The position numbers and the translations under genes are program-made. DNA of 64,000 bases from Nitrosopumilaceae archaeon (GTDB taxonomy: Archaea > Thermoproteota > Nitrososphaeria > Nitrososphaerales > Nitrosopumilaceae). The notes under the pieces were generated by a model. The model saw only the letters and a program-made list of their open reading frames with translations, made no database searches and was not told the origin of the DNA. Positions within the stretch are counted from its first letter, which is position 1, and every line of letters begins with the position of its first letter. Below, piece by piece: positions 1 to 64,000 of this stretch. The stretch is from positions 512,001 to 576,000 of the forward strand of contig OZ242376.1 of assembly GCA_965209085.1 (NCBI GenBank). The letters are read 5' to 3'.

Positions 1-479
1 TTATATGGCAATTCTAATAACGTTAATGATTCTAGATCAAAATCTATCCATCGTAATGATGATACATTTTTAATACTTTGTAGTGTTATATGAAAATAAA
101 ATCTAATTCCTAATTTTTTATTTTCATTTTGTTCAACAAGTTCAATTTTAGAATTTTTGGCATTAATTTTATTTGTTATATCTGACGTGTTTTGTATATT
201 TTTAGGAATTGATCCTACAACAACTGGTGCCTGTTTTTGTACTTCTCTTATAACGGTAGACAAAAAATTACTACCCGGAACTACTAATTCATAAAAATGA
301 ATAGCTGCAACATCTGGATTAAACGTGATTTTTTTTCTATCACCACCAAATAATTTTGCAACTGTCGGTGGAAACGTTACATAGTATATTCCATCTTGTT
401 CATTTACATCCGCATTTATTTCATCAAGATAATTCAATGTTAATTCTTTTGAAAATTGTAAAATAGTATTTTCGTCCAA
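1..479 (-). CDS. Hypothetical protein, possibly YqhG-like partner of the SNF2 helicase (runs off window start)
   Basis: Hand translation from TTG at 479, directly after the helicase stop: MDENTILQFSKELTLNYLDEINADVNEQDGIYYVTFPP...ELVVPGSNFL..., open to position 1. Not in the ORF track. Confidence 0.6.
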   Translation of the reverse strand, partial: MDENTILQFSKELTLNYLDEINADVNEQDGIYYVTFPPTVAKLFGGDRKKITFNPDVAAIHFYELVVPGSNFLSTVIREVQKQAPVVVGSIPKNIQNTSDITNKINAKNSKIELVEQNENKKLGIRFYFHITLQSIKNVSSLRWIDFDLESLTLLELPY

Positions 480-2240
480 TTAAACATCCCCCAAGACAGA
501 TAATTTGAAATTTGAAAATACTTCTGGATTGAATTCATTCATTGTTTCTTCAATTTTTGTTTTTTCATTATTCCATTCTTTCCCCAATGCAGAAAATTTA
601 TTTATAATTTCTTGCTTACTATTAGATGAAATATATGATTCAAAAATTTTATTTTCAACCATATGTGGTCCATGATCTTCAAAAAGATCCAATTCCCCAA
701 TAGTCATTTTAAACAAATTAACTTTTTCATAAAGTAATTTTAGAACATATTCTTCTATGGTGTCTTTGATGGAAAAATTATGGATAACCACATCTTCCTC
801 TTGACCTATTCTATGGACTCTGCCTACTCTTTGTTCTACTTTCATTGGATTCCACGGTAGATCATAATTGACAACATTGTGACAGAATTGGAAGTTTTTC
901 CCCTCACCACCAGCTTCTGTTGCAACCATGATCTGTGATTTTTTTTGGAATTCACTTGTAGCCACATCTCTTTCAGATGTGGACATTGAACCATTAAATT
1001 TAACCACGTTAAAATTTTCATCCCATAAACTATCATAAATATAATCTTGCGTGTCACGAAATTCAGTAAATATCAAAAATTTAGACTCTTCATCATTTCG
1101 AATAATTTCTTTTAATTTTATCATTTTGGTGTCTGTTTCAATCTTTTCTGCCAAATAAATTAATTCTTGAATTTTTTTATTTTCTTTTTGATCATCTTTC
1201 ATTTTTCTTCGAAGAGCAGGAATTGTGGCATAAGTGCTACTCGATAATTGTCTTTGCAATGTCATCAATGGTAAGACGACACTTCGATTCCTTCCCCATA
1301 AATTTTTAATATATTTTGTAGTCAACGAATATAGATTTTTTTCATAAATATTAGATTCTAAAATATGTGTTTTAGGAATTCTATCTGTAAATTCAATATA
1401 TCTTTTTACTTCATCTCTAGTTGTTCTAATAATCACTTGGGATAGAAGATCTTGTAGCTCATGTCTTTTTTCCATTACAAGCGCACGACTATTCTCATCT
1501 TGTAGATACGTTTTTGCGAAATTATTCCAAGTTCCAAGATGACCCGGTCTAACCAATTCGATCAAATTGTAAAGCTCTTTTAGATTATTTTGCATTGGTG
1601 TTGCAGATAATAATAATAGAAATTTTTTTGATAATTCTTTTACAAATTGATGTGCTTTAGTTTTTGAATTTTTTAATCTATGAGCCTCATCGACAATTAC
1701 CATGTCCCAATCAATAGAATTTATTTCCAATGCATTTTTTTCCATATGTACAGATGACAATGAAGCAATAAGCATATTATGACGATCATATCCCATAAAG
1801 TCGTCATCATCTTTACTCGCAATAAAATTTAATCCAAATTTTGACTCCATTTCAGATTTCCATTGTCCAACTAGTGATGGTGGTACAAGAATAAGTGCTG
1901 TTTTAATTAATCCTGTAGTATAATATTCTTTTAGTAAAATTCCTGCTTCTATAGTTTTACCGAGACCAACTTCATCCGCTAATAACGCATGTCCATTTAG
2001 ATCATTTTTAACACGTTGTGCCGCCAATATTTGATGATCAAAAATTGAAATTTTTGATTGAAGTGATTTTAATATAGTTAATTTTTTAGATTGTTGATTG
2101 ATGATGATATCGTACGCCATTAAGAGATTGTCTAATGATTTTTTATCGCTAAAATCAAGTTGTTGTAATTTATTTTTTACCCCAAATTTATCATCATAAT
2201 GTAAATCTACAAGATCTGATAAAATCAATTCATGATTCAT
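480..2240 (-). CDS. SNF2/RapA-family helicase (YqhH-like)
   Basis: LLADEVGLGKT, DEAH, SATPMQN, GGEGKNFQ, YDLPWNPMKVEQRVGRVHRIGQ motifs. Confidence 0.92.
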   Translation of the reverse strand: MNHELILSDLVDLHYDDKFGVKNKLQQLDFSDKKSLDNLLMAYDIIINQQSKKLTILKSLQSKISIFDHQILAAQRVKNDLNGHALLADEVGLGKTIEAGILLKEYYTTGLIKTALILVPPSLVGQWKSEMESKFGLNFIASKDDDDFMGYDRHNMLIASLSSVHMEKNALEINSIDWDMVIVDEAHRLKNSKTKAHQFVKELSKKFLLLLSATPMQNNLKELYNLIELVRPGHLGTWNNFAKTYLQDENSRALVMEKRHELQDLLSQVIIRTTRDEVKRYIEFTDRIPKTHILESNIYEKNLYSLTTKYIKNLWGRNRSVVLPLMTLQRQLSSSTYATIPALRRKMKDDQKENKKIQELIYLAEKIETDTKMIKLKEIIRNDEESKFLIFTEFRDTQDYIYDSLWDENFNVVKFNGSMSTSERDVATSEFQKKSQIMVATEAGGEGKNFQFCHNVVNYDLPWNPMKVEQRVGRVHRIGQEEDVVIHNFSIKDTIEEYVLKLLYEKVNLFKMTIGELDLFEDHGPHMVENKIFESYISSNSKQEIINKFSALGKEWNNEKTKIEETMNEFNPEVFSNFKLSVLGDV

Positions 2241-2303
2241 ACATAGTTTGAATAATTTATCAATTATAAATTAATAGACCGAGACTATGTATGAGGTCAG
2301 ATA

Positions 2304-2618
2304 TTAAACGATATTGAGCACCCCTTCAAAGACGCTCTTACCGTGTGCCTTCCATGTCAAAATACACGTTAGAAAGTTTGACATTCTCTTCATGGATTTA
2401 GATCCTCTGATCTGACCACTTATCTTACGGCGAACCACATCCCGCAATGCACACTCGGCAGCATTGTTTGTGGGCGGAATGTTTTCATGTTCAACAAATG
2501 CAAACAGAGTCCTCGCTGCATTTTCCAACCGTTTGATCAGACTCTGCATTCCGGACATTTCAAAACTGCGGTATCCATCCAACATGAGGTCAAATGTGTA
2601 TTCAAACGTGTGCCGCAC
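2304..2618 (-). pseudogene. IS66-family transposase, C-terminal fragment
   Basis: IPPTNNAAECALR..RRKISG motif; truncated. Confidence 0.8.
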
Positions 2619-2689
2619 TCTTGCATCACAATTGGCATTGTTTTTGGCATGACGTACTTGAATATGTCAAATCTAGAAAAGGACGAATC

Positions 2690-2875
2690 AGTTTAATTTA
2701 TCATCCATCGTATACGCCAGAGCTAAATCCGATAGAAATCCAGTGGCGCGTTTTACGAAAATGCATATAAAATGGACATTTTGAATCGATCAGACATATG
2801 AAAAAGAAAATTGACAGGGTCATACTGTCCAATCAGATGAAACTTGTCAAACTGCACGATTATCTAATTTTTTAG
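2690..2875 (+). pseudogene. IS630-family transposase C-terminal remnant
   Basis: PSYTPELNPIEIQWRVLRK from 2705 (IS630 PxYSPELNPIE motif), followed by an in-frame TAA. Confidence 0.7.
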
Positions 2876-3295
2876 AAATAATAATGTGGGTAATTGTTAC
2901 TATGGAGATTGTATTCGTTGTGTTTGTGATAAAATGTAAATTATAAATTCTTATACTATAGTTGTTGACTATATGTTAGAACATTATTTTTTAATTTTAC
3001 TATTCCAACATCATTATCGTATTTCCAAAAAAATCCCACATATAACATTCATAATCATATATTAAACTCATATTTGATCACTTGTATGTACGTAAACTTG
3101 TACTTTATCAATGTTTCCAATTTGTTATTTTAACAACGTTGATTTGGTATTGACTGCTATAGGCATAATTGTTTCCATTTCATTAACATTAACACCATTT
3201 TTGTTCATTTAGAACATTTTTGTTTAGTTCTGAGATCCATATTTCAAGTCAAACATGGGTCCTGATAACGCAACAGAATCTCCATTAAGCAATAT

Positions 3296-3709
3296 TTAAG
3301 CACGGGTCAGAAAAGGACAGTACACGAAGCACCCGATAATGGTACTGCCACAGCTGCATTTGGTATTTTTCATGGTGTGCTTTACAGTACTGGTTGGATT
3401 GTGTTTGCGTGATGCTCCCTTATGACCTGGACGGCCGCCTGGTTTTTTTGATGGCAGTAATTCGCCATTTTCTCTTGCCTTGCGTATTTTGCGTTTTTCT
3501 TTCATATATTCAAGTAAGCGTGAAGAGGTTGGCGTGTTGGAGTTTTCGTAGTATGCAAGTCGATTCCGGAGAAGTATAATTCCCTTATTCTGTGCATCCA
3601 CCTGATGTGCATGCTCTGCTTTGAGATTACTGATCGTTTTATTCGTCTTTTCTGTAAAATCTCGTACAAATGCCTCCAATTCGTGATATGTGGGACGTTG
3701 ATTGCTCAT
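3296..3709 (-). pseudogene. IS66-family transposase, N-terminal fragment
   Basis: Coiled coil + NSNTPTS + KKPGGRPGHKG + CSCG, typical IS66 N-terminus; same strand as the 2304-2618 fragment. Confidence 0.75.
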
Positions 3710-3889
3710 GAGATGTATTATTTATTGATGGTATTTGGATCTAGATGATCGTGTGTATTGACTAATTTGTTAGTCATGAGGTAACATCATACTTATTTTG
3801 ATTGTATGGGAAAAATATGTAATTTTTAGTCATATTTGGGCACTTTAGCAAAAAGATTCCTTTAAATATGATTCCCGTGTTATTAATTC

Positions 3890-4030
3890 ATGACTGAAGA
3901 ATTGTGGACTGATGTTGAACGTAATGCCATGGATGAATTTAAAAACGAAGTTAAAAACAATGCTAAACCCGATAAACAGTTTGATACAGTAGAAGAGGGT
4001 ATAAAATGGATGGAAGAGATAAGAAATTAG
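3890..4030 (+). CDS. 46-aa acidic protein, possible antitoxin
   Basis: MTEELWTDVERNAMDEFKNEVKNNAKPDKQFDTVEEGIKWMEEIRN; TATA-like TTTAAATA at 3861-3868; overlaps the next ORF. Confidence 0.55.
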   Translation: MTEELWTDVERNAMDEFKNEVKNNAKPDKQFDTVEEGIKWMEEIRN

Positions 4031-4314
4031 CATGGACTACCACATATTATCCAAATGAATTTGATCCAAAATCTGAAAAATTTCAAACATTTCATGATGA
4101 TTATGATAAAATAAGCGTTATTGATGCAGATTATTGCCATAAAATCATAGAAAGTGTATATAAACTTGTTACAGATTTTCATATGAAGGACGTAAAATTC
4201 TGCGATATGCATTTTATAAAATATATCGGGAAATTCAAATTATTGGTTTGGACAGATGTTAGCACTTTAACATTCCATTTGAAATTTGTAGAGATCTCTA
4301 CTCTAAATGCTTGA
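4006..4314 (+). CDS. Hypothetical protein, weak RelE/ParE-like pattern
   Basis: 102 aa; C-terminal IGKFKLLVWTD..TLTFHLKFV resembles RelE beta strands. Confidence 0.45.
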   Translation: MDGRDKKLAWTTTYYPNEFDPKSEKFQTFHDDYDKISVIDADYCHKIIESVYKLVTDFHMKDVKFCDMHFIKYIGKFKLLVWTDVSTLTFHLKFVEISTLNA

Positions 4315-4409
4315 TAGACAGACATAATTCCATTGGTTTGAACAAAACTCGATAATCTCTAAAACCAATTCAAGACAATATTTAAGCAAGGGTACGCAAA
4401 GAACAACGT

Positions 4410-6923
4410 ATGAGACATCATGTGACCCCCATATCATATAATCTTGAATTTGAACCCGATCTTAAGAAATTCACATTTTCAGGCAAATCGAAAATTACTG
4501 CCAAATGCAACACGCCTACATCAAAGATCACGATGGATTGCGCAGAACTAAAGATACACTCCTGCAAGGTTTATGCGGGAAAAAAACCCATAAAATGTAC
4601 AGTAAAGACTGATGCAAAATCTGAAGATCTAACAATATCACTTGACACACGAGTATCCGGATCAGTATACATTGATCTTGAATTTTCAGGAATTTTAAAC
4701 GACCGCTTACTTGGATTCTACCGCAGTACGTACATGCAGGGTGGCAAAAAAAGATACATGGCTACCACCCAGTTTGAGGCAGCGGATGCACGGCGTGCAT
4801 TCCCCTGTTGGGATGAACCTGAAGCAAAGGCCACTTTTGAGATATCACTTGTTGCAAAAAATACCCACACTGCGGTATCAAACATGCCAATAAAATCAAA
4901 AAAGAATCTTGGAGGGGGAAGAATACTCTACAAGTTTGGAAAAACACCGGTAATGTCCACGTATCTTGTATATCTTGGAGTGGGCGAGTTTGAATACACT
5001 TCTGGAAAATACGGCAAAACACAGGTGCGTGTAATCACCACAAAGGGTCACAAGAAAAAAACTGCATACGCACTAGATCTTGGAAAACGACTGTTAAAAG
5101 AATATGATGAATATTTTGGAATAAAATACCCGTTACCAAAACTGGACCTAATCGCGATACCGGACTTTGCAGCAGGTGCCATGGAAAACTGGGGGGCAAT
5201 AACATTCCGCGAGACCATACTGTTGTATGATTCAAAAACATCTTCAACTAGGACAAAACAATACATTGCAGAGGTAATATCACACGAGATTGCACACCAG
5301 TGGTTTGGCAACCTTGTAACCATGCAGTGGTGGAACGATCTGTGGCTCAACGAGAGCTTTGCCACGTACATGGCCACAAAATTCGTCGACAAACTCTACC
5401 CAAAATGGCACATGTGGGATCAGTTTCTAGGCGATGCAATGGCAGTAGCCATGAATTTAGACTCGTTAAAATCATCCCATCCAATAGACGTAAAGGTAAA
5501 CAGCCCCTCTGAGATACGCGAGATATTTGATGCCATATCATACGATAAAGGAGGCTGTCTATTACTCATGCTGGAAGATTACGTGGGAGAGCCAAAGTTT
5601 CGTGCAGGATTGCGCAAATATCTTGCAAAACACAAGTATGCAAATGCAAAGGGCTCTGACCTATGGGATGAAATAGGCAAAGTCTCACACATGCCCGTGC
5701 GTAAAGTGATGGAATCTTGGATTGGCCAGATGGGATTTCCACTGGTGAGTGCAAAAAAATCCAAAAACCGCATAATGTTGCAGCAAAGCCGATTTTTACG
5801 TGACGGCAAGGCAGGCCCTGGTAAATGGCCCATACCTGTAACTGTCGGATTTGAAAAGGCTACCTCAAAAACACTCCTAACCGGTACAAAAGGTTCAGTA
5901 TCTGCACCCAAAGGTACACAGGGATATCTTGTAAACCATGGACGGCGGGGATTTTACCGCGTACGGTATGATGAAGAATCTGTTTTGGATCTAAAATATG
6001 CTGTCCAGACCAAAAAAATACCCCACGTTGACAGATGGGCGGTACAAAACGACATGCACGAGCTGTGCACACAGGGCTCCATCCCGATACGTGAATACTT
6101 GGATTTCTCTGATGCATATCTTGCTGAAACTTCAGCATTGGCCTCATCTGATGTTGCAGCAAATCTTGCCACCCTACACCGCAGATCCATAGGGGAATCA
6201 TTTGAACCGGTACTACGCAATTATGCAAGAAACTTTTTTGCACGAGCCCTTATGCGTCTTGGATGGGATCCAAAAAACAATGAATCAAACGAGGATGCAA
6301 TGCTGCGGGCTCAGGCAGTTTCGGCATTGATCAGACTTGGTGATACGCACGTACAGCAAGAAGCGGTGGCACGCTTTGAGAAATTTGTAAAAAAACCTGA
6401 CACACTGCCAGCTGACCTTCGTGAGCCCGTATACTCTGCATACGCCTGGGTTGTAAATTCTCCCGCAGCATATGCTAGACTTGCACGCATGTACAAAAAT
6501 GCCTTCTCACAGGAAGAGAAACAGCGATTCCTGTCATCTTTATGCTCGTTTAAGGATAAAAAACTACTCTTAAAGACGCTAAACTTTTCTCTGACACCGT
6601 CTGTGCGTTCGCAAAACATGCAGCTGCCGATAATGCGAATTGCTGCAAATCCGAATGGAAAAGAGATACTCTGGCCGTGGATTGGAAAAAACTGGAAAAA
6701 ATTATCATCCAAAGTAGGATGTGGCAACCCGATCTTAAACCGCATAGTCTCAAGTCTGTCTCTTGTGGCAGGATCCAAAGATGTGCCTGCAATCAGGGAG
6801 TTTTTCAGGAAAAATCCCACTCCTGGGACAGAGCGTTCACTGCGGCAGGTCTTTGAACGTATATCCATAAACGAGGCGTTTTTGAAGCGTGCAAGAATTG
6901 AATTTGGCGGCCGGAAATCTTGA
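4410..6923 (+). CDS. pepN: M1-family aminopeptidase
   Basis: GAMENWG and HEIAHQW...WLNE zinc motifs. Confidence 0.95.
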   Translation: MRHHVTPISYNLEFEPDLKKFTFSGKSKITAKCNTPTSKITMDCAELKIHSCKVYAGKKPIKCTVKTDAKSEDLTISLDTRVSGSVYIDLEFSGILNDRLLGFYRSTYMQGGKKRYMATTQFEAADARRAFPCWDEPEAKATFEISLVAKNTHTAVSNMPIKSKKNLGGGRILYKFGKTPVMSTYLVYLGVGEFEYTSGKYGKTQVRVITTKGHKKKTAYALDLGKRLLKEYDEYFGIKYPLPKLDLIAIPDFAAGAMENWGAITFRETILLYDSKTSSTRTKQYIAEVISHEIAHQWFGNLVTMQWWNDLWLNESFATYMATKFVDKLYPKWHMWDQFLGDAMAVAMNLDSLKSSHPIDVKVNSPSEIREIFDAISYDKGGCLLLMLEDYVGEPKFRAGLRKYLAKHKYANAKGSDLWDEIGKVSHMPVRKVMESWIGQMGFPLVSAKKSKNRIMLQQSRFLRDGKAGPGKWPIPVTVGFEKATSKTLLTGTKGSVSAPKGTQGYLVNHGRRGFYRVRYDEESVLDLKYAVQTKKIPHVDRWAVQNDMHELCTQGSIPIREYLDFSDAYLAETSALASSDVAANLATLHRRSIGESFEPVLRNYARNFFARALMRLGWDPKNNESNEDAMLRAQAVSALIRLGDTHVQQEAVARFEKFVKKPDTLPADLREPVYSAYAWVVNSPAAYARLARMYKNAFSQEEKQRFLSSLCSFKDKKLLLKTLNFSLTPSVRSQNMQLPIMRIAANPNGKEILWPWIGKNWKKLSSKVGCGNPILNRIVSSLSLVAGSKDVPAIREFFRKNPTPGTERSLRQVFERISINEAFLKRARIEFGGRKS

Positions 6924-7321
6924 GGAGAAAATTCCTAGCTCCAGTCCTGCTAGTAACAGTTACTGTATTTGCAGTCAGCTCGTATTGGCCTGATTCTGAT
7001 ATGCAGTATGAGGGCGATTTTACACTGGATGCTGTTTTTTATCCTGAAAGGAATGTCTTGGAGATATCATTTAAAGACGGTACAGGTATGATCTCAGATT
7101 CTACAATGCAGATACTTGGATTGCGTGAGCCGTTTTTGCGCCAATATTATGGTGTATCATTTACAGAAAATGTTGAATTCACCACCGAGCCTGAATACGG
7201 CTGGAAGGCTCATCCTATCATAGTGCGTTTTGATCACCCCCAGTACGGCGAGATTGGAATAAAGACTGAGGCTTATACTGTCGGCCAATCCGCACCTCTA
7301 CTCGTATACGAATCTCCATAG
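6920..7321 (+). CDS. Hypothetical membrane-anchored/secreted protein
   Basis: N-terminal hydrophobic segment; overlaps the aminopeptidase stop. Confidence 0.7.
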   Translation: MRRKFLAPVLLVTVTVFAVSSYWPDSDMQYEGDFTLDAVFYPERNVLEISFKDGTGMISDSTMQILGLREPFLRQYYGVSFTENVEFTTEPEYGWKAHPIIVRFDHPQYGEIGIKTEAYTVGQSAPLLVYESP

Positions 7322-7331
7322 ATGCCTTTTA

Positions 7332-8270
7332 TTGAGGGCGAATGTAATTTCATACATGGATGAGATTGTATTGGATCTCAAAAAAGGCAAGCGGAGTGCA
7401 ATTGCACGTGCCATTACAATGATTGAAAATGATCCCGTTCCGGCAAGGCGTATGATGAAAAAAATATTCCTTGATTCCAAAAAACGCTCTACTGTTATCG
7501 GCATTACAGGACCTGCCGGCTCTGGAAAAAGCTCACTAATTGATTTAATGGCACTGCATTTGCAAAAGAAAAAAAACAAACCTGCGATACTTGCAGTTGA
7601 TCCTACCAGCTCGATAACGGGGGGTGCCATGCTGGGGGATAGGGTACGCATGGTAGACTCTACTGATTCGGGAATATTCATGCGGAGTCTTGCATCAAGG
7701 AATGCCACAGGTGCGGTTGCCGTCTCTGTGCGAGATAGTATTCGGGTTTTAGAGTATGCTGGATTTAATCCAATATTGATTGAGAGCGTGGGTGCCGGAC
7801 AAACGGAGACTGCAATATCAAAGATAGTTGATGTAACAATAGTTGTCTTTACCCCAAATACTGGTGATAGCATACAGGCCATAAAGGCCGGATTGACAGA
7901 AATTGGAGACGTATACGTTGTAAACAAGAGTGATTTACCCGGCTCTGATCAGCTTTACAATGCAGTATGTGATTATATCTCTGACCCGTTAGGCTCACCT
8001 GTGATAAAGACGTCTGCAAAACGCCGCACCGGCATATCTTCACTAGTAAATGTGGCAATGGATGCCGCATCCAAGAAAATAGACGATCCTAAATTAGAGT
8101 TTGAACGTATGGGTGCAGAATTATCCGATATTGTTTTAAATATAATGTCAGAAAAAACGGATCTGATGACAAAATCTGAGGAATATCAAAGACTAGTCAA
8201 AAGGGTACATGATGGAAAAGTAGACCCGTATTCTGCTGCATCAAGACTTGCCCGGGGGATGGTAAAATAA
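7332..8270 (+). CDS. meaB: Methylmalonyl-CoA mutase-associated GTPase
   Basis: GITGPAGSGKS, AVDPTS..TGGAMLGDRVRM, ESVGAGQ, NKSD; true start may be the ATG near 7356. Confidence 0.95.
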   Translation: MRANVISYMDEIVLDLKKGKRSAIARAITMIENDPVPARRMMKKIFLDSKKRSTVIGITGPAGSGKSSLIDLMALHLQKKKNKPAILAVDPTSSITGGAMLGDRVRMVDSTDSGIFMRSLASRNATGAVAVSVRDSIRVLEYAGFNPILIESVGAGQTETAISKIVDVTIVVFTPNTGDSIQAIKAGLTEIGDVYVVNKSDLPGSDQLYNAVCDYISDPLGSPVIKTSAKRRTGISSLVNVAMDAASKKIDDPKLEFERMGAELSDIVLNIMSEKTDLMTKSEEYQRLVKRVHDGKVDPYSAASRLARGMVK

Positions 8271-9871
8271 TGGTGCAAAAAAAGAAAAATACCACAAAAT
8301 CTGGCACAAAAAAACTGGTAACTGATTCACTCATTCCAGTTGATGCATTTTACACAAAAAGCGGACGTACCTCACGTGAGGAGCCTGGCAAGTATCCGTT
8401 CACACGTGGAATACATCCGGGAATGTATCGTGATAGGCTTTGGACGATGAGGCAGTATTCAGGATTTGGGGATGCAAAGCTGACCAACGAGCGATTCAAG
8501 TTTATGCTTGATAAAGGCCAGACCGGACTTAGTATGGCATTTGATCTGCCCACACAGATGGGTCATGATCCGGATTCACCTCAAGCGGAAGGTGAGGTAG
8601 GTAAAGTTGGAGTATCCATTGCATCATTAAAGGATATGATGACAGCCTTTGGCGGGATTCCTTTGGGTGAGGTTAGCTCGTCCATGACCATAAATTCTAC
8701 TGCCTCTACTTTACTTGCGTATTATATCGCGGTTGGAAAATCCCAGGGTTTTAAGAGCTCACAGCTGCGCGGAACGACTCAAAACGACATACTAAAAGAA
8801 TACATTGCACGCAATACCTACATTTACCCACCGCAGCAATCCATGAGGATAATCGGCGATATGATATCATATTGTGCAAAAAACGTGCCCCAGTGGTATC
8901 CAGTATCTATATCCGGATACCATATGAGGGAAGCCGGATGTACGGCAGTACAAGAGGTTGCATTTACACTTGCCAATGCAATTGCATACATTCAGACATG
9001 CCTTGATCATGGGTTGAAAATAGATGATTTTGCACCGCGTCTTTCGTTCTTTTTCTGCTGTACGATTGAATTCTTTGAAGAGATTGCCAAATTCCGTGTT
9101 GCCCGAAAAGTATATTCAAAGATATTGAAAGAAAAATTTGGTGCAAAAAACCCGCGTTCGATGCAGCTGAAATTTCACACACAGACCAGCGGTGAATCAC
9201 TTACAGCGCAGCAGCCAGATAACAATATTGCACGCGTTGCAATCCAGTCAATGGCAGCTGTTCTTGGAGGTACGCAGTCATTGCATACAAATTCCAAAGA
9301 TGAGGCCCTTGCCCTACCCACGCAGGCATCAGCAAAGATTGCACTGCGTACACAGCAGATAGTGGGGTATGAGAGCGGTATTACAAAGACTGCCGATCCG
9401 ATGGCCGGTTCGCATTATGTGGAATATTTGTGCGAGCAGATTGAAGATGAGGTTTGGAAGTATCTAAAGCGTATTGAAAAGATGGGCGGCTCGATAAAGG
9501 CCATAGAGCGCGGATTTTTCCAGTCTGAAATTCGCAAAAACGCCTATCGGCTCAAAAAAGAGGCTGATTCACAAGGGCGAATACTAGTTGGAGTAAACAA
9601 GTTTATTGATTCTAGAGAAGAGCAGCCAAAACTGCTCCGTATAGGCGAGGATGTGGGGATAGGGCAGGTAAAGGCCATGGTCAAATTGCGCAAATCCCGC
9701 AATTCTAAAAAGGTTGAATCTTACCTCTCTGCATTATCATCTGCTGCTGATAGCACTGATAATCTCATGCCCTATATTCTAAATGCTGTAACAGCATATG
9801 CTACAACAGGTGAGATTAGCAATACACTGCGGGATGTCTTTGGCGAATACCGTCCAAACGAGGTTTTTTGA
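8270..9871 (+). CDS. Methylmalonyl-CoA mutase, large (catalytic) subunit
   Basis: PGKYPFTRG, WTMRQYSGFG, GTTQNDILKEY, GGTQSLHTNS. Confidence 0.96.
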   Translation: MVQKKKNTTKSGTKKLVTDSLIPVDAFYTKSGRTSREEPGKYPFTRGIHPGMYRDRLWTMRQYSGFGDAKLTNERFKFMLDKGQTGLSMAFDLPTQMGHDPDSPQAEGEVGKVGVSIASLKDMMTAFGGIPLGEVSSSMTINSTASTLLAYYIAVGKSQGFKSSQLRGTTQNDILKEYIARNTYIYPPQQSMRIIGDMISYCAKNVPQWYPVSISGYHMREAGCTAVQEVAFTLANAIAYIQTCLDHGLKIDDFAPRLSFFFCCTIEFFEEIAKFRVARKVYSKILKEKFGAKNPRSMQLKFHTQTSGESLTAQQPDNNIARVAIQSMAAVLGGTQSLHTNSKDEALALPTQASAKIALRTQQIVGYESGITKTADPMAGSHYVEYLCEQIEDEVWKYLKRIEKMGGSIKAIERGFFQSEIRKNAYRLKKEADSQGRILVGVNKFIDSREEQPKLLRIGEDVGIGQVKAMVKLRKSRNSKKVESYLSALSSAADSTDNLMPYILNAVTAYATTGEISNTLRDVFGEYRPNEVF

Positions 9872-10263
9872 TGCGTATCGATCATGTGGCCATTGCAGTG
9901 GAGGATCTTGATGCGGCAGTAAAACAGTATACTGATGCGCTTGGAATAAAGGATGTAGAATATGAGACTATTGAATCTGAAAAAGTCAAAGTTGCCATAT
10001 TAAAAATGGAGAATGCCAGTATAGAGCTGATGACAAGCACCGGAGATGGGCCGATTAAAAAATTCCTGGACACTAGAGGATCAGGATTGCATCATGTTGC
10101 ATTGGAGGTTTCAGATATTGACGGACAGGTATCAAAAATGGAATCCTGTGGTGTGAAAATTCTTGGAGGCGTGCGTTCAGGCTCGCGTGGAACCCGCATT
10201 ACCTTTGTGCATCCAAAGTCACTCTCTGGCGTATTAACAGAGCTCTGCGAGCATTCAAAGTAA
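9868..10263 (+). CDS. mce: Methylmalonyl-CoA epimerase
   Basis: IDHVAIAV, GLHHVAL, FVHPKS..GVLTEL; operon context. Confidence 0.93.
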   Translation: MMRIDHVAIAVEDLDAAVKQYTDALGIKDVEYETIESEKVKVAILKMENASIELMTSTGDGPIKKFLDTRGSGLHHVALEVSDIDGQVSKMESCGVKILGGVRSGSRGTRITFVHPKSLSGVLTELCEHSK

Positions 10264-10275
10264 TTGAATTTGTTT

Positions 10276-10830
10276 TTACTCTGCCAACTGTAGAGTATCG
10301 CTTGCCGTTATTATTCCAATAATGTTTGAATTTTTTGAGACTAGGATGCATTTTGTTATGCGTATGAGGGCGACAAGGGCATTTGCTGGAGTATCATGGT
10401 CTACGACTGCCGGGGCCGGCTCTATAATGCTGGAGATTATTGTGTTTTTTATATCAGAGCCGTCACTGTCAAGATGTCTCATAATTCCATCCTCTGTTAC
10501 TAGTCCTACAAGCGCATTTTTATCAAATACTGGTATCTGACTGATGGAAAATTTGCGCATTTTTGATACTGCTGCACTCAGCGTATCATTTATGTCGATT
10601 TTTACAATCTGTCCACTACATACGTCCCCTGCCTTTTTCTTGGAGGCTGAACCCTCCAACGTGGCAAGTGAGTCAAATATGCGCCTTGCAGTCTCATAGC
10701 TTGGTTTGCAACTGTTTGATTCTATCTGATTTATCATGGATGTACTCACGCCTGCCATGATGGCAAGTTTTTTTTGCGTAATGCCGAGTTTTATACGCAT
10801 TTTGCCGATGGTGTCAAGCTTTGGTATCAT
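10276..10830 (-). CDS. XRE-HTH plus CBS-domain regulator
   Basis: RIKLGITQKKLA..AGVS.S.INQIE followed by two CBS repeats. Confidence 0.9.
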   Translation of the reverse strand: MIPKLDTIGKMRIKLGITQKKLAIMAGVSTSMINQIESNSCKPSYETARRIFDSLATLEGSASKKKAGDVCSGQIVKIDINDTLSAAVSKMRKFSISQIPVFDKNALVGLVTEDGIMRHLDSDGSDIKNTIISSIIEPAPAVVDHDTPANALVALIRITKCILVSKNSNIIGIITASDTLQLAE

Positions 10831-11140
10831 GAATCATCTTTATTGTTGATCGGTTTTAATCTATCTCTTGATTATGTGCATCATTTGAAAGCCTTTCCTT
10901 TTTCATTTCTCGAATGGCGTATCTTATGGCGTTTTCATTCAGTTTTACAATTGGCATGAGATTTCTATGATTGTTGATCAAATACGTCTTTCCATGTTCT
11001 TTGTATGAGAGTGTTAATGTTTTGTACCGCCTAATACGAATAATAGCACAATATAGTATCTAGCGTCACTTCATACTCATATCTTCATTTACTTTGTAAA
11101 TTCTAGATAATATGCTACCACATACGAGTAGTATACGTAA

Positions 11141-11845
11141 ATGTTTAATATCTCGCATGAATTATATAATCAGTTGACTAGTAAATCAAAATTAGCATGG
11201 AAACGTATCGTTCCCAATAAAAAACCTACTGGACACATTGCATATTATTACAGTGATGATGATGCATCTCTTCCAATACGTGCAGTTCGAAAAAAAAATG
11301 ACAACAAATCAGATCCGAATATAGAAACAAAATCATATGGTATGTTTTCTACATGTATGCCTCCAGCACGAAAAAACATGGTTAAACGTAATGATTCCTA
11401 TATTTTCTTTTTTACTAAATGGATGGGGAAACGAATGTTTACTGGATATTATGAATTAAGCAGTTATCTCAATACGGGAATAACGCCTATTCGCGGTGGA
11501 AAAGAATCTAATTTTAGTGATTATGCATTGTTAGCTAAACACACTCATTTTATCAAAAACGGAATTCCACTGACTGGTAAAAAATGGAGCAAAATCGTAC
11601 TTGATAAAATTAAAAATAAAGAAATCAAGGGATATGGTCCACGAGATTTTTCCAAAATTGATTCTGCTATAACTATGAAACTTAAAAAAATATTGGATCG
11701 TCATTCAAACATAACTAAAGAATATGTCCGAGAGATTAAAAAAATGGAAAAAGAAAATTTCGTAAACGATAAAATGTGTTATCCCACATGGGGTAGAAAA
11801 ACTGGATTCACAAAAACAAATTTTCGAGATTTTGTAAAATGGTAG
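11141..11845 (+). CDS. Hypothetical protein, Nmad2/Nmad3-like (nucleotide-modification-associated)
   Basis: DPNIETKSYGMFSTCMPPAR...YIFFFT...GYY resembles Nmad-type motifs; AT-rich island. Confidence 0.55.
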   Translation: MFNISHELYNQLTSKSKLAWKRIVPNKKPTGHIAYYYSDDDASLPIRAVRKKNDNKSDPNIETKSYGMFSTCMPPARKNMVKRNDSYIFFFTKWMGKRMFTGYYELSSYLNTGITPIRGGKESNFSDYALLAKHTHFIKNGIPLTGKKWSKIVLDKIKNKEIKGYGPRDFSKIDSAITMKLKKILDRHSNITKEYVREIKKMEKENFVNDKMCYPTWGRKTGFTKTNFRDFVKW

Positions 11846-11979
11846 ACAACCATCCTCATAAATGGGAATGCACTAGTTGCGGTAATATACTTGAAGGACA
11901 AATGTGTCTACTAAAACGCTGTGAAAAATGTAAAGCAGTTGGGTGTATGACAAGATGGATGTATGGTGATGTTAAATGA
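11839..11979 (+). CDS. 46-aa zinc-ribbon protein
   Basis: MVDNHPHKWECTSCGNILEGQMCLLKRCEKCKAVGCMTRWMYGDVK; two CxxC pairs; overlaps both neighbours. Confidence 0.65.
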   Translation: MVDNHPHKWECTSCGNILEGQMCLLKRCEKCKAVGCMTRWMYGDVK

Positions 11980-12566
11980 ATGAATTGCGAGAATTACAAA
12001 AATACCAGAATGTACACGATCTTGAATGCCATAAAGATATCTTACGATTAAAATTTGACGATAGTTTCAAACATGATGTGTTGCATTTTGGTAAATATTC
12101 TGGAAGATTATCTAAATTATTAGAATCAAAATATGAAACGCCTAAAAACACATCCGATATTAAAAAAACAATTGTCGACGCATTTATAATCATATTGCAT
12201 TTATCAAATACATTTAATTTTGATCTTTTAAAAATTTTAGATTGTATGGATATAAATAATGGCACCATTGATGATGTAGTTGCAAAAATAATTAAAAATA
12301 ATCCTGATTTATATAAATCACTCAATGTCACAAATTATGATGATAAATTATTGCAATTCATACTTAAATTAACCTCGACAATAGGACCATTACAAAAATT
12401 TGCTGAAGATTTAGATCATCTGTTAGGTTTTGAAATTAAAAAAATGCGTGATGAATTAATTAAATTAACACCAATTATATTACTTGAAGGTAAAATATGG
12501 GGAGTTAATTTTAATAATGACGTAAAACAACGTTGGATTGATATAAAACAAAACCAAACTGTCTAG
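11976..12566 (+). CDS. MazG-like all-alpha NTP pyrophosphatase-fold protein
   Basis: LQKYQNVHD...H.VLHFGKYSGRL...IVDAFIIILHLSNTFNFDL...RW. Confidence 0.55.
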   Translation: MNELRELQKYQNVHDLECHKDILRLKFDDSFKHDVLHFGKYSGRLSKLLESKYETPKNTSDIKKTIVDAFIIILHLSNTFNFDLLKILDCMDINNGTIDDVVAKIIKNNPDLYKSLNVTNYDDKLLQFILKLTSTIGPLQKFAEDLDHLLGFEIKKMRDELIKLTPIILLEGKIWGVNFNNDVKQRWIDIKQNQTV

Positions 12567-12848
12567 AGTTTTGAATCTAAATTACAGAGATATTCTTCCA
12601 AATAGTCATGAAATTTCAGATCTCTCACTCTGCGCCTCCTTTACACTAGTCAATATCTTGTGAGCCTCAGCACCGCTTTTTGGGCGGCGGTCGTATGCAA
12701 TCTTGTATATTATGACGTTTGGTCTATTCCTCTTTAGGTGGTATTGTTGTGTTAGTAGGTACGGTAGAAAATACTTGATCAAATCACTTCAAAACTCTGA
12801 ATAGTTGTCATAAATGTAATCATGATTTATTTTAAAAATTCATACCCA

Positions 12849-13496
12849 TTATGTTAATTTAGATATAAATTTGATAATTTTTAAAAATTCACTAATATAT
12901 CTCTCTTTATTAATTTTTTGATATCCGCCGCCACGTATGATAAAAGCAGGATGCCATAATGGAAATACATGATAATTTTTATATTCAATAAACTCTCCAA
13001 AAATTATTTTTGTACGATCTTTGAGAATTATTTTAGATGATGGCAATCCCAAGGTTACAATTAATTTGGGTTGTATTATATTAATTTCTAGATCAAGATA
13101 ATCTGTGCAATTATTAATTTCATTTTTTGTTGGGCATCGATTTGTACCATCTAATTTCTGTGGATTACATTTTACTATATTTGTAATATAAACACGTTTT
13201 AGATCGGGTCTTTCTGATTCCGGTTTTGATGTACTAAAACCCATTTGACATAATATTTCTTGTAATAACCTACCACTTCGATCTTTTGTGAATGGAACGC
13301 CCGTAATATTCGCTCCATATCTTCCAGGTGCTTCTCCAATAAACATGACATCTGCATTAAAATCACCATACCCTACCACGGATTGTTTTCTAGATTTAAC
13401 TAATGCTTCGCATTTTAGACAATTTTTAATATTTTCATTAATGGGATAAATTTGGCGCTGTTTTTTTATAGTTGTGATAGATTTGAGCATTGCCAA
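12849..13496 (-). CDS. Uracil-DNA glycosylase (family 4/5, Fe-S)
   Basis: CxxC, IGEAPG, GVPFT..SG, ITNIVKC.P..NR.P, HPA. Confidence 0.9.
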   Translation of the reverse strand: MAMLKSITTIKKQRQIYPINENIKNCLKCEALVKSRKQSVVGYGDFNADVMFIGEAPGRYGANITGVPFTKDRSGRLLQEILCQMGFSTSKPESERPDLKRVYITNIVKCNPQKLDGTNRCPTKNEINNCTDYLDLEINIIQPKLIVTLGLPSSKIILKDRTKIIFGEFIEYKNYHVFPLWHPAFIIRGGGYQKINKERYISEFLKIIKFISKLT

Positions 13497-13853
13497 TTAA
13501 TAATTTACACCCAATTATGCTAGTATAAAGACGTATTGGAAACTCAGGCTCTGTCCATGAATAAAATCCAAAACATACCGTAAAGCTTTTAGATCATGAG
13601 TGTAAACGACTGAAAAATCTTTTGATCAACAGATCTGAGCGATTTTAATGAACATAACAAAATACAAATGACAAGAAAATTTCATCAGATTAAATCAAAT
13701 GTTAACCTTGATCACAATGAAAACAAAAAACCAAGTAGGCAACCACAAGAATTTTTCTAAATCTATGGCACAATATTTCAGATACTTTACATCGAGTACG
13801 TATTTTGAACATATGTGAATTTTGTCTTATTTACTGTGAAGATTTAATAATAT

Positions 13854-14183
13854 TTGTTTATACGTAATATCATGCTATTTGGAGTCTTTGCAGTACACAG
13901 TCCGGAATCCTGCCCGCTCAACAATGATGCCAGCAAAAATAAAGTCATAAAGATGCATGAGAGTATGGAGCCAAATCTTGCCAAATTCAATATTGAGCGA
14001 ATCGTAGGTTCTTTTATATCTGCATTAGAGCACCAATGGGTGCTGATTTTGGATGCAAAAAGTGCCCACGAGATTGAAAAATTCTGCATACATACGGGAA
14101 TATCATCAATCAATACGATAAAGATCGTACCATTAAACAACTTTGAAGATATTGTTGCAAAAATAAAATCAACTTCACACTAG
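13854..14183 (+). CDS. Hypothetical protein
   Basis: HSPESCP motif; likely start at ATG 13872. Confidence 0.7.
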   Translation: MFIRNIMLFGVFAVHSPESCPLNNDASKNKVIKMHESMEPNLAKFNIERIVGSFISALEHQWVLILDAKSAHEIEKFCIHTGISSINTIKIVPLNNFEDIVAKIKSTSH

Positions 14184-14201
14184 ATTTTTAATATAATTAG
14201 T

Positions 14202-17093
14202 TTAACGGCGTCTTCGAACCGGGCGTTTTGTGGTGCGTTTTACAGTCTTACGTCGTGCACTGGATTTTACGGTACGTTTTTTGATCTTTACACGTTTTAC
14301 AATTTTACGACGTACACTGGATTTCCCAATACGTTTCTTACCCTGTACACGTTTTACAATTTTACGTTGTGCACCAGATTTCACGGTACGTTTTTTGACC
14401 TTTACACGTTTTACAATTTTACGCCCTCTAAACTTTACATTTTTTCTAGCTGGTACACGTTTCACATTTTGCAAAGCTGCCTGTGCTGCGGCAATTATTG
14501 CAATGGGTATCCTATGCGGGGATGCACTAACATAATCAAGTCCGGCTTTATGACAAAATACTATGGACCTTGGATCCCCTCCATGCTCCCCACAAATGCC
14601 AGCTTCAATTCCCCGCCTAGTTTTTCTACCACGCTCCAATGCAATCTTCATCAAATCTCCAACTCCATCCTCATCTATTGACTGGAATGGACTTGTATCA
14701 AGAATCTCTTTTTCTATATACTCTGGCAGAAATTTACCTTCTGCATCCTCTCGGCTAAAGCTAAACGTGGCCTGTGTCAAATCGTTTGTTCCAAAACTAA
14801 AAAATTCAGCAGTCCGTGCAAGATCTCCGGCAGTAAGTGCAGCCCTTACAACCTCTATCATGGTGCCAAAATTAATCTTAAATCTCATCTTGTGTTTTGA
14901 TTGCATTTGCACGCGTACACGCTCGTATATGCTCTTGATATAATCAAGCTCAGCCAAACTTCCCACCTGTGGTACCATTATCTGTGCTATTCCCTTTATC
15001 TTACCACCTGACATGTGAGCTGCTGCCTCAAAGACTGCCCTTATCTGCATCTCGTAAATTTCCGGATACGTGACTGCCACACGCACGCCCCTATGACCCA
15101 TCATGGGGTTTATCTCTGCTAACTCACGTGCCCTCTCCAAAATCGGCCTAAAATTTTCAGCCTCTGATTCGCCCATGGACCTTATCTTATCTGCAAGCTC
15201 TTCAGGATTTGGAAGAAATTCATGCAGCGGCGGATCAAGCAGCCGTATGGTAACTGGCCTGCCACTCATCGCAGTAAGTATCTCTACAAAATCATCTCTT
15301 TGCAGCTGACCAAGCTTTACAAGAGATTTTGCACGCTCTGCATCATCTTTTGCCATTATCATATCCACAAACAACTGTATGCGGTCCTCGCCGTTGAACA
15401 TTCTCTCCGTACGGCACAACCCGATACCTTCAGCACCGTATTCATCTGCAAGTTTGGCACCCTCTGGCGTGTCAGCATTTGCCCGAACGCCAATCTTTTT
15501 TGCCTGCAAAGCCCAAGTTAGGATTTTCTTAAAATCATCTGTCATCTTTGGCTCTATTGTTGGAACGCTGCCAATGTATACTGAACCCGTACTGCCATCG
15601 ATGGTTATAGTATCTCCTTCTGATATTACAACCTCACCGCAGACACATTTGTTGTTTTTTGCATCAATTTTCATCTCTGATGCCCCGACAATGCACGGTT
15701 TGCCCATTCCACGTGCCACTACTGCCGCATGCGATGTCTTACCACCGCGACTAGTCAATATCCCAGCTGATGCAAAAAATGCTGGAACATCCTCCGGTTT
15801 TGTCTCCTCCCGTATCAGTATGATGCTTTTACCATCCTCTCCCATAGCAGTTGCACGTTTTACATCAAATACTGCAACTCCCACGGCAGCTCCGGGGGAT
15901 GCTGCAATTCCTGTAACGGCTTTGGTGTAAGATGGTACTTTGTCATTATCAATCATGTTGTGGAGCAGCTGCTCCAACTGTTCAGCATTCAGGCGCGTAA
16001 TTGCCCTACTTGATGAGATGAGACGCTCTGATACCATGTCTATGCTAGTCTTTATCATGGCAACTGCGTTCATCTTTGCATTGCGCGTCTGCAAAAGATA
16101 AAATCTTCCACGCTCTATTGTAAATTCTATATCCTGCGGTTCCTTGTAGTGTTTTTCCAATTTGCTGCATGTTTGAGCTAACGTCTTGTACGAGTCGGGC
16201 ATCTCATTTCTCATCATATCTACAGGTTTTGGCGTGCGAGTACCAGCTACCACATCCTCACCTTGGGCATTTACAAGATATTCTCCAAAGATCTGCCTTT
16301 TACCATCCCCAGGGTTTCTTGTAAATACGACACCTGTGGCACTATCATCCCCCATATTGCCAAACACCATGGATACAACATTGACTGCCGTACCATTAGC
16401 TATCTCTTTTGTTATGTGATTTTTTCCCCTATACACTATGGCCCTCTCGCCCATCCAGCTTGAAAAAACAGCCTTTATGGCAAGCTCTACCTGTTCCTGT
16501 GGTTTTGAGGGAAATTCTTTTCCGGTATGGTTTTTGCAGATTCTCTTATACTCTGATACTATATTGCGTAAAGAGGCCTCACTTAGCTCCCCATCAGTCT
16601 TTACATTTTGGGAATTTTTTGCACCAGTCAGTACGGTTTCAAATAATTCATCATCTATACCAAAGACCACCTTACCGAAGAGCTGCATAAATCTCCTGTA
16701 CGAATCCCATGCAAATCGTGGATTACTACTCATGGCAGCCAATCCGTCAACTGTTGAATCATTTAATCCCAAATTGAGTATCGTGTCCATCATGCCGGGC
16801 ATCGATACTGCCGCACCAGATCGCACAGAAACCAAAAGCGGGTTTTTTGGATTATTCCACCCTTTGCCGGTTTTTTTCTCCATCCTTGCAATGCCGCGGC
16901 TCACCTGTGATAGGACCTCGCGGTTTAGTTTTTTCCCATTTGCATAGTATGATTTGCATACCTCTGTGGTTATGACAAATCCTGGGGGAACTGGCAGCTT
17001 TAGGCGCGTCATCTCTGAGAGTCCGGCACCTTTGCCTCCAAGCAGTTTCTTATTATTCCCTTTTCCTTCGCTAAAATCATACACTGCCTTCAT
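14202..17093 (-). CDS. ppdK: Pyruvate phosphate dikinase with a Lys/Arg-rich C-terminal tail
   Basis: GGKGAGL, SVRSGA..SMPGMMDT, GGKTSHAAVVAR, FSFGTNDL, GICGEHGG. Confidence 0.97.
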   Translation of the reverse strand: MKAVYDFSEGKGNNKKLLGGKGAGLSEMTRLKLPVPPGFVITTEVCKSYYANGKKLNREVLSQVSRGIARMEKKTGKGWNNPKNPLLVSVRSGAAVSMPGMMDTILNLGLNDSTVDGLAAMSSNPRFAWDSYRRFMQLFGKVVFGIDDELFETVLTGAKNSQNVKTDGELSEASLRNIVSEYKRICKNHTGKEFPSKPQEQVELAIKAVFSSWMGERAIVYRGKNHITKEIANGTAVNVVSMVFGNMGDDSATGVVFTRNPGDGKRQIFGEYLVNAQGEDVVAGTRTPKPVDMMRNEMPDSYKTLAQTCSKLEKHYKEPQDIEFTIERGRFYLLQTRNAKMNAVAMIKTSIDMVSERLISSSRAITRLNAEQLEQLLHNMIDNDKVPSYTKAVTGIAASPGAAVGVAVFDVKRATAMGEDGKSIILIREETKPEDVPAFFASAGILTSRGGKTSHAAVVARGMGKPCIVGASEMKIDAKNNKCVCGEVVISEGDTITIDGSTGSVYIGSVPTIEPKMTDDFKKILTWALQAKKIGVRANADTPEGAKLADEYGAEGIGLCRTERMFNGEDRIQLFVDMIMAKDDAERAKSLVKLGQLQRDDFVEILTAMSGRPVTIRLLDPPLHEFLPNPEELADKIRSMGESEAENFRPILERARELAEINPMMGHRGVRVAVTYPEIYEMQIRAVFEAAAHMSGGKIKGIAQIMVPQVGSLAELDYIKSIYERVRVQMQSKHKMRFKINFGTMIEVVRAALTAGDLARTAEFFSFGTNDLTQATFSFSREDAEGKFLPEYIEKEILDTSPFQSIDEDGVGDLMKIALERGRKTRRGIEAGICGEHGGDPRSIVFCHKAGLDYVSASPHRIPIAIIAAAQAALQNVKRVPARKNVKFRGRKIVKRVKVKKRTVKSGAQRKIVKRVQGKKRIGKSSVRRKIVKRVKIKKRTVKSSARRKTVKRTTKRPVRRRR
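14240..14425 (-). repeat. About 3 degenerate 57-bp coding repeats (RKIVKRV.....)
   Basis: ACACGTTTTACAATTTTACG recurs at 57-bp spacing. Confidence 0.85.
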
Positions 17094-17205
17094 TTTCAGA
17101 ATACAAAGTCGATTTTTGGCATATTAAAACCCATAGATGAGATGGATAACATATTGTATGGTGAGATTTTAAATTTATGCAATATACATATCTGATTATC
17201 TCACA

Positions 17206-17865
17206 TCATATCTGGGATGCAAAATCGCCTATAATTTTATCCCAATTTTTTGCGCGTATAACTCCGCTTGCAACTAGAATGCCCTTTGAGCCAAGACTGA
17301 TTGCACTTGATACATCTTCGGCAGTTACAATGCCTGCACCGCACAGCAGTTTTGTTCTGTTTTTTGCTAATGCGACAGCCTTTGCTGAACCGCTGATGAT
17401 CTTTGGCTTGTGTTTGGAGACTGATTTGCCAGAACCGATAAGGTCTGGGGGCTCTACTGCAACATAATTTGGATTTATTTTTGCCATTTTGCCAGATTCT
17501 GCGGCATTTTTTGCACATACTATACTCAAAAGGTGCATCTTTGAGAGTCTGCTGACAGTCTCCTGTATGTGGGATATGGGAACGCGGTGCTCGCTGTGGT
17601 TTATTATGGCACCGGCTATCTTTGAGTTTGCAAGCATTTCTGGAATGACATATCCTGTCGTACTGCCGGTTCCCTGTATGTCAACATGCTGAGCTAACAC
17701 TGTTATCTTTGATGACTGTGCAAGCCATGTGCACATGTGAGATGGTGGTGCTATGGCAATTTTTGCCTTGTATTTTTTTGATGCTTTGAGGGCAGAATTT
17801 GCAAGTTGGAGCAGTTTTTTTGGAGATGATACTTCGGCATAGTTTTTACAGTTGATTACAAGCAA
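17206..17865 (-). CDS. tpiA: Triosephosphate isomerase (archaeal type)
   Basis: INCKNY, AQH, INHSEHR, AVEPP.LIG.G, CGAGI, LVASG. Confidence 0.95.
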   Translation of the reverse strand: MLVINCKNYAEVSSPKKLLQLANSALKASKKYKAKIAIAPPSHMCTWLAQSSKITVLAQHVDIQGTGSTTGYVIPEMLANSKIAGAIINHSEHRVPISHIQETVSRLSKMHLLSIVCAKNAAESGKMAKINPNYVAVEPPDLIGSGKSVSKHKPKIISGSAKAVALAKNRTKLLCGAGIVTAEDVSSAISLGSKGILVASGVIRAKNWDKIIGDFASQI

Positions 17866-18072
17866 TATGATGGCGTATTGGCTCTGGGTTATTAATACCG
17901 TGTATTTTTATTATTGATAAATTTAACGAATTAATGATGTATGTGTTATTTTATAATATCTTTTCTATTTTTTAAGATGGTATAACATAATTAAATATTA
18001 AGAACAAGTCATAATTTAGATCTATGAAGATCTGAATGTTGGATTGCATAATGTACTTGCAACATTTTAAAA

Positions 18073-19371
18073 TTATATTCCTAATAATCCAGACTCATTA
18101 ATAACATTCCCAAGTAAATTTACAGGATCTGACCTATGTAAATACGATTGTTTTGTATCAAATGCAACAAAATTGTATTTCATATCCAAATTTAAACAAA
18201 ATCTTCTAATAATTCTGAATGCTGATTCATCTTCATTTATCACATATTTTAATAATTCAATTACAGGTTCTGGACATTTTTTATACATGTTTTGAATTCC
18301 AATATCATTTTTGAATGCTCGCTTTAAAAGCTCCAAAATTTTTACATCTTCACATATCATTGAAGCTAATAATAGATATGATGGATCATGATTAATTATT
18401 TTTGCAATATGTCTATGATGTGATATTAATGTGATCCATAACAATAGTGTTTTTAAATATTTTTCAAAATACTTATTTTTTTCTTCTTGAGGGTTTCCGA
18501 TCATCTGTGCATCCTGTAAAACAAAACGAACGATGTTGAGTGTTCTTTTGATGGCACGAGGATTTAAATTAAAATTATCTAGCAACTCATCAACTTCATT
18601 ACTGTCACCCATGGATAATAATTCACGTATGTAACCAATAAACATGTTATCTCGTTTTGATGAAATTGACAATCTTAATTGAAACATTTTTTCAAGATGT
18701 TGCCTTCCTGAAATAGCTCCAAGTTCAGACCTATAACGTAATTGCCAAGCTTGTTCAAGTTTTAACATGTCTGCAGCAATAACAAATATGACATTTTTAA
18801 CAGATAGAAACATTTTGATGGATTCGAATATTTTAAACATGCTCTCTGGATTGCATCTATCCAAATCATCTACAAATATGACAAATTTATTATCACCTAC
18901 AATTTTTTCTAATGTGTCTGATATTGTTTCTATATTTTTTATAGATTCTTTATATTTTTCTACCATTTCATCCGATGATATATTTACGATACTTTTTAGT
19001 GCTTGATCAAGTAGCATACATGATATAATTTTAGCAATTTTAGTTTTATTATGTTTATCTTCAATATGTTGAAAAAGTCCTGCCACTACATCCGTTTTTT
19101 CATATTTCCATGCATTAAATTCTATAACTCTTACGTCATTTTTATTGTATAATTCTATTCTTTTTTTGACAGCATTAAGTAATGTTGTTTTACCATCTCC
19201 CCATTCCCCATTAATTCCAATAGAAAATGGTGTGGGTGTTTTATCATCCATTATGAATGCTGCAATTTTTTTTGCATGTATATCAAAGTTAAAATATAAA
19301 TTTTCATGTTCAGGTTCATCAGTATATGTTTGAAGTCTTTCAAGAAATCGCTTTTTTTTATCTTCGACCAT
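18073..19371 (-). CDS. KAP-family P-loop NTPase
   Basis: GEWGDGKT, FNAWKY, FVDDLDRC, LEKMFQL, NPRAIKR. Confidence 0.9.
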   Translation of the reverse strand: MVEDKKKRFLERLQTYTDEPEHENLYFNFDIHAKKIAAFIMDDKTPTPFSIGINGEWGDGKTTLLNAVKKRIELYNKNDVRVIEFNAWKYEKTDVVAGLFQHIEDKHNKTKIAKIISCMLLDQALKSIVNISSDEMVEKYKESIKNIETISDTLEKIVGDNKFVIFVDDLDRCNPESMFKIFESIKMFLSVKNVIFVIAADMLKLEQAWQLRYRSELGAISGRQHLEKMFQLRLSISSKRDNMFIGYIRELLSMGDSNEVDELLDNFNLNPRAIKRTLNIVRFVLQDAQMIGNPQEEKNKYFEKYLKTLLLWITLISHHRHIAKIINHDPSYLLLASMICEDVKILELLKRAFKNDIGIQNMYKKCPEPVIELLKYVINEDESAFRIIRRFCLNLDMKYNFVAFDTKQSYLHRSDPVNLLGNVINESGLLGI

Positions 19372-19500
19372 TTAAAAATAATGTTTGTATGGTATAATAT
19401 ATGTTTTAAAAATTTTTGATTTACTCATTTTCTATACATGAACCACTTAATTAGTAATCTGTGTCTAACATGTACACCAAATTCACAAAATCTGCATTTC

Positions 19501-19818
19501 TCACGCACTGCTTATATTCTCAGTCCATCTGCGCTCATCATCATACCGTCTCTTCATAATGTATACTGTCAGCATCAAAGCAATGGCTGCAATATTTGTA
19601 CCAATTATGAAAATATCCCCGACGGCAATGCCGTAAATCAGCCATAAGGTGGCTCCTGCCAAAATAAGCAGCAAAAGATATTTTGAAATGTCTTTGAGAC
19701 TTTTGGTGCGGTATCCTTTTAACAATTGTTGCACCCATCCTGAAAGTATGAGTATGCCGGCAATCGTTACAATAATGGACAGCCATGGCTCTCCAATCTC
19801 CATATAACCCTCACTCAT
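19501..19818 (-). CDS. SemiSWEET/PQ-loop transporter
   Basis: Three TM segments; QLLKGYRTKSLKDIS...LWLIYG. Confidence 0.85.
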   Translation of the reverse strand: MSEGYMEIGEPWLSIIVTIAGILILSGWVQQLLKGYRTKSLKDISKYLLLLILAGATLWLIYGIAVGDIFIIGTNIAAIALMLTVYIMKRRYDDERRWTENISSA

Positions 19819-19829
19819 CTCACATTCAC

Positions 19830-22379
19830 CTAGAAGAAGAAATCCTCAATACCTGTCTGTTTTGGCTTGCCCAATATCTCATCAAAATCTATTCCAAGCG
19901 AGGATGTTATCTGATCCAAAGTTGACTCCATAAATTCCATATATTTTTTATTGTCAATCTCTGATATCTTTGCCAACTGTATGGGCCGGACTCCAATTTT
20001 GGAGGTAATTTTCACATATGATATAATATCGCCTTTTTTGATATTTTTATCTGCATCTTCTTCAAGCTGTTTTGCAGCCCGTATATGCTGTGGTACAGTC
20101 TTTGTATACTCTGATGGCGCCTTGCTTAGCATAACATGAAATGCCAAATCATCTAGTGGAATCTCATGTGCTTCAAGTTTTTTAGCACATGCTAGAATCT
20201 TCTCCCCTATAATCCTCTTTGCCACTGTAAAGTCATTCTTATCTTGCACCTTTGATAATGCATCAGTTATCTCATAAAAGAGCGTCTTGATAAACGGCGG
20301 AGTGTGGGATTTTTTCCCAGTTAACCCCTTTATGTCCACTTTGCCTTTTTTTGTAACTCCAAGATAGTTTTTCTTGCGGTCGCTTAGCACGACATATCTG
20401 TACTCTTTATCCACCTCTAACTCTACACCGTGATCTTTTTTTGCCTCCTCAATCACTGTAGCAATCTGCTCTTGTGTGGGATTTTTAACAAACAGCGAGT
20501 CAGTATCCCCGTACAAGACTGTGATTCCGGCATTTTCGCATTTTTTTATCGTCTGTACAATAATGTGCCGGCCAACAGCCGTGGTGGCCTCAGCAGCGGG
20601 CAAAAAATACAGGGGAAATATTTCAGCTCCCATTACGCCATAGCTGGCATTGAGTATAACCTTGAGTGCCTGACTCACCACAGTATACTGCTGGCGCTGA
20701 TCTTCTGTAAGGGACTGATCATTTGAGAGATTTTTATAATAATTTACGCGTAAATCCCGCAAAGATCCAATCAAAAGCGACGTTATTCCGTTCTTTTTTG
20801 TACACGCCCAGTGTGTGGTATCCGGTATTGCATTTGTTTTGCACTCTTCATGCGGGCAGCGTACAGTCTCATAGGAGAGATTTTTGACCTTTATAATGCT
20901 GGGGTATAGGCTTGCAAAATCCATCACCGTAACATCAAAATGCACCCCCTGTTTTGGATCCACCACAAGACCGCCGCGGTATTTTTTATTCTTAATTACC
21001 GCAGTATTGCTTACCCCTGATGATTTTTTTTCAAGCTCCTCTCTTCTTGGAATCAGCGCATTGCGCTGCCTGTGCTCGTAATACAAGAGACTGCGTATCC
21101 ACTGCGAGACACCCATCCTTGCAATATCATCAATGGGCATCCGTCCTATGCGGCCTATGACTATAAGCAGATTCATCAGCACATCGCTGTTAAACGTGGT
21201 AAGTGCCAAAGTTATCCTTGCATCATTGTAACAGTAATGTGCAAGCTGGTTTAATTCTAGTTTATCAAGCGCTATTCCATAGTCTATTTTTTCCTCATTT
21301 AGAAGCGCCTTTGTAACACTATTCAGGGAAAAATCCGAATACTTTGCACTAAACGCGTATATCTGAAAAGAACGGTTTGAAAACGTCCTGTACAGGTCTA
21401 TGTGCACGCCGACATTTAGCGTTGCTGAATCCCTCAGCATGTGGAACGGATTTTCAGTATCTGCTATTCCAAGACGTTTTGCCCTGTTATACAGATACGG
21501 CATGTCAAAATCATCCCCGTTGTATGTAAGCACTATGGGATATTCGCATATAAGATCAAAGGCATCCTCTAAAAGTTTCTTCTCATCATCATAAAAGACC
21601 ACCTGCACATCATCGGGAAGTCTTTTCTGCCCTTCTGTATGATCCCGCATCCTGAGCACAAAGACCTTGCTCATCCCGTCGTTTCCTGCAAAACCAATTG
21701 CCGTGACTATCTTTTCTGCAATCTTTGGGTCAGGAATGCGACCTATCACACTCTCCACTTCAATGTCAAAGCTTAGGCGGCGCATGAAGGGTATGGGCTG
21801 ATTTAACAGATTTGCCCACTCTGTGGTGTATTTTTTAAACTCATCATAATCTACGACATTTTCCCCTGAAATTTTATCCAAAAGCAAAGTCTGAAGCGAT
21901 GAGCGAATCTCTTTTGGTATCTCCATCTCATGCGGGGAGATCTTGCCATCCTGTATGGAATAATATTTTCCAACTATTAATTTTGAATCATAAAGATAGT
22001 TTTCATAATATTTTATGTCCGATTCCCACGTATCCATGTTATTCCTAATACTTTTGCTGTTCATGGTGCCGCCTATTGCAAGAGGGTCAGCAACTGTGAT
22101 CTTTGAGAGCTCTGTAATCTTATCTTGCAGCATATCCATGCGGGATACGGTATCAATGGATAAAACATCGTCCCTCTCGTCAAGAAAAGAGAGATCACTT
22201 TTACTCAATCTGGAATAACAGTACGGCTTGTGACCGCTCTCATCCTTCCAGAGAATGAGTTTTTGCGTTTCTGGCACGTAAAATTTCAATACTGCACTTT
22301 TATTTGGACCATCGTATGCTGCAGAAATCAGCATGGATGGGGGAACTGTTTTGCTGTATTCAGAATCTTTCACGCTCAA
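19830..22379 (-). CDS. polB: Family B DNA polymerase (archaeal PolB1)
   Basis: FDIE, YNGDDFD, DFASLYPS, KVILNASYG, YGDTDS. Confidence 0.97.
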   Translation of the reverse strand: MSVKDSEYSKTVPPSMLISAAYDGPNKSAVLKFYVPETQKLILWKDESGHKPYCYSRLSKSDLSFLDERDDVLSIDTVSRMDMLQDKITELSKITVADPLAIGGTMNSKSIRNNMDTWESDIKYYENYLYDSKLIVGKYYSIQDGKISPHEMEIPKEIRSSLQTLLLDKISGENVVDYDEFKKYTTEWANLLNQPIPFMRRLSFDIEVESVIGRIPDPKIAEKIVTAIGFAGNDGMSKVFVLRMRDHTEGQKRLPDDVQVVFYDDEKKLLEDAFDLICEYPIVLTYNGDDFDMPYLYNRAKRLGIADTENPFHMLRDSATLNVGVHIDLYRTFSNRSFQIYAFSAKYSDFSLNSVTKALLNEEKIDYGIALDKLELNQLAHYCYNDARITLALTTFNSDVLMNLLIVIGRIGRMPIDDIARMGVSQWIRSLLYYEHRQRNALIPRREELEKKSSGVSNTAVIKNKKYRGGLVVDPKQGVHFDVTVMDFASLYPSIIKVKNLSYETVRCPHEECKTNAIPDTTHWACTKKNGITSLLIGSLRDLRVNYYKNLSNDQSLTEDQRQQYTVVSQALKVILNASYGVMGAEIFPLYFLPAAEATTAVGRHIIVQTIKKCENAGITVLYGDTDSLFVKNPTQEQIATVIEEAKKDHGVELEVDKEYRYVVLSDRKKNYLGVTKKGKVDIKGLTGKKSHTPPFIKTLFYEITDALSKVQDKNDFTVAKRIIGEKILACAKKLEAHEIPLDDLAFHVMLSKAPSEYTKTVPQHIRAAKQLEEDADKNIKKGDIISYVKITSKIGVRPIQLAKISEIDNKKYMEFMESTLDQITSSLGIDFDEILGKPKQTGIEDFFF

Positions 22380-22924
22380 CTGCTGGCACCTTTGATGAGC
22401 TTTGATACCCAGTGGGATATCTTTGCTGAATCAATAATGTCAACTTTTACACCGGCATCCTCTAGCAGCGAATAATCTGTCTCCGGATATTTCCCCATGC
22501 AGACAAACCGCCGTATGCCGATGGTTATTGCCATTTTACTGCATTCAAGGCAGGGAACAAGTGTCGTGTACAAAATTGAGCCCTCTGTCCCTGCCCCGAT
22601 TCCCATTATGGCACAGTGCATTATCGCATTTGCCTCTGCATGATTGCATAAACAGCGGTCAAGTCCTTCACCGGAAGCGATTTTTCCACTAGCCCTATCC
22701 TGGCATCTTTTGCATCCGCCCTCGTAGCAGTTTTTCACTCCAGGAGGGGTTCCGTTGTATCCGGTGGCAAGCTGCCTGTTTTTTTTCACAATTACTGCAC
22801 CCACCTTGCGAATCATACAGTTTGATCGAAGCTTTGCAAGCTCTGCCTGTAGCATAAAATATTCATCCCAGTCTGGTCTTTCAAACTCTGACAATACTGG
22901 TAAGAATGCGTATTTGTATATCAT
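22376..22924 (-). CDS. dCMP deaminase
   Basis: RPDWDEYFM, ATGYNG, HAEANAI, PCLEC. Confidence 0.93.
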   Translation of the reverse strand: MIYKYAFLPVLSEFERPDWDEYFMLQAELAKLRSNCMIRKVGAVIVKKNRQLATGYNGTPPGVKNCYEGGCKRCQDRASGKIASGEGLDRCLCNHAEANAIMHCAIMGIGAGTEGSILYTTLVPCLECSKMAITIGIRRFVCMGKYPETDYSLLEDAGVKVDIIDSAKISHWVSKLIKGASS

Positions 22925-23019
22925 TGTAGTGTTAGAGTAGAAATATTGTATCTGATCCCATGTGTGTAATTCTATGTTTTGAAGGCTATACGCAAATCTG
23001 ATATGGATTTAATAATTCT

Positions 23020-23090
23020 AGATATAATCGTTCAAATCGGTCATTTTTGCTCGTAAAAATTGTGAATTTGATCAATTATGCATACGGTCT
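23020..23090 (-). mobile_element. Degenerate MITE (family of 56868-56945)
   Basis: Reverse-complement match to the 56868 element; ends ATTATGCATACGGTCT; left end eroded. Confidence 0.75.
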
Positions 23091-23159
23091 ATCGTATAAA
23101 TTTTAAGAATGATTGGCTCCCTCTAAAACATATCGGAATATTAATTAATTCCAACCTAT

Positions 23160-23675
23160 TTGATAAAAATGAATCTATCTATGAACAAACCTAAAATGAA
23201 TAAAAAAATACAGTCAGAATCAAATAGAAAATCTGAACCTTCTATAGAACATAACTTCGATTCTGATATACTTTTTAATATTAAAAAATATCTGAAAAAG
23301 AAATACCAGATACCGATAAACCAAATAAAAATAGACCACAGTATAAAATTTACAGCCAAGGGTTATGAAATATTGGGAAAGATGAATAATATTGAAATTT
23401 CAAACACTGCAAAATTAAACCCGGTGCATACCCCGGATATCATCATAACCGACAAAAATAAAATAGTACTCATAATTGAACAAGACGGCAAGATCCATGA
23501 ATCTGAAAAAGTTATAAAAAAAGATTATAATAGAAACAGACACTACACTAAAGCAGAAATACCATTCATTATAATTAATTCTGAAAAACTCCGATTGATG
23601 AAAAAAACATGCCAGACATATTTGGAGGAAGAATTAAAAAAATATGATCATGAACTATATTCCCTTAATCAATAG
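23160..23675 (+). CDS. DUF559/Vsr-like PD-(D/E)xK endonuclease
   Basis: PDIII...IIEQDGKIH...KDYNRN. Confidence 0.75.
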   Translation: MIKMNLSMNKPKMNKKIQSESNRKSEPSIEHNFDSDILFNIKKYLKKKYQIPINQIKIDHSIKFTAKGYEILGKMNNIEISNTAKLNPVHTPDIIITDKNKIVLIIEQDGKIHESEKVIKKDYNRNRHYTKAEIPFIIINSEKLRLMKKTCQTYLEEELKKYDHELYSLNQ

Positions 23676-23750
23676 ACCGTATGATAACTGATAAAATTCG
23701 TAATTTTTACAAATAAAAATGACTGATTTGAATGATCATACATACGATCT
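23674..23750 (+). mobile_element. Degenerate MITE, 77 bp
   Basis: AGACCGTATG-ATAA...ATCATACATACGATCT; interior matches the 56868 copy. Confidence 0.8.
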
Positions 23751-23939
23751 AACAACCTGCAAATTAACAACATGTGTGATTTTTCAAGTAGATAATCTGA
23801 GAAAATATAGAATTTCTAATATCTGAAACGATTCGTATCTGTAACCTAGATCATGATTTTATGCCTACAGTTTACGCATTGATGGTACGGCGAGGTAGAA
23901 TGCGACATATTTTTAACATTCAGAGGGTATGATCATATT

Positions 23940-24950
23940 GTGGATGATGATAACCTACGTGTACGCTTTAACTCTATAATGACAAAGGGTGCCAAAACAA
24001 ACACGTACAAATTTGCACTAGCAAAATTCATGCTAGAATATACTGACAAATTCACACACTCACAGCTGCTCAACATGGCCGATCACAACCAGCCTGCAAA
24101 GGTCGATTATTCTGATACTGCCATGGAATTTTTAAAATATTACTGGCACCAGGAATGCAAATACCGGATACGTCAAAATTCCGATCCAAGCAGACTGCCG
24201 TATGTAATCAGCATTATCCGAGAAGAGTTTGATGAGGCAGATGCTAAAAAGTCATTCTCTGAGATATCCTACGAGAAAAAACTCAAAGCCGCTGAGCGCA
24301 TAAAATCAAAAGTATTTGGCAAAGGCCAGTATTCTCACGTGGTTCCGCGATTTCAAAACCTCAAAAACAATACTGAGAAAAACATCTTTTATGATTATGA
24401 TTCAAAACACATGCTGATTCATCCTGAATCTTTGCTGTTTTTTAAAAACAACAAGCACTGCCTTTTGAAAACTGTTGTTCTTGAATGGTCAAAATTTCTT
24501 GAAAAACGAAACAACATACCAATGCTGATAGCAAAAATAGAAAATGACCGGGCAAAAAGAGGGACGCTTTTAAAATACAAAAAAATGTTTGAGACAAGTT
24601 TCTGTAAATGCTTTTACTGTGAATCCCGTTTGCAAAAGAAATTTGTACATGTGGATCATTTCATACCATGGTCATTCATACCCGAAGATGAGGCATGGAA
24701 TCTTGTACTTGCATGCAACGAGTGCAATTGTAAAAAAAGCGACTCGCTTGCACAAAAATCATACCTGACCTCCCTTATCGACCGCAACTATCAGTATGGG
24801 TCGGAGATAAGGGATCTTGCAAAATCCCTGCACAATTTGAACGCTGATGCAAAAACTGTGATAAATTCCACGCGTACGTGGGAATCTGAAATCCTCTCAA
24901 GATATAAGAACTGTAAAAACCACGGCTTTACTATGGTTCAGATGCCATAG
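23940..24950 (+). CDS. HNH endonuclease (restriction-like)
   Basis: TNTYKFAL N-terminal domain; CFYC...HVDHFIPWS...WNLVLACNECNCKK. Confidence 0.9.
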   Translation: MDDDNLRVRFNSIMTKGAKTNTYKFALAKFMLEYTDKFTHSQLLNMADHNQPAKVDYSDTAMEFLKYYWHQECKYRIRQNSDPSRLPYVISIIREEFDEADAKKSFSEISYEKKLKAAERIKSKVFGKGQYSHVVPRFQNLKNNTEKNIFYDYDSKHMLIHPESLLFFKNNKHCLLKTVVLEWSKFLEKRNNIPMLIAKIENDRAKRGTLLKYKKMFETSFCKCFYCESRLQKKFVHVDHFIPWSFIPEDEAWNLVLACNECNCKKSDSLAQKSYLTSLIDRNYQYGSEIRDLAKSLHNLNADAKTVINSTRTWESEILSRYKNCKNHGFTMVQMP

Positions 24951-25022
24951 TGTAATTTACGTTCACTATTACAAAGCTAATTTTGTACAGCAAAGGTAAA
25001 AAGCATAAACTATTGCAATCAA

Positions 25023-26525
25023 ATGATGGCAGAGGAGCTGTATGTTGAGAAAAAATACATCAAAAAAGACACAGTAGAGCTGCGTGAGTATCAGGAACAG
25101 CTGGCCTTTCATGCAAAGGGGAAAAACACAATGGTGGTGCTGCCAACAGGTCTTGGAAAAACAGTGGTTGCACTGCATATTATCTCAGATCACCTTGAAA
25201 CAAAACAGACCCCCGTACTTTTTTTGGCACCCACCCGCGTACTGGTAGGACAGCACCAGAATTTTCTTTTGACAAAAAGCACGATTGCCGATGTTGGGAT
25301 GATAACTGGCGAGGATACAATTGAGAAAAGGCGCCGGCAGTGGGGTGCAAACAGCATAATGTGCGCTACGCCTGAAATTACGCGAAACGATCTTGCACGG
25401 GGGGTTATAAAACCCGAGCAGTTTGGACTGGTGATATTTGATGAGGCACACAGAACAGTGGGCGATTATGCATATACGAAAATTGCAGAATTATTGTTAC
25501 CACATGCTAGAATAATTGGAATGACTGCCACGCTTCCAAGCGAGGCTGCAAAGGCAAAAGAGATAATGTCAACTCTTGGCGTACAGGAAGTTGCATACCG
25601 GGACGAGCAGAGCCCTGATGTTGTACCGTACATACAGACGACCAACACTGAATGGATAAAGGTGGACCTTCCGCCCGAAGTTGAAACCGTCCGTATCCTA
25701 GTAAAGCGTGCACTACAGGCCAGGTATGATGCCCTGCAAAGGTGCGGCGTAAAGGTGGATGGAATGTCACTCTCAGCGCTTTTGCGTCAGAGACCGTACG
25801 TTTTGTATCGTAACCGCAAGGGTGCAAAACCGCTGTTCATGGCAATACGCATAACGTATGCGCTGAACATTTTAGAGGCTCATGGAATCACGCCGTTTTT
25901 AAAATTCTGTGAGAGATCTATGAAAAAACCCGGAGCCGGTGCAAAGGAACTCTTTGAGGCTGATCCAGACTTTGTCCCCGCATTGGCGCGGGCAAAAGAG
26001 GCAAAGGCAAAGGGCATAGAGCACTCTAAAATCCCAAAACTGTTGGAATTGTTGTCAAATCTTGACGGCAAGGCGCTGATATTTTCAAGCTATAGGGATT
26101 CAGTTGAGATGATTCGTGAAAATTTGACATCTGCTGGAATTGAATCCGGCTTCCTCATAGGTAAAGCGGGCAAGGATGGGTTGAAACAGAAACAACAGAT
26201 AGAAACTGTGGAAAAATTCCGCGGCGGCGAGTACAATGTGCTGGTCTCAACGCGTGTGGGGGAGGAGGGACTAGACATATCAGAGGTAAACCTGGTGATA
26301 TTTTACGACAATGTTCCAAGCTCTATACGGTTTGTACAGCGCAGGGGGCGGACTGGGAGAAAAAATGCTGGCCGGCTGGTTGTTTTAATTGCAAACAAGA
26401 CCATCGATGAGGCATATTACTGGATAGGGCAGCGCAAGATAAAACAAGCTGGAGGCATGGGTGAAAAGATGGTAAAACATGTGGCAGATAATCCTAGTCC
26501 GAATGTACTTGATGCGTACGTTTAG
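25023..26525 (+). CDS. Hef/FANCM-like DEAH helicase (no nuclease domain)
   Basis: REYQ, LPTGLGKT, DEAHR, GMTAT, VGEEGLDI, QRRGRTGR. Confidence 0.93.
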   Translation: MMAEELYVEKKYIKKDTVELREYQEQLAFHAKGKNTMVVLPTGLGKTVVALHIISDHLETKQTPVLFLAPTRVLVGQHQNFLLTKSTIADVGMITGEDTIEKRRRQWGANSIMCATPEITRNDLARGVIKPEQFGLVIFDEAHRTVGDYAYTKIAELLLPHARIIGMTATLPSEAAKAKEIMSTLGVQEVAYRDEQSPDVVPYIQTTNTEWIKVDLPPEVETVRILVKRALQARYDALQRCGVKVDGMSLSALLRQRPYVLYRNRKGAKPLFMAIRITYALNILEAHGITPFLKFCERSMKKPGAGAKELFEADPDFVPALARAKEAKAKGIEHSKIPKLLELLSNLDGKALIFSSYRDSVEMIRENLTSAGIESGFLIGKAGKDGLKQKQQIETVEKFRGGEYNVLVSTRVGEEGLDISEVNLVIFYDNVPSSIRFVQRRGRTGRKNAGRLVVLIANKTIDEAYYWIGQRKIKQAGGMGEKMVKHVADNPSPNVLDAYV

Positions 26526-26818
26526 GCCAATCGCTTTATCACGTGGTATCCAAACTCGCTTTTTACCGGCTCTGATATCTGACCCACTTGGAGCTTGAAT
26601 GCTACCTCTTCAAACGGTTTTACCATTACACCGCGTCCAAAGTATCCCAAATTTCCATCACGTTTTGCGCTTCCTGAATCAATGGACTTGCTTTTGCACA
26701 GTGCGCCGAATTTTTCTCCCTTGTTTACCAGATCGAGTATCTCTTGCGCTTCGCTGAGTTTTTTGACCAGTGCGTGTGAGCATTTTATCTTTGAGGACAT
26801 GAATGTACATGTGAGCAC
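26522..26818 (-). CDS. Parvulin peptidyl-prolyl isomerase
   Basis: CSHALVK, GNLGYF.RG.MVKPFE, SEFGYHVIKR; start likely at the second Met. Confidence 0.95.
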   Translation of the reverse strand: MLTCTFMSSKIKCSHALVKKLSEAQEILDLVNKGEKFGALCKSKSIDSGSAKRDGNLGYFGRGVMVKPFEEVAFKLQVGQISEPVKSEFGYHVIKRLA

Positions 26819-26882
26819 AGGGGTATATTGTCTTTGGCATATTCTTGGACATCTTTAAATAAAGATTTGAGAGGGTAAAACC

Positions 26883-27275
26883 ATGTCCAGTTATTTTACA
26901 ATAAAACAGGCAAACGATGCAATTCCACACGTAAAAGAAATGTACGCTCACATATTGGAATGCCAAAAAGTGATCATACGTGCGGAGCAAAATATAGCCA
27001 CCTCTAATGGTTCGCTTGCAGAATATGTACCATTAAAGCAAAAGCTAAATTCAGCAGCTGCTGACTTTTACAAGGCGGTGGAAAAATTAGAGGCCACAGG
27101 CGTGCTTTTAAAAAGCATCGATGAGGGACTGCTTGACTTTCCTGCTCAAAGGTATGATGAGGAGATTTGGCTGTGCTGGAAGGCTGGCGAGGATGGCGTA
27201 AAATTTTGGCACGAGAAAGACTCTGGATTCGGAGGAAGAAAACCTCTGGAAATCAACGATGAATCGCTGGTATGA
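26883..27275 (+). CDS. DUF2203-family protein
   Basis: FT..QAN..IP, GLLDFP, LCWKAGE...FWH...GF.GRKP. Confidence 0.88.
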   Translation: MSSYFTIKQANDAIPHVKEMYAHILECQKVIIRAEQNIATSNGSLAEYVPLKQKLNSAAADFYKAVEKLEATGVLLKSIDEGLLDFPAQRYDEEIWLCWKAGEDGVKFWHEKDSGFGGRKPLEINDESLV

Positions 27276-28179
27276 TGTGCATCTAAAACCGTGGGTGCGG
27301 CTGATTCGGCCCAGATTTTTACTTGCATCAGTCATTGCAGTAATGGCCGGTATTGCAATTAGTTGGAATGATGGAATTGTTCCAAATCCGTACACTGCAT
27401 CTTTGACGATGCTTGGAGTTGTACTGCTTCATGCAAGTGTTGACATGTTAAATGATTACTGGGATTTCAAGCGGGGCATTGATACAAAGACAAAACGAAC
27501 ACCGTTTAGCGGAGGAACAGGAGTGTTACCTGAGAAAATTTTGAATGCTAAAGATGTGCGTATAGTGGGTCTTGGGTTACTTGCTGCTGGTGCATCAGTT
27601 GGAGCGTACTTTGTGATTACCTCTGGACCTGTAATAGCTGTGTTGCTTGGATTTGCCATAGTTTCGATTTACTTTTACTCTACACGCATTGTTGATTCAG
27701 GACTTGCTGAAGTTTTTGTGGCAGTAAAGGGGACTATGATTGTTCTAGGTTCTGCGTTCATACAACAGGGTGCAATTACTATATCTGCAGCACATGCTGG
27801 AGTCGTACTTGGGATATTATCTGCAATGGTTCTTTTCGTTGCATCGTTTCCAGATTATGATGCAGACCGTGGCGGTGGGCGCCGGACGCTTGTTATAGTA
27901 CTTGGGAGGGGGCGTGCATCAAAACTTTACTGGTTGTTTTTGGCAGCATCGCATGCGGCACTTTTCTGCGGTGTATGGTCCGGTTCACTTCACCCCTGGT
28001 CGCTTGTATGCCTTGCAGTACTGCCTGTTGGAGTGGTTGCAGGATGGCGTCTTCGAGTGCATCATTCTTTGGAGAGTGTGGGTGGGATTTTAAAAAATGT
28101 GGTATTGTATGGGAGAATAACTGGAATATTGTTTGTGATTTCACTGCTGGCAGTTGTGTTGATTAATCCTGCACGATAA
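27259..28179 (+). CDS. UbiA/MenA-family prenyltransferase
   Basis: NDYWDFKRGID, PDYDADR.GGRRTL; multiple TM segments. Confidence 0.9.
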   Translation: MNRWYDVHLKPWVRLIRPRFLLASVIAVMAGIAISWNDGIVPNPYTASLTMLGVVLLHASVDMLNDYWDFKRGIDTKTKRTPFSGGTGVLPEKILNAKDVRIVGLGLLAAGASVGAYFVITSGPVIAVLLGFAIVSIYFYSTRIVDSGLAEVFVAVKGTMIVLGSAFIQQGAITISAAHAGVVLGILSAMVLFVASFPDYDADRGGGRRTLVIVLGRGRASKLYWLFLAASHAALFCGVWSGSLHPWSLVCLAVLPVGVVAGWRLRVHHSLESVGGILKNVVLYGRITGILFVISLLAVVLINPAR

Positions 28180-28326
28180 AAACGACAATATGCAAAAGAT
28201 ATATTGTTTTCATACAGGATGAGGCAATATTCGCCGATATCACAGATCCTAAGAACAAATATTGGTCCAAAGTGGAGTCTTGTTCTATGGGAGTCCGCAC
28301 CATAGTTTATAATTGTCTTATTTTAT

Positions 28327-30303
28327 TTGTACTTGTATATGATACCTAAACATGCTCAATTATTATTGCCGATTTTAAAATTATGTCATGATAATAAATT
28401 CATTGATAGAAAAAAAAATTTATTGTCATTATTATCCAATCAATTTAAACTAACATCTGAAGAAATAAATAAAACCAAAGGTAGTGGTGGTGAAACAACA
28501 TTTGAAAATAGAATAAGATTGGCTGTATTTCATTTAGATAAAGCTGAATTAATTACTATAAATGGTGATAAAATACGCATAACAAATAATGGAAATGATG
28601 TTTACGCAAAAAATTTAAAAACTATAAGTTTTAAATTTTTAAAATCTATTCCAAAATACATGAGTTGGTATACTCAATCAACATCTAGTAGTAAAACTTC
28701 TGACTCAAATGCAATAAATTATTACATCATTCAACCAGGTTTGAATGGAGAATATTGGAAATATTGGGTAAATGAAAAACGAATTGGCATAAATTATTGT
28801 GATATTCCAGATCTGTTGAAACTAGAATTTATACGTGAGAAATCTACTAATGTATCATTAATAGATGAAATTATTTCAAAACAATCTAGTAATTTAGAAA
28901 TAAAAAAACCAAAAACATTGAAATCTGCTATTGAACAATGTAAATTATTTTTCCAAATAAAAAAAAATGATAAAATAATTGCATTAAAAAACAATACTAC
29001 AATATTGGGCATAGGTGTTATTGTCGGTGATTATTTTCACAAATCTACAGACAAGCAATGTCATAACTATAATATAAAATGGATTGACACTAGAGCGAGA
29101 AAAATCAAAAAAATCCCTAATCGTAAAACAATACGAAAAATATCTAAATCAATATATGATAAATCAATAAAATCCGAATCAAATACAGAATTTGATGAAT
29201 ATGAAAAAATATTAGAATTTGAAAAACAGATTATATTTCATGGGCCACCAGGTACCGGAAAAACTTATACTGCAAAAAAAGTTGCAGAATACCTCACTAG
29301 GAAAAATATTGCACCAAGTATGACATGCATGGATGCAATAATTAAAATTTTAAAAAAATCAAATAAAGAAATGAATAATAAAGAAATACTCGAAGAAATT
29401 AAGAAACACAAGTTAATTAAAATCACTGGTTCTACACCTTATGATACTATCAGTGCCAGAATGGTGGAAGATATAAAACGTAAAGGAGGAGAATCATATT
29501 TCATAAGGACTAGACCTAGTTATTATAAATTAAATGATAACGTTTATGACCTTGATAACATAGAAAATAACGTTAAAGAAAAACAATTCATAAAATATAT
29601 TACATTCCATCAATCGTATTCATACGAAGAATTTATTGAAGGATTAAAACCCATATCTCATAACGGTAAAATTTCATATTTTATTGAATCTGGCATACTT
29701 CATAAATTTTGCGAATCTGCAAATGCTGATATCGATAATAAGTATGTACTAGTAATAGATGAAATAAATCGAGGAAATATTTCAAAAATATTTGGTGAGA
29801 TAATAACATTAATCGAATCGGATAAAAGAGAAAACATGGTATTACAATTACCGTATTCTAAAGAAAATTTCACTATGCCGAAAAATTTGTATATAATTGG
29901 TACTATGAACACAACAGATAGAAGTCTTACACAAATTGACACTGCACTACGAAGAAGATTTGCATTTCAAGAGTTATTGCCAAATTATCAACTAATTGAA
30001 TATAATATAGGTGGAATTGATCTACATCGTCTTTTAAAACATATTAATGAAAAAATAATCGATGAGGGTATTAGAAATAAACAAATCGGGCATTCATATT
30101 TTATGAATTTAAAAAATAACTGGGATCTGCAATATGTTATGATGTACAAAATAATTCCGTTATTACAAGACTATTTTTTTAATGATTATGAAATTTTAGA
30201 AAATATATTGAGTACCACATTTATTGATCGTAAAAATGAAAAAATAAATAAAATACAAGATCCAATTAAATTCTTTGAAGCTTTAAAAAATGTGTTAAAA
30301 TGA
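28327..30303 (+). CDS. mcrB: McrB-like AAA+ GTPase with Mrr-N wHTH and inserted HARE-HTH-like domain
   Basis: GPPGTGKT, TFHQSYSYEEFIEG, IDEINRGN, GTMNTTDRS, ALRRRF, IGHSYF. Confidence 0.9.
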   Translation: MYLYMIPKHAQLLLPILKLCHDNKFIDRKKNLLSLLSNQFKLTSEEINKTKGSGGETTFENRIRLAVFHLDKAELITINGDKIRITNNGNDVYAKNLKTISFKFLKSIPKYMSWYTQSTSSSKTSDSNAINYYIIQPGLNGEYWKYWVNEKRIGINYCDIPDLLKLEFIREKSTNVSLIDEIISKQSSNLEIKKPKTLKSAIEQCKLFFQIKKNDKIIALKNNTTILGIGVIVGDYFHKSTDKQCHNYNIKWIDTRARKIKKIPNRKTIRKISKSIYDKSIKSESNTEFDEYEKILEFEKQIIFHGPPGTGKTYTAKKVAEYLTRKNIAPSMTCMDAIIKILKKSNKEMNNKEILEEIKKHKLIKITGSTPYDTISARMVEDIKRKGGESYFIRTRPSYYKLNDNVYDLDNIENNVKEKQFIKYITFHQSYSYEEFIEGLKPISHNGKISYFIESGILHKFCESANADIDNKYVLVIDEINRGNISKIFGEIITLIESDKRENMVLQLPYSKENFTMPKNLYIIGTMNTTDRSLTQIDTALRRRFAFQELLPNYQLIEYNIGGIDLHRLLKHINEKIIDEGIRNKQIGHSYFMNLKNNWDLQYVMMYKIIPLLQDYFFNDYEILENILSTTFIDRKNEKINKIQDPIKFFEALKNVLK

Positions 30304-31535
30304 ATCAAATTGAAATCAGAGAATATGATAAAAAAACCATAGAATATGTGATAAATGATGATGATAAAATTTTACTAGAAAAATTAAAAAGGAAACAAAT
30401 TCTTAATATTACAGAGGATCTCATAAATAAAAAATTACAGATCGAATCCCAAAGTTATATTGGCACTATAAAATTTTCCGATTTCATTTTGATTATATTT
30501 CCTAAAATATCTATTGAAAAAATTGTTGATCTATTAAATTACGTATTTGATATAAAATTAAAAATTTTTAATAACGATATATCGGAAAGATTTCAAATAC
30601 ACGATAAAAAGAATACATTAATTGAAATCATCATACATACATTTGTAAAAGAATGTCAATGTGTTTTACAACATGGACTGATAAAATCATATGTTTCTCA
30701 TGAAAATAACCAGACATTTTTAAGAGGTAAACTATTAGTTAATCGTCAAATTATTAATGATTCGTGCATGAATTTACAATTTATGTGTGAATATGATGAA
30801 TATGATTCAAACATATTGGAAAACCAAATATTACTTTTTTGTCTTCATCAATGTTATAATATAACAAATAATATGAAAAATAAAAAAAATATTCTTCAAA
30901 TAGCTGAAATGTTTGAAGGAGTAACTATTAACAAAAATATCATATCTAGTGATTTTGATGACATTAGTTATAACCAACTAAATGATCATTATATAGCTGC
31001 ACACGATTTATCCAAATTGATAATAGACGGTCTTATAATGTCTGATGATAAAAATTCTGATGTTTCCGTAAGCTCATTTTTTATTGACATGAATAGAATT
31101 TTTGAAAAATTTATCACCAAGTTATTTATTGATTTTTATCCTATGAAATGTTCCAAACAAAAAAAATCAACACCATTTATTCATGGCTTAAACGTTGATT
31201 CCACATTTAGCATAATACCAGATATTTTACTTGAAGAAAAAAATATAATCAAGGATATTATTGATATAAAATATAAATATAAATATGTAAATGGAGATAT
31301 ATACCAAATTTCATTTTATGCAAAATATTATAAAAAAAATATTGCACATATTATATTACCTACAATCAAACAAACTTATAATCAATCAATTCGATTAAAT
31401 AATCAAGAATTTACGATTAATATAATATATATAAATATTGATGATTTTTTAAATGAAATACATTCTAATTTTAATGATAAATCTAGTATAAATATTACAA
31501 TAAAATTAAAAAAATTACTGACAAATATTATTTAG
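30300..31535 (+). CDS. mcrC: McrC-family nuclease subunit
   Basis: LRGKL, ENQI, DMNRIFEKF, PDI...DIKYK...DIYQ; overlaps mcrB stop. Confidence 0.9.
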   Translation: MNQIEIREYDKKTIEYVINDDDKILLEKLKRKQILNITEDLINKKLQIESQSYIGTIKFSDFILIIFPKISIEKIVDLLNYVFDIKLKIFNNDISERFQIHDKKNTLIEIIIHTFVKECQCVLQHGLIKSYVSHENNQTFLRGKLLVNRQIINDSCMNLQFMCEYDEYDSNILENQILLFCLHQCYNITNNMKNKKNILQIAEMFEGVTINKNIISSDFDDISYNQLNDHYIAAHDLSKLIIDGLIMSDDKNSDVSVSSFFIDMNRIFEKFITKLFIDFYPMKCSKQKKSTPFIHGLNVDSTFSIIPDILLEEKNIIKDIIDIKYKYKYVNGDIYQISFYAKYYKKNIAHIILPTIKQTYNQSIRLNNQEFTINIIYINIDDFLNEIHSNFNDKSSINITIKLKKLLTNII

Positions 31536-31752
31536 ATGTGCATACAATGAATCGTATATTAACACAATAGACCGTCATAATCATTAGGCCTTATGCATAA
31601 TCAATCACTGAGACATACGGTTTCGACTATGACGCTGTCATGATCAAAGTACACATGGCCTAAAACCTTCAAGCAGACAACAAAATAAATCAAAATATCA
31701 TATGCATGACAAAAAGCAGAATATTATGCGTGACTGTATGCACAAAGATGTG

Positions 31753-32907
31753 CTACTTGATTTGAGCGCAAACTTTTTCCAACGGTTCGATATACTTGCG
31801 ATCCTTTAACATGATGTGCAGATTGGTCAGTCCTGTAACCACTTGGATTTCTGTATAAAACGCATCCATTGTATCATCATATACGGCACTCATTCTGCGG
31901 AACCATTTGAGCCGGTTTATGGCATGCTCTACTTTTATGCGCTTACGACTGATTCTCTTGCTGTATTCACGTTCCGTCTCTGTCAGCCCCTTACCCTTTG
32001 GTTTTTTGTACGGCTGCTTTGAGATAATGCCCCGATAGTCTTTTTCCACGGACAGATATCCCTTGTCAGTATATAGCATAATTTGGCGCTCTTTTTTTGT
32101 ATCAGAGTTTTTCATGCCATCGGTCCATTTGCCAAAATTTGGCGGATTACGCCGCAGTACCTCCATGTCATGTACTGAGCCCTCTTCAGGTCCGCCAATG
32201 TCAAGTACCAACCCGTCTTTGTTTGAGGTTATCTGTACGTTGTAGACGTGCCTCTTGCGCTTTCCAGAGTATACTACCTCTTGGTTTTCCTGCGGTCTTT
32301 GAACCTGTACAAACGTGGCATCAAGATACATCTCGCCGCCGCCTCTGCCGGGTACGAATTTTTTAAACAACTCGCTTGTACGTATTGTCCGTATTGCAGC
32401 ACCAATATTCTTAGCCGTTGGAAGAATATTCATCAACAATTCATCAGAAAAGGTCAGATATCTGCTGATGGTGCTCTGATCAACGCCTGCAATGGCCGCA
32501 AGCAATTCCTGTTTAGGATTGTTGCGTTTGCGGCACAGTGTGACAAACAAAATTTGAGATGCAGTGAGAATACAGGTGTTTCCAGGATCGTCGACATAAT
32601 CTGAAAAGCGGGGGACCTTGGGCGAATATTCGATAACTTTTTCAAACCGTTCCTGAATCCATTCAAACTCTTCACGGTTCATTCCAGTCGTCCCGTACAA
32701 ATAATTGTCATCATCAATTATGTGGTTCAAATATTCGTAGGCAGATTGTTGTTTTTCGACCTCATTATCATGTATCGTTTTTTTGTAGTGTTGAATTTCT
32801 GCTTCAAGCTTGGAGATCATCTCTGTTTGCTGGGCGATTATACGCTTGTCTGGGGCACACATGCTGTACGAATGTGATACTAGATCATAGATCTTTCGAT
32901 TTGTCAA
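31753..32907 (-). CDS. IS5-family (DDE_Tnp_4-type) transposase
   Basis: LDATFVQVQRP, YSGKRKRH, GSVHD, DKGY, RIKVEHAINRLK. Confidence 0.92.
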   Translation of the reverse strand: MTNRKIYDLVSHSYSMCAPDKRIIAQQTEMISKLEAEIQHYKKTIHDNEVEKQQSAYEYLNHIIDDDNYLYGTTGMNREEFEWIQERFEKVIEYSPKVPRFSDYVDDPGNTCILTASQILFVTLCRKRNNPKQELLAAIAGVDQSTISRYLTFSDELLMNILPTAKNIGAAIRTIRTSELFKKFVPGRGGGEMYLDATFVQVQRPQENQEVVYSGKRKRHVYNVQITSNKDGLVLDIGGPEEGSVHDMEVLRRNPPNFGKWTDGMKNSDTKKERQIMLYTDKGYLSVEKDYRGIISKQPYKKPKGKGLTETEREYSKRISRKRIKVEHAINRLKWFRRMSAVYDDTMDAFYTEIQVVTGLTNLHIMLKDRKYIEPLEKVCAQIK

Positions 32908-32930
32908 AATTGATTTTTTGGTTAATTATG

Positions 32931-34369
32931 TAGGTCATATCACAACCTGCCTAATTCTGACATTTTGACTAAAACGATATTAAAATATCCAAGTTGGCGA
33001 CAATTTTGATTCCATAGATTTAGATCATCCCACAAAGTGGACGAATTATGAGAAACACCCACGGAGATGATCCACTATGAGTAGAAAGCACTGTGTAATA
33101 AAAATATCGAATGCAGAAACCAAAGAGGCGGATAAAAAAAGAATTGCCGAGAAAAACCTGAAAAGCCGTGCTGCATCCATGCTGTTTGGCCATCTGAGCC
33201 AGTTTGCAGTCCCAAAAGAATACAAAAAAGAACTCAAATGCATGAACAAATGTAAGAACGGCAGACGTTACATGTATCCGGACAAGCTTTTTTGGGTATT
33301 ATCTGTAATTCAAGCGTGCACAAGTTACTCAAGCTGCACTATTGAAGGGATGGTTAGAAAAGTAATGGATGATGCATCTCCATCTAGCAGTACGATATAC
33401 AAACGCATACAGAGATTGGACATTTCTGATAACGGATTGGAAAAGATGGCCCGCATGTGTGGTCTGTCTTTAAAAACACTTGATCCGACAAGGCGCATGA
33501 ACGGACAGCCTACGATGCTCATCTCTATTGATTCAAGAGGACTGAAACTATCAAAACTTGGATCATGGATAAAAGAAAAATGGGGCATATCAAGTCCGTT
33601 TCTAAAACTGCATCTTGTCATAAACGTAGAAACGCTTGAAATACTCGATTTTAAGATAACAAAAAGCAACAAGGGGGATGCATCACAGTTTCCACAGATG
33701 ATAAGAAAGGCACGCAAAAAGATCAGATGGCAGCTTGCGCACATGATATCTGAGATGGATTCAACTGAAGAGACTGCCAAATACAAAAACACAATGATGA
33801 AAATTCTTGGCGATGGGGCATACGGTACAAAAGAAAATTACAACGTGTGTGACAAACTTTGCATGTCTGGTCTGTTAAAGGTGCGTATCAATTCAGCACT
33901 GTCAGGCGGCAGTCATGAACGCAATACGGCGGTGCGAGAACAGCTTGGAGGAGATGCAAGCAAGCGTACAATGGATGATGTTTCAATACAAAAACGAAAG
34001 GAAAATCTGAAAAAATGGAAAAAAGATATAGAGTATGGAAAAAGATGGCACTCTGAAATTGTTTTTGCAATATTCAAAGAAAGGTTTGGAGAACATGTAC
34101 GATCAAGATATATGAAAAACATAAAGCAAGAAATTGGCATGAAAATCCTAGTGTACAATTTGTTAATATGTGCCGTACACTGACACAAACTGCAATAAGC
34201 CTAGCGGACGCTGTATGCAGATGTGTGAATTTTGGAAGATTTTTGTGTAAAATTACGGTTTGATAACAAATGGGTCCGGATATCGATGACAGGTGTGTGT
34301 TTTTGGAAGATTTACTGTCATTTTTGATGGAATTTCCAATAGAATTTTCAATAGTTGTGACATGACCTA
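32931..34369 (+). mobile_element. IS5-family (IS903-like) element
   Basis: 16-bp TIRs TAGGTCATATCACAAC / GTTGTGACATGACCTA (1 mismatch); 8-bp TSD TAATTATG at 32923-32930 and 34370-34377. Confidence 0.9.
33077..34183 (+). CDS. IS5/IS903-like transposase
   Basis: GRRYMY, IDSRGLK..G.W, KLHL, GDGAY, YGKRWHSE..F...K. Confidence 0.88.
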   Translation: MSRKHCVIKISNAETKEADKKRIAEKNLKSRAASMLFGHLSQFAVPKEYKKELKCMNKCKNGRRYMYPDKLFWVLSVIQACTSYSSCTIEGMVRKVMDDASPSSSTIYKRIQRLDISDNGLEKMARMCGLSLKTLDPTRRMNGQPTMLISIDSRGLKLSKLGSWIKEKWGISSPFLKLHLVINVETLEILDFKITKSNKGDASQFPQMIRKARKKIRWQLAHMISEMDSTEETAKYKNTMMKILGDGAYGTKENYNVCDKLCMSGLLKVRINSALSGGSHERNTAVREQLGGDASKRTMDDVSIQKRKENLKKWKKDIEYGKRWHSEIVFAIFKERFGEHVRSRYMKNIKQEIGMKILVYNLLICAVH

Positions 34370-34439
34370 TAATTATGCATAAGGTCTAATGAATCAAATT
34401 AACAATTTTTACAAACAAAAATGAATGATTTGAATGATT

Positions 34440-34690
34440 AGACTTTATTCATAATTAACTAAAAAAGCAATTTGCTAAATCAAAAGATCTATGATCAAGG
34501 ATCACATTCATGCAGATGTGTACTCCGGGCAGTCATATAATTCCCAAACTGAAAATGAAGAATTCCAACCTTGAAGCATGAATAAAGATCTACAAAAAGA
34601 CGGTTACAGACAACGGTGAAAATCATGGGCTATAGACAGACGGTGTTTTTGACCACATGATTGATAATAATGAGCAGCTGTACTGGGAAA
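34440..34690 (+). pseudogene. Decayed 5' end of the ISL2-like element
   Basis: AGACTTTATTCATAATTAACTAAAAAA...AAGATCTATGATC resembles the 47669 end; FDHMIDNNEQLY resembles the transposase N-terminus. Confidence 0.6.
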
Positions 34691-34855
34691 TCCAACAGCG
34701 GTTCAGTGTTTGTATGGATCACTCTCTCTTGTATCGGCGACTCGAACATTCTCTTGTTTGTAGTGCTGGTTATTGTTTAATAGGTAAATTCGTACAATAT
34801 TTCACTCGTTTGCATAAACATGAATTTAGTGATTTTATGAAATTACAACATCATA

Positions 34856-36724
34856 TCATAGACATTTATAATAATTCTCAATTTTTTTTGCCATAAGCTC
34901 TCTCCTTTGATCTAAAAAGTCGTGATAATCATCAATTGACATATCAAACACAGATTTTGGTATGCAGTTTTGCTTCATGTTTTCATTTAAATCCTCTGAA
35001 TTGATAATGCCACCGTATTTGATTTCTCCATCATTACATTGTTTCAATACATCCTCAAAATATTTGAATGGAGGTTCATCATTTATTGCAATATTAATTT
35101 CAGGTTGTGTGTATACAAGATTTGAAATTTGATTGTAATCTCCTCTATTGTTAAATTTTTTCTTAAGATATGCTTTAGGAAATATATGGTGAATATCACC
35201 TTTTCCATCTACCATATCTCTGATTGTGATATCTTTGGAAAGGAATCCTTTATCATTATATTTAATTTGAGATGCAAAAAATACACTAAGAAACGAACTG
35301 CCTCGGTTAGAGTTTTTTAATTTAGATAATAATTCCACACTCCAAAATGCTTTAGATAAATCAGTATCTTCTATGAATTTTAAATGACTTTTAATATCTT
35401 GTGTGATCTTTTTAACATCACTATCAAATGTTGATTCAGGTGATGATGAATATCTGCCAGTGAGTAATGACATGACCAACCATTTCTTAACAAATTGTTC
35501 AATTTCAGATGGAACCATTCCTTGTTCTTTTAATTTTAAATAAACAATATATGCAAAATTTATGGCATGTTGTGGTTGTATAAATTTTGAATTGGTGAAT
35601 CCTGCAGATTTTACGATTAGGATAAATCTTTTAAAATTTGTTTCATTTACAAATTTTAATACGCTTTTTTCTAATTTTTTAAATGTATTCTCTTGTATTA
35701 TAGATTCAAATTCTCTTGTTTCAAAATTCCTTCCAGAAAGAAGACTTACTAAATCTGACATTTTCCCTCTGTTAAATTCACTTGTAAATGCAACACGAAG
35801 TAAATCCGAATATCTAGGTTCGTATAAATTATTATTTTCTTTTTCCAACCATTGTATTTTCTGTAAAAAACCTGTTTTTGCAAAATCTTTGTCAATATTT
35901 TCAAGATCTGAATAAAAATCTGGCGTTTTTATTAAATGACAAAAATAATCTATCAATTTTCTAAGATTTGAACCAACATCATTTTGAGCGGCAATTTTAG
36001 ACATTACAAAATCTGCTTGGCTAAGAGTTACGCCCGTAGAATTCACTCTTTCAAAAATAATTTCAACGGTTTCTATATCAAGATCGTGTTCTAATTCAAT
36101 AATGCCTACATTCAGAGTTCCGACAGATCGTAGTTTTTCCAGATTGTCATCAACTTCATCTTCATCTGCATCAGGATTGTTTTTACAGTATTCTTGAAGA
36201 ACTTTTCTAATTCTAGATCTTCCGCTCACAATTGGTGAAATGTCTGAAATCCAAGAAGCATCCTTATCGATCACAGGATTCAGAACTTCAAATTTATATT
36301 CATCAGAACCAGATGGGTGAAATGCGATAGTAATTTTTTCTTTTTTATAGTTTTTATCAACAACTTCTTTGCCTAAAACTGCTGCTGTTAATGCTGTAAT
36401 CCTTTGTTGGCCATCTATGAGAATTTTTTTTCCTTCAGATGTAGTGCCGTCTTTCAATTTTATTGCTGGATTCTTCCATGCAATCAAATAGCCAATAGGA
36501 TATGCGTGGTACAACGAATCCATCAAATCTCTAACTTGTTTCTTAGTCCAAACAAATGGACGTTGTATTTCAGGAACTGCCATTTCTTTAGTTTTTATCC
36601 AGGTTAAAATTGTGTTTATGTCCACTTGATTTACATGGTATGTCAATAAGAAAATCAATGATTCTAGAGTATTTATTTGATTATATGCCAAAACTGGAAA
36701 ATAAAAAGAAAGAAAGTTTAACAC
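34856..36724 (-). CDS. GmrSD-type restriction endonuclease (DUF262 + HNH-like domain)
   Basis: VPEIQRPFVW, LIDGQQR, FERVN.TG, DIHHIFP...N; real start probably ~36645. Confidence 0.9.
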   Translation of the reverse strand: MLNFLSFYFPVLAYNQINTLESLIFLLTYHVNQVDINTILTWIKTKEMAVPEIQRPFVWTKKQVRDLMDSLYHAYPIGYLIAWKNPAIKLKDGTTSEGKKILIDGQQRITALTAAVLGKEVVDKNYKKEKITIAFHPSGSDEYKFEVLNPVIDKDASWISDISPIVSGRSRIRKVLQEYCKNNPDADEDEVDDNLEKLRSVGTLNVGIIELEHDLDIETVEIIFERVNSTGVTLSQADFVMSKIAAQNDVGSNLRKLIDYFCHLIKTPDFYSDLENIDKDFAKTGFLQKIQWLEKENNNLYEPRYSDLLRVAFTSEFNRGKMSDLVSLLSGRNFETREFESIIQENTFKKLEKSVLKFVNETNFKRFILIVKSAGFTNSKFIQPQHAINFAYIVYLKLKEQGMVPSEIEQFVKKWLVMSLLTGRYSSSPESTFDSDVKKITQDIKSHLKFIEDTDLSKAFWSVELLSKLKNSNRGSSFLSVFFASQIKYNDKGFLSKDITIRDMVDGKGDIHHIFPKAYLKKKFNNRGDYNQISNLVYTQPEINIAINDEPPFKYFEDVLKQCNDGEIKYGGIINSEDLNENMKQNCIPKSVFDMSIDDYHDFLDQRRELMAKKIENYYKCL

Positions 36725-36985
36725 ACACTGTGATTTTCTGTCACACTACGTCACTTACGATCTAGACTCACGGTTATGTTTTAATCTCAAACTGAGACTA
36801 CAGTAACTCTCAATCTTTTCGGATAGAATCAACTTTTTCTAATGGAAAATATGTGAATTATACTGAAAAACTTTTGAGGTATATTGTAGTCATCATCACT
36901 TACATTATAACATTCAATTTCAATATTTTTATATATTGACTAATGAAAGAGTATTTTTGCAGTGTCATTAAATTCTGTAAGTGTA

Positions 36986-37744
36986 TTACTGATCAAAACA
37001 ATTTGTTTTGTTTTGTTTTGTTTTGTTTTGTTTTGTTTTGTTTTGTTTTGTTTTGTTTTGTTTTGTTTTGTGTGTTAGATCATAAATGGGCAATACATTA
37101 TTTTTTGTTCTAGCAGGATATTTTATACATTCATTTTCTATTATGTAATCCATATGGAAGATTATATTTCTAAATTCAACTAGGAATAAATCTATATAGT
37201 ATTTTCTTTCTTCATCTTTGCATTTTATTTTATCACATAGTATGTGTATTAATTTACCAAAAGTCATCTTTTGAATATTAGGTATTTTTTTCTCATCAAT
37301 ATAGATTTTTAATGTTTCTTTAATACGTTCTAATGCATCAGCGATTATAAATGATGATGTTTTACAATGAAATACGATAAATTCATCATGTGTCAAGCCT
37401 GGAGAATTTTTTTCATCTAAGATTATTTTTGAAAATGCGGATATATATTTTATGAAATTCTTAAGTGTCAAGAAAGTTGTTCTATTCGTACATTTATCCA
37501 TATCAATGTCGATCATTTCTGCATTGTTGAGATGATTCATAAAATCAATTATCATAGTTCGTATTTTGTTTTGAGTTTCAGTATATTCTACAATCAATTT
37601 GCTGGTGTTTATGCATATATGTAACAGGTTATATTGTGATAACCTAATCATAAAAAAAAATAAAAATGTTAATATGTAAAATAACATATGATGATGTATG
37701 GATAAATCGATTTTACAATGTATATTAGGATTTAGTATAGGCAT
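36986..37744 (-). CDS. HEPN-like protein, C-terminus apparently frameshifted by a microsatellite
   Basis: MTFGKLI...FRNIIFH (Rx4H); real start likely ~37560-37600. Confidence 0.55.
   Translation of the reverse strand: MPILNPNIHCKIDLSIHHHMLFYILTFLFFFMIRLSQYNLLHICINTSKLIVEYTETQNKIRTMIIDFMNHLNNAEMIDIDMDKCTNRTTFLTLKNFIKYISAFSKIILDEKNSPGLTHDEFIVFHCKTSSFIIADALERIKETLKIYIDEKKIPNIQKMTFGKLIHILCDKIKCKDEERKYYIDLFLVEFRNIIFHMDYIIENECIKYPARTKNNVLPIYDLTHKTKQNKTKQNKTKQNKTKQNKTNCFDQ
37002..37070. repeat. Pentanucleotide repeat TTTG(TTTTG)13
   Basis: Read directly from the sequence. Confidence 0.97.
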
Positions 37745-37982
37745 GGTAATATGTGAATTATATAAAAGAGGTATGACAGAAGAAGCTAAAAAAAAATGGG
37801 AAAATACTATAAAAATTCATCATGGAGAAGCTGGATTAATAATGGTAGGTGTTGGAGGTCTTACAAAATCTCCATTCTTTATAGGATTAGGTTTAGCTTT
37901 ATCACTACACGATATTGATGATATCAACATGTGGTTCCAACTTAGCTTGGGTGCAACAGATGAACTTAATGCAGGATTATAG
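37698..37982 (+). CDS. Small hypothetical membrane protein
   Basis: Hydrophobic segments; KIHHGEAG...LHD. Confidence 0.6.
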   Translation: MDKSILQCILGFSIGMVICELYKRGMTEEAKKKWENTIKIHHGEAGLIMVGVGGLTKSPFFIGLGLALSLHDIDDINMWFQLSLGATDELNAGL

Positions 37983-38189
37983 ATGATATTATAAAATAAA
38001 AAAGTAGAGGTTAGATTTAACTCCAATATTTTTCCGTCTCATTGTACATCATTTACGGTCCAGACATACTGTAGACTTGGAGTGAAAACATGTAAGCCAG
38101 TCCGATGCACTTGAAGTTGGTGCGGACCCCTGTACAATGAGAACGATTTTTGCATTAAAAATGATATGATCGGAGGGCTCATTTTACCA

Positions 38190-38998
38190 TTGCCCTCCAT
38201 GCGGTGCCAAATTCTGATGGCGTCGCGTATCCTATTGCAGTGTACCCGGTTCTGATTATAGTCCTCAAAGGCGTATGATATTGCAGCTTTGGCATCCTGG
38301 ATCGTCTCAAGTCGCGCGGTCAGACATACTCTTTCTTGAGACTCTTGTGGAAAGATTCCACATGAGCATCTTGCTCTGGCGTGTGATATTGGATGAATTC
38401 CTGCCTTATACCGTATGCTTTTACAGCATTGCCAAATTGCGCTGAAACATACTGGGAGCCGTTGTCGGTCCTTAAAACAAGCTTTGAGCAGTCCAGTTTC
38501 TTGGATGCCAAGACTTCAGTTAAAGCTGCAATTGCGCCGTCTGTAATAGCTCTTGTCTCAAACGCATATCCTACCCACTCGCGGGTAAATGCAAAGGACG
38601 TTAAACAGATAACACCATCTGTCCTGACCGCACCAAATGTACGTCATGTCAGCTTGCCAGATCTGATCCTGTCCTGCAGGTTTTGGGCGCTTCCTTGAAC
38701 GAATGATCTCTTTTTTGGGTTTTGCAGGTACGTTCAAGCCCAGATAATGGTATATTTTCTTCACTTTTTTGCAGTTTACAGGCTTGCCTGTAATACGGGA
38801 CATGGTGGCAGCCATTCTTCATGTTCCATATGTGAGTCTACTCGGACCAACCTGTTGCACCATCTTTGAGATTTCCTTGTCGATTTGAATAATGCGTGGT
38901 TTTTTCGGAGCGTACAGCATATTGTTGGATATTCTGACATAACGTATGGATTTGTGTGTACTAGGGTCTTGTTTTCGCATGAGTGTTACTGCATTCAT
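38190..38998 (-). pseudogene. IS3 OrfB (rve integrase), frameshifted
   Basis: WQADMTYI, RTDNGSQY, ESFHKSLKKE motifs spread over different frames. Confidence 0.8.
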
Positions 38999-39011
38999 TT
39001 TGTGCTCCCCT

Positions 39012-39302
39012 CTAACGTTTTTTTAAAGCATTATTGGCTATGGTTAGATCTCCAATGATTCTCTTCAACTTGTCCATCTCATGATCGTGCTTTTTACTCT
39101 CATTACGATTATACGGTTTTTTTATGCCTGCCTTGCCACATTCAAAGAATATGTCCCTCCACCGGGTAAAGGATGCCGGATTTATGTTATGTTTGCGACA
39201 CAGTTCTGCAGGAGTGACGTGCGTGTTTATTGACTCCATGATGATATACGCACCTTTTCGTCTGGAGCACGATGTGGTCTTTTCATTGATGGATACCTCC
39301 AA
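39012..39302 (-). CDS. IS3 OrfA (HTH)
   Basis: AELCRKHNI...W...LKRIIGDLTIAN; slippery TTTAAAAAAAC at the 3' end. Confidence 0.8.
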   Translation of the reverse strand: MEVSINEKTTSCSRRKGAYIIMESINTHVTPAELCRKHNINPASFTRWRDIFFECGKAGIKKPYNRNESKKHDHEMDKLKRIIGDLTIANNALKKR

Positions 39303-39555
39303 GACTGGGTAAAATTTGTTTCACTTTGCGTGTTCTCATTTTATGGGGTCCACTCCAAATTGAACATATCCATAAATTAATAACAGGTTGCAAATCGTGA
39401 AAACACCTACTAATAGAGTGGTATTCGTGCATATGCCAGATAAGTTTACAGTATCATCTATTTTGTAAACTCGTCATTTCACGGTGCTTGTTCTATATAC
39501 ATCCCTTCAAATATATGAAAAAATAATAATATACCCGTCTTAATTTTGATACGTC

Positions 39556-40437
39556 ATGACACTTCCTACATTTGAGGATATCATGTTGCCGCTAGTAGAA
39601 TTTTTAGGCGATAATAAAGAGAAAAATTACTCTGAAGTTATATCACATTTATCACATCATTTTAAACTAGATCCAGAAGATCTAAAATTAGAAAAATTCT
39701 CTGGAGGTAATTATTTTTATAATAAAATTGGATGGGCTAAAAATTATTTAACACGAGCGGGAATTTTGGACAAACAAAAAGGCAAGTTTAAGATATCTGT
39801 TAGAGGTCTAGCTGTGCTTAAACAAAAACCGCCAAAGATCGATAGAAAATTTTTACATAATTTTGAAAAACCCTATTATTGGAATGTGCCATCACTAAAT
39901 AAACATCTTCAATTAAATGATGGTGCAAAATCTCCAGATGAATTAATTGATGATGGTTTATCCCAAATTAATACTGTTTTGATTGACGATTTATCACAAA
40001 AATTAAAATCCATAGATCCTATTTCTTTTGAGCAATTACTTCTTGATCTAATAGAAAAACTTGGTTATGGAAAAGGCAAACACGTTGGCAAATCTGGAGA
40101 TGGGGGGATAGATGGAGAAATTCCTCAAGATAAATTAGGTTTGGACATGATCTATCTTCAAGCAAAGAGATATTCTTCTACTGTACCTATTCATGACGTT
40201 CGTGATTTTTTAGGTTCGCTATCAGTAAAAAAAGCAAACAAGGGAATATTCATTACCACTTCTAATTTTCCACAAAACGCTCATGATATTGTAGCAAAAT
40301 CTCAAAAAACTATTATTCTGATAAACGGTCAAGAATTGATTATCTATATGATTAAAAACAACGTAGGTGTTAAAACAAAAAAATCCATACAAATTAAAGA
40401 AATTGATGAAGAATACTTTGATTTTGATTCAAAATAA
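39556..40437 (+). CDS. mrr: Mrr restriction endonuclease
   Basis: Mrr-N (P.FEDIMLPL...WAKNYLTRAG) plus FE.L, GDGGIDG, QAKRY, GIFITTS. Confidence 0.94.
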   Translation: MTLPTFEDIMLPLVEFLGDNKEKNYSEVISHLSHHFKLDPEDLKLEKFSGGNYFYNKIGWAKNYLTRAGILDKQKGKFKISVRGLAVLKQKPPKIDRKFLHNFEKPYYWNVPSLNKHLQLNDGAKSPDELIDDGLSQINTVLIDDLSQKLKSIDPISFEQLLLDLIEKLGYGKGKHVGKSGDGGIDGEIPQDKLGLDMIYLQAKRYSSTVPIHDVRDFLGSLSVKKANKGIFITTSNFPQNAHDIVAKSQKTIILINGQELIIYMIKNNVGVKTKKSIQIKEIDEEYFDFDSK

Positions 40438-40772
40438 ATCTCAAGTAAATATGACGACAAGGCAATATTTATGATATTTCATCACTGCATTGTACGACTC
40501 TTACATTATCTTGATGTCATCGGTTGTCTTTAAGGTATGAGAGAATTATCTGCAATAACTAGGGTGATCTTGAATCTATGATTCTTGATGGACGTTTTAC
40601 AGATCTTGCATGGATTGGAGATTTGCATCATATTTTACCAATTTAATCCAACAATCTTGTAAAACCGTATTGAAATATTATCGTGAATATACATCTCATT
40701 CCCAGTTTTACTTACAAACAAAACCCAAAACAACATCAAATCTATAAATACAAACGACAAAAAACATCATTC

Positions 40773-40931
40773 ATGCCAACAGATCCAGTATGCGGAATAG
40801 AATTTGACGAACAGGTTGCAAAAGACCTGGCAATAAAGCAAGAATACGAGGGTAAAGATTACTATTTCTGCTGCAACGGGTGCAGGCGCATCTTTTTAAA
40901 AAAACCCCGCAAATGGAAACGCAAAGACTAG
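40773..40931 (+). CDS. YHS/TRASH-domain protein
   Basis: MPTDPVCG...YEGKDYYFCC..C; start reset to ATG 40773. Confidence 0.88.
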   Translation: MPTDPVCGIEFDEQVAKDLAIKQEYEGKDYYFCCNGCRRIFLKKPRKWKRKD

Positions 40932-41881
40932 ACCGGATATGCGCCGCACATGCGGCAAAACTTTGAACCATCTTGTATATGCCCGTGACAATACGGACAT
41001 TTGCCACCAGTTTCAAGGGCATGATTTTTTCTAAACGCCATGTAATAATACATGGATTCTTTACCACGTAAAATTATACCGTCTTTTCGCCGTACCTCAT
41101 CTCTTTGTGTAAAAAATTTATCATCATCAATTAAACCATCAAAATATCCGCCAAGCCCTGCAGTACCTGCACCATCCTGCATTGCAGCCTTTACTCTCCA
41201 AACTATACTATGAGGTATCTTTGCCTCAAATGCTTTACGCAGTATCCACTTGCCATATCTTTTACCATTCTCATCCCTAACTTTGTATTCAGGACCAATA
41301 GATTTTGCAACTTTAATCACATCCTCATCCAAAAACGGCGAGATAAGAGAAATTCCAATTTTTTCAGCAATTATCTGCGAGGTAAAATGCATTACAGAAT
41401 ATACCCGCTCCAACTCTTCTTGCAATCTCTCAGGATTTAATTTCACCATAAACTTGTACCCTGCAAACAACTCATCGGCCCCATCCCCTGTCATCACCTT
41501 GCTCATACCAAGTTTTTTTGCATTCTCCAACAAAACATACATGACTGTTGCATTGCGTATCTCTATATCATTAAAATTGCCCAAAATATCAACAGTCTTT
41601 TCTGCAGCAGAGGCCAACTCTACAAGGCTAGGCCGCAGCATTTCCAATCTTAAATCAAAGCTTTTAGCACATAGAGTTGAATACTCCAAATCCGGCGCAT
41701 CAAAACCCTCTGCTGCAATGCACAGCGCCAGGGGATTTTCAGATGATCCAAGATGGGCCAATATCGTACTATCAAGTCCCCCAGAGAGGGCAATGCTGTC
41801 AAAATCAGATTTACCAACTGTTCTTTGCAGCACCTCTACCAATCTTTCCACATACCTCATGAGCACTAGATATACGTGCAA
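40928..41881 (-). CDS. Asparagine synthase C-terminal-domain protein
   Basis: LSGGLDS, TGDGADELFAGY, KWILRKAF; C-terminal zinc ribbon. Confidence 0.88.
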   Translation of the reverse strand: MHVYLVLMRYVERLVEVLQRTVGKSDFDSIALSGGLDSTILAHLGSSENPLALCIAAEGFDAPDLEYSTLCAKSFDLRLEMLRPSLVELASAAEKTVDILGNFNDIEIRNATVMYVLLENAKKLGMSKVMTGDGADELFAGYKFMVKLNPERLQEELERVYSVMHFTSQIIAEKIGISLISPFLDEDVIKVAKSIGPEYKVRDENGKRYGKWILRKAFEAKIPHSIVWRVKAAMQDGAGTAGLGGYFDGLIDDDKFFTQRDEVRRKDGIILRGKESMYYYMAFRKNHALETGGKCPYCHGHIQDGSKFCRMCGAYPV

Positions 41882-41912
41882 ACTTTAAATTCTTTTCAAA
41901 CGTGCATCCTGT

Positions 41913-42329
41913 ATGCTTCTCCCTGCGGAAATTGAATCAAAAACCCTCATACCGGCATTGCGAGCAATTATTTCAAAAAACCTCGCATCAAAGCACAAAA
42001 TACGCGAAGATGAGATATCAAAAATGCTCGGCGTAACGCAGGCGGCAATCAGCAACTACATTCGGGGCACGCGCGGGGACCCAAAAATGATAGAGCAAAT
42101 TATGAAAAACGAACAGGTGGCAAAAATGGTAACAGAATTATGCGATGGGCTAGCATCTGAGATGGCATACACTCCTGCAAGTTTGGCCCGGTTTATTGGA
42201 TTGTGCAATTATATCAAATCAAGCCTTATGATATGCGACATACATCACAATCTTGAATCAAACATTGATGAGCAAATATGCAAAGAATGCGAAAATATGC
42301 TCTTAAAAGGTCCAGGCTCCGTCTATTAG
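41913..42329 (+). CDS. HTH transcriptional regulator
   Basis: IPALRA...EISKMLGVTQAAISNY..G.RG. Confidence 0.85.
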   Translation: MLLPAEIESKTLIPALRAIISKNLASKHKIREDEISKMLGVTQAAISNYIRGTRGDPKMIEQIMKNEQVAKMVTELCDGLASEMAYTPASLARFIGLCNYIKSSLMICDIHHNLESNIDEQICKECENMLLKGPGSVY

Positions 42330-42613
42330 GATTTTATCAGAGTAATCTGTATCGTACTAACCATCCGTCCCATAGTCTTTGGCACATCACTGCTAAGGTG
42401 AATTTTTTCAATCCTTGAATTTCCCTTTAAGAGCCTCTCTGTTACAATGTTTGCAACAGTAACTGCACTAGTTATTGTCTCACCGCGCCCATGCAATACC
42501 ACCGTACCATGTTTTCCCAAAATCTGTAAAACATTTATCGCATATCCCATTACCTGCCGACCGTCTTTAACTGTATATTTTGTCAAATCTTTATTTTGCA
42601 CGGACATTGTCAT
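42326..42613 (-). CDS. Alba-family DNA/RNA-binding protein
   Basis: VVLHGRGETITSAVTVA...VSTIQITL. Confidence 0.85.
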   Translation of the reverse strand: MTMSVQNKDLTKYTVKDGRQVMGYAINVLQILGKHGTVVLHGRGETITSAVTVANIVTERLLKGNSRIEKIHLSSDVPKTMGRMVSTIQITLIKS

Positions 42614-42644
42614 GCCCTCTCTCCTATAAGGTTAAAATTATATC

Positions 42645-43118
42645 TCACTTGAAAGCCTCGATGCTAATATTCTGATAGTCTCCGTTTGGTAAAGTTCGTT
42701 TTATTACAATGGGTATTACCTTTGCTTTGAGCTCCTCCATTGCTATATCCAAGGAGGTTTTGGCATGCTCTGGTATGGGTATGAACGTGGGCGCACCAAG
42801 TGAGAGTTGCAATGCCCTAGCCCCTAGTATGCGTGCTTTTTCAAACCGAGTCAAAGTGGGCGGTCCAATTGAGACACTTTTTTCATAGACAATTTCTACA
42901 GGCTCATGTGGGGTATCTGCCTCTACAACGTCGCGCTCTTCGATGATCTTTATCTTCTTCTCCAATTCTACCTGTTGCTCGTCTGTAAGCGTACCCTTAC
43001 TCTCTACCATCTTACGGTACATGTTTAGGGATTTTGCAAGACCTGTATCCATAGCCTTTTCTTTATCTTTATCTTCTTCTACAACAGCATCCTGAGGGAC
43101 ATCGGCATTATCTGACAA
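42645..43118 (-). CDS. rpoK: RNA polymerase subunit Rpo6 (K)
   Basis: LTRFEKARILGARALQLSLGAP. Confidence 0.95.
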   Translation of the reverse strand: MSDNADVPQDAVVEEDKDKEKAMDTGLAKSLNMYRKMVESKGTLTDEQQVELEKKIKIIEERDVVEADTPHEPVEIVYEKSVSIGPPTLTRFEKARILGARALQLSLGAPTFIPIPEHAKTSLDIAMEELKAKVIPIVIKRTLPNGDYQNISIEAFK

Positions 43119-43208
43119 ACATGGCGACTATGAAAAGCTAACTTATAACCGTATATAACAAAAAATGCAAAAACACCCCTCTGTCAATACATATAGGCAC
43201 AACCTCAC

Positions 43209-43649
43209 TTGTATTGCATGGGAAAATCCGGTTTCGCAGATACTGTGCGCAAAACTGTTCTAATTGATGCCCCACCTGCCAAAGTCTGGAAAATTATATC
43301 CAAAATAACAAACCTCTGGTGGGTTGCCGGCGTTGCAAAGACTTCATACCTTGCAGGCCCATCTAGCAAATTTGGCGCCGGCCGGGTGATATCCACTGAT
43401 GCCGGATCTGAGATTATAGAGGTGATTACCGGATGGAAGGTAAATGAATACATTTCCTATGTTGCCCTCTCAGGCTTGGATATTTCAGCATATCATGCTA
43501 CAATATCACTTGAGCAAAAGACTAAGAAAACTCGCATCGCATGGGAGTCAGTCTTTGCAGATAAAGATGAGAATAAAGTTGAGGTTTTTAAAAAAGAGAT
43601 TGCCAAATTTTATGCAAAATCCCTAAATACGCTGCGGGTAAGATTTTAA
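43209..43649 (+). CDS. SRPBCC/polyketide-cyclase-fold protein
   Basis: IDAPPAKVW..I......W...GAGR. Confidence 0.8.
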   Translation: MYCMGKSGFADTVRKTVLIDAPPAKVWKIISKITNLWWVAGVAKTSYLAGPSSKFGAGRVISTDAGSEIIEVITGWKVNEYISYVALSGLDISAYHATISLEQKTKKTRIAWESVFADKDENKVEVFKKEIAKFYAKSLNTLRVRF

Positions 43650-44605
43650 AGATTTCCACTGTTAATGTCTTGCAGACATTTTACAACATTTTCCTTTGAT
43701 ATTGAAATCGGGTTTGGATCCAAATGTCCCCTGTCAGTCATTACAGTATCAGCTGCTTTTTCAACGTCCGCCTTTAACTGCATTTTCTCAAAGCCAAGTT
43801 TCTTGACAATTTCCTTGAATTGTTCGTAAAACTGTGACTTGTTGTGTTTGTGCGCTACAGTAGTGCATGATGAGAGCGAATATCCGTGCGGAACACCCTC
43901 GTTTGAGAATACATACGATAATGCATGACCCAATGTTGTAGAGCAGTTTCCAAATCCAATGCCAGACAGCATTGAACCGTACGGATACATTTCCGGTTTA
44001 TCATTTATAATTGCATCATATAGCACATCAAACGCCTGTTTGCACATTGTACGGGTAAAATCATTTCCAAGTTTGCTGTCATACCCTTCGGTTGCCTGCG
44101 CGCACGCATCGCATACAGAATTGTTTACAATCTGTTGTGGCGTACCCTCCATAAAGTATGAATCAACAACTGCCATATCTGCTAGAAATTTATCCTCTCT
44201 GAGCAGTTTCTTTTTTCCATCAAATTTTAGCACGCAATACGTGGTCATTTCAGCTCCTGTACCAAAAGTTGTAGGGATGAGAATCTTCTCCTTGCCCATC
44301 TCCGGAGCTGAGTATTTTACAACATCCATAGAGCTCCCTCCCCCAAGACCGATTATCACTGATGGATCTTTTGATTTAAACTCTGATATCACTCCGTTTA
44401 CATCATTAATGGACGGCTCTGGTGTTACCTTGTCATACAGCATGTAATCCTCTATTCCCATGCGGTCAAGCCACTTGCCTGAGAGTGCCGGAGGCGCTGT
44501 TGTAACAACTAGGGCGTTTTTTGGGTATTTGGCCTCTGATAGGGCATTTTTGCCAAAATTGATCACTTTGGGTATTTTAAGCGTGTTCACAATCTTTATC
44601 CTCAT
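43646..44605 (-). CDS. Iron-containing alcohol dehydrogenase (candidate semialdehyde reductase of the 3HP/4HB cycle)
   Basis: GLGGGSSMD, IPTT.GTGAE, H..S...PHG; pathway role is inference. Confidence 0.88.
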   Translation of the reverse strand: MRIKIVNTLKIPKVINFGKNALSEAKYPKNALVVTTAPPALSGKWLDRMGIEDYMLYDKVTPEPSINDVNGVISEFKSKDPSVIIGLGGGSSMDVVKYSAPEMGKEKILIPTTFGTGAEMTTYCVLKFDGKKKLLREDKFLADMAVVDSYFMEGTPQQIVNNSVCDACAQATEGYDSKLGNDFTRTMCKQAFDVLYDAIINDKPEMYPYGSMLSGIGFGNCSTTLGHALSYVFSNEGVPHGYSLSSCTTVAHKHNKSQFYEQFKEIVKKLGFEKMQLKADVEKAADTVMTDRGHLDPNPISISKENVVKCLQDINSGNL

Positions 44606-44770
44606 GTATATTCTTATTATACTTTACAATCCATAATTTGTCTAAAACATGGGTTGCTTTGTGTAAAAATCCTTGGTGTTTTTTATTAATTGATATAGGT
44701 GCAAATTACGTACAAGTGCATCATTTTGACTGTTTTAAGATGTGATTGTATTTTTTTTGAATCTTTACAG

Positions 44771-45251
44771 CTGCTGATCTTACCCCATCGGTTCGCAATT
44801 CAGCAGATGTGGTCCATCACGGACATGTAACAAAAAGAGGAAAGCTGAATGATGCGGTGGCCATTGGTGGAATCTGTTACCACCCATGTCCGATTTGCAT
44901 CAGAGAGTAACATTTCTGAATTTTACTGACGTCTTGCAAAAAATAGAGGATCATCCAAGGCCAAAGTTGCAGCAGCCAAGATGCTTGATGTCATATTTTG
45001 TATACTAAAGGATAGGAGTGAATTTGAAATAAATCATAGTTAAAGCAACAAACCGCGGGTTAGATTTTGGGGATGTTACCCCTGCTGCATAATTGCGGTA
45101 AGCTTTAACATGTGGATAAAGATGGTTGTGGGATTAAATCCCGAATGGATAGATGTCTTTTTATTTTTTGACTGGAAACAGACACATAGCGAAAGCCATA
45201 CCGCATGACACAAAAAATCAAGAAACATTTAAAAAGTATTCACACGGATAA
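44771..45251 (+). mobile_element. Truncated IS110-family copy (transposase 3' end, non-coding region and right end)
   Basis: Colinear with 49160-49642; carries a frameshift and a premature TGA. Confidence 0.9.
45038..45170 (+). ncRNA. Predicted bridge RNA, second (variant) copy
   Basis: Same stems and guides as 49431-49560; several substitutions preserve pairing. Confidence 0.6.
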
Positions 45252-45291
45252 ACTTTATTAGCTTTATATACTAGTTTTACTTTACAATAAT

Positions 45292-45504
45292 ATGAACGTT
45301 GGAATAATAGGTATGGGATTATTTTTTACTGGACTAGGGCTTAGTTTGTTATCTGTGTGTATTCAAAATGAGGTAGGTGGATTTCAATATTCTATCAATC
45401 CAAAAGTAGGTGGTATGTTACTCGATACTATTGGAATAGCCATAATGGCATTAGGTGCAGTATTATTAGGTATAATCATATCTAAAAAAGCAAATATTAA
45501 GTAA
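45292..45504 (+). CDS. Small two-TM hypothetical protein
   Basis: 70 aa, two hydrophobic stretches; TATA-like CTTTATATA upstream. Confidence 0.6.
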   Translation: MNVGIIGMGLFFTGLGLSLLSVCIQNEVGGFQYSINPKVGGMLLDTIGIAIMALGAVLLGIIISKKANIK

Positions 45505-45725
45505 AAATTCCAATTATGATAATACAATACTTCAATCTAAATTATGTAATATTATAATAGACCTTGTGCATATCAATCACTAAAACATACGATTCCGACT
45601 ATGACGCTGTCATGATCAAAGTACACATGGCCTAAAACCTTCAAGCAGACAACAAAATAAATCAAAATATCATATGCATGACAAAAAAACAGAATATTAT
45701 ACGTGATCGTGTGCACAAAGATGTG

Positions 45726-46877
45726 CTACTTGATTTGAGGGCAGACTTTTTCCAACGGTTCGATATACTTGCGATCCTTTAACATGATGTGCAGGTTGGT
45801 CAGTCCTGTAACCACTTGGATTTCTGTATAAAACGCATCCATTGTGTCATCATATATGGTACTCATTCTACGGAACCATTTGAGCCGGTTTATGGCATGC
45901 TCTACTTTTATGCGCTTACGACTGATTCTCTTGCTGTATTCGCGTTCTGTCTCTGTCAATCCTCTGCCCTTTGGTTTTTTGTACGGTTGCTTTGAGATAA
46001 TTCCAGGATAGTCTTTTTCCACGGACAAGTATCCCTTGTCAGTATATAGCATAATTTGTCGCTCTTTGTTTGTATCCGAATTTTTCATGCCATCGGTCCA
46101 TTTGCCAAAATTTGGCGGATTACGTCGCAGTACCTCCATGTCATGTACTGAACCCTCTTCGGGTCCGCCAATGTCAAGTACCAGCCCGTCTTTGTTTGAG
46201 GTTATCTGTACGTTGTAGACGTGCCTCTTACGCTTTCCAGAGTATACTACCTCTTGGTTCTCCTGCGGTCTTTGAACCTGCACAAATGTGGCATCAAGAT
46301 ACAGCTCGCCACCGCCCCTGCCTGATGCGAATTTTTTAAACGACTCGATGGTACGCTCTTCCCGTATCGCAGCACCAACATTCTTAGCCGTTGGAAGAAT
46401 ATTCATCAACAGCTCATCAGCAAATACCAGATATCTGCTGATGGTACTCTGATCAACGCCTGCAATGGCTGCAAGCATTTCCTGTTTGGGGTTATTGCGC
46501 TTGCGGCATAGTGCGACAAACAAAATTTGTGGTGCAGTAAGAATACAGGTGTTTCCCGGATCGTCGACATATTCTGAAAAGCGAGGGGTTTCTGGCGAGT
46601 CTTCAACGGCATTTATGAACCGTTTCTGAATCCATTCAAATTCTTCACGATCCATTCCAGTCATCCCGTATAGATAATTGTCATCATCAACCATATGGTT
46701 CAAGTATTCATAAGCAGATTGTTTTTCGGTCTTATCCCCATCTATCATTTTTTTGTAGCGTTGGTTTTCTGCTTCAAGTTTGGAGATTCTTTTTTCCAAC
46801 TTGGAGATTATACGTTTGTCTGTAGCACACATGCTGTGTGATTGTAATACTTGATCATAGATCTTTCGATTTGCCAA
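45726..46877 (-). CDS. IS5-family transposase (copy 2)
   Basis: Same DDE motifs as 31753-32907. Confidence 0.92.
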   Translation of the reverse strand: MANRKIYDQVLQSHSMCATDKRIISKLEKRISKLEAENQRYKKMIDGDKTEKQSAYEYLNHMVDDDNYLYGMTGMDREEFEWIQKRFINAVEDSPETPRFSEYVDDPGNTCILTAPQILFVALCRKRNNPKQEMLAAIAGVDQSTISRYLVFADELLMNILPTAKNVGAAIREERTIESFKKFASGRGGGELYLDATFVQVQRPQENQEVVYSGKRKRHVYNVQITSNKDGLVLDIGGPEEGSVHDMEVLRRNPPNFGKWTDGMKNSDTNKERQIMLYTDKGYLSVEKDYPGIISKQPYKKPKGRGLTETEREYSKRISRKRIKVEHAINRLKWFRRMSTIYDDTMDAFYTEIQVVTGLTNLHIMLKDRKYIEPLEKVCPQIK

Positions 46878-47668
46878 AATTGATTTTTTGGTTAATATGC
46901 ATAACCATATGTGAAGGGATCTTCTAAGACCACAGATGGTTGTAAGAATGTCAAACGATCCGTATCACCGAAACGTAAATCATCTAAAAAAGATCCAAAT
47001 GCAAACAAACAGATTACCACATATTCTGGGAAGAATATGTTTGTTGGAATGGACGTTCACAAGAAATTTCTTCAAGTTGCAATGATGGATAAAAAAGCCA
47101 AAGTGATTTTTAATGAGAGGATTGAAAATGAAAACAAGTCCATCAGCCGATTCTTCAGATCAAGTGTACCTGAAAATGCAAAAATCGTAATGGAATCTTC
47201 GTCCGTATGGTACGGATTATATCGATACATGACAGATAAAATGGGTTATGATGTCGTATTGTCAAATCCATGGGCGACAAAAATCATCGCCGCATCCAAG
47301 AAAAAGACCGACAAGAGGGATGCTGTAACACTTGCAGACCTATTACGGTGCGGATACATATCCCTCTGTCATGTCTCAAACAAGGACATAGTGGAACAAC
47401 GGCAACTTGTACGATATCGCGACAGTCTTGTCAAGACAAGAACAACTCTAAAAAACAAAATACATGGAATTTTGTTACAGGGAGGGATAAAGATCTTTGG
47501 AGCAACATTTACGCTTACATACAATAGAAAACTGCGTTCTCTAAAGGATTACCGTATAAACGGATATTTGGATTCTATTGGATTCGTTAATACAAAAATT
47601 GCAGACTCAAACATAAAAGTACACAACGCATCCTGTTCAAACAAGGATGCAATGTTGCTCAAGACAAT

Positions 47669-49068
47669 AGACCTCATGCATAATTAACTAAAAAATCAAT
47701 TTTGGCAAATCGAAAGATCTATGATCTAGTATCATGTGAGCATAGCATGTGCAAATCAGACAAACGCATGATCTCTAAACTGGAAAAGACGATCTTAAAG
47801 ATGGAAAAGACGATCCTAAAGATGGAAAAGAATAGCTCCAGGCAGGAATCAGAAATTCAACACTACAAAAAGATGGCACAGAGTAGCAATGATGACAAAA
47901 GACAACATGTCGATAAATATTTGAACAAGGGAATTGGGAATGATGTTCATCTATATGAAATGACAGGAATGAACCGTGAAGAATTTGAATGGATTCTAGA
48001 ACGGTTCAAAAAAACCGTAGAAAATTCATCAGAGATTCCCCGCTTTTCAGAATATGTGGACGATCCTGGAAACACCTGTATCCTTACCGTAAAGCAAGTT
48101 TTGTTTATCGTATTGTGCCGCAAACGCAATAATCTCAAACAGGGAGCACTTGCGTTCATTGCAGACGTTGATCAGAGCACCATTAGCAGATATCTGACAT
48201 TTTCTGATGAACTATTGATGGATATTCTTCCAACGGCTAAGAATATTGGTGCTGCAATACGGACAATACGTACAAGCGAGTTGTTTAAAAAATTCGTACC
48301 CGGCAGAGGCGGCGGCGAGCTATATCTTGATGCCACGTTTGTACAGGTTCAAAGACCGCAGGAGAATCAAGAAACAGTATACTATTCTGGAAAGCGCAAA
48401 AGGCACGTCTACAGCATACAGATAACCTCCAACAAAGATGGAGTGGTAAATGACATTGGCGGTCCAGAAGAGGGCTCAGTACATGACATGGAGGTACTGC
48501 GGCGTAATCCGCCAAATTTTGGCAAATGGACCGATGGCATGAAAAACTCTGATACAAAAAAAGAGCGCCAAATTACACTCTACACCGACAAGGGATACTT
48601 GTCCGTGGAAAAAGACTATCCTGGAATTATCTCAAAGCAGCCATACAAAAAACCAAAGGGTAGGGGATTGACAGAGACAGAACGCGAATATAGCAAGAGG
48701 ATCAGTCGTAAGCGCATAAAAGTAGAGCATGCCATAAACCGGCTCAAATGGTTTCGCAGAATGAGTGCCGTATATGATGACACAATGGATGCATTTTATA
48801 CAGAAATCCAAGTGGTTACAGGACTGACCAATCTGCACATCATGTTAAAGGATCGCAAGTATATCGAACCGTTGGAAAAAATTTGCCCTCAAATCAAGTA
48901 GCACATCTTTGTGCACACGGTTACGCATAATATTCTGCTTTTTGTCATGCATATGATATTTTGATTTATTTTGTTGTCTGCTTGAAGGTTTTAGGCCATG
49001 TGTACTTTGATCATGACAGTGTCATAGTAGGAACCGTATGTCTTTGCAGTTGATTATGCATGAACTCT
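47669..49068 (+). mobile_element. ISL2-like element, copy 3 (1400 bp, intact)
   Basis: TIRs AGACCTCATGCATAAT / ATTATGCATGAACTCT; 3-bp TSD AAT. Confidence 0.95.
47702..48901 (+). CDS. IS5-family transposase (copy 3)
   Basis: DDE motifs; 21-bp N-terminal tandem duplication (EKTILKM). Confidence 0.93.
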   Translation: MANRKIYDLVSCEHSMCKSDKRMISKLEKTILKMEKTILKMEKNSSRQESEIQHYKKMAQSSNDDKRQHVDKYLNKGIGNDVHLYEMTGMNREEFEWILERFKKTVENSSEIPRFSEYVDDPGNTCILTVKQVLFIVLCRKRNNLKQGALAFIADVDQSTISRYLTFSDELLMDILPTAKNIGAAIRTIRTSELFKKFVPGRGGGELYLDATFVQVQRPQENQETVYYSGKRKRHVYSIQITSNKDGVVNDIGGPEEGSVHDMEVLRRNPPNFGKWTDGMKNSDTKKERQITLYTDKGYLSVEKDYPGIISKQPYKKPKGRGLTETEREYSKRISRKRIKVEHAINRLKWFRRMSAVYDDTMDAFYTEIQVVTGLTNLHIMLKDRKYIEPLEKICPQIK

Positions 49069-49430
49069 AATACCTGGCATAGGTGATTTTATTTCATTGA
49101 TACTGGCAGCAGAGATTGATGGAGTTGAGAGGTTTTCTGAACCAAAACAACTCAAATCATATGCAGGTCTTGCCCCATCGGTTCGCAATTCAGCAGATGT
49201 GGTCCATCACGGACATGTAACAAAAAGAGGAAGCAGGATGATGCGGTGGGCACTGGTGGAAGCTGTTACCACCCATGTCCGATTTGCATCAGAGAGTAAC
49301 ATTTCTGAATTTTACCGGCGTCTTGCAAAAAAGAGAGGATCATCCAAGGCCAAAGTTGCAGCAGCGGCCAAGATGCTTGATATCATATTTCGTATGCTAA
49401 AGGATAGGAGTGAATTTGAAATACATCATA

Positions 49431-49560
49431 GTTAAAGCAACAAACCGCGAGTTAGAGTTTGGGGATGTTACCCCGTTGCATAACTGCGGTAAGCTTTAAC
49501 ATGTGGACGAAGATGGTTGTGGGGTTAAATCCCGAATGGATAGATGTCTTTTTACCTTTT
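49431..49560 (+). ncRNA. Predicted IS110 bridge RNA (target-binding and donor-binding loops)
   Basis: Stems GTTAAAGC/GCTTTAAC, ACCGC/GCGGT, GGGG/CCCC, GGACG/TGTCT, GGG/CCC; loops match the reconstructed target and donor junctions; T-rich run follows. Confidence 0.75.
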
Positions 49561-49650
49561 GACTGGAAACAAACACATAGCGAAAGCCATACCGCATGAC
49601 ACAAAAAAGCAAGAAACCTTTAAAAAGTATTCACATGGATAAACTCTATT

Positions 49651-49853
49651 GAACCGTTGGAAAAAGTCTGCCCTCAAATCAAGTAGCACATCTTTGTGCA
49701 CACGGTCACGCATAATATTCTGCTTTTTGTCATGCATGTGACATTTTGATTTATTTTGTTGTCTGCTTGAAGGTTTTAGGCCATGTGTACTTTGATCATG
49801 ACAGTGTCATAGTAGGAACCGTATGTCTCAGGGATTGATTATGCATGAACTCT
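49651..49853 (+). mobile_element. 3'-end fragment of the ISL2-like element
   Basis: Matches 48866-49068 including the TIR ATTATGCATGAACTCT. Confidence 0.88.
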
Positions 49854-49946
49854 AATATGTTGAACGTTTTCTTCAATTATTGGTCAATAATGGTTGGGGG
49901 AATTAAATTTATAATCACCTTGAATCTTTGTATGTGCAAAGATAAT

Positions 49947-50660
49947 TTAGGACTTTGGATAATAGCGACAATAAAATTTCCACCACAATTTCCAATATTT
50001 AGATCTATTTTCCCAACCTTGTAATATTTGTTCGATATAAATTAAAGCATCATGTTTTGTTTTTTTAATTATATATTTTTGCAATGGATTAAAACGTAGT
50101 TTATTATATTCATTATAAATACCTCTTATCCCTGATCTAAAAATATTCAAATTTGACCAAAAATATTTTGCATCTTTTTTATAATTAATTATTTTAATTT
50201 TTAATGATTTTTTTTCAAAATAATCTACATCTGTAATTAGTAATCCATCATTTAATAAATACGATATGCATTGTTTTAATATTTTATATCTTCTAACTCC
50301 AGTTACATATAGTACTGCTTTACTACATATTACAATATTTGCCTTTGGTCCTTTGTATGATAAGTTAAGAATATCTTCATTTATAAATTCATCACAATTT
50401 TTTTTTGCTTTATTTTTAATATTTTTTTTCTTAGTAACGTCAATGCCTATAATATATGGGTTAATATTCTCCCTTTTTATTCTCTCACGTGAATCATTTA
50501 TTGCTACTCCAGTAGAACAACATGCATCAATAATTACTGGAGATGTTAATTTTTTATCTTTTAAATATTCCATTATTAACTTATCGATTCCAGTGTATTC
50601 ATACCTGTTACTATATGTAGTAGTATTCTTCCAATTTCCATCTGACATAATATGTGACAT
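49947..50660 (-). CDS. Class I SAM-dependent methyltransferase-like protein
   Basis: IIDACCSTG, IIGIDV, NIVICS, L..DGLLI; very AT-rich. Confidence 0.7.
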   Translation of the reverse strand: MSHIMSDGNWKNTTTYSNRYEYTGIDKLIMEYLKDKKLTSPVIIDACCSTGVAINDSRERIKRENINPYIIGIDVTKKKNIKNKAKKNCDEFINEDILNLSYKGPKANIVICSKAVLYVTGVRRYKILKQCISYLLNDGLLITDVDYFEKKSLKIKIINYKKDAKYFWSNLNIFRSGIRGIYNEYNKLRFNPLQKYIIKKTKHDALIYIEQILQGWENRSKYWKLWWKFYCRYYPKS

Positions 50661-50687
50661 TGTATTCCAATATATTATTGTATGTGA

Positions 50688-50850
50688 TTATAGTCCCGAT
50701 TCAACGAATAATTTCCTCCAACGACTGAACGTCATCGGATTGATATTGTGCTTGCAGCACAGCTCTACGTGGATATTGCGTATGTTTATTGACTCCATGA
50801 TGATACACACCTTTTCATCTGGAGCATGATGTGGTTTTTTCATTGACAAA
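50688..50850 (-). pseudogene. IS3 OrfA fragment
   Basis: IIMESIN...ELCCKHNINP..F.RW, homologous to 39012-39302. Confidence 0.75.
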
Positions 50851-50859
50851 TCCACTTTC

Positions 50860-51604
50860 GAGATGGGAATGACTGTGTATTGCCATAAAAACAATGCAAC
50901 AACTGCCATATGATGAACTCGTAAATTATCTTGAAGATTCACCACGTTTACTATCAATACTAGGCTTGAAAAGAGTGCCGTCAAGGTCGGCGTTTCAGGT
51001 AGCATCTACTAGAATTGATGAACATTTCATCACATGGATGATAAATTCTGCAAGCAGACCTGGAATGAAAGGTACATTGTACTGGGATTTTACAGGAATT
51101 GCAATAAACGGGCATAACACGTAGCTTGATGCAAAAAATGGATCAAGGTCCCGACGGGATTATCGCAAATTGCATATTGTAACTGCTGAAAACAGCATAA
51201 TCATATCATATGATATTACCCATGTACGATGCCATGATGCACCAATATTTGAGCAAATATGTGGCACACTGCCGCACGGTTCCGACCACATGATGCTTGA
51301 TGCCGCATACCATTCACGCAACATATGCTCGCTCATAGAAAAGATCGGACGAATTCCTGTAATAATACCAAGAAAAGGTGTTCGCGTACGTGGATTTGAC
51401 GCAATGGGCATAAGATGGCATCGTGATAATCCTGATGAATTTCTATCCATATACTACAAACGCAGCAACGTAGAGGCCACGTTTTCATCCATGAAGAGAA
51501 GGTTTTCATCCACTCTGAGTGCCCGCAAATTTGCAACACAGAAAATTGAATTGGAATTCTTTGTCTTGTGCCATAATATTCACATTCTATCTGCCGCAGT
51601 CTAG
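50860..51604 (+). pseudogene. IS4/IS5-superfamily DDE transposase, broken
   Basis: DFTG, KLHI, HD, LDAAY, YYKRSNVEATFSSMKR; in-frame TAG at 51122. Confidence 0.8.
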
Positions 51605-51824
51605 ATTCTGACACTTTGTGTCAGATACCATCCTAGCGTATGCTATACTCTAAAACCCAATATTTGCAATACTGGCAAGATGAGCAGGGCTTGATGATGA
51701 TGAATTGGTAGACATGTTGCATGATTTTAAATGAATTTGATCGGATTTTATAAAAATGCTCATTCATGGACAGAACTCCAAATAGAATATAGTTTTTATA
51801 TGACACACAACAATATAAGATCAA

Positions 51825-52121
51825 ATGCTAGGTTCATGGAAGAGATTTACTAAAGAAAATGTAAAACGTGAAAAGAATACAATTGGTGTTTATGAATTAG
51901 CAAATAAAAATGACACAACACATTATATCGGAGAAGGAAAAGTGACTGATAGGTTAAATTCTCATTTTATAAAAAATAGTGATCCAATACCTGGCACGGC
52001 AAAATTTCGAACAGGACGTACAAATAGTAAAAAACTGGCACAATCCAAGGAATCTTCACTATTAGATGCATATAAGAAAAAATATGGCAAATTACCAAAA
52101 TATAATCAACACACGGGATAG
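51825..52121 (+). CDS. Small GIY-YIG-like nuclease
   Basis: GVYEL......YIG.G...RL..H...E..L...Y...G.LP.YN. Confidence 0.75.
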   Translation: MLGSWKRFTKENVKREKNTIGVYELANKNDTTHYIGEGKVTDRLNSHFIKNSDPIPGTAKFRTGRTNSKKLAQSKESSLLDAYKKKYGKLPKYNQHTG

Positions 52122-52132
52122 CAAAATTTGTA

Positions 52133-52255
52133 AGAGTTTATGCATAATCAATCGCAGAAACATACGATTCCAACTATGGCATTACCATGATCAAAACGCA
52201 TATGGTGTAAAGTTCTCAAACAGACAACAAAATAAATCAAAATGCCACATGCATG
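52133..52255 (-). mobile_element. Decayed ISL2-like right end
   Basis: AGAGTTTATGCATAATCAA...CAGACAACAAAATAAATCAAAAT matches 60803-60920. Confidence 0.8.
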
Positions 52256-52404
52256 TTCTGTCCATGAATAAAATCAAAAATAGTACGAGGTCCGCACCTC
52301 GTATTACTTTGTACCAACATTTTCAATCATTGTATAAAATCTATGCATGACGTGACATCGTACCATTTTGATCTTTGAATGCTTATATTGCGTTAATTTT
52401 TTAA

Positions 52405-52887
52405 TTGGAAAATATGACACTTCCAGCAGATGGTGGTAATTCAAGAACATCAAAGGAAAAATATGCCGGTGTAGTACTGTTAATTGTTATTATAGTATTT
52501 GTAACTATTGTAGGTTATAGAATATATGTCAATAATGCGGAAGAATTGAAAGCCGAAAGTGACAAAAAAGTAAATGAAGCATTGAGGGATGTAACAAACA
52601 CTAAAGAGAATGAACCAATACAAAAACCATTTACAATAGATATCATAAACTGCAATAAAGATTATGGATATCTTGAAGTAAAAGGCTCGATAACCAATAA
52701 TTGGGATTTTACGTTGGCAACTAATATAATTGTAAGCGGAAATGATGCATCAGGTAATATTGTTGATTTTGTCGAGCATTTTGAAACATTAAAGCCCGGC
52801 AAAACATACATTTCTAGACTAGTGAACGATAGCCCACAAATAACGAAATGCAACATCCTAGTAGATGATTACGATATAATCGGATAG
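52405..52887 (+). CDS. Membrane-anchored protein with FxLYD-like beta domain
   Basis: One TM segment, then V.G.ITN...IIV...DASGNIV...LKPG. Confidence 0.65.
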   Translation: MENMTLPADGGNSRTSKEKYAGVVLLIVIIVFVTIVGYRIYVNNAEELKAESDKKVNEALRDVTNTKENEPIQKPFTIDIINCNKDYGYLEVKGSITNNWDFTLATNIIVSGNDASGNIVDFVEHFETLKPGKTYISRLVNDSPQITKCNILVDDYDIIG

Positions 52888-53082
52888 GCAAAATGCACCA
52901 AGACCGAATTGGAAGAAGATTCACGTCCGTATCCAACACCCGAATTTGTCAGAACCCAAAATATAATCATGCTTGATATTTTTAACCAATTTGGAGAAGA
53001 TCGCTGTTCACGAATAGGTCTCGACAACCTAGCAGAACCTGTAAACACCCATGTTTTATACAAAACCTGATAAAGCAATGCT

Positions 53083-54342
53083 GTGATAAAAAACTCCATT
53101 GCCCTCAAATCGCTGATTCAAAGGTGCGAATATGCAATTGACATGCTTGAAGAGGGATTGTATGCTGCAATGCCTGAAAATTCCCTCACCCACCACTTTG
53201 CTGATCTTCCAAATATGCCAATCCACATTATCTCATACGGCAAAGCTGCACACGCCATGGCACAGGCAGCATCCGCACATCTTGCCATTGCAGGAGGTCT
53301 GATTGTATCACCAAAAGGCAAACGCTTACCCCCGGTTCCAAACATGAGGATACATTATGCCTCACATCCGCTACCGGATGAATGCAGTGCTACAGCTGCG
53401 CGCTCCATCATCAAATATCTTGAGCAAATTCCATCCAAAGAATATGTACTATTTTTAATATCCGGCGGTGGCTCATCACTCATCTCTTTACCCCCAAAGG
53501 GCATAACCTCATCTAATCTTGCATCTGCAACGCATTTACTCTTAAATTCTGGTGCAAAAATATCTGCAATAAACTGCATACGGCGTCACATATCAGAAAT
53601 TGCAGGAGGCCGATTAGCCTCACATGTAAAGTGCAAATCTTGCGCATTAATCATATCTGATGTCCAGGGGAATCATTTCAGGGATATCTCCTCTGGATGC
53701 ACCACACATGATAACACTACATACTCTGATGCGCTAAAATACATACGAAATCTACACCTTGAATCATGCATGCCAAAATCCATAATGATGAGACTGCATG
53801 ATGGCGCAAATAATATAATACAAGAGGGTCCAAAAAAAACCCGCATCAAAAACCACATCATATCTGATAGTTTTACATGCGCCAAATCTGTGGCAAAAAA
53901 GGCCAGATCGCATGGATTACGCGTACACTTTATGCAAATATACGGCAATGTGGAAAAAGAATCAAAACGTATCGTAAATAATACAAAATATGCCAAAAAT
54001 TCCTGTATTGTTTTTTACGGCGAGCCAACTATACAGGTTAAAGGCAAAGGGTATGGGGGTAGAAATCAGCAACTTGTACTGCATCTTTTGGAGCAATATA
54101 CGAGGAAAAACATGCATTGCATAGTATGCTCTGTTGGAACTGACGGGATTGATGGAAATACAAAGTATGCCGGAGCCATTGTTGATACTGCCAGAAAATA
54201 TAATGTACAAGAGATTGCACAATTTTTAAAAAACAACGACTCATCATCATTTTTTGCAAAACATGGGGGGAGAATTTTAACCGGCCATACGGGAACAAAT
54301 CTTGCAGACGTTGGATTTATCATTGTACGCAAAGATGCCTAA
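53083..54342 (+). CDS. Glycerate 2-kinase (MOFRL family)
   Basis: GKAA..M, SHPLPD, LISGGGSSL, SDV.G, GGRNQ, GTDGIDG, TGTN..D. Confidence 0.92.
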   Translation: MIKNSIALKSLIQRCEYAIDMLEEGLYAAMPENSLTHHFADLPNMPIHIISYGKAAHAMAQAASAHLAIAGGLIVSPKGKRLPPVPNMRIHYASHPLPDECSATAARSIIKYLEQIPSKEYVLFLISGGGSSLISLPPKGITSSNLASATHLLLNSGAKISAINCIRRHISEIAGGRLASHVKCKSCALIISDVQGNHFRDISSGCTTHDNTTYSDALKYIRNLHLESCMPKSIMMRLHDGANNIIQEGPKKTRIKNHIISDSFTCAKSVAKKARSHGLRVHFMQIYGNVEKESKRIVNNTKYAKNSCIVFYGEPTIQVKGKGYGGRNQQLVLHLLEQYTRKNMHCIVCSVGTDGIDGNTKYAGAIVDTARKYNVQEIAQFLKNNDSSSFFAKHGGRILTGHTGTNLADVGFIIVRKDA

Positions 54343-54712
54343 TCTCATCCTCTGCTGCATTATCCCCCATATCATCAATGTATGATATTTTTATATTCCT
54401 TTTTTTGCACAATTGTTCAATAAAATACGTCTTTTCCAAAGCCAGTTTGCTTTTTGAAATCTCATTTGAAAATAAAGACGGAGCCATATTCTTTGATAAT
54501 GCAATATTCACACACTCGCCATCTCTAATGCGAAATGTTCCAATGCACCAAAACAGTCCCACATGGGATGCTACATACATTGAATCCTCTACACTTACAC
54601 CCTCATACATTGACACATGCACTCTGCTCTCAACGGCTGTCTGCACTCCGTTATTTTTGTGAGCCCATGCGATAAAACTCCCATTCCCTGCTATATGGAT
54701 AAAATGTGGCAT
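54320..54712 (-). CDS. Hypothetical protein
   Basis: 130-aa ORF filling the gap between core genes. Confidence 0.5.
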   Translation of the reverse strand: MPHFIHIAGNGSFIAWAHKNNGVQTAVESRVHVSMYEGVSVEDSMYVASHVGLFWCIGTFRIRDGECVNIALSKNMAPSLFSNEISKSKLALEKTYFIEQLCKKRNIKISYIDDMGDNAAEDEIRHLCVQ

Positions 54713-54729
54713 GAAAATCTTAACCCAAT

Positions 54730-54987
54730 TTGTCTATATATTTTGCATATGCCCCTTTTGATCGCGTTATTACAGCATCTCTTATGGGTGAAAACGTATT
54801 TTTTACAAGAATGGTCGACTCGCTAGTGGAAATGTCATCAAATGATCCAGAACTTGCCGACGGAATAAGATGGCTTGACACCCAGGCGCAAAGCCGGGGA
54901 ATTACATTTTACGAAATGATCTTTAACGTACTATACCAGCATGACATGAACGCGCGCGTTGGCAAATGGAACCGCACTAGAAACTAG
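54730..54987 (+). CDS. Small hypothetical protein
   Basis: DPELADGIRWLD.QAQ.RGITFYEM; start may be ATG 54784 or 54810. Confidence 0.7.
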   Translation: MSIYFAYAPFDRVITASLMGENVFFTRMVDSLVEMSSNDPELADGIRWLDTQAQSRGITFYEMIFNVLYQHDMNARVGKWNRTRN

Positions 54988-54990
54988 ACA

Positions 54991-56163
54991 CTAGTCTGAT
55001 CGAAGATCAAGTGATTTATACTCGCATCCTTGCGGACCGCAGTCTTTTCCAACATAGACAGCTTTTGGCCTGTATAGCGCCGGCTTTGGCGCAGCTTCGG
55101 CAAATTTCTCCTCTATTATGTGAGCTGCCCATCCGACCGAACGGGCGATTGCAAATATCGGCGTATTCAAATCCATGGGTATGTTTAGCATATAGTATAC
55201 GGATGCGCTGTACAAATCCACGTTTGGATATATCTTTGATTTTTTCAACCTCATCATCTCCTCGGCAGTCACCTCTTCAACTGTTTTGCTTATATGAAAC
55301 CAGGGCTGACCCGTCTTTTCTGCAAGCTTTGATGACAATCTCTCTAGTATCCGCGCCCTAGGATCGTACGTTTTGTATACTGCATGCCCCATGCCCATCA
55401 CGCGCCCGCCTGCTGCAAACCGTTTTTGTATCCACGCCCTTACATTCTCTTTTGTTTTAATCTCCAAGAGCATGCGCATCACCTCGTAATTTGCACCCCC
55501 GTGCAGCTCCCCGCTTAGTGCGCCAATTGCGGCACTGCACGCTGAATACATGTGCGCCCTAGTTGATGCCACCTGCCGTGCAGCAAAGGTGGATGCATTA
55601 AACGTATGATCTGCGTGCAGTATGAGGCAAATATCAAATATTCTGGCAGATTCTGCATCCGGCTTTGTACCCGTCATCATGTACAAAAAGTTGGCAGCAT
55701 GTCCAAGCTTTGGGTCCGGTGCAATAACCTCCAAACCGTTGCGAATGCGCTGCCAGCTTGCAACAATGGTGGGCACCTTTGCTATAATGTTTAATGCCCT
55801 ATCATAGCTTGCCTCTTTGTTTGAAAACTCCTCATCATAGTATCCGGCCAAGGCTGCGACAAACGCCTGCAGCATGTCCATGGGGTCCGCATCCTTGCGC
55901 CAATTACCCATGTTTGTCTGCATTTGTTTTGGAATAATTCTTGAATCGATAAGATTTGAGAGAAATTTCCCGTATTTTGCCTTTGTTGGAAGCTTGTCGT
56001 ACAGTAAAAGATATGCAGTCTCCTCAAAGGTGGATTTTTCTGCCAGCTCGTCAATATCATACCCGCGGTATATGAGCTTGCCAAGCTTGCCGTTAATGTT
56101 GGATATTTTAGTATCAGCTACTGGTATCCCGCGCAATCCGGTATTCTTTGTGTCAATTGACAT
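54991..56163 (-). CDS. gltA: Citrate synthase
   Basis: HADH.FNASTF, LHGGAN, MGMGHAVYK..DPR, YPNVDLY. Confidence 0.96.
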   Translation of the reverse strand: MSIDTKNTGLRGIPVADTKISNINGKLGKLIYRGYDIDELAEKSTFEETAYLLLYDKLPTKAKYGKFLSNLIDSRIIPKQMQTNMGNWRKDADPMDMLQAFVAALAGYYDEEFSNKEASYDRALNIIAKVPTIVASWQRIRNGLEVIAPDPKLGHAANFLYMMTGTKPDAESARIFDICLILHADHTFNASTFAARQVASTRAHMYSACSAAIGALSGELHGGANYEVMRMLLEIKTKENVRAWIQKRFAAGGRVMGMGHAVYKTYDPRARILERLSSKLAEKTGQPWFHISKTVEEVTAEEMMRLKKSKIYPNVDLYSASVYYMLNIPMDLNTPIFAIARSVGWAAHIIEEKFAEAAPKPALYRPKAVYVGKDCGPQGCEYKSLDLRSD

Positions 56164-56274
56164 GAATTTGATTTTTTACCCTCATATTTACACTTTTGAT
56201 CCTAAATTTCAGCTTGGCAGTTTGTCAAATATCGCAACGCCGTTAGCTTTAACCTGTTTTACCCATTTAATGCC

Positions 56275-56460
56275 ATGTCCGGAACCGAGAGGCGCTATCA
56301 AAGGAGCGTTGATGAGATGATACTTGCAGCCACGGGAAAAGAGCTTGAGCGGCTGCAGCAAATAGATTTGGATGCGCAAAAACAGGGCGGTACATTTTAT
56401 GAATCATTTGCATTAAGCGGGAGAGACCTTGAGCATCTTTTGGCGCGGGAAAAATCCTAA
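56275..56460 (+). CDS. Small hypothetical protein
   Basis: ELERLQQIDLDAQKQGGTFYES, similar to the 54730 protein. Confidence 0.65.
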   Translation: MSGTERRYQRSVDEMILAATGKELERLQQIDLDAQKQGGTFYESFALSGRDLEHLLAREKS

Positions 56461-56726
56461 AAGATCACTTTTGAGTGGTGGAATGGCCTGAATTTTATTA
56501 CGATTTGGGCATTTCTAGTAAATGATCTGTTGTATATTTGAGGTGCGGTATGCATCAACAAGTTTACGGCACACTGGTAAATTTTAGAGAGTTTTCACAT
56601 ATTTAGCCATGCTGTAAAATTTGGGAGATGATATTTTTTTGATCACGTAATTTCATCCTCTATTGATCATGCCGTGAGGCATATTTTTACCAAGAGTTTT
56701 AATAGGAATTACGCATATGGGGTATA

Positions 56727-57566
56727 TTGAAATTAATTCACGCAAGTATGGATCATGGAAGGTACGAACAAAGAGGGATCACAGAGCCCCGAAAAATAGA
56801 AGGCAATGACGGAAACATTTATGCTGTAAAATTTTCCCCTGCAGATGAACCTGACTCGAACTACAATAGAGCGTATGCATAATGGGTCAAATTCACAATT
56901 TTTACGAATAAAAATGATCGATTTGAATGATTATGCATACGGTCTAATGAATGGCTCGGATCATTGCTGGCTTTAAAATTAGGTGTGGAAGTATTGGAAC
57001 CATTTGTGATGATATTTGATAACGACTTTGTATCAAACTCTAAAGAAATCCAAGATAGTGGAATACGTGCTGGAGCATATTTTGCCACTTTGTATCAACA
57101 TGACAAATACAATTTAAGCGAGTATCTTAATGATGCATCAACCATCAGTAATCTTGAATCAGTTAACGCATTTATAATATTTGACATATTTGTTAATAAT
57201 CGTGATAGGCATGACAGAAACACCATGCTCATACCCAATGCAAAAGCTATTGGATCGCATTACAAATATGTGCTAATCGATCATGGACGCTGTTTTAGAA
57301 TCACAGAGGGAGATTTGCCGTATGAACAACCAAAAATTGAATGGAATACGTCATGTGTTGACACATACAAATTACATGAAAAAATAAACTTTGTTATGGG
57401 GATGGCAACTTTAAATTTACTAGAGTGTATTTTTACCGAAATTGATAAACATGTTAAACGCCCGGCACATGTCGATATGTTGCAAAATGCTCTCATTACC
57501 CGTGATCCTGGAGATATAATGTCAATTATTGACAAGTATTATGGGCATTTACTCGGAGGCCAATAA
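56727..57566 (+). pseudogene. HipA-like Ser/Thr kinase interrupted by a MITE
   Basis: GITEP...DGNIYAVK...YN|EWLGSLLA..LG, FD.FVNNRDRH..N, IDHG; 252 aa when the 81-bp insert is removed. Confidence 0.88.
56868..56945 (+). mobile_element. 78-bp MITE with ISL2-like TIRs
   Basis: AGAGCGTATGCATAAT...ATTATGCATACGGTCT; TSD AAT on both sides. Confidence 0.93.
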
Positions 57567-58341
57567 ATTGGAAACTTATAATTTTTCAATTGCACGGTTT
57601 ATTCCAGATTTAATACGTGATGAGCCAATTAACATTGGTACAATAATAAATGATAGCAAATCAAACACTAGTTTTGGGAAATTTGTTGACATTCATACTA
57701 TTAAAAGCAAAACTGATGCTCCTTTTAATACCAATATGTTAAAACACGTATTAGAAAAATTAGATGGTAGAAAAGAAAAATTGATAGATTTAAAATCTAT
57801 ATCATCAACATTTTCAGGTAGGCTGTCATTCACATCTCCAAGAGCTGTAAAAAACAAAAATATTGACGATGCGATGAATCGGGTTTTTGATCAGTATGTG
57901 AGCATTATAAAACATGGTCCAATACGTGATAATGTTCTGTTACAGAACATCAAAGATCGGATTTCTGAATCAATCCGACCTGAATTCATACATGAGCATT
58001 ACACTATAGGTAATCGACCTTATTCGTTTAAAGTGGATGTTGGAATACTCTCCAATTCAGTCAAGAGTTTTATTCACATATTACATTACGTTAATCCAGA
58101 AGCTCTATTGAAAGATTGTTTGTTCCAGGCAAATTGTCTACAAAAATTACGTACTAGCAATTATGAAAATGAAAAAATGAATTCATGCATAATTCATGAC
58201 ATTCCAGAAAATGCTAGTGAGCCTATGGCACGTGCTTGTAATGATGGTATCGGGCAATTAAAAGAGGCAGGATGTAAGATATATGGATCAGATAATAAAA
58301 ATAAATGCGTGGATGCACTCATATCTGTCCATGCTTCATAA
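57529..58341 (+). CDS. DUF3037-domain protein
   Basis: YNFSIARFIPDLIRDEPINIG...FTSPR...F..YV; start likely TTG 57568. Confidence 0.85.
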   Translation: MTSIMGIYSEANKLETYNFSIARFIPDLIRDEPINIGTIINDSKSNTSFGKFVDIHTIKSKTDAPFNTNMLKHVLEKLDGRKEKLIDLKSISSTFSGRLSFTSPRAVKNKNIDDAMNRVFDQYVSIIKHGPIRDNVLLQNIKDRISESIRPEFIHEHYTIGNRPYSFKVDVGILSNSVKSFIHILHYVNPEALLKDCLFQANCLQKLRTSNYENEKMNSCIIHDIPENASEPMARACNDGIGQLKEAGCKIYGSDNKNKCVDALISVHAS

Positions 58342-58975
58342 AATAGTTGATTCACCATCTTCCATTTTCTCATAAATATGTCAGTATGTGGATGCACTAA
58401 CATCAAATTTCAACATGATCCACCATTTTTATTTTATTTGCTCTTTTAATTACAAATATGTCATTACCATGGAATTTAATCCGATATGGTTCATTTTCTA
58501 TCATACGTTTTTCATCGTAAAATATGTATTCTATACCATCATTAATTTCTACACGAACGGGCAGTTTCCAAGTAATCGAATCGTTTTGAGGTGCATTCTG
58601 TGGGGTGGTGGTATGAAGTCACGTCATGCCTGAAATCTACGCAATAAATGAAGATGTAGGCACAAAATAGCACAAGATGCTGACCTTGTACAGGGGCAGC
58701 TCTTCTCTTATCTAAAATGTAGTTTACCCTCACTTGATTGGAACAATTTGAAAATACCGGTGCCCGGCATTTGCAAAAAAAATGCCAAAACCTGGCAAAA
58801 GTGTTATTGATATGTAAACTTGGGGAAAATATGATGCAAAGTATGGGGTATACTACTTTTGATATGCCACACGCAAAACTTGTGATAAGGTTCTGTAAAC
58901 TTATCGGTGCATAGGCGTGGATATGGATCTTCTCTGAATTGATTGTTTTATATGTTGGAATATGAGTTAAAAATT

Positions 58976-59194
58976 ATGAGTGATTTATTGGATATTGATC
59001 GGATAGTTCCAGAACTGCCAGAAGGTTCACGTATGGATATGGTAGAGTGGGCAAATATGTTAGATGTTAAATTGCGAACATTAGATGGTCGTATAAATAG
59101 TGCATTTCAGTACCGAGATAAAAGATATAACCAATTACAAGAATTGATTTCTACCATAGAAAAAGAAATTGATGATTTGAAAAAAAGACCATAA
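58976..59194 (+). CDS. Small coiled-coil passenger protein 1
   Basis: ATG 58976 with TTTTATAT ~25-30 bp upstream; EW motif and heptads. Confidence 0.7.
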   Translation: MSDLLDIDRIVPELPEGSRMDMVEWANMLDVKLRTLDGRINSAFQYRDKRYNQLQELISTIEKEIDDLKKRP

Positions 59195-59205
59195 TAAAAT
59201 TTATC

Positions 59206-59243
59206 AAAAAGTGATCATTTTTTGAGTAAGATCAATAAAGGGG
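59206..59243 (+). promoter_or_regulatory. 38-bp repeated upstream element, copy 1
   Basis: 35/38 identical to 59544-59581; ends 18 nt before ATG. Confidence 0.75.
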
Positions 59244-59261
59244 CATATTTTAAAATACATT

Positions 59262-59498
59262 ATGAGTTTAGCAGCTACTGTCCCAAATGAAGCACCAAAT
59301 TGGTTTAGAGAGTGGGCAAAGGGTATGGATAGAGATACAATATTTGGAACTGCGATATTAGAACAATCGGACTATACATTGGAAAGTGTAAAGAGGGATT
59401 TTGGAAATTTTAATACACGAATGGATAAAATGGATAAAGATATTTTAGAGATAAAAGATGATATAAAAACTATAAAGAAATTGTTGACTAATAAATAA
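59262..59498 (+). CDS. Small coiled-coil passenger protein 2
   Basis: EW motif and heptad C-terminus. Confidence 0.75.
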   Translation: MSLAATVPNEAPNWFREWAKGMDRDTIFGTAILEQSDYTLESVKRDFGNFNTRMDKMDKDILEIKDDIKTIKKLLTNK

Positions 59499-59543
59499 TT
59501 TATCGGTTTTATTCAGGTTCTGCAAATCATCTATGGATTGACA

Positions 59544-59581
59544 AAAAAGTGATCTTTTGTTGAGTTAGATCAATAAAGGGG
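59544..59581 (+). promoter_or_regulatory. 38-bp repeated upstream element, copy 2
   Basis: AAAAAGTGATC-N13-GATCAATAAAGGGG; ends 18 nt before ATG. Confidence 0.75.
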
Positions 59582-59599
59582 TAGATTGCATGATGTAGT

Positions 59600-59890
59600 A
59601 TGAGTAGATTAGATGAAATAAAATCTGTAAAAGATGTTACTGAACGTGATATACAAGAGTGGTGTGGCGATTTACGAAAACATGATGATAAGGCGTTTAA
59701 ATATATTGGTTGGTTGTTTTGGGTTCATCACGATTTTCTGAAATCGGGGTTTGAAGAAACGAAAGTTGCTATTAAAGAAATGAAAGATGATATTGAAAAA
59801 GTGAATGATAAATTGGTTAGTATGGATTCAAGGTTTGACAGCATGGATTCAAAATTGGATTCCATAAATGAAAAATTAGAAAAGTTGTAA
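59600..59890 (+). CDS. Small coiled-coil passenger protein 3
   Basis: EW motif; SMDSRFD SMDSKLD SINEKLE heptads. Confidence 0.75.
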   Translation: MSRLDEIKSVKDVTERDIQEWCGDLRKHDDKAFKYIGWLFWVHHDFLKSGFEETKVAIKEMKDDIEKVNDKLVSMDSRFDSMDSKLDSINEKLEKL

Positions 59891-60802
59891 TGCAATTATT
59901 CATACGTATGCAAACTAGCATTTTGTATCAAAGTTTGCCATTTGTTTAATCCAGCAACCTTAATGTTTGAAGCTTCAGCAGGCGTTTTGCCACCAAGTCC
60001 TATGTGTTTTTTAGTGTAATTGTAAAATGCTTGATAGCCACCGATCAAAGGGGTATCGGATTTTTTCAAACCTCTAAATGCCAATTCACGATCTCTGAAT
60101 GTACCGTTAAACCGTTCCATTTTATTATTATTACGATCCTTACGTAAATGGATATGTGAATGATGTTCCGTATCTTTACCAAATACACGTTTAGATGATT
60201 TGGCGTATGCAGGAAGTCCGTCAGTTGTAAAATGTTTAGGCGATTTGCCTATGGCATTTTTTGTGAGCTCTAATAGACGATCTGCATTATGTTGGAATTT
60301 TGTATCTGTCATGTCATAAGCAAGGAAATAACGGGTTTGATCATCTATGGAAGCAAAAAGATATTTTTTCTGACCTGATACTTTGAGCCATACTTCATCA
60401 GCTCTAACCCATGTACGATCAGCGGTTCTTGGAATGATCTCATTTAGGTATTTTTCAACCATACGAGAATATTTGGCAATCCATTTGTAAACTGCCATGT
60501 GGGATATTTTAATTCCCATCATCTCATAATGGTTGGCAATATCACGGACTGACATACCCGTGAAATACATTTGCATAGCTCCAGTAATAGTAGAGGGTAA
60601 AACACGGGTATTTTCAAAGCCAAAGTTTGTTGTAAAAATTTTGGTACATTCTTGGCATTGATACTTTTGAAGTTTGCCGTGCCTATTGGTTCTATAACCA
60701 CGTTTACGTAAATTACCCGAACTGCAATATTTGCATAGGTTGAGCTTTGATCGTTCCATGATTTTAAATTCATTATTGGCATATCCACGATTTTGTTTTA
60801 TT

Positions 60803-62199
60803 AGAGTTCATGCATAATCAACTGCAAAGACATACGGTTCCTACTATGACACTGTCATGATCAAAGTACACATGGCCTAAAACCTTCAAGCAGACAACAA
60901 AATAAATCAAAATATCATATGCATGACAAAAAGCAGAATATTATGCGTAACCGTGTGCACAAAGATGTGCTACTTGATTTGAGGGCAAATTTTTTCCAAC
61001 GGTTCGATATACTTGCGATCCTTTAACATGATGTGCAGATTGGTCAGTCCTGTAACCACTTGGATTTCTGTATAAAACGCATCCATTGTGTCATCATATA
61101 CGGCACTCATTCTGCGAAACCATTTGAGCCGGTTTATGGCATGCTCTACTTTTATGCGCTTACGACTGATCCTCTTGCTATATTCGCGTTCTGTCTCTGT
61201 CAATCCCCTACCCTTTGGTTTTTTGTACGGCTGCTTTGAGATAATTCCAGGATAGTCTTTTTCCACGGACAAGTATCCCTTGTCGGTGTAGAGTGTAATT
61301 TGGCGCTCTTTTTTTGTATCAGAGTTTTTCATGCCATCGGTCCATTTGCCAAAATTTGGCGGATTACGCCGCAGTACCTCCATGTCATGTACTGAGCCCT
61401 CTTCTGGACCGCCAATGTCATTTACCACTCCATCTTTGTTGGAGGTTATCTGTATGCTGTAGACGTGCCTTTTGCGCTTTCCAGAATATACTGCCTCTTG
61501 ATTCTCCTGCGGTCTTTGAACCTGTACAAACGTGGCATCAAGATATAGTTCGCCGCCGCCTCTGCCGGGTACGAATTTTTTAAACAACTCGCTTGTACGT
61601 ATTGTCCGTATTGCAGCACCAATATTCTTAGCCGTTGGAAGAATATCCATCAATAGTTCATCAGAAAATGTCAGATATCTGCTAATGGTGCTCTGATCAA
61701 CGTCTGCAATGAACGCAAGTGCTCCCTGTTTGAGATTATTGCGTTTGCGGCACAATACGATAAACAAAACTTGCTTTACGGTAAGGATACAGGTGTTTCC
61801 AGGATCGTCCACATATTCTGAAAAGCGGGGAATCTCTGATGAATTTTCTACGGTTTTTTTGAACCGTTCTAGAATCCATTCAAATTCTTCACGGTTCATT
61901 CCTGTCATTTCATATAGATGAACATCATTCCCAATTCCCTTGTTCAAATATTTATCGACATGTTGTCTTTTGTCATCATTGCTACTCTGTGCCATCTTTT
62001 TGTAGTGTTGAATTTCTGATTCCTGCCTGGAGCTATTCTTTTCCATCTTTAGGATCGTCTTTTCCATCTTTAAGATCGTCTTTTCCAGTTTAGAGATCAT
62101 GCGTTTGTCTGATTTGCACATGCTATGCTCACATGATACTAGATCATAGATCTTTCGATTTGCCAAAATTGATTTTTTAGTTAATTATGCATGAGGTCT
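60803..62199 (-). mobile_element. ISL2-like element, copy 4 (1397 bp, intact)
   Basis: TIRs as copy 3; TSD ATT on both sides. Confidence 0.95.
60970..62166 (-). CDS. IS5-family transposase (copy 4)
   Basis: Nearly identical to 47702-48901. Confidence 0.93.
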   Translation of the reverse strand: MANRKIYDLVSCEHSMCKSDKRMISKLEKTILKMEKTILKMEKNSSRQESEIQHYKKMAQSSNDDKRQHVDKYLNKGIGNDVHLYEMTGMNREEFEWILERFKKTVENSSEIPRFSEYVDDPGNTCILTVKQVLFIVLCRKRNNLKQGALAFIADVDQSTISRYLTFSDELLMDILPTAKNIGAAIRTIRTSELFKKFVPGRGGGELYLDATFVQVQRPQENQEAVYSGKRKRHVYSIQITSNKDGVVNDIGGPEEGSVHDMEVLRRNPPNFGKWTDGMKNSDTKKERQITLYTDKGYLSVEKDYPGIISKQPYKKPKGRGLTETEREYSKRISRKRIKVEHAINRLKWFRRMSAVYDDTMDAFYTEIQVVTGLTNLHIMLKDRKYIEPLEKICPQIK

Positions 62200-62420
62200 A
62201 TTATCTTTATAATGACATGAATATGTTTACAGTCGGATTTGCGGTATTGATGATCAGGGCATTCGCATACAAGACCGTTTCCAGTCCTAGAGACCGTATA
62301 GTATTTGTCGGGCGTGGACATGGATTTTACTTTGAATGTGTGGGTATCGGTTTGAGTTATTGCATTTGCCGTTTCTAGTATTTGGTTTGCTTGTTGTTTG
62401 CGTGTATTCATACAGTTGGT

Positions 62421-62482
62421 ATTAAGAGTACGCTTAATATATGTATCTGTTAATAGTACGCTTAATTAAGAGATCGCTTAAT
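62421..62482. promoter_or_regulatory. Three 18-bp imperfect palindromes (ATTAAG-N6-CTTAAT) in a divergent promoter region
   Basis: ATTAAGAGTACGCTTAAT (62421), GTTAATAGTACGCTTAAT (62449), ATTAAGAGATCGCTTAAT (62465). Confidence 0.7.
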
Positions 62483-62511
62483 TAATATGGTAATAGGTTA
62501 TTGCACCGTGT

Positions 62512-62682
62512 ATGACACGGTGGAAAAAAGATGAGACGGAATTTACAGTCAGCTTATCACATGACGGTGGGCTTGGAATGATTGCACGCATACCTAAACC
62601 AATTAGGGAAGAGTTGGGCAATCCTACCAAGATTAAATTTCTAAAGTATAAGGGTAAAATATTAGTAGATTCTGGAGATTAA
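62512..62682 (+). CDS. 56-aa AbrB/SpoVT-like DNA-binding protein
   Basis: MTRWKKDETEFTVSLSHDGGLGMIARIPKPIREELGNPTKIKFLKYKGKILVDSGD; below the ORF-track cutoff. Confidence 0.7.
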   Translation: MTRWKKDETEFTVSLSHDGGLGMIARIPKPIREELGNPTKIKFLKYKGKILVDSGD

Positions 62683-62688
62683 AACGGT

Positions 62689-62829
62689 TCATAGAATTTT
62701 GCGATCACGGATAAGGCGTGTGCAATATTCAAGACCATGACTGCGATTTCTAAATATTCCCGATTTTACCTGTTTGTCAATCCATCTTAAGATTTCAGCT
62801 TCTATGGATATGGCGATCTTATGCTTCAC
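62689..62829 (-). CDS. 46-aa ribbon-helix-helix protein
   Basis: MKHKIAISIEAEILRWIDKQVKSGIFRNRSHGLEYCTRLIRDRKIL (GTG start). Confidence 0.72.
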   Translation of the reverse strand: MKHKIAISIEAEILRWIDKQVKSGIFRNRSHGLEYCTRLIRDRKIL

Positions 62830-62884
62830 ATGGTACAGTATGACTAGGTATGATTAAAATACGGTATGATAAAGTCATACTTTT

Positions 62885-63262
62885 GTGAGTGCAGTTAAGG
62901 GATTTCTAGCAGGGGGGTTTACAGTATTTGTATTTTTTATCATAGTATTGACAGGTTTTGCACTAGATTCAGATATTGAATATACGAATGATTCAGGTAT
63001 TGCCCATACGAATGAATTAAACCATACGGATAGAGCAGTACTGATAAAATTAGCTCAAAACTGTTATGGCAGAGATACTGATTGCTATGTAAAAAATTTG
63101 GGGTATGGGTTGGATAATAATGATAAATACATAATAGAATCATGGACAAATACTTGTCAGACATTTAGCAAATATCAATATGATCGTTGCTGGAGTATAG
63201 ATAGCGAGGATGCTGGCATAATTACTAGCATACGAAATATGCACTTAAAAGCGGAAAAATGA
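62885..63262 (+). CDS. Membrane-anchored Cys-containing hypothetical passenger protein
   Basis: N-terminal TM segment; four Cys. Confidence 0.65.
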   Translation: MSAVKGFLAGGFTVFVFFIIVLTGFALDSDIEYTNDSGIAHTNELNHTDRAVLIKLAQNCYGRDTDCYVKNLGYGLDNNDKYIIESWTNTCQTFSKYQYDRCWSIDSEDAGIITSIRNMHLKAEK

Positions 63263-63372
63263 CGATTTTTGGTTGATTTGGTTGATCGCTATTTATGGTC
63301 AAATATGCACCGATAAGTTTACAGAACCTGTGATAAAATACTATATAACCCAGCATGATTTGAATTAATTAA

Positions 63373-64000
63373 ATGCCCCCCATGGTCATTACAAGCCAAG
63401 ATAAATGGCTTTTAACCCTGATTGGCTCTACGCCATATGTTAGAGGTATTACAAGATTACAAAAATATGGTATTCTAGTATACGAGGGAATTTTTAACAA
63501 TTCTGAATTTTTTGATGATTGGCAATCCGGCAAGTATGGAATGGTTAGTCGACAATTAGCAGCTAGTTTGGAAAAACTTGAAAATGAGGGATATGTTGCA
63601 GCATATGATACTTTTGATCTAGATAAAAAACGAGTTAAAAATTATATTTTGACGTATATTGGTACGATATTGAAAAATAAATGGATTGTGAATAATACAG
63701 ATATTGCTATAAAAGTTGCACATGTTGCAACCGCATATTTTAACACGCCACTGGAAGAATTATTGGCAGATATATGTGAAAAATTCCCAGAGTTTACAAA
63801 AAGCACCATCGGTGCCAAAGTTAGAAAAGAAATGATGGGTGAGACATCATTACTTGATTCTGAATTTAATTTTCAAAATGAAAAAAATAATCCTGTAAAA
63901 TCATCAATTTCCATAAAAAAACATGTGTTTAACGATAAAGACTTTAGATTAAAGCTTGCAAAATCTATAGGATATGATGAAATTCTCCCTCTTGACCCGG
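63373..64000 (+). CDS. SocA/Panacea (DUF4065)-like wHTH protein (runs off window end)
   Basis: Hand translation: GITRLQKY...W...YG..S..L...L..L...G.V...Y.LT..G...LEELL..I..KFPEFT.S. Confidence 0.7.
   Translation, partial: MPPMVITSQDKWLLTLIGSTPYVRGITRLQKYGILVYEGIFNNSEFFDDWQSGKYGMVSRQLAASLEKLENEGYVAAYDTFDLDKKRVKNYILTYIGTILKNKWIVNNTDIAIKVAHVATAYFNTPLEELLADICEKFPEFTKSTIGAKVRKEMMGETSLLDSEFNFQNEKNNPVKSSISIKKHVFNDKDFRLKLAKSIGYDEILPLDP

What the first reader, a model, noticed from the sequence alone, without database searches (positions are those of the whole stretch)
46890..49650. Archaeal IS110/IS1111 bridge RNA apparently programmed against the TIR of a co-resident IS5 element
Seen: removing the IS110 gives the target (bottom strand) TAGAGTT-TA-TGCA, which is the ISL2-like TIR; joining its ends gives the donor ATATGGT-TA-TCCAT. 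The 3' non-coding region has two stem/internal-loop units. Loop 1 carries TAGAGTT-TG (49453-49461) and TGCA-TA (49477-49482), matching the target. Loop 2 carries AGATGGT-TG (49511-49519; 6/7 plus core) and ATGGA-TA (49536-49542), matching the donor. The core in both left guides relies on a G-T wobble. The dinucleotides after the right guides (AC, GA) pair better with the post-exchange strand (donor GT, target TT) than with the pre-exchange strand. Established: IS621-type bridge RNAs have this left/right guide layout around a 2-nt core with handshake positions; IS1111-group elements have subterminal IRs and a downstream non-coding region; bacterial IS4321/IS5075 target Tn21 IRs. Inference: an RNA-guided recombinase with a palindromic TA core parasitising another IS in a thaumarchaeon, revivable by deleting 47669-49071. 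Whether this element is already described cannot be checked here.
Basis: partly seen in the sequence, partly recalled or inferred. Interest (0 to 1): 0.95.

Follow-up and report, generated by a model that had tools for sequence, protein, structure and literature searches.

The report
RNA-guided archaeal IS hitting transposon ends
A jumping gene of the IS110/IS1111 kind in an ammonia-oxidising archaeon carries a gene for a small two-loop guide RNA whose loops match the tip of another jumping gene, where nearly all its copies sit; it is a clear archaeal example of a mechanism already known from bacteria.

Summary
Window 46904-49639 is an IS110-family element flanked by TA on both sides and split by an IS5-like insertion (47670-49069). 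The genome holds 20 copies of this RNA. Of 17 readable right junctions, 15 lie in the outer tip of IS5-like inverted repeats or a one-base variant of it. Uninterrupted copies of the same repeat exist. Across the order, the RNA structure is kept by compensatory changes. Both target guides track each element's own flanks (22 element types, then 19 further types; 0 of 20000 shuffles each), and the donor guides track the element's ends. So this is very probably an RNA-guided (bridge/seekRNA) IS1111-type element aimed at another element's terminal repeat, in an AmoA-encoding thaumarchaeon.

Two details are not supported as written. The 'TG' of the left target guide is an invariant hairpin-closing U and G. 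The dinucleotides after the right guides give only a weak handshake-like signal.

No RNA data were available, and the window's copy is broken; two other copies have intact reading frames. This is a new member of a known kind, of moderate interest.

The parts
46890..46901 (.). Left flank: inner part of the terminal inverted repeat of IS5-like copy A (its transposase gene lies on the minus strand, 45726-46877); ends in TGCA
   Evidence: 11 of 12 left junctions of this element family end in ATGCA before the TA
46902..46903 (+). Left TA (junction dinucleotide)
   Evidence: TA at the left junction in 22 of 22 element types
46904..46913 (+). Left end with subterminal repeat (ACCATATGTG)
46934..46943 (+). 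10-nt copy of the 5' donor guide inside the left end; inverted repeat with the left terminus; role unknown
   Evidence: 10 of 10 identical to 49511-49520; found at +28 to +40 in 18 of 22 types
47040..47669 (+). N-terminal part of the recombinase gene (DEDD domain). The open frame runs from GTG 46911; homology starts at the ATG near 47040
   Evidence: PF01548, E 3.3e-28
47670..49069 (+). IS5-like copy B inserted into the recombinase gene, flanked by ATA (47667-47669 and 49070-49072)
   Evidence: PF13359, E 8.4e-20
49073..49435 (+). C-terminal part of the recombinase gene (Transposase_20 domain); the stop codon at 49433-49435 lies inside the RNA's outer stem
   Evidence: PF02371, E 5.6e-20
49431..49553 (+). 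Predicted bridge/seekRNA. Outer stem 49431-49438 with 49493-49500. Target loop 49445-49489. Donor loop 49505-49549. A T5 run at 49549-49553 overlaps the last base of the donor-loop stem
   Evidence: (97.7 bits)
49450..49460 (+). [quoted passage not shown]
49476..49484 (+). [quoted passage not shown]
49510..49519 (+). 5' donor guide (AGATGGT + TG), matching the left end on the bottom strand in 6 of 7 positions
49535..49544 (+). 3' donor guide (ATGGA-TA + GA), matching the right end plus TA
49619..49626 (+). TATA-like box about 20 nt before the right end (inferred outward or junction promoter)
   Evidence: strict pattern at 19-21 nt in 18 of 22 types
49632..49639 (+). Right end with subterminal repeat (CACATGGA)
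49640..49641 (+). Right TA
49642..49650 (.). Right flank: outermost bases of the terminal repeat of IS5-like copy A (AACTCTA)
44772..45251 (+). Second copy of the same element in the window, truncated at its 5' end, with its own RNA (45039-45165)

Best explanation
The feature is an IS1111-type member of the IS110 family in an ammonia-oxidising archaeon.

How it most likely works:
- Its recombinase (DEDD domain plus a C-terminal serine domain) acts with a roughly 120-nt RNA encoded directly behind, and overlapping, the stop codon of its gene.
- The RNA has two internal loops.
[quoted passage not shown] - In the second loop, two guides pair in the same way with the element's own left and right ends, joined in a circle.
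- Recombination at the shared TA puts the element 9 bases inside the IS5-like repeat.

Shown here: the anatomy, the conserved structure, the copy distribution, the empty sites, and the covariation of guides with flanks and ends.

Inferred, by analogy with bacterial IS621 and IS1111-type elements:
- that the RNA is made, probably as the 3' part of the recombinase transcript and ended at the T run;
- that it binds the recombinase;
- that a circle is the donor;
- that the TATA-like box near the right end drives expression across the circle junction.

The window's copy itself cannot make recombinase. Two other copies can, and could act in trans.
For: Protein.
- PF01548 (E 3.3e-28) and PF02371 (E 5.6e-20) on the two halves.
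- An intact copy scores 218.6 bits against NCBIfam NF033542, 'IS110 family RNA-guided transposase' (cut-off 140), over positions 1-342 of 343.
- It gives weak but specific hits to the ISCro4 and IS621 transposase chains, with its serine in ..RNSA.. aligned to the serine of ..YESG...

Copies.
- The genome has 20 hits of the RNA model, all inside copies or fragments of the element.
- The 17 right junctions read as follows: AACTCTA in 7, ACTCTAA in 1, ACCTCTA in 1, xGGTCTA in 6, AGGTCCA in 1, AACTTTA in 1.
- 11 of 12 left junctions end in ATGCA.
- Empty sites exist: TGCATAAACTCTA occurs 6 times and TGCATA[AC]GGTCTA 18 times.
- The 4 copies with guide TTAGAGTT all sit at AACTCTA-type tips. Of the 10 copies with guide TTAGACTT, 6 sit at xGGTC[TC]A tips.

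Structure.
- In 24 homologous RNAs, 94.6% of cells are paired against 81.3% in shuffles (0 of 500 shuffles reach it).
- 15 of 22 pairs show changes on both sides. Slid controls reach at most 48.5% paired.
- The outer stem changes together with the stop codon (GTTAG/CTAAC, GTTAA/TTAAC, GTTGA/TCAAC; by eye).

Guides.
- The 3' target guide matches its own left flank at 4.09 of 6 positions, against 1.53 for other types' flanks. 14 of 22 types match 4 of 4 next to the TA. 0 of 20000 shuffles do as well.
- The 5' target guide's longest exact run against its own right flank is 6.36, against 3.02 for others (0 of 20000 shuffles).
- In 19 further guide types found with the model, the figures are 6.26 against 3.03 (0 of 20000 shuffles).
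- Donor guides follow the ends: GGA, AGA, GGG or AGG on the right, and ACCAT-, ACTAT-, GTCAT- or GTCGT-type starts on the left.
- In a genome of the same genus, guide variants differing by one or two bases sit at repeat tips differing in the same bases.

Guide order. The top-strand-binding guide lies 5' of the bottom-strand-binding guide, as reported for IS1111-type seekRNAs (PMC11187229, section 9).

Host. AmoA is present at E 4.5e-119. The nearest named relatives are Nitrosopumilus and Nitrososphaeraceae records.
Against: - There is no direct evidence that the RNA exists or binds the protein.
- The window's copy is broken by the IS5-like insertion, and 6 of 8 full-length copies examined have stops or frameshifts.
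- In this family the 5' target guide is out of register by 2 nt with the commonest layout in homologues. The flank match runs up to the hairpin's closing U, whereas 10 of 22 types end in [flank][TA] before it. How the TA is read on that strand is open.
- One copy (c682) lies at a site that matches poorly: left flank 2 of 4, right flank AGGTCCA.
- Some homologues match badly: L055 and L047 have a run of 2, and L082 a run of 3. L128, L109, L111 and L114 have runs of 2-3.
- In the second family of this genome (F2), the 3' guide matches the left flank in only 1-3 of 4 positions (by eye).
- The shuffles do not correct for relatedness of the element types.
- No Rfam family matches.
Confidence: 0.85

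Rival explanations
1. The recombinase finds the IS5-like repeat by protein-DNA contacts, or the conserved strings act as DNA sites. On this view the matching strings in the 3' region are not RNA guides.
For: No RNA was observed (one search listed no RNA holder). The register of the 5' target guide is not constant. A copy of the donor guide also lies as DNA inside the left end.
Against: Stems around the strings are kept by compensatory changes, which only a folded single strand needs. The guide strings change with the flanks between close relatives while the protein hardly changes. The protein passes the curated model for RNA-guided IS110 transposases.
Confidence: 0.05
2. The family is a fossil in this genome. 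The guides record past targeting, but no copy moves any longer and the RNA is no longer made.
For: The window copy is split. 6 of 8 full-length copies have stops or frameshifts, and there are many fragments. All F2 copies examined (3 of 4) share one in-frame stop.
Against: Two copies (c156, c694) keep a 375-codon open frame and are 99% identical. Copies are 93-100% identical. IS5-like elements and this element are nested in each other in both orders, which speaks for recent activity of both.
Confidence: 0.2
3. The matches between loops, flanks and ends are chance resemblances in A+T-rich sequence.
For: The single guides are short (4 to 8 bases). The fold of the single sequence is only z = -2.48.
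Against: 0 of 20000 shuffles reach the observed guide/flank agreement in three tests. 15 of 17 right junctions lie in the same kind of repeat tip or a one-base variant.
Confidence: 0.01

Closest known systems
IS1111-type elements with a seekRNA (ISEc11, ISPa11, ISKpn4, ISPst6; Siddiquee et al. 2024, PMC11187229: abstract and sections 6, 9, 13 read)
   Same: DEDD transposase with the PF02371 C-terminal domain. The long non-coding region lies downstream of the gene. The RNA carries a top-strand match 5' of a bottom-strand match, and the matches overlap in the target. The element has subterminal repeats and a fixed target.
   Different: The host is archaeal. The subterminal repeat is short and imperfect. 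The serine motif reads SA rather than SG or TG. A TATA-like box stands where bacterial elements assemble a junction promoter (inference). The target is the tip of an IS5-like repeat. Membership of the IS1111 branch by phylogeny was not tested.
IS4321 / IS5075 (Partridge and Hall 2003; seen only as a reference and in passages of PMC11208160 and PMC11187229)
   Same: IS1111-type elements that insert at one position inside the terminal inverted repeats of other transposons (Tn21 family).
   Different: They are bacterial, and the host element and target sequence differ. Here two guide variants and a sister-genome type cover variants and a second position of the same repeat.
IS621 / ISCro4 bridge recombinase and bridge RNA (Durrant et al. 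2024, PMC11208160: section 12 and passages; PMC13626964: abstract and passages)
   Same: A two-loop RNA in which each loop holds two guides for opposite strands around a 2-nt core. Donor and target are read separately. The proteins are homologous (E 2.1e-8 and 6.8e-6 over the C-terminal domain).
   Different: The RNA lies in the left end in IS621, upstream of the gene, and the guide order is reversed. The IS621 core is CT; here it is TA. IS621 handshake dinucleotides follow the top-strand-binding guide.

Membership tests
IS110 family (DEDD, RNA-guided transposase) | N-terminal DEDD/RuvC-like domain (PF01548) | tested here: met
   E 3.3e-28, profile positions 1-152 of 155
IS110 family (DEDD, RNA-guided transposase) | C-terminal Transposase_20 domain (PF02371) with the conserved serine | tested here: met
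   E 5.6e-20; the serine of ..RNSA.. aligns with the serine of ISCro4 ..YESG... The following residue is A, not G
IS110 family (DEDD, RNA-guided transposase) | Full-length match above the curated cut-off of NCBIfam NF033542 | tested here: met
   218.6 bits against a cut-off of 140, positions 1-342 of 343 (intact copy c156)
IS1111 group | Long non-coding region, holding the RNA, downstream of the transposase gene | tested here: met
   204 nt from the stop codon to the right end. About 136 nt lie before the ATG where homology starts. The RNA is at 49431-49553
IS1111 group | Subterminal inverted repeats of 7-17 bp | tested here: inconclusive
   the left end ACCATATGTG and the reverse complement of the right end share CCAT..GTG with a 2-nt gap; the repeat is short and imperfect
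IS1111 group | Top-strand match 5' of the bottom-strand match in the RNA (reverse of the IS110 type) | tested here: met
   against PMC11187229 section 9
IS1111 group | Transposase branches with IS1111 transposases in a tree | not tested
   No ISfinder reference sequences were at hand. The only solved relatives are of the IS110 group
Bridge RNA / seekRNA | Two internal loops in a conserved fold | tested here: met
Bridge RNA / seekRNA | Target-loop guides complementary to both strands of the target, changing with the target | tested here: met
Bridge RNA / seekRNA | Donor-loop guides complementary to the joined ends | tested here: met
   the right guide follows GGA/AGA/GGG/AGG ends, and the left guide follows ACCAT-, ACTAT-, GTCAT- or GTCGT-type left ends
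Bridge RNA / seekRNA | Both guides of each loop include the core dinucleotide | tested here: inconclusive
   The 3' guides carry the core dinucleotide (TA) in 21 of 22 types for both the target and the donor guide (L083 and L052 differ). The 5' donor guide does not: it reads TG, AC, AG, AT or AA. The 5' target guide carries it in only part of the types
Bridge RNA / seekRNA | The RNA is expressed, binds the recombinase and is needed for transposition | not testable with these tools
   No RNA run was listed
Any Rfam family | Match to a curated covariance model | tested here: not met
   0 matches at E up to 1 in 46700-49900

The most novel reading that the evidence does not exclude
In ammonia-oxidising archaea, a clade of IS1111-type elements lives on other mobile elements, and its guide loops are re-set in nature to follow them.
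- Two guide variants in this genome fit two variants of the IS5-like or MITE repeat tip.
- A type in a genome of the same genus uses a TA six bases further inside the same repeat, with single-base guide variants matching single-base repeat variants.
- A second family (F2) shares the donor loops and ends but aims at the end of a different repeated element. It carries a shared stop codon, as expected for a non-autonomous rider moved in trans.
- Expression would depend on an archaeal TATA box placed about 20 nt from the right end, so that it fires across the circle junction.
Probability: 0.4. Interest if true: 0.55.

Novelty: new member of a known kind. Interest (0 to 1): 0.4.

Why it matters
It extends RNA-guided (bridge/seekRNA) transposition, so far worked out in bacteria, to a well-defined clade in ammonia-oxidising archaea. 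Homologues were found in 70 of 401 sampled genomes of the order, and the RNA in 19 of 151 sampled genomes of the family.

It offers a natural series of re-set guides with their targets, which is useful for learning the pairing rules of IS1111-type RNAs. It also offers compact recombinase and RNA pairs with a palindromic TA core that could be tried as tools.

It shows one mobile element using another's terminal repeat as a landing pad in a small, IS-rich archaeal genome.

It does not change the picture of how such elements work.

Tried and rejected
- Rfam: no family matched 46700-49900 at E up to 1.
- Expression: no RNA holder was listed for 49073-49650.
- Contigs of four runs laid on 46700-49900 were short pieces of repeats. 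Joints skipping 1403 bases (47664/47665 to 49068/49069) are what the uninterrupted genomic copies give. No joint from the right end back to the left end was listed, and contigs cannot show its absence.
- I tried to fix one register for the 5' target guide relative to the inner hairpin and failed. The first core base lies at -2 in 10 types, -1 in 7, 0 in 4 and -3 in 1. Placing the crossover of this family on the AA next to the TA would mend the target loop, but it does not fit the donor loop or the junctions (reasoned).
- The split of guide variants A and B over repeat-tip variants is suggestive only: 4 of 4 against 6 of 10, and two of the B rows share a flank. My hand calculation for a 2x2 table gives about 0.07.
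- I considered that F2 copies ride passively on the neighbouring repeat. The left flanks differ and empty ends of that repeat exist, so this stays open.
- Literature: searches for IS110 with Nitrosopumil*, and for IS110 with Thaumarchaeota and 'insertion sequence', gave 3 papers each. I read only the passages that my search terms returned in two of the five distinct papers, and none of those describes a bridge RNA in these archaea. The search for 'bridge RNA', IS110 and archaea gave 22 papers. I read passages of 10.1101/2024.06.21.599552 (662 archaeal IS110 recombinases, no RNA described for them) and of 10.64898/2026.10.21.760802. Supplementary tables of the large surveys were closed and may list this clade.
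Full report
WHAT IS THERE.

Reading 46500-50100 and the open frames shows a nest of insertion sequences. An IS110-family element runs from 46904 to 49639, with TA on both sides (46902-46903 and 49640-49641). Its recombinase gene is split after ..LKTI by an IS5-like element (47670-49069, flanked by ATA). The two halves carry PF01548 (E 3.3e-28) and PF02371 (E 5.6e-20), and the inserted element carries PF13359.

The IS110 element itself sits inside the terminal repeat of another IS5-like copy. That copy's transposase gene is on the minus strand at 45726-46877. The left flank ends in ..TATGCA and the right flank starts with AACTCTA. Taking the element out with one TA gives TGCATAAACTCTA, which occurs uninterrupted 6 times elsewhere in the genome as the tip of such repeats. 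The variants TGCATGAACTCTA (11), TGCATA[AC]GGTCTA (18) and TGCATGAGGTCTA (13) also occur.

THE GENOME'S OTHER COPIES.

The window is part of a single 1.69-Mb contig. The 3' part of the element has 24 matches and the 5' part 17. Most are 92-100% identical; I call this family F1. Five matches of the 3' part and four of the 5' part (65-76% identical) belong to a second family, F2.

Two F1 copies (c156, c694) keep a 375-codon open frame. Six other full-length copies have stops or frameshifts.

The 17 right junctions read as follows:
- AACTCTA: 7
- ACTCTAA: 1
- ACCTCTA: 1
- xGGTCTA: 6
- AGGTCCA: 1
- AACTTTA: 1

Of 12 left junctions, 11 end in ATGCA before the TA. One copy (c682) is at a poorly matching site.

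The 5' target guide comes in two forms. TTAGAGTT is found in 4 copies, all at AACTCTA-type tips. TTAGACTT is found in 10 copies: 6 at xGGTC[TC]A tips, 3 at AACTCTA (two of them with the same flank) and 1 at ACCTCTA. The second form pairs with the GGTCTA tip through one U.G and with the other tip with one mismatch. This is suggestive, not significant on its own.

THE RNA.

The single sequence folds into an outer stem (49431-38 with 49493-500) enclosing a stem/internal loop/hairpin unit, followed by a second such unit. The energy is -40.1 kcal/mol, z = -2.48, and 4 of 200 shuffles fold as well.

Homologues of the recombinase were found in 70 of 401 sampled genomes of the order. Behind the genes of those down to about 38% identity, the same two-unit region is found.

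An alignment of 24 such regions gives a consensus fold of 22 pairs, of which 15 show changes on both sides. In that alignment 94.6% of 520 cells are paired, against 81.3% in shuffles (0 of 500 reach it) and at most 48.5% when partners are slid. By eye, the outer stem changes together with the stop codon of the gene, so the RNA starts inside the last codons.

A covariance model built from this alignment finds 20 places in the genome, all in F1 or F2 copies, two of them in the window (49431-49556 and 45039-45165). It also finds matches in 19 of 151 sampled genomes of the family. Rfam has no matching family.

DO THE LOOPS READ THE FLANKS?

For 22 element types with both ends found (L051 and L060 were dropped for lack of a left end), I ran two tests.

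First test, the 3' target guide. I compared the six bases before the constant TA-A of this guide with the last six bases of the left flank. The guide matches its own flank at 4.09 of 6 positions, against 1.53 for other types' flanks. In 14 of 22 types it matches 4 of 4 next to the TA. 0 of 20000 shuffles of the pairing do as well.

Second test, the 5' target guide. I took the longest exact run against the bottom strand of the right flank, allowing six offsets. The run is 6.36 against the type's own flank and 3.02 against others (0 of 20000).

Because I had set up this procedure while looking at these data, I repeated it unchanged on matches of the model in further loci. Of 45 rows, 19 distinct guide types with a recognisable right end were kept. 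Dropped were 3 rows that were the same loci as before, rows without a recognisable end, and repeated guides. The result was 6.26 against 3.03, 0 of 20000.

In a genome of the same genus, one type sits six bases further inside the same repeat family. Its guide variants ..TTTATGCA..CGTATGCA and ..CTTATGCA lie next to flanks TGCATAAA, TGCATACG and TGCATAAG.

The donor loop behaves likewise. The 3' donor guide reads ATGGA, ATAGA, ATGGG or ATAGG according to the right end. The 5' donor guide follows the left end, whether it starts ACCAT, ACTAT, GTCAT or GTCGT.

The shuffles ignore relatedness of the types, but the signal is large and is seen between near-identical elements.

(1) The TG of the left guides.
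- The inner hairpins of both loops are closed by a U.G that is present in every homologue. For the target loop this holds in 22 of 22 parsed types, and for the donor loop in 24 of 24.
- In most homologues the 5' target guide ends [flank][TA] just before that U (offset -2 in 10 of 22 types). In F1, L045 and L047 the flank match runs up to the U (offset 0).
- Hence the two TGs are not equivalent, and reading the core by a wobble is possible for F1 but not a rule of the family. I could not find one register that fits both loops and the junctions. This stays unexplained (note).

(2) The handshake.
- In IS621 the handshake dinucleotides pair with top strands and follow the top-strand-binding guide (PMC13626964, passages).
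- In this family that place is the closing U.G, not the bases after the 3' guides.
- The base after TA in the 3' target guide is A in 21 of 22 types. The dinucleotide equals the first two bases of the left end in 13 of 22 types, but in 0 of the 6 types whose left end starts GT.
- The dinucleotide after the 3' donor guide equals the first two bases of the right flank in 6 of 22 types, and 217 of 20000 shuffles do as well. It equals the left end in 1 of 22. This is a hint of a product-favouring pairing; in the window's element it is 1 of 2.

HOST AND KIND.

The genome encodes archaeal AmoA (E 4.5e-119; none of 14 control genomes rings). The nearest named records with a related recombinase are Nitrosopumilus, Nitrososphaeraceae and Nitrosopolaris assemblies.

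The intact protein passes NCBIfam NF033542, 'IS110 family RNA-guided transposase' (218.6 bits, cut-off 140). It aligns weakly with the solved ISCro4 and IS621 transposases over the C-terminal domain, serine on serine.

The downstream position of the RNA and the order of its guides are those reported for IS1111-type elements (PMC11187229, sections 6 and 9; PMC11208160, section 12, which predicts a bridge RNA in 93.0% of catalogued IS1111 elements). The subterminal repeats are short and imperfect, and I made no tree, so I file it as IS1111-type by architecture only.

Targeting of another transposon's terminal repeats is known for IS4321 and IS5075 (cited in both papers; the original was not read).

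MECHANISM.

Shown: anatomy, conserved fold, copy distribution, empty sites, and covariation of all four guides.

Inferred:
- The RNA is made as the tail of the recombinase transcript. It overlaps the stop codon, and a T5 run at 49549-49553 overlaps the last base of the donor-loop stem. That such runs end archaeal transcripts is my own knowledge, not from a call.
- The excised circle is the donor.
- A TATA-like box 19-21 nt before the right end fires across the junction. The strict pattern is there in 18 of 22 types, with A/T-rich variants at the same place in the other 4.

The window's copy cannot make recombinase, but its RNA gene is whole. The intact copies could supply protein in trans.

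NOVELTY.

My searches and the passages I read show that archaeal IS110 recombinases are known (662 in one survey). They also show that large surveys of bridge RNAs included archaeal genomes. I found no description of this clade or of its RNA. Supplementary tables, which were closed, may list it.

I rate it a new member of a known kind, with moderate interest for its natural series of re-set guides and for the archaeal promoter arrangement.

Noticed in passing
window 44772-45251: A second copy of the same IS110-family element, truncated at its 5' end. It has its own RNA (model hit 45039-45165), a degenerate guide (TTAGATTT) and the right junction CACACGGA TA AACTTTA.
   Followed up: partly
window 46934-46943 and 49511-49520: A 10-nt copy of the 5' donor guide lies about 30 nt inside the left end and forms an inverted repeat with the left terminus. 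Homologues have it at +28 to +40 in 18 of 22 types, and it changes with their guide (own 7.3 of 10 against 6.3; 0 of 20000 shuffles). Its role is unknown.
   Followed up: partly
G000:C1 856434-857691, 666618-667873, 1172205-1173366, 730252-732621: A second family (F2, about 70% identical) shares the ends and donor loops of F1. Its 5' target guide matches 9 of 9 bases at the end of another repeated element (TA|TACTGCGG..). The three copies whose frames were read share one in-frame TAA (the fourth, at 730252-732621, was not), and that fourth copy is itself interrupted by a further insertion of about 1.1 kb. It may be moved in trans.
   Followed up: partly
window 49619-49626, and the same place in 21 homologues: A TATA-like box about 20 nt before the right end is conserved in position. 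It may be an archaeal counterpart of the junction promoter of bacterial elements.
   Followed up: partly
L128-L147 (genome G406, same genus): This genome has 22 RNA model hits. One type targets a TA six bases further inside the same repeat family, with guide variants matching repeat variants. Another type targets CATTTAC-type sites, with one copy re-set to TAGTGG.
   Followed up: partly
L044, L050, L052, L074, L077 and several G406 loci: Where the two junction dinucleotides differ, the left one is TA in all 22 types tabulated and the right one is TT or TG. It looks as if the second base travels with the right-hand side.
   Followed up: no
window 45560-45580 and 46890-46903 with 49642-49650: IS5-like copy A has unlike ends: TAGACCTTGTGCATA at one end and TAGAGTTTATGCATA at the other, the latter being split by the IS110 element. 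Window 49651-49857 is a 3' remnant of a further IS5-like copy.
   Followed up: no
G000:C1 near 260071, 694899, 157655: Three F1 copies sit in MITE-like elements about 80 bp long that bear the same terminal repeats as the IS5-like elements.
   Followed up: no
L046 / L108: The element in this genome is flanked on both sides by a direct repeat of about 28 nt.
   Followed up: no

Follow-up and report, generated by a model that had tools for sequence, protein, structure and literature searches.

Nested IS5-like and IS110-family insertion sequences in a Nitrosopumilus-like archaeon, and IS110 occupancy of TA and CA ends

The window, a stretch of 64,000 nucleotides, comes from the single 1.69-Mb chromosome of a Nitrosopumilus-like ammonia-oxidising archaeon. 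At the locus of interest three mobile elements are stacked: an old IS5-like copy (copy B) contains an IS110 element, which in turn contains a young IS5-like copy (copy C). In window coordinates, the following features were identified.

45559-46901, minus strand: IS5-like copy B, older; right end AGACCT-TG-TGCATAT at 45559, inner left TIR stopping at 46901
46902-46903, plus strand: left TA core at the IS110 insertion point, positions 7-8 of the copy B TIR
46904-47668, plus strand: left part of the IS110 element; the left end begins ACCATATGTGAAG, a subterminal repeat
47666-47668: left AAT of the 3-bp target duplication flanking copy C
47669-49068, plus strand: IS5-like copy C (copy 3 of the preliminary description), 1,400 bp, intact, CA-type TIR at both ends
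49069-49071: right copy of the target duplication AAT of copy C
49072-49435, plus strand: C-terminal part of the IS110 recombinase, with a Transposase_20 domain and the stop codon at its end
49436-49639, plus strand: right-end non-coding region of the IS110 element, with a seekRNA/bridge RNA predicted from sequence and fold only; the element terminates with TTCACATGGA at 49639
49640-49650, plus strand: right TA core (49640-49641), outer six bases AACTCT of copy B (49642-49647) and flank ATT
49651-49853, plus strand: fragment E, the terminal ~200 bp of another IS5-like copy, right end CA-type (AGAGTT-CA)

The IS110 element as a whole spans 46904-49639 and is of the IS1111 type. Its recombinase gene is split by copy C: the N-terminal ORF runs from GTG 46911 or ATG 47037 to 47668 and carries the DEDD_Tnp_IS110 domain (PF01548, E=3.2e-28, 46911-47665), and the PF02371 match (E=1.1e-16) lies beyond copy C at 49097-49432. 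When copy C and one AAT were removed in silico, the IS110 frame was open for 375 codons. TA is present at both IS110 junctions within the TIR of copy B, whose own ORF (45726-46877) matched PF13359 and whose nearest relative is 97.97% identical. Copy C encodes an intact 399-aa DDE_Tnp_4 transposase (47702-48901) between a left TIR AGACCT-CA-TGCATAA and a right TIR AGAGTT-CA-TGCATAA, and has a 100% identical counterpart at genome position 960269. As the bottom layer, copy B was struck in its left TIR by the IS1111-type element; copy C landed later, in an AAT within the recombinase gene, splitting an otherwise open frame. The order that the preliminary description had proposed (old IS5, then IS110, then young IS5) is real, as are the TA at the struck TIR and the position of copy C inside the recombinase gene. 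Since 8 of 13 young IS5-like copies have another insertion sequence no more than 500 bp away (3/6 young CA copies and 5/7 young TA copies), the insertion within IS110 looks incidental, and is most simply a by-product of young copies gathering in IS-rich spots. As it stands, this is a nested-IS site of an ordinary kind that makes a good model system.

Further elements related to this stack are distributed over the window.

31586-32930, minus strand: IS5-like copy A, of the young TA/TA subfamily, right end AGGCCT-TA
44772-45259, plus strand: second IS110 copy, a right-end fragment with the 5' guide variant TTAGATTTT and AACTTT after the core
52133-52255, minus strand: fragment F, right-end remnant of an IS5-like copy, TA-type end AGAGTT-TA
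56868-56945, plus strand: 78-bp MITE of the same TIR family, TA at both ends, unoccupied
60803-62199, minus strand: IS5-like copy D (copy 4 of the preliminary description), CA/CA TIRs, duplication ATT

Copies C and D share the same two TIRs and 99.64% identity, with AAT on both sides of C and ATT on both sides of D, so that they are indeed near-identical copies with CA ends and intact duplications. The left TIR of copy A is split by an element X, its outer part lying at 34378-34387 and reading AGACCT-TA inward from 34387; this single copy accounts for both the 31586 and the 34387 end. It has an open frame of 390 codons and a nearest relative 99.33% identical. The ends at 31586, 34387 and 52133, all described earlier as older and of TA type, do carry TA, but the first two belong to a young copy.

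The IS5-like transposase matched PF13359 above its cut-off (E=8.4e-20), and its N-terminal HTH matched PF13613 with 21.7 bits (E=1.5e-4), under the cut-off of 27. DDE_Tnp_4 and HTH_Tnp_4 domains, short TIRs, a 3-bp duplication and derived MITEs are shared with the IS5 family and PIF-Harbinger-like DDE_Tnp_4 elements. Unlike the IS5 family, however, the element passed none of the NCBI curated IS5 family models (best NF033581, 59.8 bits versus a cut-off of 140), and it is therefore called IS5-like. Its TIRs are 15-20 bp long, and the 3-bp duplications (AAT, ATT, AGT) agree on both sides in most complete copies, with a few disagreeing. A 2-bp TA duplication was ruled out by one copy with AGT on either side. 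Over 92 ends, TIR variation peaked at positions 4-7, with 0.88-1.23 bits, and was small at positions 13-15; positions 1, 2, 9, 11 and 12 were fixed by the search pattern. Nearly all ends found without the pattern constraint had AGA/AGG and TGCATAA, in keeping with the earlier remark that variation is concentrated and TGCATAA nearly invariant.

Two young IS5-like subfamilies, ~13% apart in sequence, each have a uniform TIR type. The CA subfamily shows 99.28-100% identity and open frames; the TA/TA subfamily comprises 7 copies with 98.36-100% identity and open frames, including one identical pair at separate loci. As the latter is about as young as the former, the contrast of young CA with older TA copies did not hold. 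In principle, each subfamily's transposase might have specialised on its own ends and move only those, with IS110 irrelevant. The uniform TIR types of the two subfamilies, and the same split mirrored in the MITE subfamilies, would be expected under such co-specialisation, yet hybrid ends exist: three IS5 copies have one CA and one TA end, and a hybrid MITE type occurs at at least four loci. Because this type must have moved as a hybrid, position 7 seems irrelevant to transposition, and we regard this explanation as highly improbable.

By its domains, subterminal repeats, long downstream non-coding region and specific insertion, the IS110 element belongs to the IS1111 group of the IS110 family. 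Its left end ACCATATGTGAA and right end TTCACATGGA form an imperfect subterminal inverted repeat that is kept in 9 copies. The non-coding stretch from the stop codon to the right end measures 204 nt; at the left end, 133 nt precede ATG 47037, or 7 nt if translation starts at GTG 46911. Across the genome, TA was found at 12/12 left junctions, 11 of which lie in the same TIR motif, and at 16/17 right junctions; all 9 full-length copies have TA at both. Orientation is always the same, with the right end facing the outer TIR bases. The element integrates at TA, positions 7-8 of the TIR shared by IS5-like elements and 78-bp MITEs; a TA core had been predicted in the preliminary description. In one right-end fragment (genome position 670405), TG instead of TA precedes AACTCT, which is what insertion into a CA end could leave. 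The outer TIR bases next to IS110 are AACTCT, CGGTCT, AGGTCT, ACCTCT, TGGTCT or AGGTCC. With at least six different hexamers adjoining IS110, variation of the outer six bases was ruled out as a means of escape or a block to insertion.

IS110 activity is recent, as judged from two copies that share 99.7% identity and have open frames. Among 41 related genomes, an IS110 of this TIR-targeting kind (≥90% identity) was present only in the window's own genome. The closest relative among species-representative genomes is a single locus in a Nitrosopumilus MAG, with 54% protein identity and an unrelated target; it is useful for loop architecture only. A metagenome scan for left junctions, in which every Y-R core was allowed, returned 38 stretches (TA 15, TG 9, CA 8, CG 6). 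None of them runs on into the IS110 left end, and they are therefore chance matches with no bearing on CA-type insertions.

A seekRNA or bridge RNA encoded at the IS110 right end would aim the insertion. Two loops were predicted.

49444-49490: target-binding loop, with stem ACCGCG, 5' guide AGTTAGAGTTT, hairpin, 3' guide GTTGCATAA and stem CTGCGGT
49512-49543: donor-binding loop, with the same layout as the target loop

The centroid fold of the right end shows the target-binding loop, with a z-score of only -1.36 for the fold of the whole region, and no Rfam family matched anywhere in 44600-49900, with E values up to 1 allowed, so that the guide RNA has no support from a curated family. In the predicted target loop, the 5' segment would pair with the top strand over the core A and the outer TIR bases, and the 3' segment would equal TGCA plus the core TA. 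For IS1111-type elements, PMC11187229 describes a top-strand match lying 5' of a bottom-strand match, both overlapping in the target. The motif UAAC(U/A)GCGG is invariant in five homologous loops, all from elements that use a TA core. The hairpins of these loops differ in sequence and each is able to pair, by direct reading (the alignment is one column off in one row). In a second IS110 family of this genome, the 5' loop segment matched TA plus the right flank at 9/9 positions. The conserved UA of the predicted loops is predicted to lie opposite the target core, i.e., the guides would read the core. According to PMC11208160, every guide pairing includes the core, with a strong preference for core pairing; these core rules derive from IS621, a bacterial element of the IS110 group, and the host here is archaeal. 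Two guide variants, distinguished by a G/C difference, were found: type 1 elements adjoin AACTCT in 4/4 cases, and type 2 elements in 2/9 (p=0.02). Judged from sequence, the putative guide variants track the outer TIR bases. Among guide-type-1 IS110 elements, only the one split by copy C has an open frame.

Occupancy of IS5-like and MITE ends was then compared across the genome, a check that the preliminary description had suggested. Sixteen TA ends were occupied by IS110 and 44 were free, versus 0 occupied (at most 1) and 44 free CA ends. The Fisher p=6e-5 for this difference is naive, as it takes ends from few amplified lineages to be independent. The probability of 0 of 16 insertions in CA ends ranges from 0.07 to 0.0002 for a CA share of 0.15 to 0.42, where the pool of CA ends at the time of each insertion is an assumption. 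MITEs alone showed IS110 in 8/30 TA ends versus 0/24 CA ends (p=0.006); older IS5 copies alone showed it in 3/12 TA ends versus 0/7 CA ends, which is not significant (p=0.26), with only 3 IS5 ends occupied in total. All 8 IS110-hosting MITEs (8/8) have TA-lineage arm sequence, and none has the CA/CA subfamily arm. Among the hybrid CA/TA MITEs at four loci, two IS110 insertions were found, both in the TA end. Sixteen MITE ends, none of them occupied, read AGACTT-CA and depart from a perfect match to the commonest guide variant at the core alone. With a CA target, the recombination complex would contain an A-C mismatch and a G-U wobble, and the donor and target cores would not match. Since the conserved UA of the predicted loops is placed opposite the core, CA ends are probably poor IS110 targets.

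Alternatively, CA ends could be as targetable as TA ends and be free by chance, or since CA lineages amplified after most IS110 activity. With a core brought by IS110 itself, occupied ends would always seem to be TA. In favour of this, neither young IS5 subfamily is occupied, whichever core it carries, IS110 is confined to older IS5 copies (3/21 older versus 0/25 young ends, p=0.09), and one junction has TG. Against this, strand exchange is staggered around the core according to PMC11208158, and exchange at a TG-core target should then leave TG at one junction, whereas 9/9 complete copies are TA/TA. Moreover, IS110 activity is recent, recent insertions lie in TA ends of MITEs identical or nearly identical to free hybrids, with the CA ends spared, and the conserved UA in the predicted guide would read the core. 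We therefore consider equal targetability improbable.

With the pattern AGNNNN-YR-TGCATAW, CA was found in 45/105 matches here versus 0/63 in the sister species (G001), the only other genome among the 41 related ones with the IS5-like family. The cross-genome test rests on two genomes, as the TIR-targeting IS110 occurs in one and the IS5-like family in one other. CA is derived and, of the two genomes under comparison, confined to this one. It has no relation to copy age: 12/25 ends of young IS5 copies and 7/19 ends of older copies carry CA (p=0.55), which, for IS5 copies, counts against the link between variant and age put forward initially. A truncated fragment in the window also has a CA end, at 49853. 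Copy C is a member of one of the two currently young IS5 subfamilies, the one whose TIRs are CA, not TA, and amplification of that subfamily together with the CA/CA MITE subfamily explains the abundance of CA in young copies well enough. The reading that we hold to be probable combines the nested stack and a TA-aimed IS110 with CA ends that are probably poor targets and a CA variant spread by subfamily amplification.

The preliminary description had gone further and proposed escape in a conflict between the two kinds of IS. On that reading, a host copy would be killed when IS110 splits its TIR, and lineages with a TA-to-CA change at the core would be favoured and amplified. The T-to-C change at the core is seen with at least three outer sequences (AGACCT, AGAGTT, AGACTT) and in each of the four end classes, the left and right ends of IS5 copies as well as either end of MITEs, with none in the sister species; this spread exceeds a minimal drift model and leans towards selection. 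Escape also accords with the presence of CA in this genome only of the two, the vacancy of all 44 CA ends beside 16 occupied TA ends, the free AGACTT-CA ends that fit the commonest guide save at the core, and the two strikes on hybrid MITEs, each at the TA end. In addition, the IS110 lineage found in the sister species is aimed at another TA within this TIR, which indicates that guide and target shift over time. On the other hand, the equally young and intact TA/TA IS5 subfamily thrives with 0/13 ends occupied, CA is unrelated to copy age, only 3 IS5 ends are occupied in all, position 7 falls within the freely varying block of positions 4-7, and the comparison covers two genomes with non-independent copies. 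What stands of the proposal is thus the restriction of IS110 to TA ends; the age link does not, and the young TA/TA subfamily went unstruck. That neutral drift is equally possible, as the proposal itself allowed, is a fair reading, and escape remains a tentative, rather unlikely explanation. Doubtful to a similar degree is a running arms race through the RNA guide, in which TA-to-CA changes blind the IS110 seekRNA, IS110 retunes its guides, and the splitting of IS110 by copy C is one episode. The retuning would refer to the two guide variants here and to the sister-species relative aimed at the other TA of the palindromic TIR.

Partridge & Hall reportedly described, in 2003, an IS110-family element with subterminal repeats that inserts into the TIR of a different transposon family, at a fixed position and in one orientation. 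The arrangement here is the same in its one position, one orientation and location inside the TIR of another family, and differs in the archaeal host, the IS5-like (DDE_Tnp_4) and 78-bp MITE targets, the two guide variants and the common core-dinucleotide variant. A long non-coding region downstream of the recombinase gene is also present in the seekRNA-guided IS1111 elements ISEc11, ISPa11 and ISKpn4 (Siddiquee et al. 2024, PMC11187229, which also mentions a target logo of IS4321), and the sequence layout of the predicted guides fits theirs, with top- and bottom-strand matches that overlap at the crossover site; in contrast to those elements, the guides here are predicted from sequence alone, and the recombinase is distant, its best relative having 54% protein identity. 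For the IS621 bridge RNA, Durrant et al. 2024 (PMC11208160) and Hiraizumi et al. 2024 (PMC11208158) describe target and donor loops that both read the core dinucleotide, as predicted here, and a recombinase with DEDD/RuvC-like and Tnp domains, likewise as here. IS621, however, carries its RNA in the left end, with the guides in reverse order and a CT core, whereas the RNA predicted here is at the right end and the core is TA. A literature search found no description of the present system; related archaeal elements may be among those in the supplementary target tables of PMC11208160 and PMC11187229.

The genome holds a natural set of about 17 independent IS110 insertions, two guide variants and roughly 90 free targets, which differ chiefly at the core and three adjacent bases. 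IS110-family bridge/seekRNA recombinases are under development as programmable genome-writing tools, which makes natural cases of target or guide change useful. The prediction from this set is that a single T-to-C change at the core would abolish targeting, and that changes in the three adjacent bases would be tolerated. If escape were true, the CA ends would show clearly how a transposon can evolve resistance to another one.

An IS110-family recombinase gene in the window is split by element C, a young IS5-like copy, and the IS110 itself sits in a terminal inverted repeat (TIR) of B, an older IS5-like copy:

45559-46901, host copy B, older IS5-like
46902-46903 and 49640-49641, TA cores flanking the IS110
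46911-47665, IS110 recombinase, DEDD_Tnp_IS110 part
47669-49068, IS5-like element C, 1,400 bp, flanked by AAT on both sides
49097-49432, IS110 recombinase, Transposase_20 part
49642-49647, outer hexamer AACTCT of the B TIR

Since the core and hexamer positions place IS110 inside the B TIR, the nesting order is B, IS110, C. The TIRs of C read AGACCT-CA-TGCATAA (left) and AGAGTT-CA-TGCATAA (right), positions 7 and 8 being the core. Its intact open reading frame (399 aa) matched DDE_Tnp_4 (domain search, E=8.4e-20) and, weakly, HTH_Tnp_4; we call the element "IS5-like" because all matches to the NCBI IS5 family models were below cut-offs. In silico removal of C and one AAT yielded an open IS110 frame of 375 codons, also present in the two best copies elsewhere in the genome (1.69 Mb, single contig). 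A single relative, a Nitrosopumilus MAG, was found in the species-representative genome collection. The flanks of B at 45559 and 49648-49650 are AAT and ATT, without direct duplication, and past its outer TIR, right of IS110, comes fragment E, an internal stretch of a further IS5-like copy. The mismatched flanks and the adjoining fragment suggest a rearrangement between IS copies; the same type of flank mismatch occurs in the copy at genome positions 961849-963195.

BLAST searches of the whole genome identified nine full-length IS110 copies plus fragments. At the left junctions, ...TTATGCA-TA precedes ACCATATGTGAAG; at the right junctions, ...TTCACATGGA-TA precedes six bases that vary but end in TCT, with A(A/T)T coming next. 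The inner part of the TIR lies left of IS110, and the outer part forms the six bases to its right. TA was present at 12/12 left and 16/17 right junctions, and at both junctions of all nine complete copies. Three of the hosts were IS5-like copies, and eight were members of a 78-bp MITE family that shares their TIR. The one insertion outside a TIR, a full-length copy at genome 683411-682071 whose flanks form no recognisable TIR (CAGTTA-TA left, AGGTCC-ATT right), is apparently off-target, the match being mainly on the right side. Because two copies are 99.7% identical, both with open frames, IS110 is not extinct in this genome. Right-end fragments at genome 728601 and 959473 share truncation points and flanks; together with further repeats at 724245 and 955198, ∼231 kb apart, they point to a large segmental duplication.

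In the 204 nt 3' of the IS110 stop codon, a stem (ACCGCG/CTGCGGT) encloses an internal loop with a GGGG/CCCC hairpin at its centre, also in the centroid fold. On its 5' side this loop carries TTAGAGTTT, reverse-complementary to the core A, AACTCT, and flank, and on its 3' side TGCA-TA-A, which has the final four bases of the inner TIR followed by the core. This predicted layout agrees with the IS1111-type seekRNA order (PMC11187229), in which the segment matching the top strand precedes, on the 5' side, the one matching the bottom strand, with overlap between them in the target. Four observations appear to support the guide register. A second IS110 family in the same genome (65-70% identical, four copies) carries at the equivalent place CGCAGTATA, a 9/9 reverse complement of TA and its right flank. 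Five homologous loops share an invariant UAAC(U/A)GCGG at the end of the 3' side, with a TA core in 5/5 elements, and a second loop (window 49512-49543) has the same layout matched to IS110's own ends. Finally, two guide variants differing at one base (type 1, AGAGTT; type 2, AGACTT) track their targets: type 1 was found at AACTCT in 4/4 cases and type 2 in 2/9 (p=0.02), type 2 occurring otherwise at CGGTCT, AGGTCT, TGGTCT, ACCTCT, and AGGTCC. AGGTCT pairs fully with it if one G-U pair is allowed. By itself the predicted 3' guide register is ambiguous because TTATGCATAA is a palindrome, and the homologues settle it. For this predicted seekRNA/bridge RNA, an Rfam scan of window 44600-49900 gave no match.

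The second-family copies (genome 666618, 730252, 857691, and 1173366) have four different left flanks and one common right flank starting TACTGCGG, which is similar to the end of an 89-bp MITE; this family, too, appears to target a terminus of a different mobile element. The same MITE sits in IS110 copy 677056-675616. At loci L035 and L036 of the sister species G001, related IS110 right-end fragments adjoin TGCATACGGTCT, having inserted into the TIR family shared by the IS5-like copies and the 78-bp MITEs, but at its inner TA (positions 13-14); their 5' guide, CGTATGCAT, is shifted to fit this other TA. Guide and target thus do shift over evolutionary time.

The preliminary description proposed that a CA core lets IS5-like copies escape IS110, with neutral drift as an equally possible reading. 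Occupancy differed between the two cores: 16 TA ends and no CA end were occupied, and the free ends of recognisable class were 44 TA, 44 CA, and 4 TG. The Fisher test (p=6e-5, or 8e-4 if a TG junction at genome 670405 is counted as a CA-end hit) naively treats ends as independent, which they are not; P(0 of 16) lies between 0.07 and 0.0002, depending on which CA share (0.15 to 0.42) is assumed at the time of each insertion. All eight MITE hosts have arm sequence of the TA lineage, and 16 AGACTT-CA MITE ends, perfect type 2 guide matches except for the core, are all free. The fragment with the TG junction (genome 670225-670409) reads GGG-TG-AACTCT, not GGA-TA-AACTCT, and may be the trace of a CA-end insertion or else decay. 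In IS621, a bacterial IS110-group element from which we extrapolate, exchange of the two strands is staggered about the core (PMC11208158), so that insertion into a TG core should leave TG at one junction, whereas the nine complete copies show TA at both. Durrant et al. (PMC11208160) report a strong preference for pairing with both core strands. CA ends are probably poor IS110 targets, short of proof.

Tree and identities revealed two young IS5-like subfamilies, CA/CA (n=6, 99.28-100% identical, open frames of 404-405 codons) and TA/TA (n=7, 98.36-100% identical, with an identical pair at separate loci; 390-codon frames, open in the six full-length copies). The ends at 31586 and 34387, previously taken as older, both belong to copy A, a TA/TA member with its nearest relative at 99.33%. 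IS110 occupied 0/12 CA/CA and 0/13 TA/TA ends. Nor was CA tied to young copies, as had been supposed: it was found on 12/25 young-copy versus 7/19 older-copy ends (p=0.55), and there is no link between CA and youth. Three older copies are hybrids (TA left, CA right), and truncated fragment E has a CA right end. AGACCT-TA left ends of the TA subfamily are free yet fit the type 2 guide as well as sites actually used; therefore, the young copies' freedom from IS110 needs no special cause.

An IS5-like insert was present in 1/9 full-length IS110 copies, and an unrelated 89-bp MITE in another. Young IS5-like copies cluster near other IS, which lay within 500 bp of 3/6 young CA and 5/7 young TA copies, and the IS5-like target is only a 3-bp A-N-T. 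We read the insertion of C into IS110 as incidental; it disabled the sole type 1 guide copy with an open frame. A third IS, X, also occupies a TIR:

32931-34369, element X, inside the left TIR of copy A
33077-34183, X open reading frame, 368 aa, DDE_Tnp_1

Its TIRs begin TAGGTCAT, with an 8-bp duplication, TAATTATG. Of its 12 BLAST matches in the genome, eight of them full-length, four fall within TIRs of IS5-like elements or MITEs, among them one at the equivalent TIR position of the genome 919137 copy. Elsewhere, window 14236-14423 holds a 57-bp spaced repeat in three tandem copies (82-91% identical).

TA is the ancestral state: the G001 IS5-like family is 71-75% identical to that of the window, and CA was found in 0/63 pattern hits there versus 45/105 here. 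T-to-C changes at position 7 occur in all four end classes and several outer contexts; with an ancestral TA, this leans toward selection. Against selection speak free variation of the TIR block in which position 7 lies (positions 4-7) and hybrid MITEs, present at no fewer than four loci, whose existence indicates that the transposase tolerates either base. Thus, the initial observation was largely right; its reading as escape, which fails the age test proposed with it, is possible but doubtful. TIR targeting by IS1111-group elements (IS4321/IS5075), seekRNA/bridge-RNA guidance, and natural guide diversity are already known. What is new is that the host is an archaeon, that the targets are an IS5-like and MITE family, that guide variants coexist, and that the target has a frequent variant at its core.

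Follow-up and report, generated by a model that had tools for sequence, protein, structure and literature searches.

A probable cargo-carrying unit transposon of the IS6 branch in a Nitrosopumilaceae archaeon

Do the small genes lying on both sides of an interrupted transposase gene in a Nitrosopumilaceae archaeon (GCA_965209085.1) belong to one transposon, and if so, to which family? Within the window, i.e., the whole 64,000-nt stretch of DNA that was analysed (OZ242376.1:512001-576000), we read this locus, with a probability of roughly 85%, as a 3,040-bp unit transposon ("transporter IS") of an archaeal IS6/IS26 branch that has two divergent core genes and was disabled by an IS5-like insertion. 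The element is real and recently mobile, and the cargo-carrying archaeal IS6 branch to which it belongs is apparently undescribed. Its features are as follows (window positions; codon scores are log-odds, which in true genes have a mean of 0.251 and a 5th percentile of 0.079).

58881-58888, no strand: left copy of the target-site duplication (TSD), TGTGATAA, read directly from the sequence; same as 63329-63336
58889-58913, plus: left terminal inverted repeat (TIR), GGTTCTGTAAACTTATCGGTGCATA, read from the sequence; 25 nt, 100% complementary in the twin copy
58943-59194, plus: cc1, coiled-coil ORF, 83 aa from TTG (in-frame ATG at 58976); codon score 0.196, best of six frames
59262-59498, plus: cc2, coiled-coil ORF, 78 aa; codon score 0.292, best frame
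59600-59890, plus: cc3, coiled-coil ORF, 96 aa; codon score 0.244, best frame
59896-60803, minus: 3' part of the transposase gene, residues ~70-371 (Zn ribbon, HTH, DDE); tblastn 99%
60804-62198, minus: nested IS5-like insertion, 1,395 bp; TATTA on both sides (60799-60803 and 62199-62203)
60970-62166, minus: transposase of the nested IS, 398 aa, DDE_Tnp_4; Pfam 72.7 bits against a cut-off of 24.8
62199-62411, minus: 5' part of the transposase gene, residues 1-~70, SWIM-type CxCx9CxH
62412-62511, no strand: 100-bp divergent control region of the transposase and AbrB-like genes, with a 28-nt tandem repeat
62512-62682, plus: AbrB/MazE-like protein, 56 aa, divergent from the transposase gene; codon score 0.241, best frame
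62689-62829, minus: possible RHH ORF, 46 aa, weak; codon score 0.058, not the best frame
62885-63262, plus: mem, cargo, 125 aa; codon score 0.205, best frame
63304-63328, minus: right TIR, exact reverse complement of the left TIR
63329-63336, no strand: right TSD copy, TGTGATAA, read directly from the sequence

The perfect 25-bp TIRs and the 8-bp TSD named in the original prediction can both be read directly at these ends, and the ORFs that it listed are all present (83, 78 and 96 aa on the plus strand, the split transposase on the minus strand, then 56 aa plus, 46 aa minus and 125 aa plus). From TIR to TIR, this copy (copy A) spans 4,440 bp and comprises the 3,040-bp transposon and the nested 1,395-bp insertion. 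In a scan of the 1.69-Mb genome, the TIR 25-mer occurred five times exactly and three times with two to three mismatches; the reversed pattern, used as a control, had no occurrences.

A genome-wide TIR search, as had been proposed, revealed a second TIR-bounded copy in the same genome (copy B; G000:C1:1312905-1315944). This twin lacks the nested IS and measures 3,040 bp, in line with the predicted ~3.0 kb, and its transposase ORF is uninterrupted and has the 371 aa predicted for the "repaired" protein. Nested IS aside, copies A and B differ by seven substitutions end to end, and their similarity ends exactly at the inverted ends, beyond which the flanks are unrelated. The TIR-to-TIR unit moved whole, passengers together with the transposase. 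Because the entire 3,040 bp moved as one unit, the predicted unit transposon with passengers on either side of the transposase holds; passengers that lie inside the ends and move with the transposase, here in two copies at unrelated sites, are what define a transporter IS or unit transposon. Copy B has no TSD (flanks TGATATCA and AAGAATCG), which might be taken to mean that segmental duplication or recombination, not transposition, produced the pair and that the inverted ends are incidental. An intramolecular event is compatible with the missing TSD but not proven by it, and the duplication scenario, which we consider scarcely credible, is already contradicted by the data: in both copies the similarity runs precisely up to the 25-bp inverted ends and no further, the 8-bp TSD of copy A is perfect, and 19 relatives combine the same end motif with perfect 8-bp TSDs, compared to 0 of 310 shuffled controls.

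Transposition of the whole unit also led to the expectation of an empty TGTGATAA site in relatives, and none was found in 40 relatives or in the contigs of four runs. Among the 40 relatives, the left flank had no real DNA match, with one genome showing a weak match to its 81-bp repeat, and the right-flank gene was found in only two, without synteny there. The TIR-to-TIR joint was absent from the contigs of the four runs.

The transposase contains, from N to C terminus, a SWIM-type zinc finger, a 4-Cys zinc ribbon, an HTH and an IS240-type DDE domain. C49, C51, C61, H63, C93, C96, C119, C122, D205, D264, E299 and R306 are invariant in 38 of 38 aligned transposases, and also in all 18 of a smaller clade set. 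Together, D205, D264, E299 and R306 (E+7) form the DDE-then-K/R arrangement of IS6 transposases (PMC7986276). In an AF2 model (pLDDT 85.6), CxC lies on a strand and CxH at the start of a helix, and the top folds are DDE transposases and integrases (ISCth4, E 1e-6). Of the SWIM/zinc-ribbon/DDE architecture originally claimed, the invariant CxCx9CxH, the 4-Cys ribbon and the DDE+R stand; the signature C49-x-C51-x9-C61-x-H63 is present in 38 of 38 transposases, but Pfam SWIM (PF04434) scores only 12.8-15.8 bits, below its gathering score of 19.6, and at E ≤ 0.01 matches two of 18 relatives (best 2.3e-7). As judged from these alignments, the protein is an IS6-like transposase in which the predicted catalytic residues and zinc ligands are all conserved.

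Several lines of evidence support the claimed IS6/IS240 grouping. First, Pfam DDE_Tnp_IS240 scores 58.1 bits against a cut-off of 27 (60.4 bits for the 3' fragment), and the suggested profile search with the repaired 371-aa protein returned NCBIfam transpos_IS6 as the best family (116.3 bits over profile positions 1-201 of 202, short of the curated cut-off of 125). Second, both models match 18 of 18 clade members (best 1.2e-22 and 1.4e-40, respectively). Third, a plasmid tblastn gave 565 records, the best of them annotated ISCpe7/IS6 (residues 75-356, 28.6%, E 4e-20); among the plasmid matches listed, every best one is annotated IS6 or ISCpe7, and the closest annotated relatives belong to the zinc-finger-bearing clostridial ISCpe7 group. 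Fourth, the TSD is 8 bp, as in the IS6 family, in 20 of 20 TSD-bearing elements. It is conceivable that the element instead belongs to another zinc-finger-bearing DDE family, either IS1 (its long archaeal forms included) or IS1595, and that its IS6 character is resemblance only. Among the NCBIfam families, IS1 ranks second (63 bits, with 15 of 18 clade members matched, best 1.5e-19); the N-terminal zinc-domain model of IS1/IS1595 matches 11 of 18 clade members and Pfam Zn_ribbon_InsA two of 18. IS1 ends share the form GGnnnTG, and long elements with passengers are known from IS1595 and from an archaeal subgroup of IS1. However, the score of the IS6 model is about double that of IS1 and its match extends end to end, the IS1595 model is matched by only three of 18 clade members and weakly, the best plasmid matches listed carry IS6 or ISCpe7 annotation throughout, and the consistent 8-bp TSD and the R at +7 after DDE are IS6-style. 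We therefore regard this alternative as highly improbable.

Assigned to IS6, the element has the sequence-model matches, the DDE+K/R residues, the short GG-tipped TIRs and the 8-bp TSD of the family, and departs from the classical IS6 size and single ORF in having 3,040 bp and seven ORFs. IS6 elements are about 0.7-0.9 kb long, with clades h and i reaching 1.76 kb (PMC7986276). Their ends combine a GG tip with a cTGTt motif over 15-20 bp according to the available part of that review; by contrast, the TIRs here, perfect over 25 bp, start with GGTTCTGTAAAC..., in which GG and CTGT are present and the motif reads CTGTA rather than CTGTT. In the available text of Varani et al. 2021 (PMC7986276), clades h (ISCpe7-type, Clostridia) and i have, like the window element, an HTH and DDE(+K/R) transposase that bears a CxxC zinc finger at its N terminus, and GG-tipped ends with CTGT; they are bacterial and 1.2-1.8 kb long, and in clade i a further N-terminal domain is added. 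In the window transposase, the extra N-terminal domain is the SWIM-type CxCx9CxH finger, which lies outside the ISCpe7 alignment. Elements of clades h and i are known as single-gene elements, whereas the window element is archaeal, 3.04 kb long and has seven ORFs. In addition, its divergent AbrB-like partner gene is conserved, and no such gene is mentioned for IS6 in the available part of PMC7986276. The only IS6-family "tIS" named in that part is ISDsp3 of Dehalococcoides sp. BAV1, which also carries a passenger inside its ends. However, ISDsp3 is a single-copy element with one passenger, while the window element has five passengers plus a regulator, exists in two copies and belongs to an entire clade of 1.9-6.8 kb elements with changing cargo.

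We found 19 further relatives with TIRs and a perfect 8-bp TSD (1,855-6,770 bp) and with differing passengers; they come from Nitrosopumilaceae, a single Bathyarchaeia-labelled MAG, metagenomes and viral contigs. The TIR-pair finder returned 18 elements with a perfect 8-bp TSD in 62 loci, compared to none in 310 shuffled loci. By Pfam, the cargo of the relatives includes N6_N4_Mtase, CfrBI endonuclease, type I M and S subunits, Eco57I/MmeI-type, Dam, DUF3800 and NurA, and many of these elements have restriction-modification genes aboard. Passenger genes vary among relatives, cargo carriage is common in this transposase clade, and the window element is no one-off. The relatives would ferry restriction-modification genes among related archaea. 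A survey of thaumarchaeal IS (Krupovic et al. 2019; PMC6563490) covers DDE insertion sequences of ammonia-oxidising archaea, to which the present element is similar in this respect; in its available part, such elements have "typically 1 or 2 genes" and passenger-carrying transposons are described as undetected in archaea, and "IS6" as a whole word is absent from its main text.

Two micro-regulators had been predicted within the element. One, the AbrB-like gene, was recovered but is better placed in the core than in the cargo. Because its homologues are divergent neighbours of the transposase gene in 12 of 12 loci with a match, we regard it as a conserved core partner of the transposase rather than a passenger. 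In five of 18 elements, this position is taken by another small gene (F3) that is not detectably related to the AbrB-like one. The 56-aa protein had no Pfam or NCBIfam match, and its profile no sequence match in the PDB; with its AF2 model (pLDDT 75), the top Foldseek hits were MazE, AbrB-N, VapB and SpoVT, with MazE at probability 0.99, TMq 0.68 and a non-significant E of 0.16. The equivalent small gene of one relative (L071), which aligns weakly to the 56-aa profile, matches Pfam MazE_antitoxin at 28.9 bits against 24.7. In the control region, the 28-nt tandem repeat (62422-62477) contains AGTACGCTTAAT twice, and its repeat score is reached by only one of 200 shuffles. Equivalent but different repeats are present in eight of 11 relatives; altogether, the repeats exceed shuffles in nine of 12 regions, and in the other three no repeat above chance was detected by this test. 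The AbrB-like gene and repeated control-region motifs are conserved features of the clade, the repeats being element-specific and putatively operator-like. Tn3-family transposons carry toxin-antitoxin pairs beside their transposition genes (available part of bioRxiv 10.1101/848275), and the window element similarly has a small AbrB/antitoxin-type gene inside the transposition module and not among the passengers; however, its transposase is of another family, and no toxin partner is visible in it.

The second predicted regulator, the RHH gene, exists as a 46-aa ORF, but its assignment is weak: NCBIfam ParD scores 17.7 bits (E 0.0027), below the cut-off of 46.2, MazE and NikR score lower, PDB MazE9 matches over the full length at E 1.2, Pfam gives no match, other clade loci have no homologue, and codon usage lends no support. 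The three coiled-coil genes and the membrane protein of the original prediction, by contrast, are present as ORFs that each score best in their own frame. cc1 to cc3 are tandemly duplicated coiled-coil genes, and a 69-nt block upstream of cc2, start codon included, recurs before cc3 at 78% identity. Mem has a hydrophobic N-terminal segment and a Cys-containing C-terminal part.

This cargo has almost no relatives, and could be filler, i.e., decaying or spurious ORFs without function that a two-gene IS drags along. cc3 has no homologue but itself in 5.8 billion proteins, and its atlas matches, all to generic archaeal coiled-coil clusters, do not exceed 0.84; mem has one homologue at 79% plus fragments, three matches including itself among 1.84 billion representatives, and none in 300 other family genomes; Pfam, NCBIfam and PADLOC give nothing above thresholds for any cargo ORF, the Pfam coiled-coil matches of cc1 being sub-threshold; the RHH ORF is not in the best-scoring frame; and, from our reading of the translations, at least four of the seven differences between copies A and B change an amino acid, with two such changes in the transposase and one each in cc1 and mem. 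However, cc1, cc2, cc3 and mem score 0.196-0.292 in their own frames, inside the true-gene range, cc2 and cc3 share the conserved upstream block with its start codon, and the mem ORF is open over its full length in the 79%-identical relative, making wholly non-functional cargo unlikely. Slightly less likely still is that the passengers act as a module for defence or addiction in which, for instance, the RHH-like regulator and the membrane protein would stabilise the transposon as a toxin-antitoxin-like or abortive-infection pair. This idea draws on the restriction-modification systems, DUF3800 and NurA carried by clade relatives, on the occurrence of clade members on viral contigs, on the weak resemblance of the RHH-like ORF to RHH antitoxins and on its divergence from mem over 55 bp with short repeats. 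It is opposed by the PADLOC search, in which no model matched any of the six small proteins, by the lack of a detectable toxin domain in the passengers, by an RHH assignment under every threshold and by the restriction of the RHH/mem module to this genome.

For the unit transposon that we favor, we suggest that the 25-bp ends are bound by the 371-aa transposase and that insertion occurs with an 8-bp stagger, possibly by a cointegrate or conservative route as known for IS26. The AbrB-like protein would bind the repeats between the divergent promoters and set the expression of the transposase and of itself. Of the passengers, the three tandem coiled-coil genes lie to one side, and the RHH-like and membrane-protein genes to the other as a divergent pair. 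The IS5-like insertion probably disabled copy A later, at transposase codon ~70. Because the ends are identical, copy A could be mobilised in trans by its twin, and would now move only by means of the transposase of that intact copy.

The nested IS5 of the original prediction is confirmed as an IS5-like 1,395-bp element with a TATTA duplication. Its transposase has NCBIfam IS5 as the best model (60.2 bits, below its cut-off of 140), and the element shows the features of the IS5 family, i.e., a DDE_Tnp_4/DDE_Tnp_1 transposase, inverted ends, a short TSD and multiple copies. The ends are imperfect over 20 bp (GAGTTCATGCATAATCAACT and GACCTCATGCATAATTAACT), and the genome contains six full copies at ≥99%, counting that in the window, and 23 full-length copies at ≥81%.

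Here, we identify the element in the window as a genuine cargo-carrying IS6-like transposon that has been recently mobile. It consists of a 3,040-bp unit interrupted by a nested IS5-like insertion. The perfect 25-bp inverted repeats and 8-bp target duplication that the original prediction had placed at 58881-63336 were both read directly in the sequence. The principal features are as follows.

58881-58888: left 8-bp target duplication, TGTGATAA (direct sequence reading)
58889-58913: left terminal inverted repeat, 25 bp, GGTTCTGTAAACTTATCGGTGCATA (direct sequence reading)
60804-62198: nested IS5-like (DDE_Tnp_4) element, 1,395 bp, flanked by the 5-bp duplication TATTA
62422-62477 (within 62412-62511): control-region repeat, AGTACGCTTAAT repeats
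62512-62682, plus strand: AbrB-like gene, 56 aa
63304-63328: right inverted repeat, exact reverse complement of the left end (direct sequence reading)
63329-63336: right 8-bp target duplication, TGTGATAA once more

The 25-mer end GGTTCTGTAAACTTATCGGTGCATA has five exact sites and three sites with 2-3 mismatches in the 1.69-Mb single-contig genome, in which a reversed control pattern has none. Every ORF named in the original prediction was found: ORFs of 83, 78 and 96 aa (the small coiled-coil ORFs cc1, cc2 and cc3), 56 aa and 125 aa (the membrane-protein ORF mem) on the plus strand, and a split transposase and a 46-aa RHH-like ORF on the minus strand, with a 398-aa DDE_Tnp_4 transposase occupying the centre. 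An Rfam search of 57500-64000 returned nothing at E ≤ 1.

A second copy in the same genome (G000:C1:1312905-1315944, on the contig that also holds the window) proves the mobility of the whole unit. The original prediction implied that other copies bounded by these ends should exist, and this twin spans 3,040 bp between identical perfect ends. Alignment with the window copy covers 1-1915 and 1911-3040; thus, the window copy is the twin unit plus the 1,395-bp insertion at 60804-62198. Once the insertion is taken out, 7 positions distinguish the two copies; their flanks are unrelated, and similarity ends at the inverted ends. The twin encodes an unbroken transposase, so that the repaired 371-aa protein predicted from the window exists intact, and it was searched with HMM models. 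No target duplication was found at the twin, which is flanked by TGATATCA and AAGAATCG. An older, truncated relative of the element has its degenerate end 122 bp away from the twin. Four solo or decayed left ends are present in the genome. At L011:3520-3938 (G000:C1:1079520-1079938), a solo left end matches the end of the window element perfectly over 28 bp. Next to it come a different coiled-coil ORF, of 113 aa, and then fragments of another transposase; the locus represents either a recombinant or a truncated sister element that bears other cargo.

An empty TGTGATAA site, which the original prediction had expected in relatives, was found neither in 40 relatives searched by flanks nor in the contigs of four sequencing runs. 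DNA of the left flank had no real match in the 40 relatives, matching only through an internal 81-bp repeat; 2 of the 40 have the right-flank protein, with no left-flank protein nearby. The contigs of the four runs contain no TIR-to-TIR joint; they contain a 60798->62199 joint, which is the form of the twin copy, and, in one run and at low depth (5.39, side 24), a 58183->63929 joint that lies off the element ends. The genes around the insertion (window 57529-58341 and 63373-64000) are poorly conserved, and this, together with the density of IS elements, suggests that the window element sits in a variable genomic island.

The transposase groups with IS6/IS240, as had been predicted. It matches Pfam DDE_Tnp_IS240 with 58.1 bits (cut-off 27), and its best NCBIfam family is transpos_IS6 (116.3 bits over positions 1-201 of the 202-position profile, below the curated cut-off of 125), followed by IS1 with 63 bits. 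Among 72,556 plasmids, 565 records matched, every one with <60% identity; the best are clostridial proteins annotated "IS6-like element ISCpe7 family transposase" (query residues 75-356, 28.6%, E 4e-20), and the remaining matches, among those listed, are IS6-annotated or without annotation. According to the sections of an IS6 review cited here, ISCpe7-type elements are in a clostridial IS6 group with an N-terminal CxxC zinc finger, and a further IS6 clade has an extra N-terminal domain (PMC7986276). Conservation was assessed in an alignment of 38 clade members and in a set of 18 sequences (one row of alignment A4 is an unpublished sequence, L053 from genome G092). Across the 38 members, and likewise across the 18, C49, C51, C61 and H63 (CxCx9CxH) are invariant, as are C93, C96, C119 and C122 and D205, D264, E299 and R306. 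Because Pfam SWIM scores 12.8-15.8 on the transposase, below its threshold of 19.6, and matches just 2 of 18 relatives at E ≤ 0.01 (best 2.3e-7), we call the putative zinc finger SWIM-type by signature and not by model. For the transposase, AF2 modelling from the 38-sequence alignment (pLDDT 85.6, pTM 0.85) gives DDE transposases and retroviral integrases as the top structural matches, with ISCth4 at E 1e-6; none of the matches listed is named as an IS6 transposase. The same genome encodes two distant paralogs of the transposase (L009:2423-4048 and L010:676-1884), one (541 aa) carrying a pair of SWIM-type fingers and extended at its C-terminus, the other 402 aa long. A search for inverted ends around each found none, so both may be domesticated or old copies.

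The overall reading as a cargo-carrying IS6-like transposon holds, except that the AbrB-like gene is core machinery and not cargo. The 56-aa protein is the only one of the window's six small proteins with relatives in other loci, and in 12 of 12 distinct loci from 10 genomes (40-59% identity) its gene lies beside the start of the transposase gene in divergent orientation. Sequence models found nothing in this protein, and a profile run against PDB sequences gave chance-level matches only. Its AF2 model (pLDDT 75) has MazE, AbrB-N, VapB and SpoVT as top Foldseek matches (prob 0.99, TMq 0.68), with E-values that are not significant (best 0.16). At locus L071, a small gene at the equivalent position passes Pfam MazE_antitoxin, and in five elements this position is held by another small family, F3, with no detectable relationship to the AbrB-like family. 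The spacers between the transposase and AbrB-like genes are 51-118 bp long and contain repeated 11-16-nt motifs, often ~28 bp apart, that vary from element to element; in 9 of 12 spacers, though not in the other three, the best 12-mer pair was matched by ≤7 of 200 shuffles. We infer that the AbrB-like protein would act as a repressor on operators lying between the divergent promoters. Together with the element-specific repeats beside the transposase promoter, this protein would make up a simple regulatory module.

Of the passenger genes, cc1, cc2 and cc3 are tandem duplicates; a repeated 69-nt block that includes the start codon precedes both cc2 and cc3 (78%), and other repeats recur with a period of 312-338 bp. 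By host codon usage, the own frame is best for cc1, cc2, cc3, the AbrB-like gene and mem (0.196-0.292 per codon, where true genes average 0.251); the RHH-like ORF scores 0.058, and its own frame is not best. No Pfam, NCBIfam or PADLOC match to the cargo exceeded its threshold, no defence model matched, and Atlas look-alikes of the cargo proteins were all below 0.9. A word-based homolog search returned one relative of mem (79%) and none of cc3; a full HMMER scan for mem gave three matches, itself included, and mem was found in none of 300 family genomes searched. Between the RHH-like ORF and mem lies a 55-bp spacer (window 62830-62884) that contains two occurrences of GGTATGAT as well as an 8-bp inverted repeat (GTATGACT / AGTCATAC). 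This spacer could act as another small divergent control region.

The window element belongs to a widespread clade whose members ferry accessory genes. Relatives of its transposase at E ≤ 1e-10 are present in 137 of 301 sampled Nitrosopumilaceae genomes and 20 of 27 genera, a count in which seven genomes are unpublished and the genome of the window itself is included. Fetched loci were scanned for GG-tipped inverted ends with a perfect 8-bp duplication. This gave 18 pairs by script and one by eye at L062, the closest relative (transposase 79% identical), and these 19 bounded elements come from the loci that remain after the many with just 1.5 kb of flank or contig ends. In a control of the finder, 62 loci yielded 18 duplication-bearing pairs and 310 shuffled loci yielded none. 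The bounded elements measure 1,855-6,770 bp (median 3,294 bp); five further inverted-end pairs have no duplication (L051, 1,420 bp; L067; L076; L095; L098). Their sources are family genomes, one MAG labelled Bathyarchaeia (L013; a 5,569-bp element, transposase identity 43%), two metagenome contigs and three IMG/VR viral contigs, and unpublished genomes contribute none. A metagenome scan found distant relatives only (32-37%). Among the genes carried by elements of the clade are those for N6_N4 methylases (in one case as a fusion with an Mrr-like nuclease), a CfrBI-type endonuclease, type I M and S subunits, Eco57I/MmeI-type enzymes, a Dam-type methylase, DUF3800, NurA and a proteasome-like protein.

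At L063:6920-14810 (genome G185), two clade members of 4,573 and 3,294 bp, with transposases 62% and 41% identical to the window's, lie back to back. Three copies of TGTTTTAG are present, one on each outer side and one at the junction of the two elements. The second insertion thus struck the duplicated target of the first exactly, which hints at a target preference. The elements on the viral-classed contigs (L094:3558-6141, L096:3641-6577 and L097:2769-7608) have inverted ends and perfect 8-bp duplications. Because these bounded members lie inside viral-classed contigs, viruses or proviruses may carry clade transposons between hosts.

IS6/IS26 elements are regarded as minimal insertion sequences with one gene, known to move resistance genes only when a pair of them flanks a segment. 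By contrast, in this clade, as shown by the window element and its 19 bounded relatives, single IS6-like units, and not flanking pairs, carry 0.7-5.6 kb of extra genes, many of them for restriction-modification. The cited sections of the IS6 review describe ends with GG tips and a cTGTt motif and sizes up to 1.76 kb, and name a single passenger-bearing member, ISDsp3, with one passenger gene (PMC7986276). A 2019 thaumarchaeal survey, in the portions cited, reports IS with one or two genes and passenger-gene transposons as undetected in archaea; the word "IS6" is absent from its main text (PMC6563490). Literature searches, exclusive of supplements and ISfinder, found no description of the clade. 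A broader model has a probability of roughly 0.55: ammonia-oxidising archaea, neighbouring lineages and some of their viruses would host a large undescribed IS6 branch, in which a SWIM-finger transposase and an AbrB-like repressor acting on element-specific operators form a general shuttle for restriction-modification and accessory genes, an archaeal counterpart of bacterial unit transposons. If so, the coiled-coil and RHH/membrane cargo of the window would be new accessory or defence modules spread by the clade. The clade itself provides a tangible means of gene flow and of turnover of defence islands in ammonia-oxidising archaea, which are abundant and ecologically important. To our knowledge, these archaea lack a genetic tool; the intact twin, if active, could be developed into one.

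The nested IS5-like element is present in the genome in six full copies at ≥99% identity (this one included) and 23 full-length copies at ≥81%. It is expanding in this genome, with further window copies at 47670-49067, 45567-46902 and 31593-32930 and fragments near 49647-49852 and 52134-52255, and several copies lie within or beside relics of the IS6-like transposon. The 81-bp repeat at window 58611-58691 also occurs in L024-L031 and in L009 at ~6640-6720, with at least 12 occurrences in the genome; it is MITE-like in appearance, with 11-bp inverted ends (GTATGAGGTCA...TGACCTCATAC), and has no match in Rfam. The nested IS5-like element has a right end similar to the GAGGTC tip of this repeat and might mobilise it.
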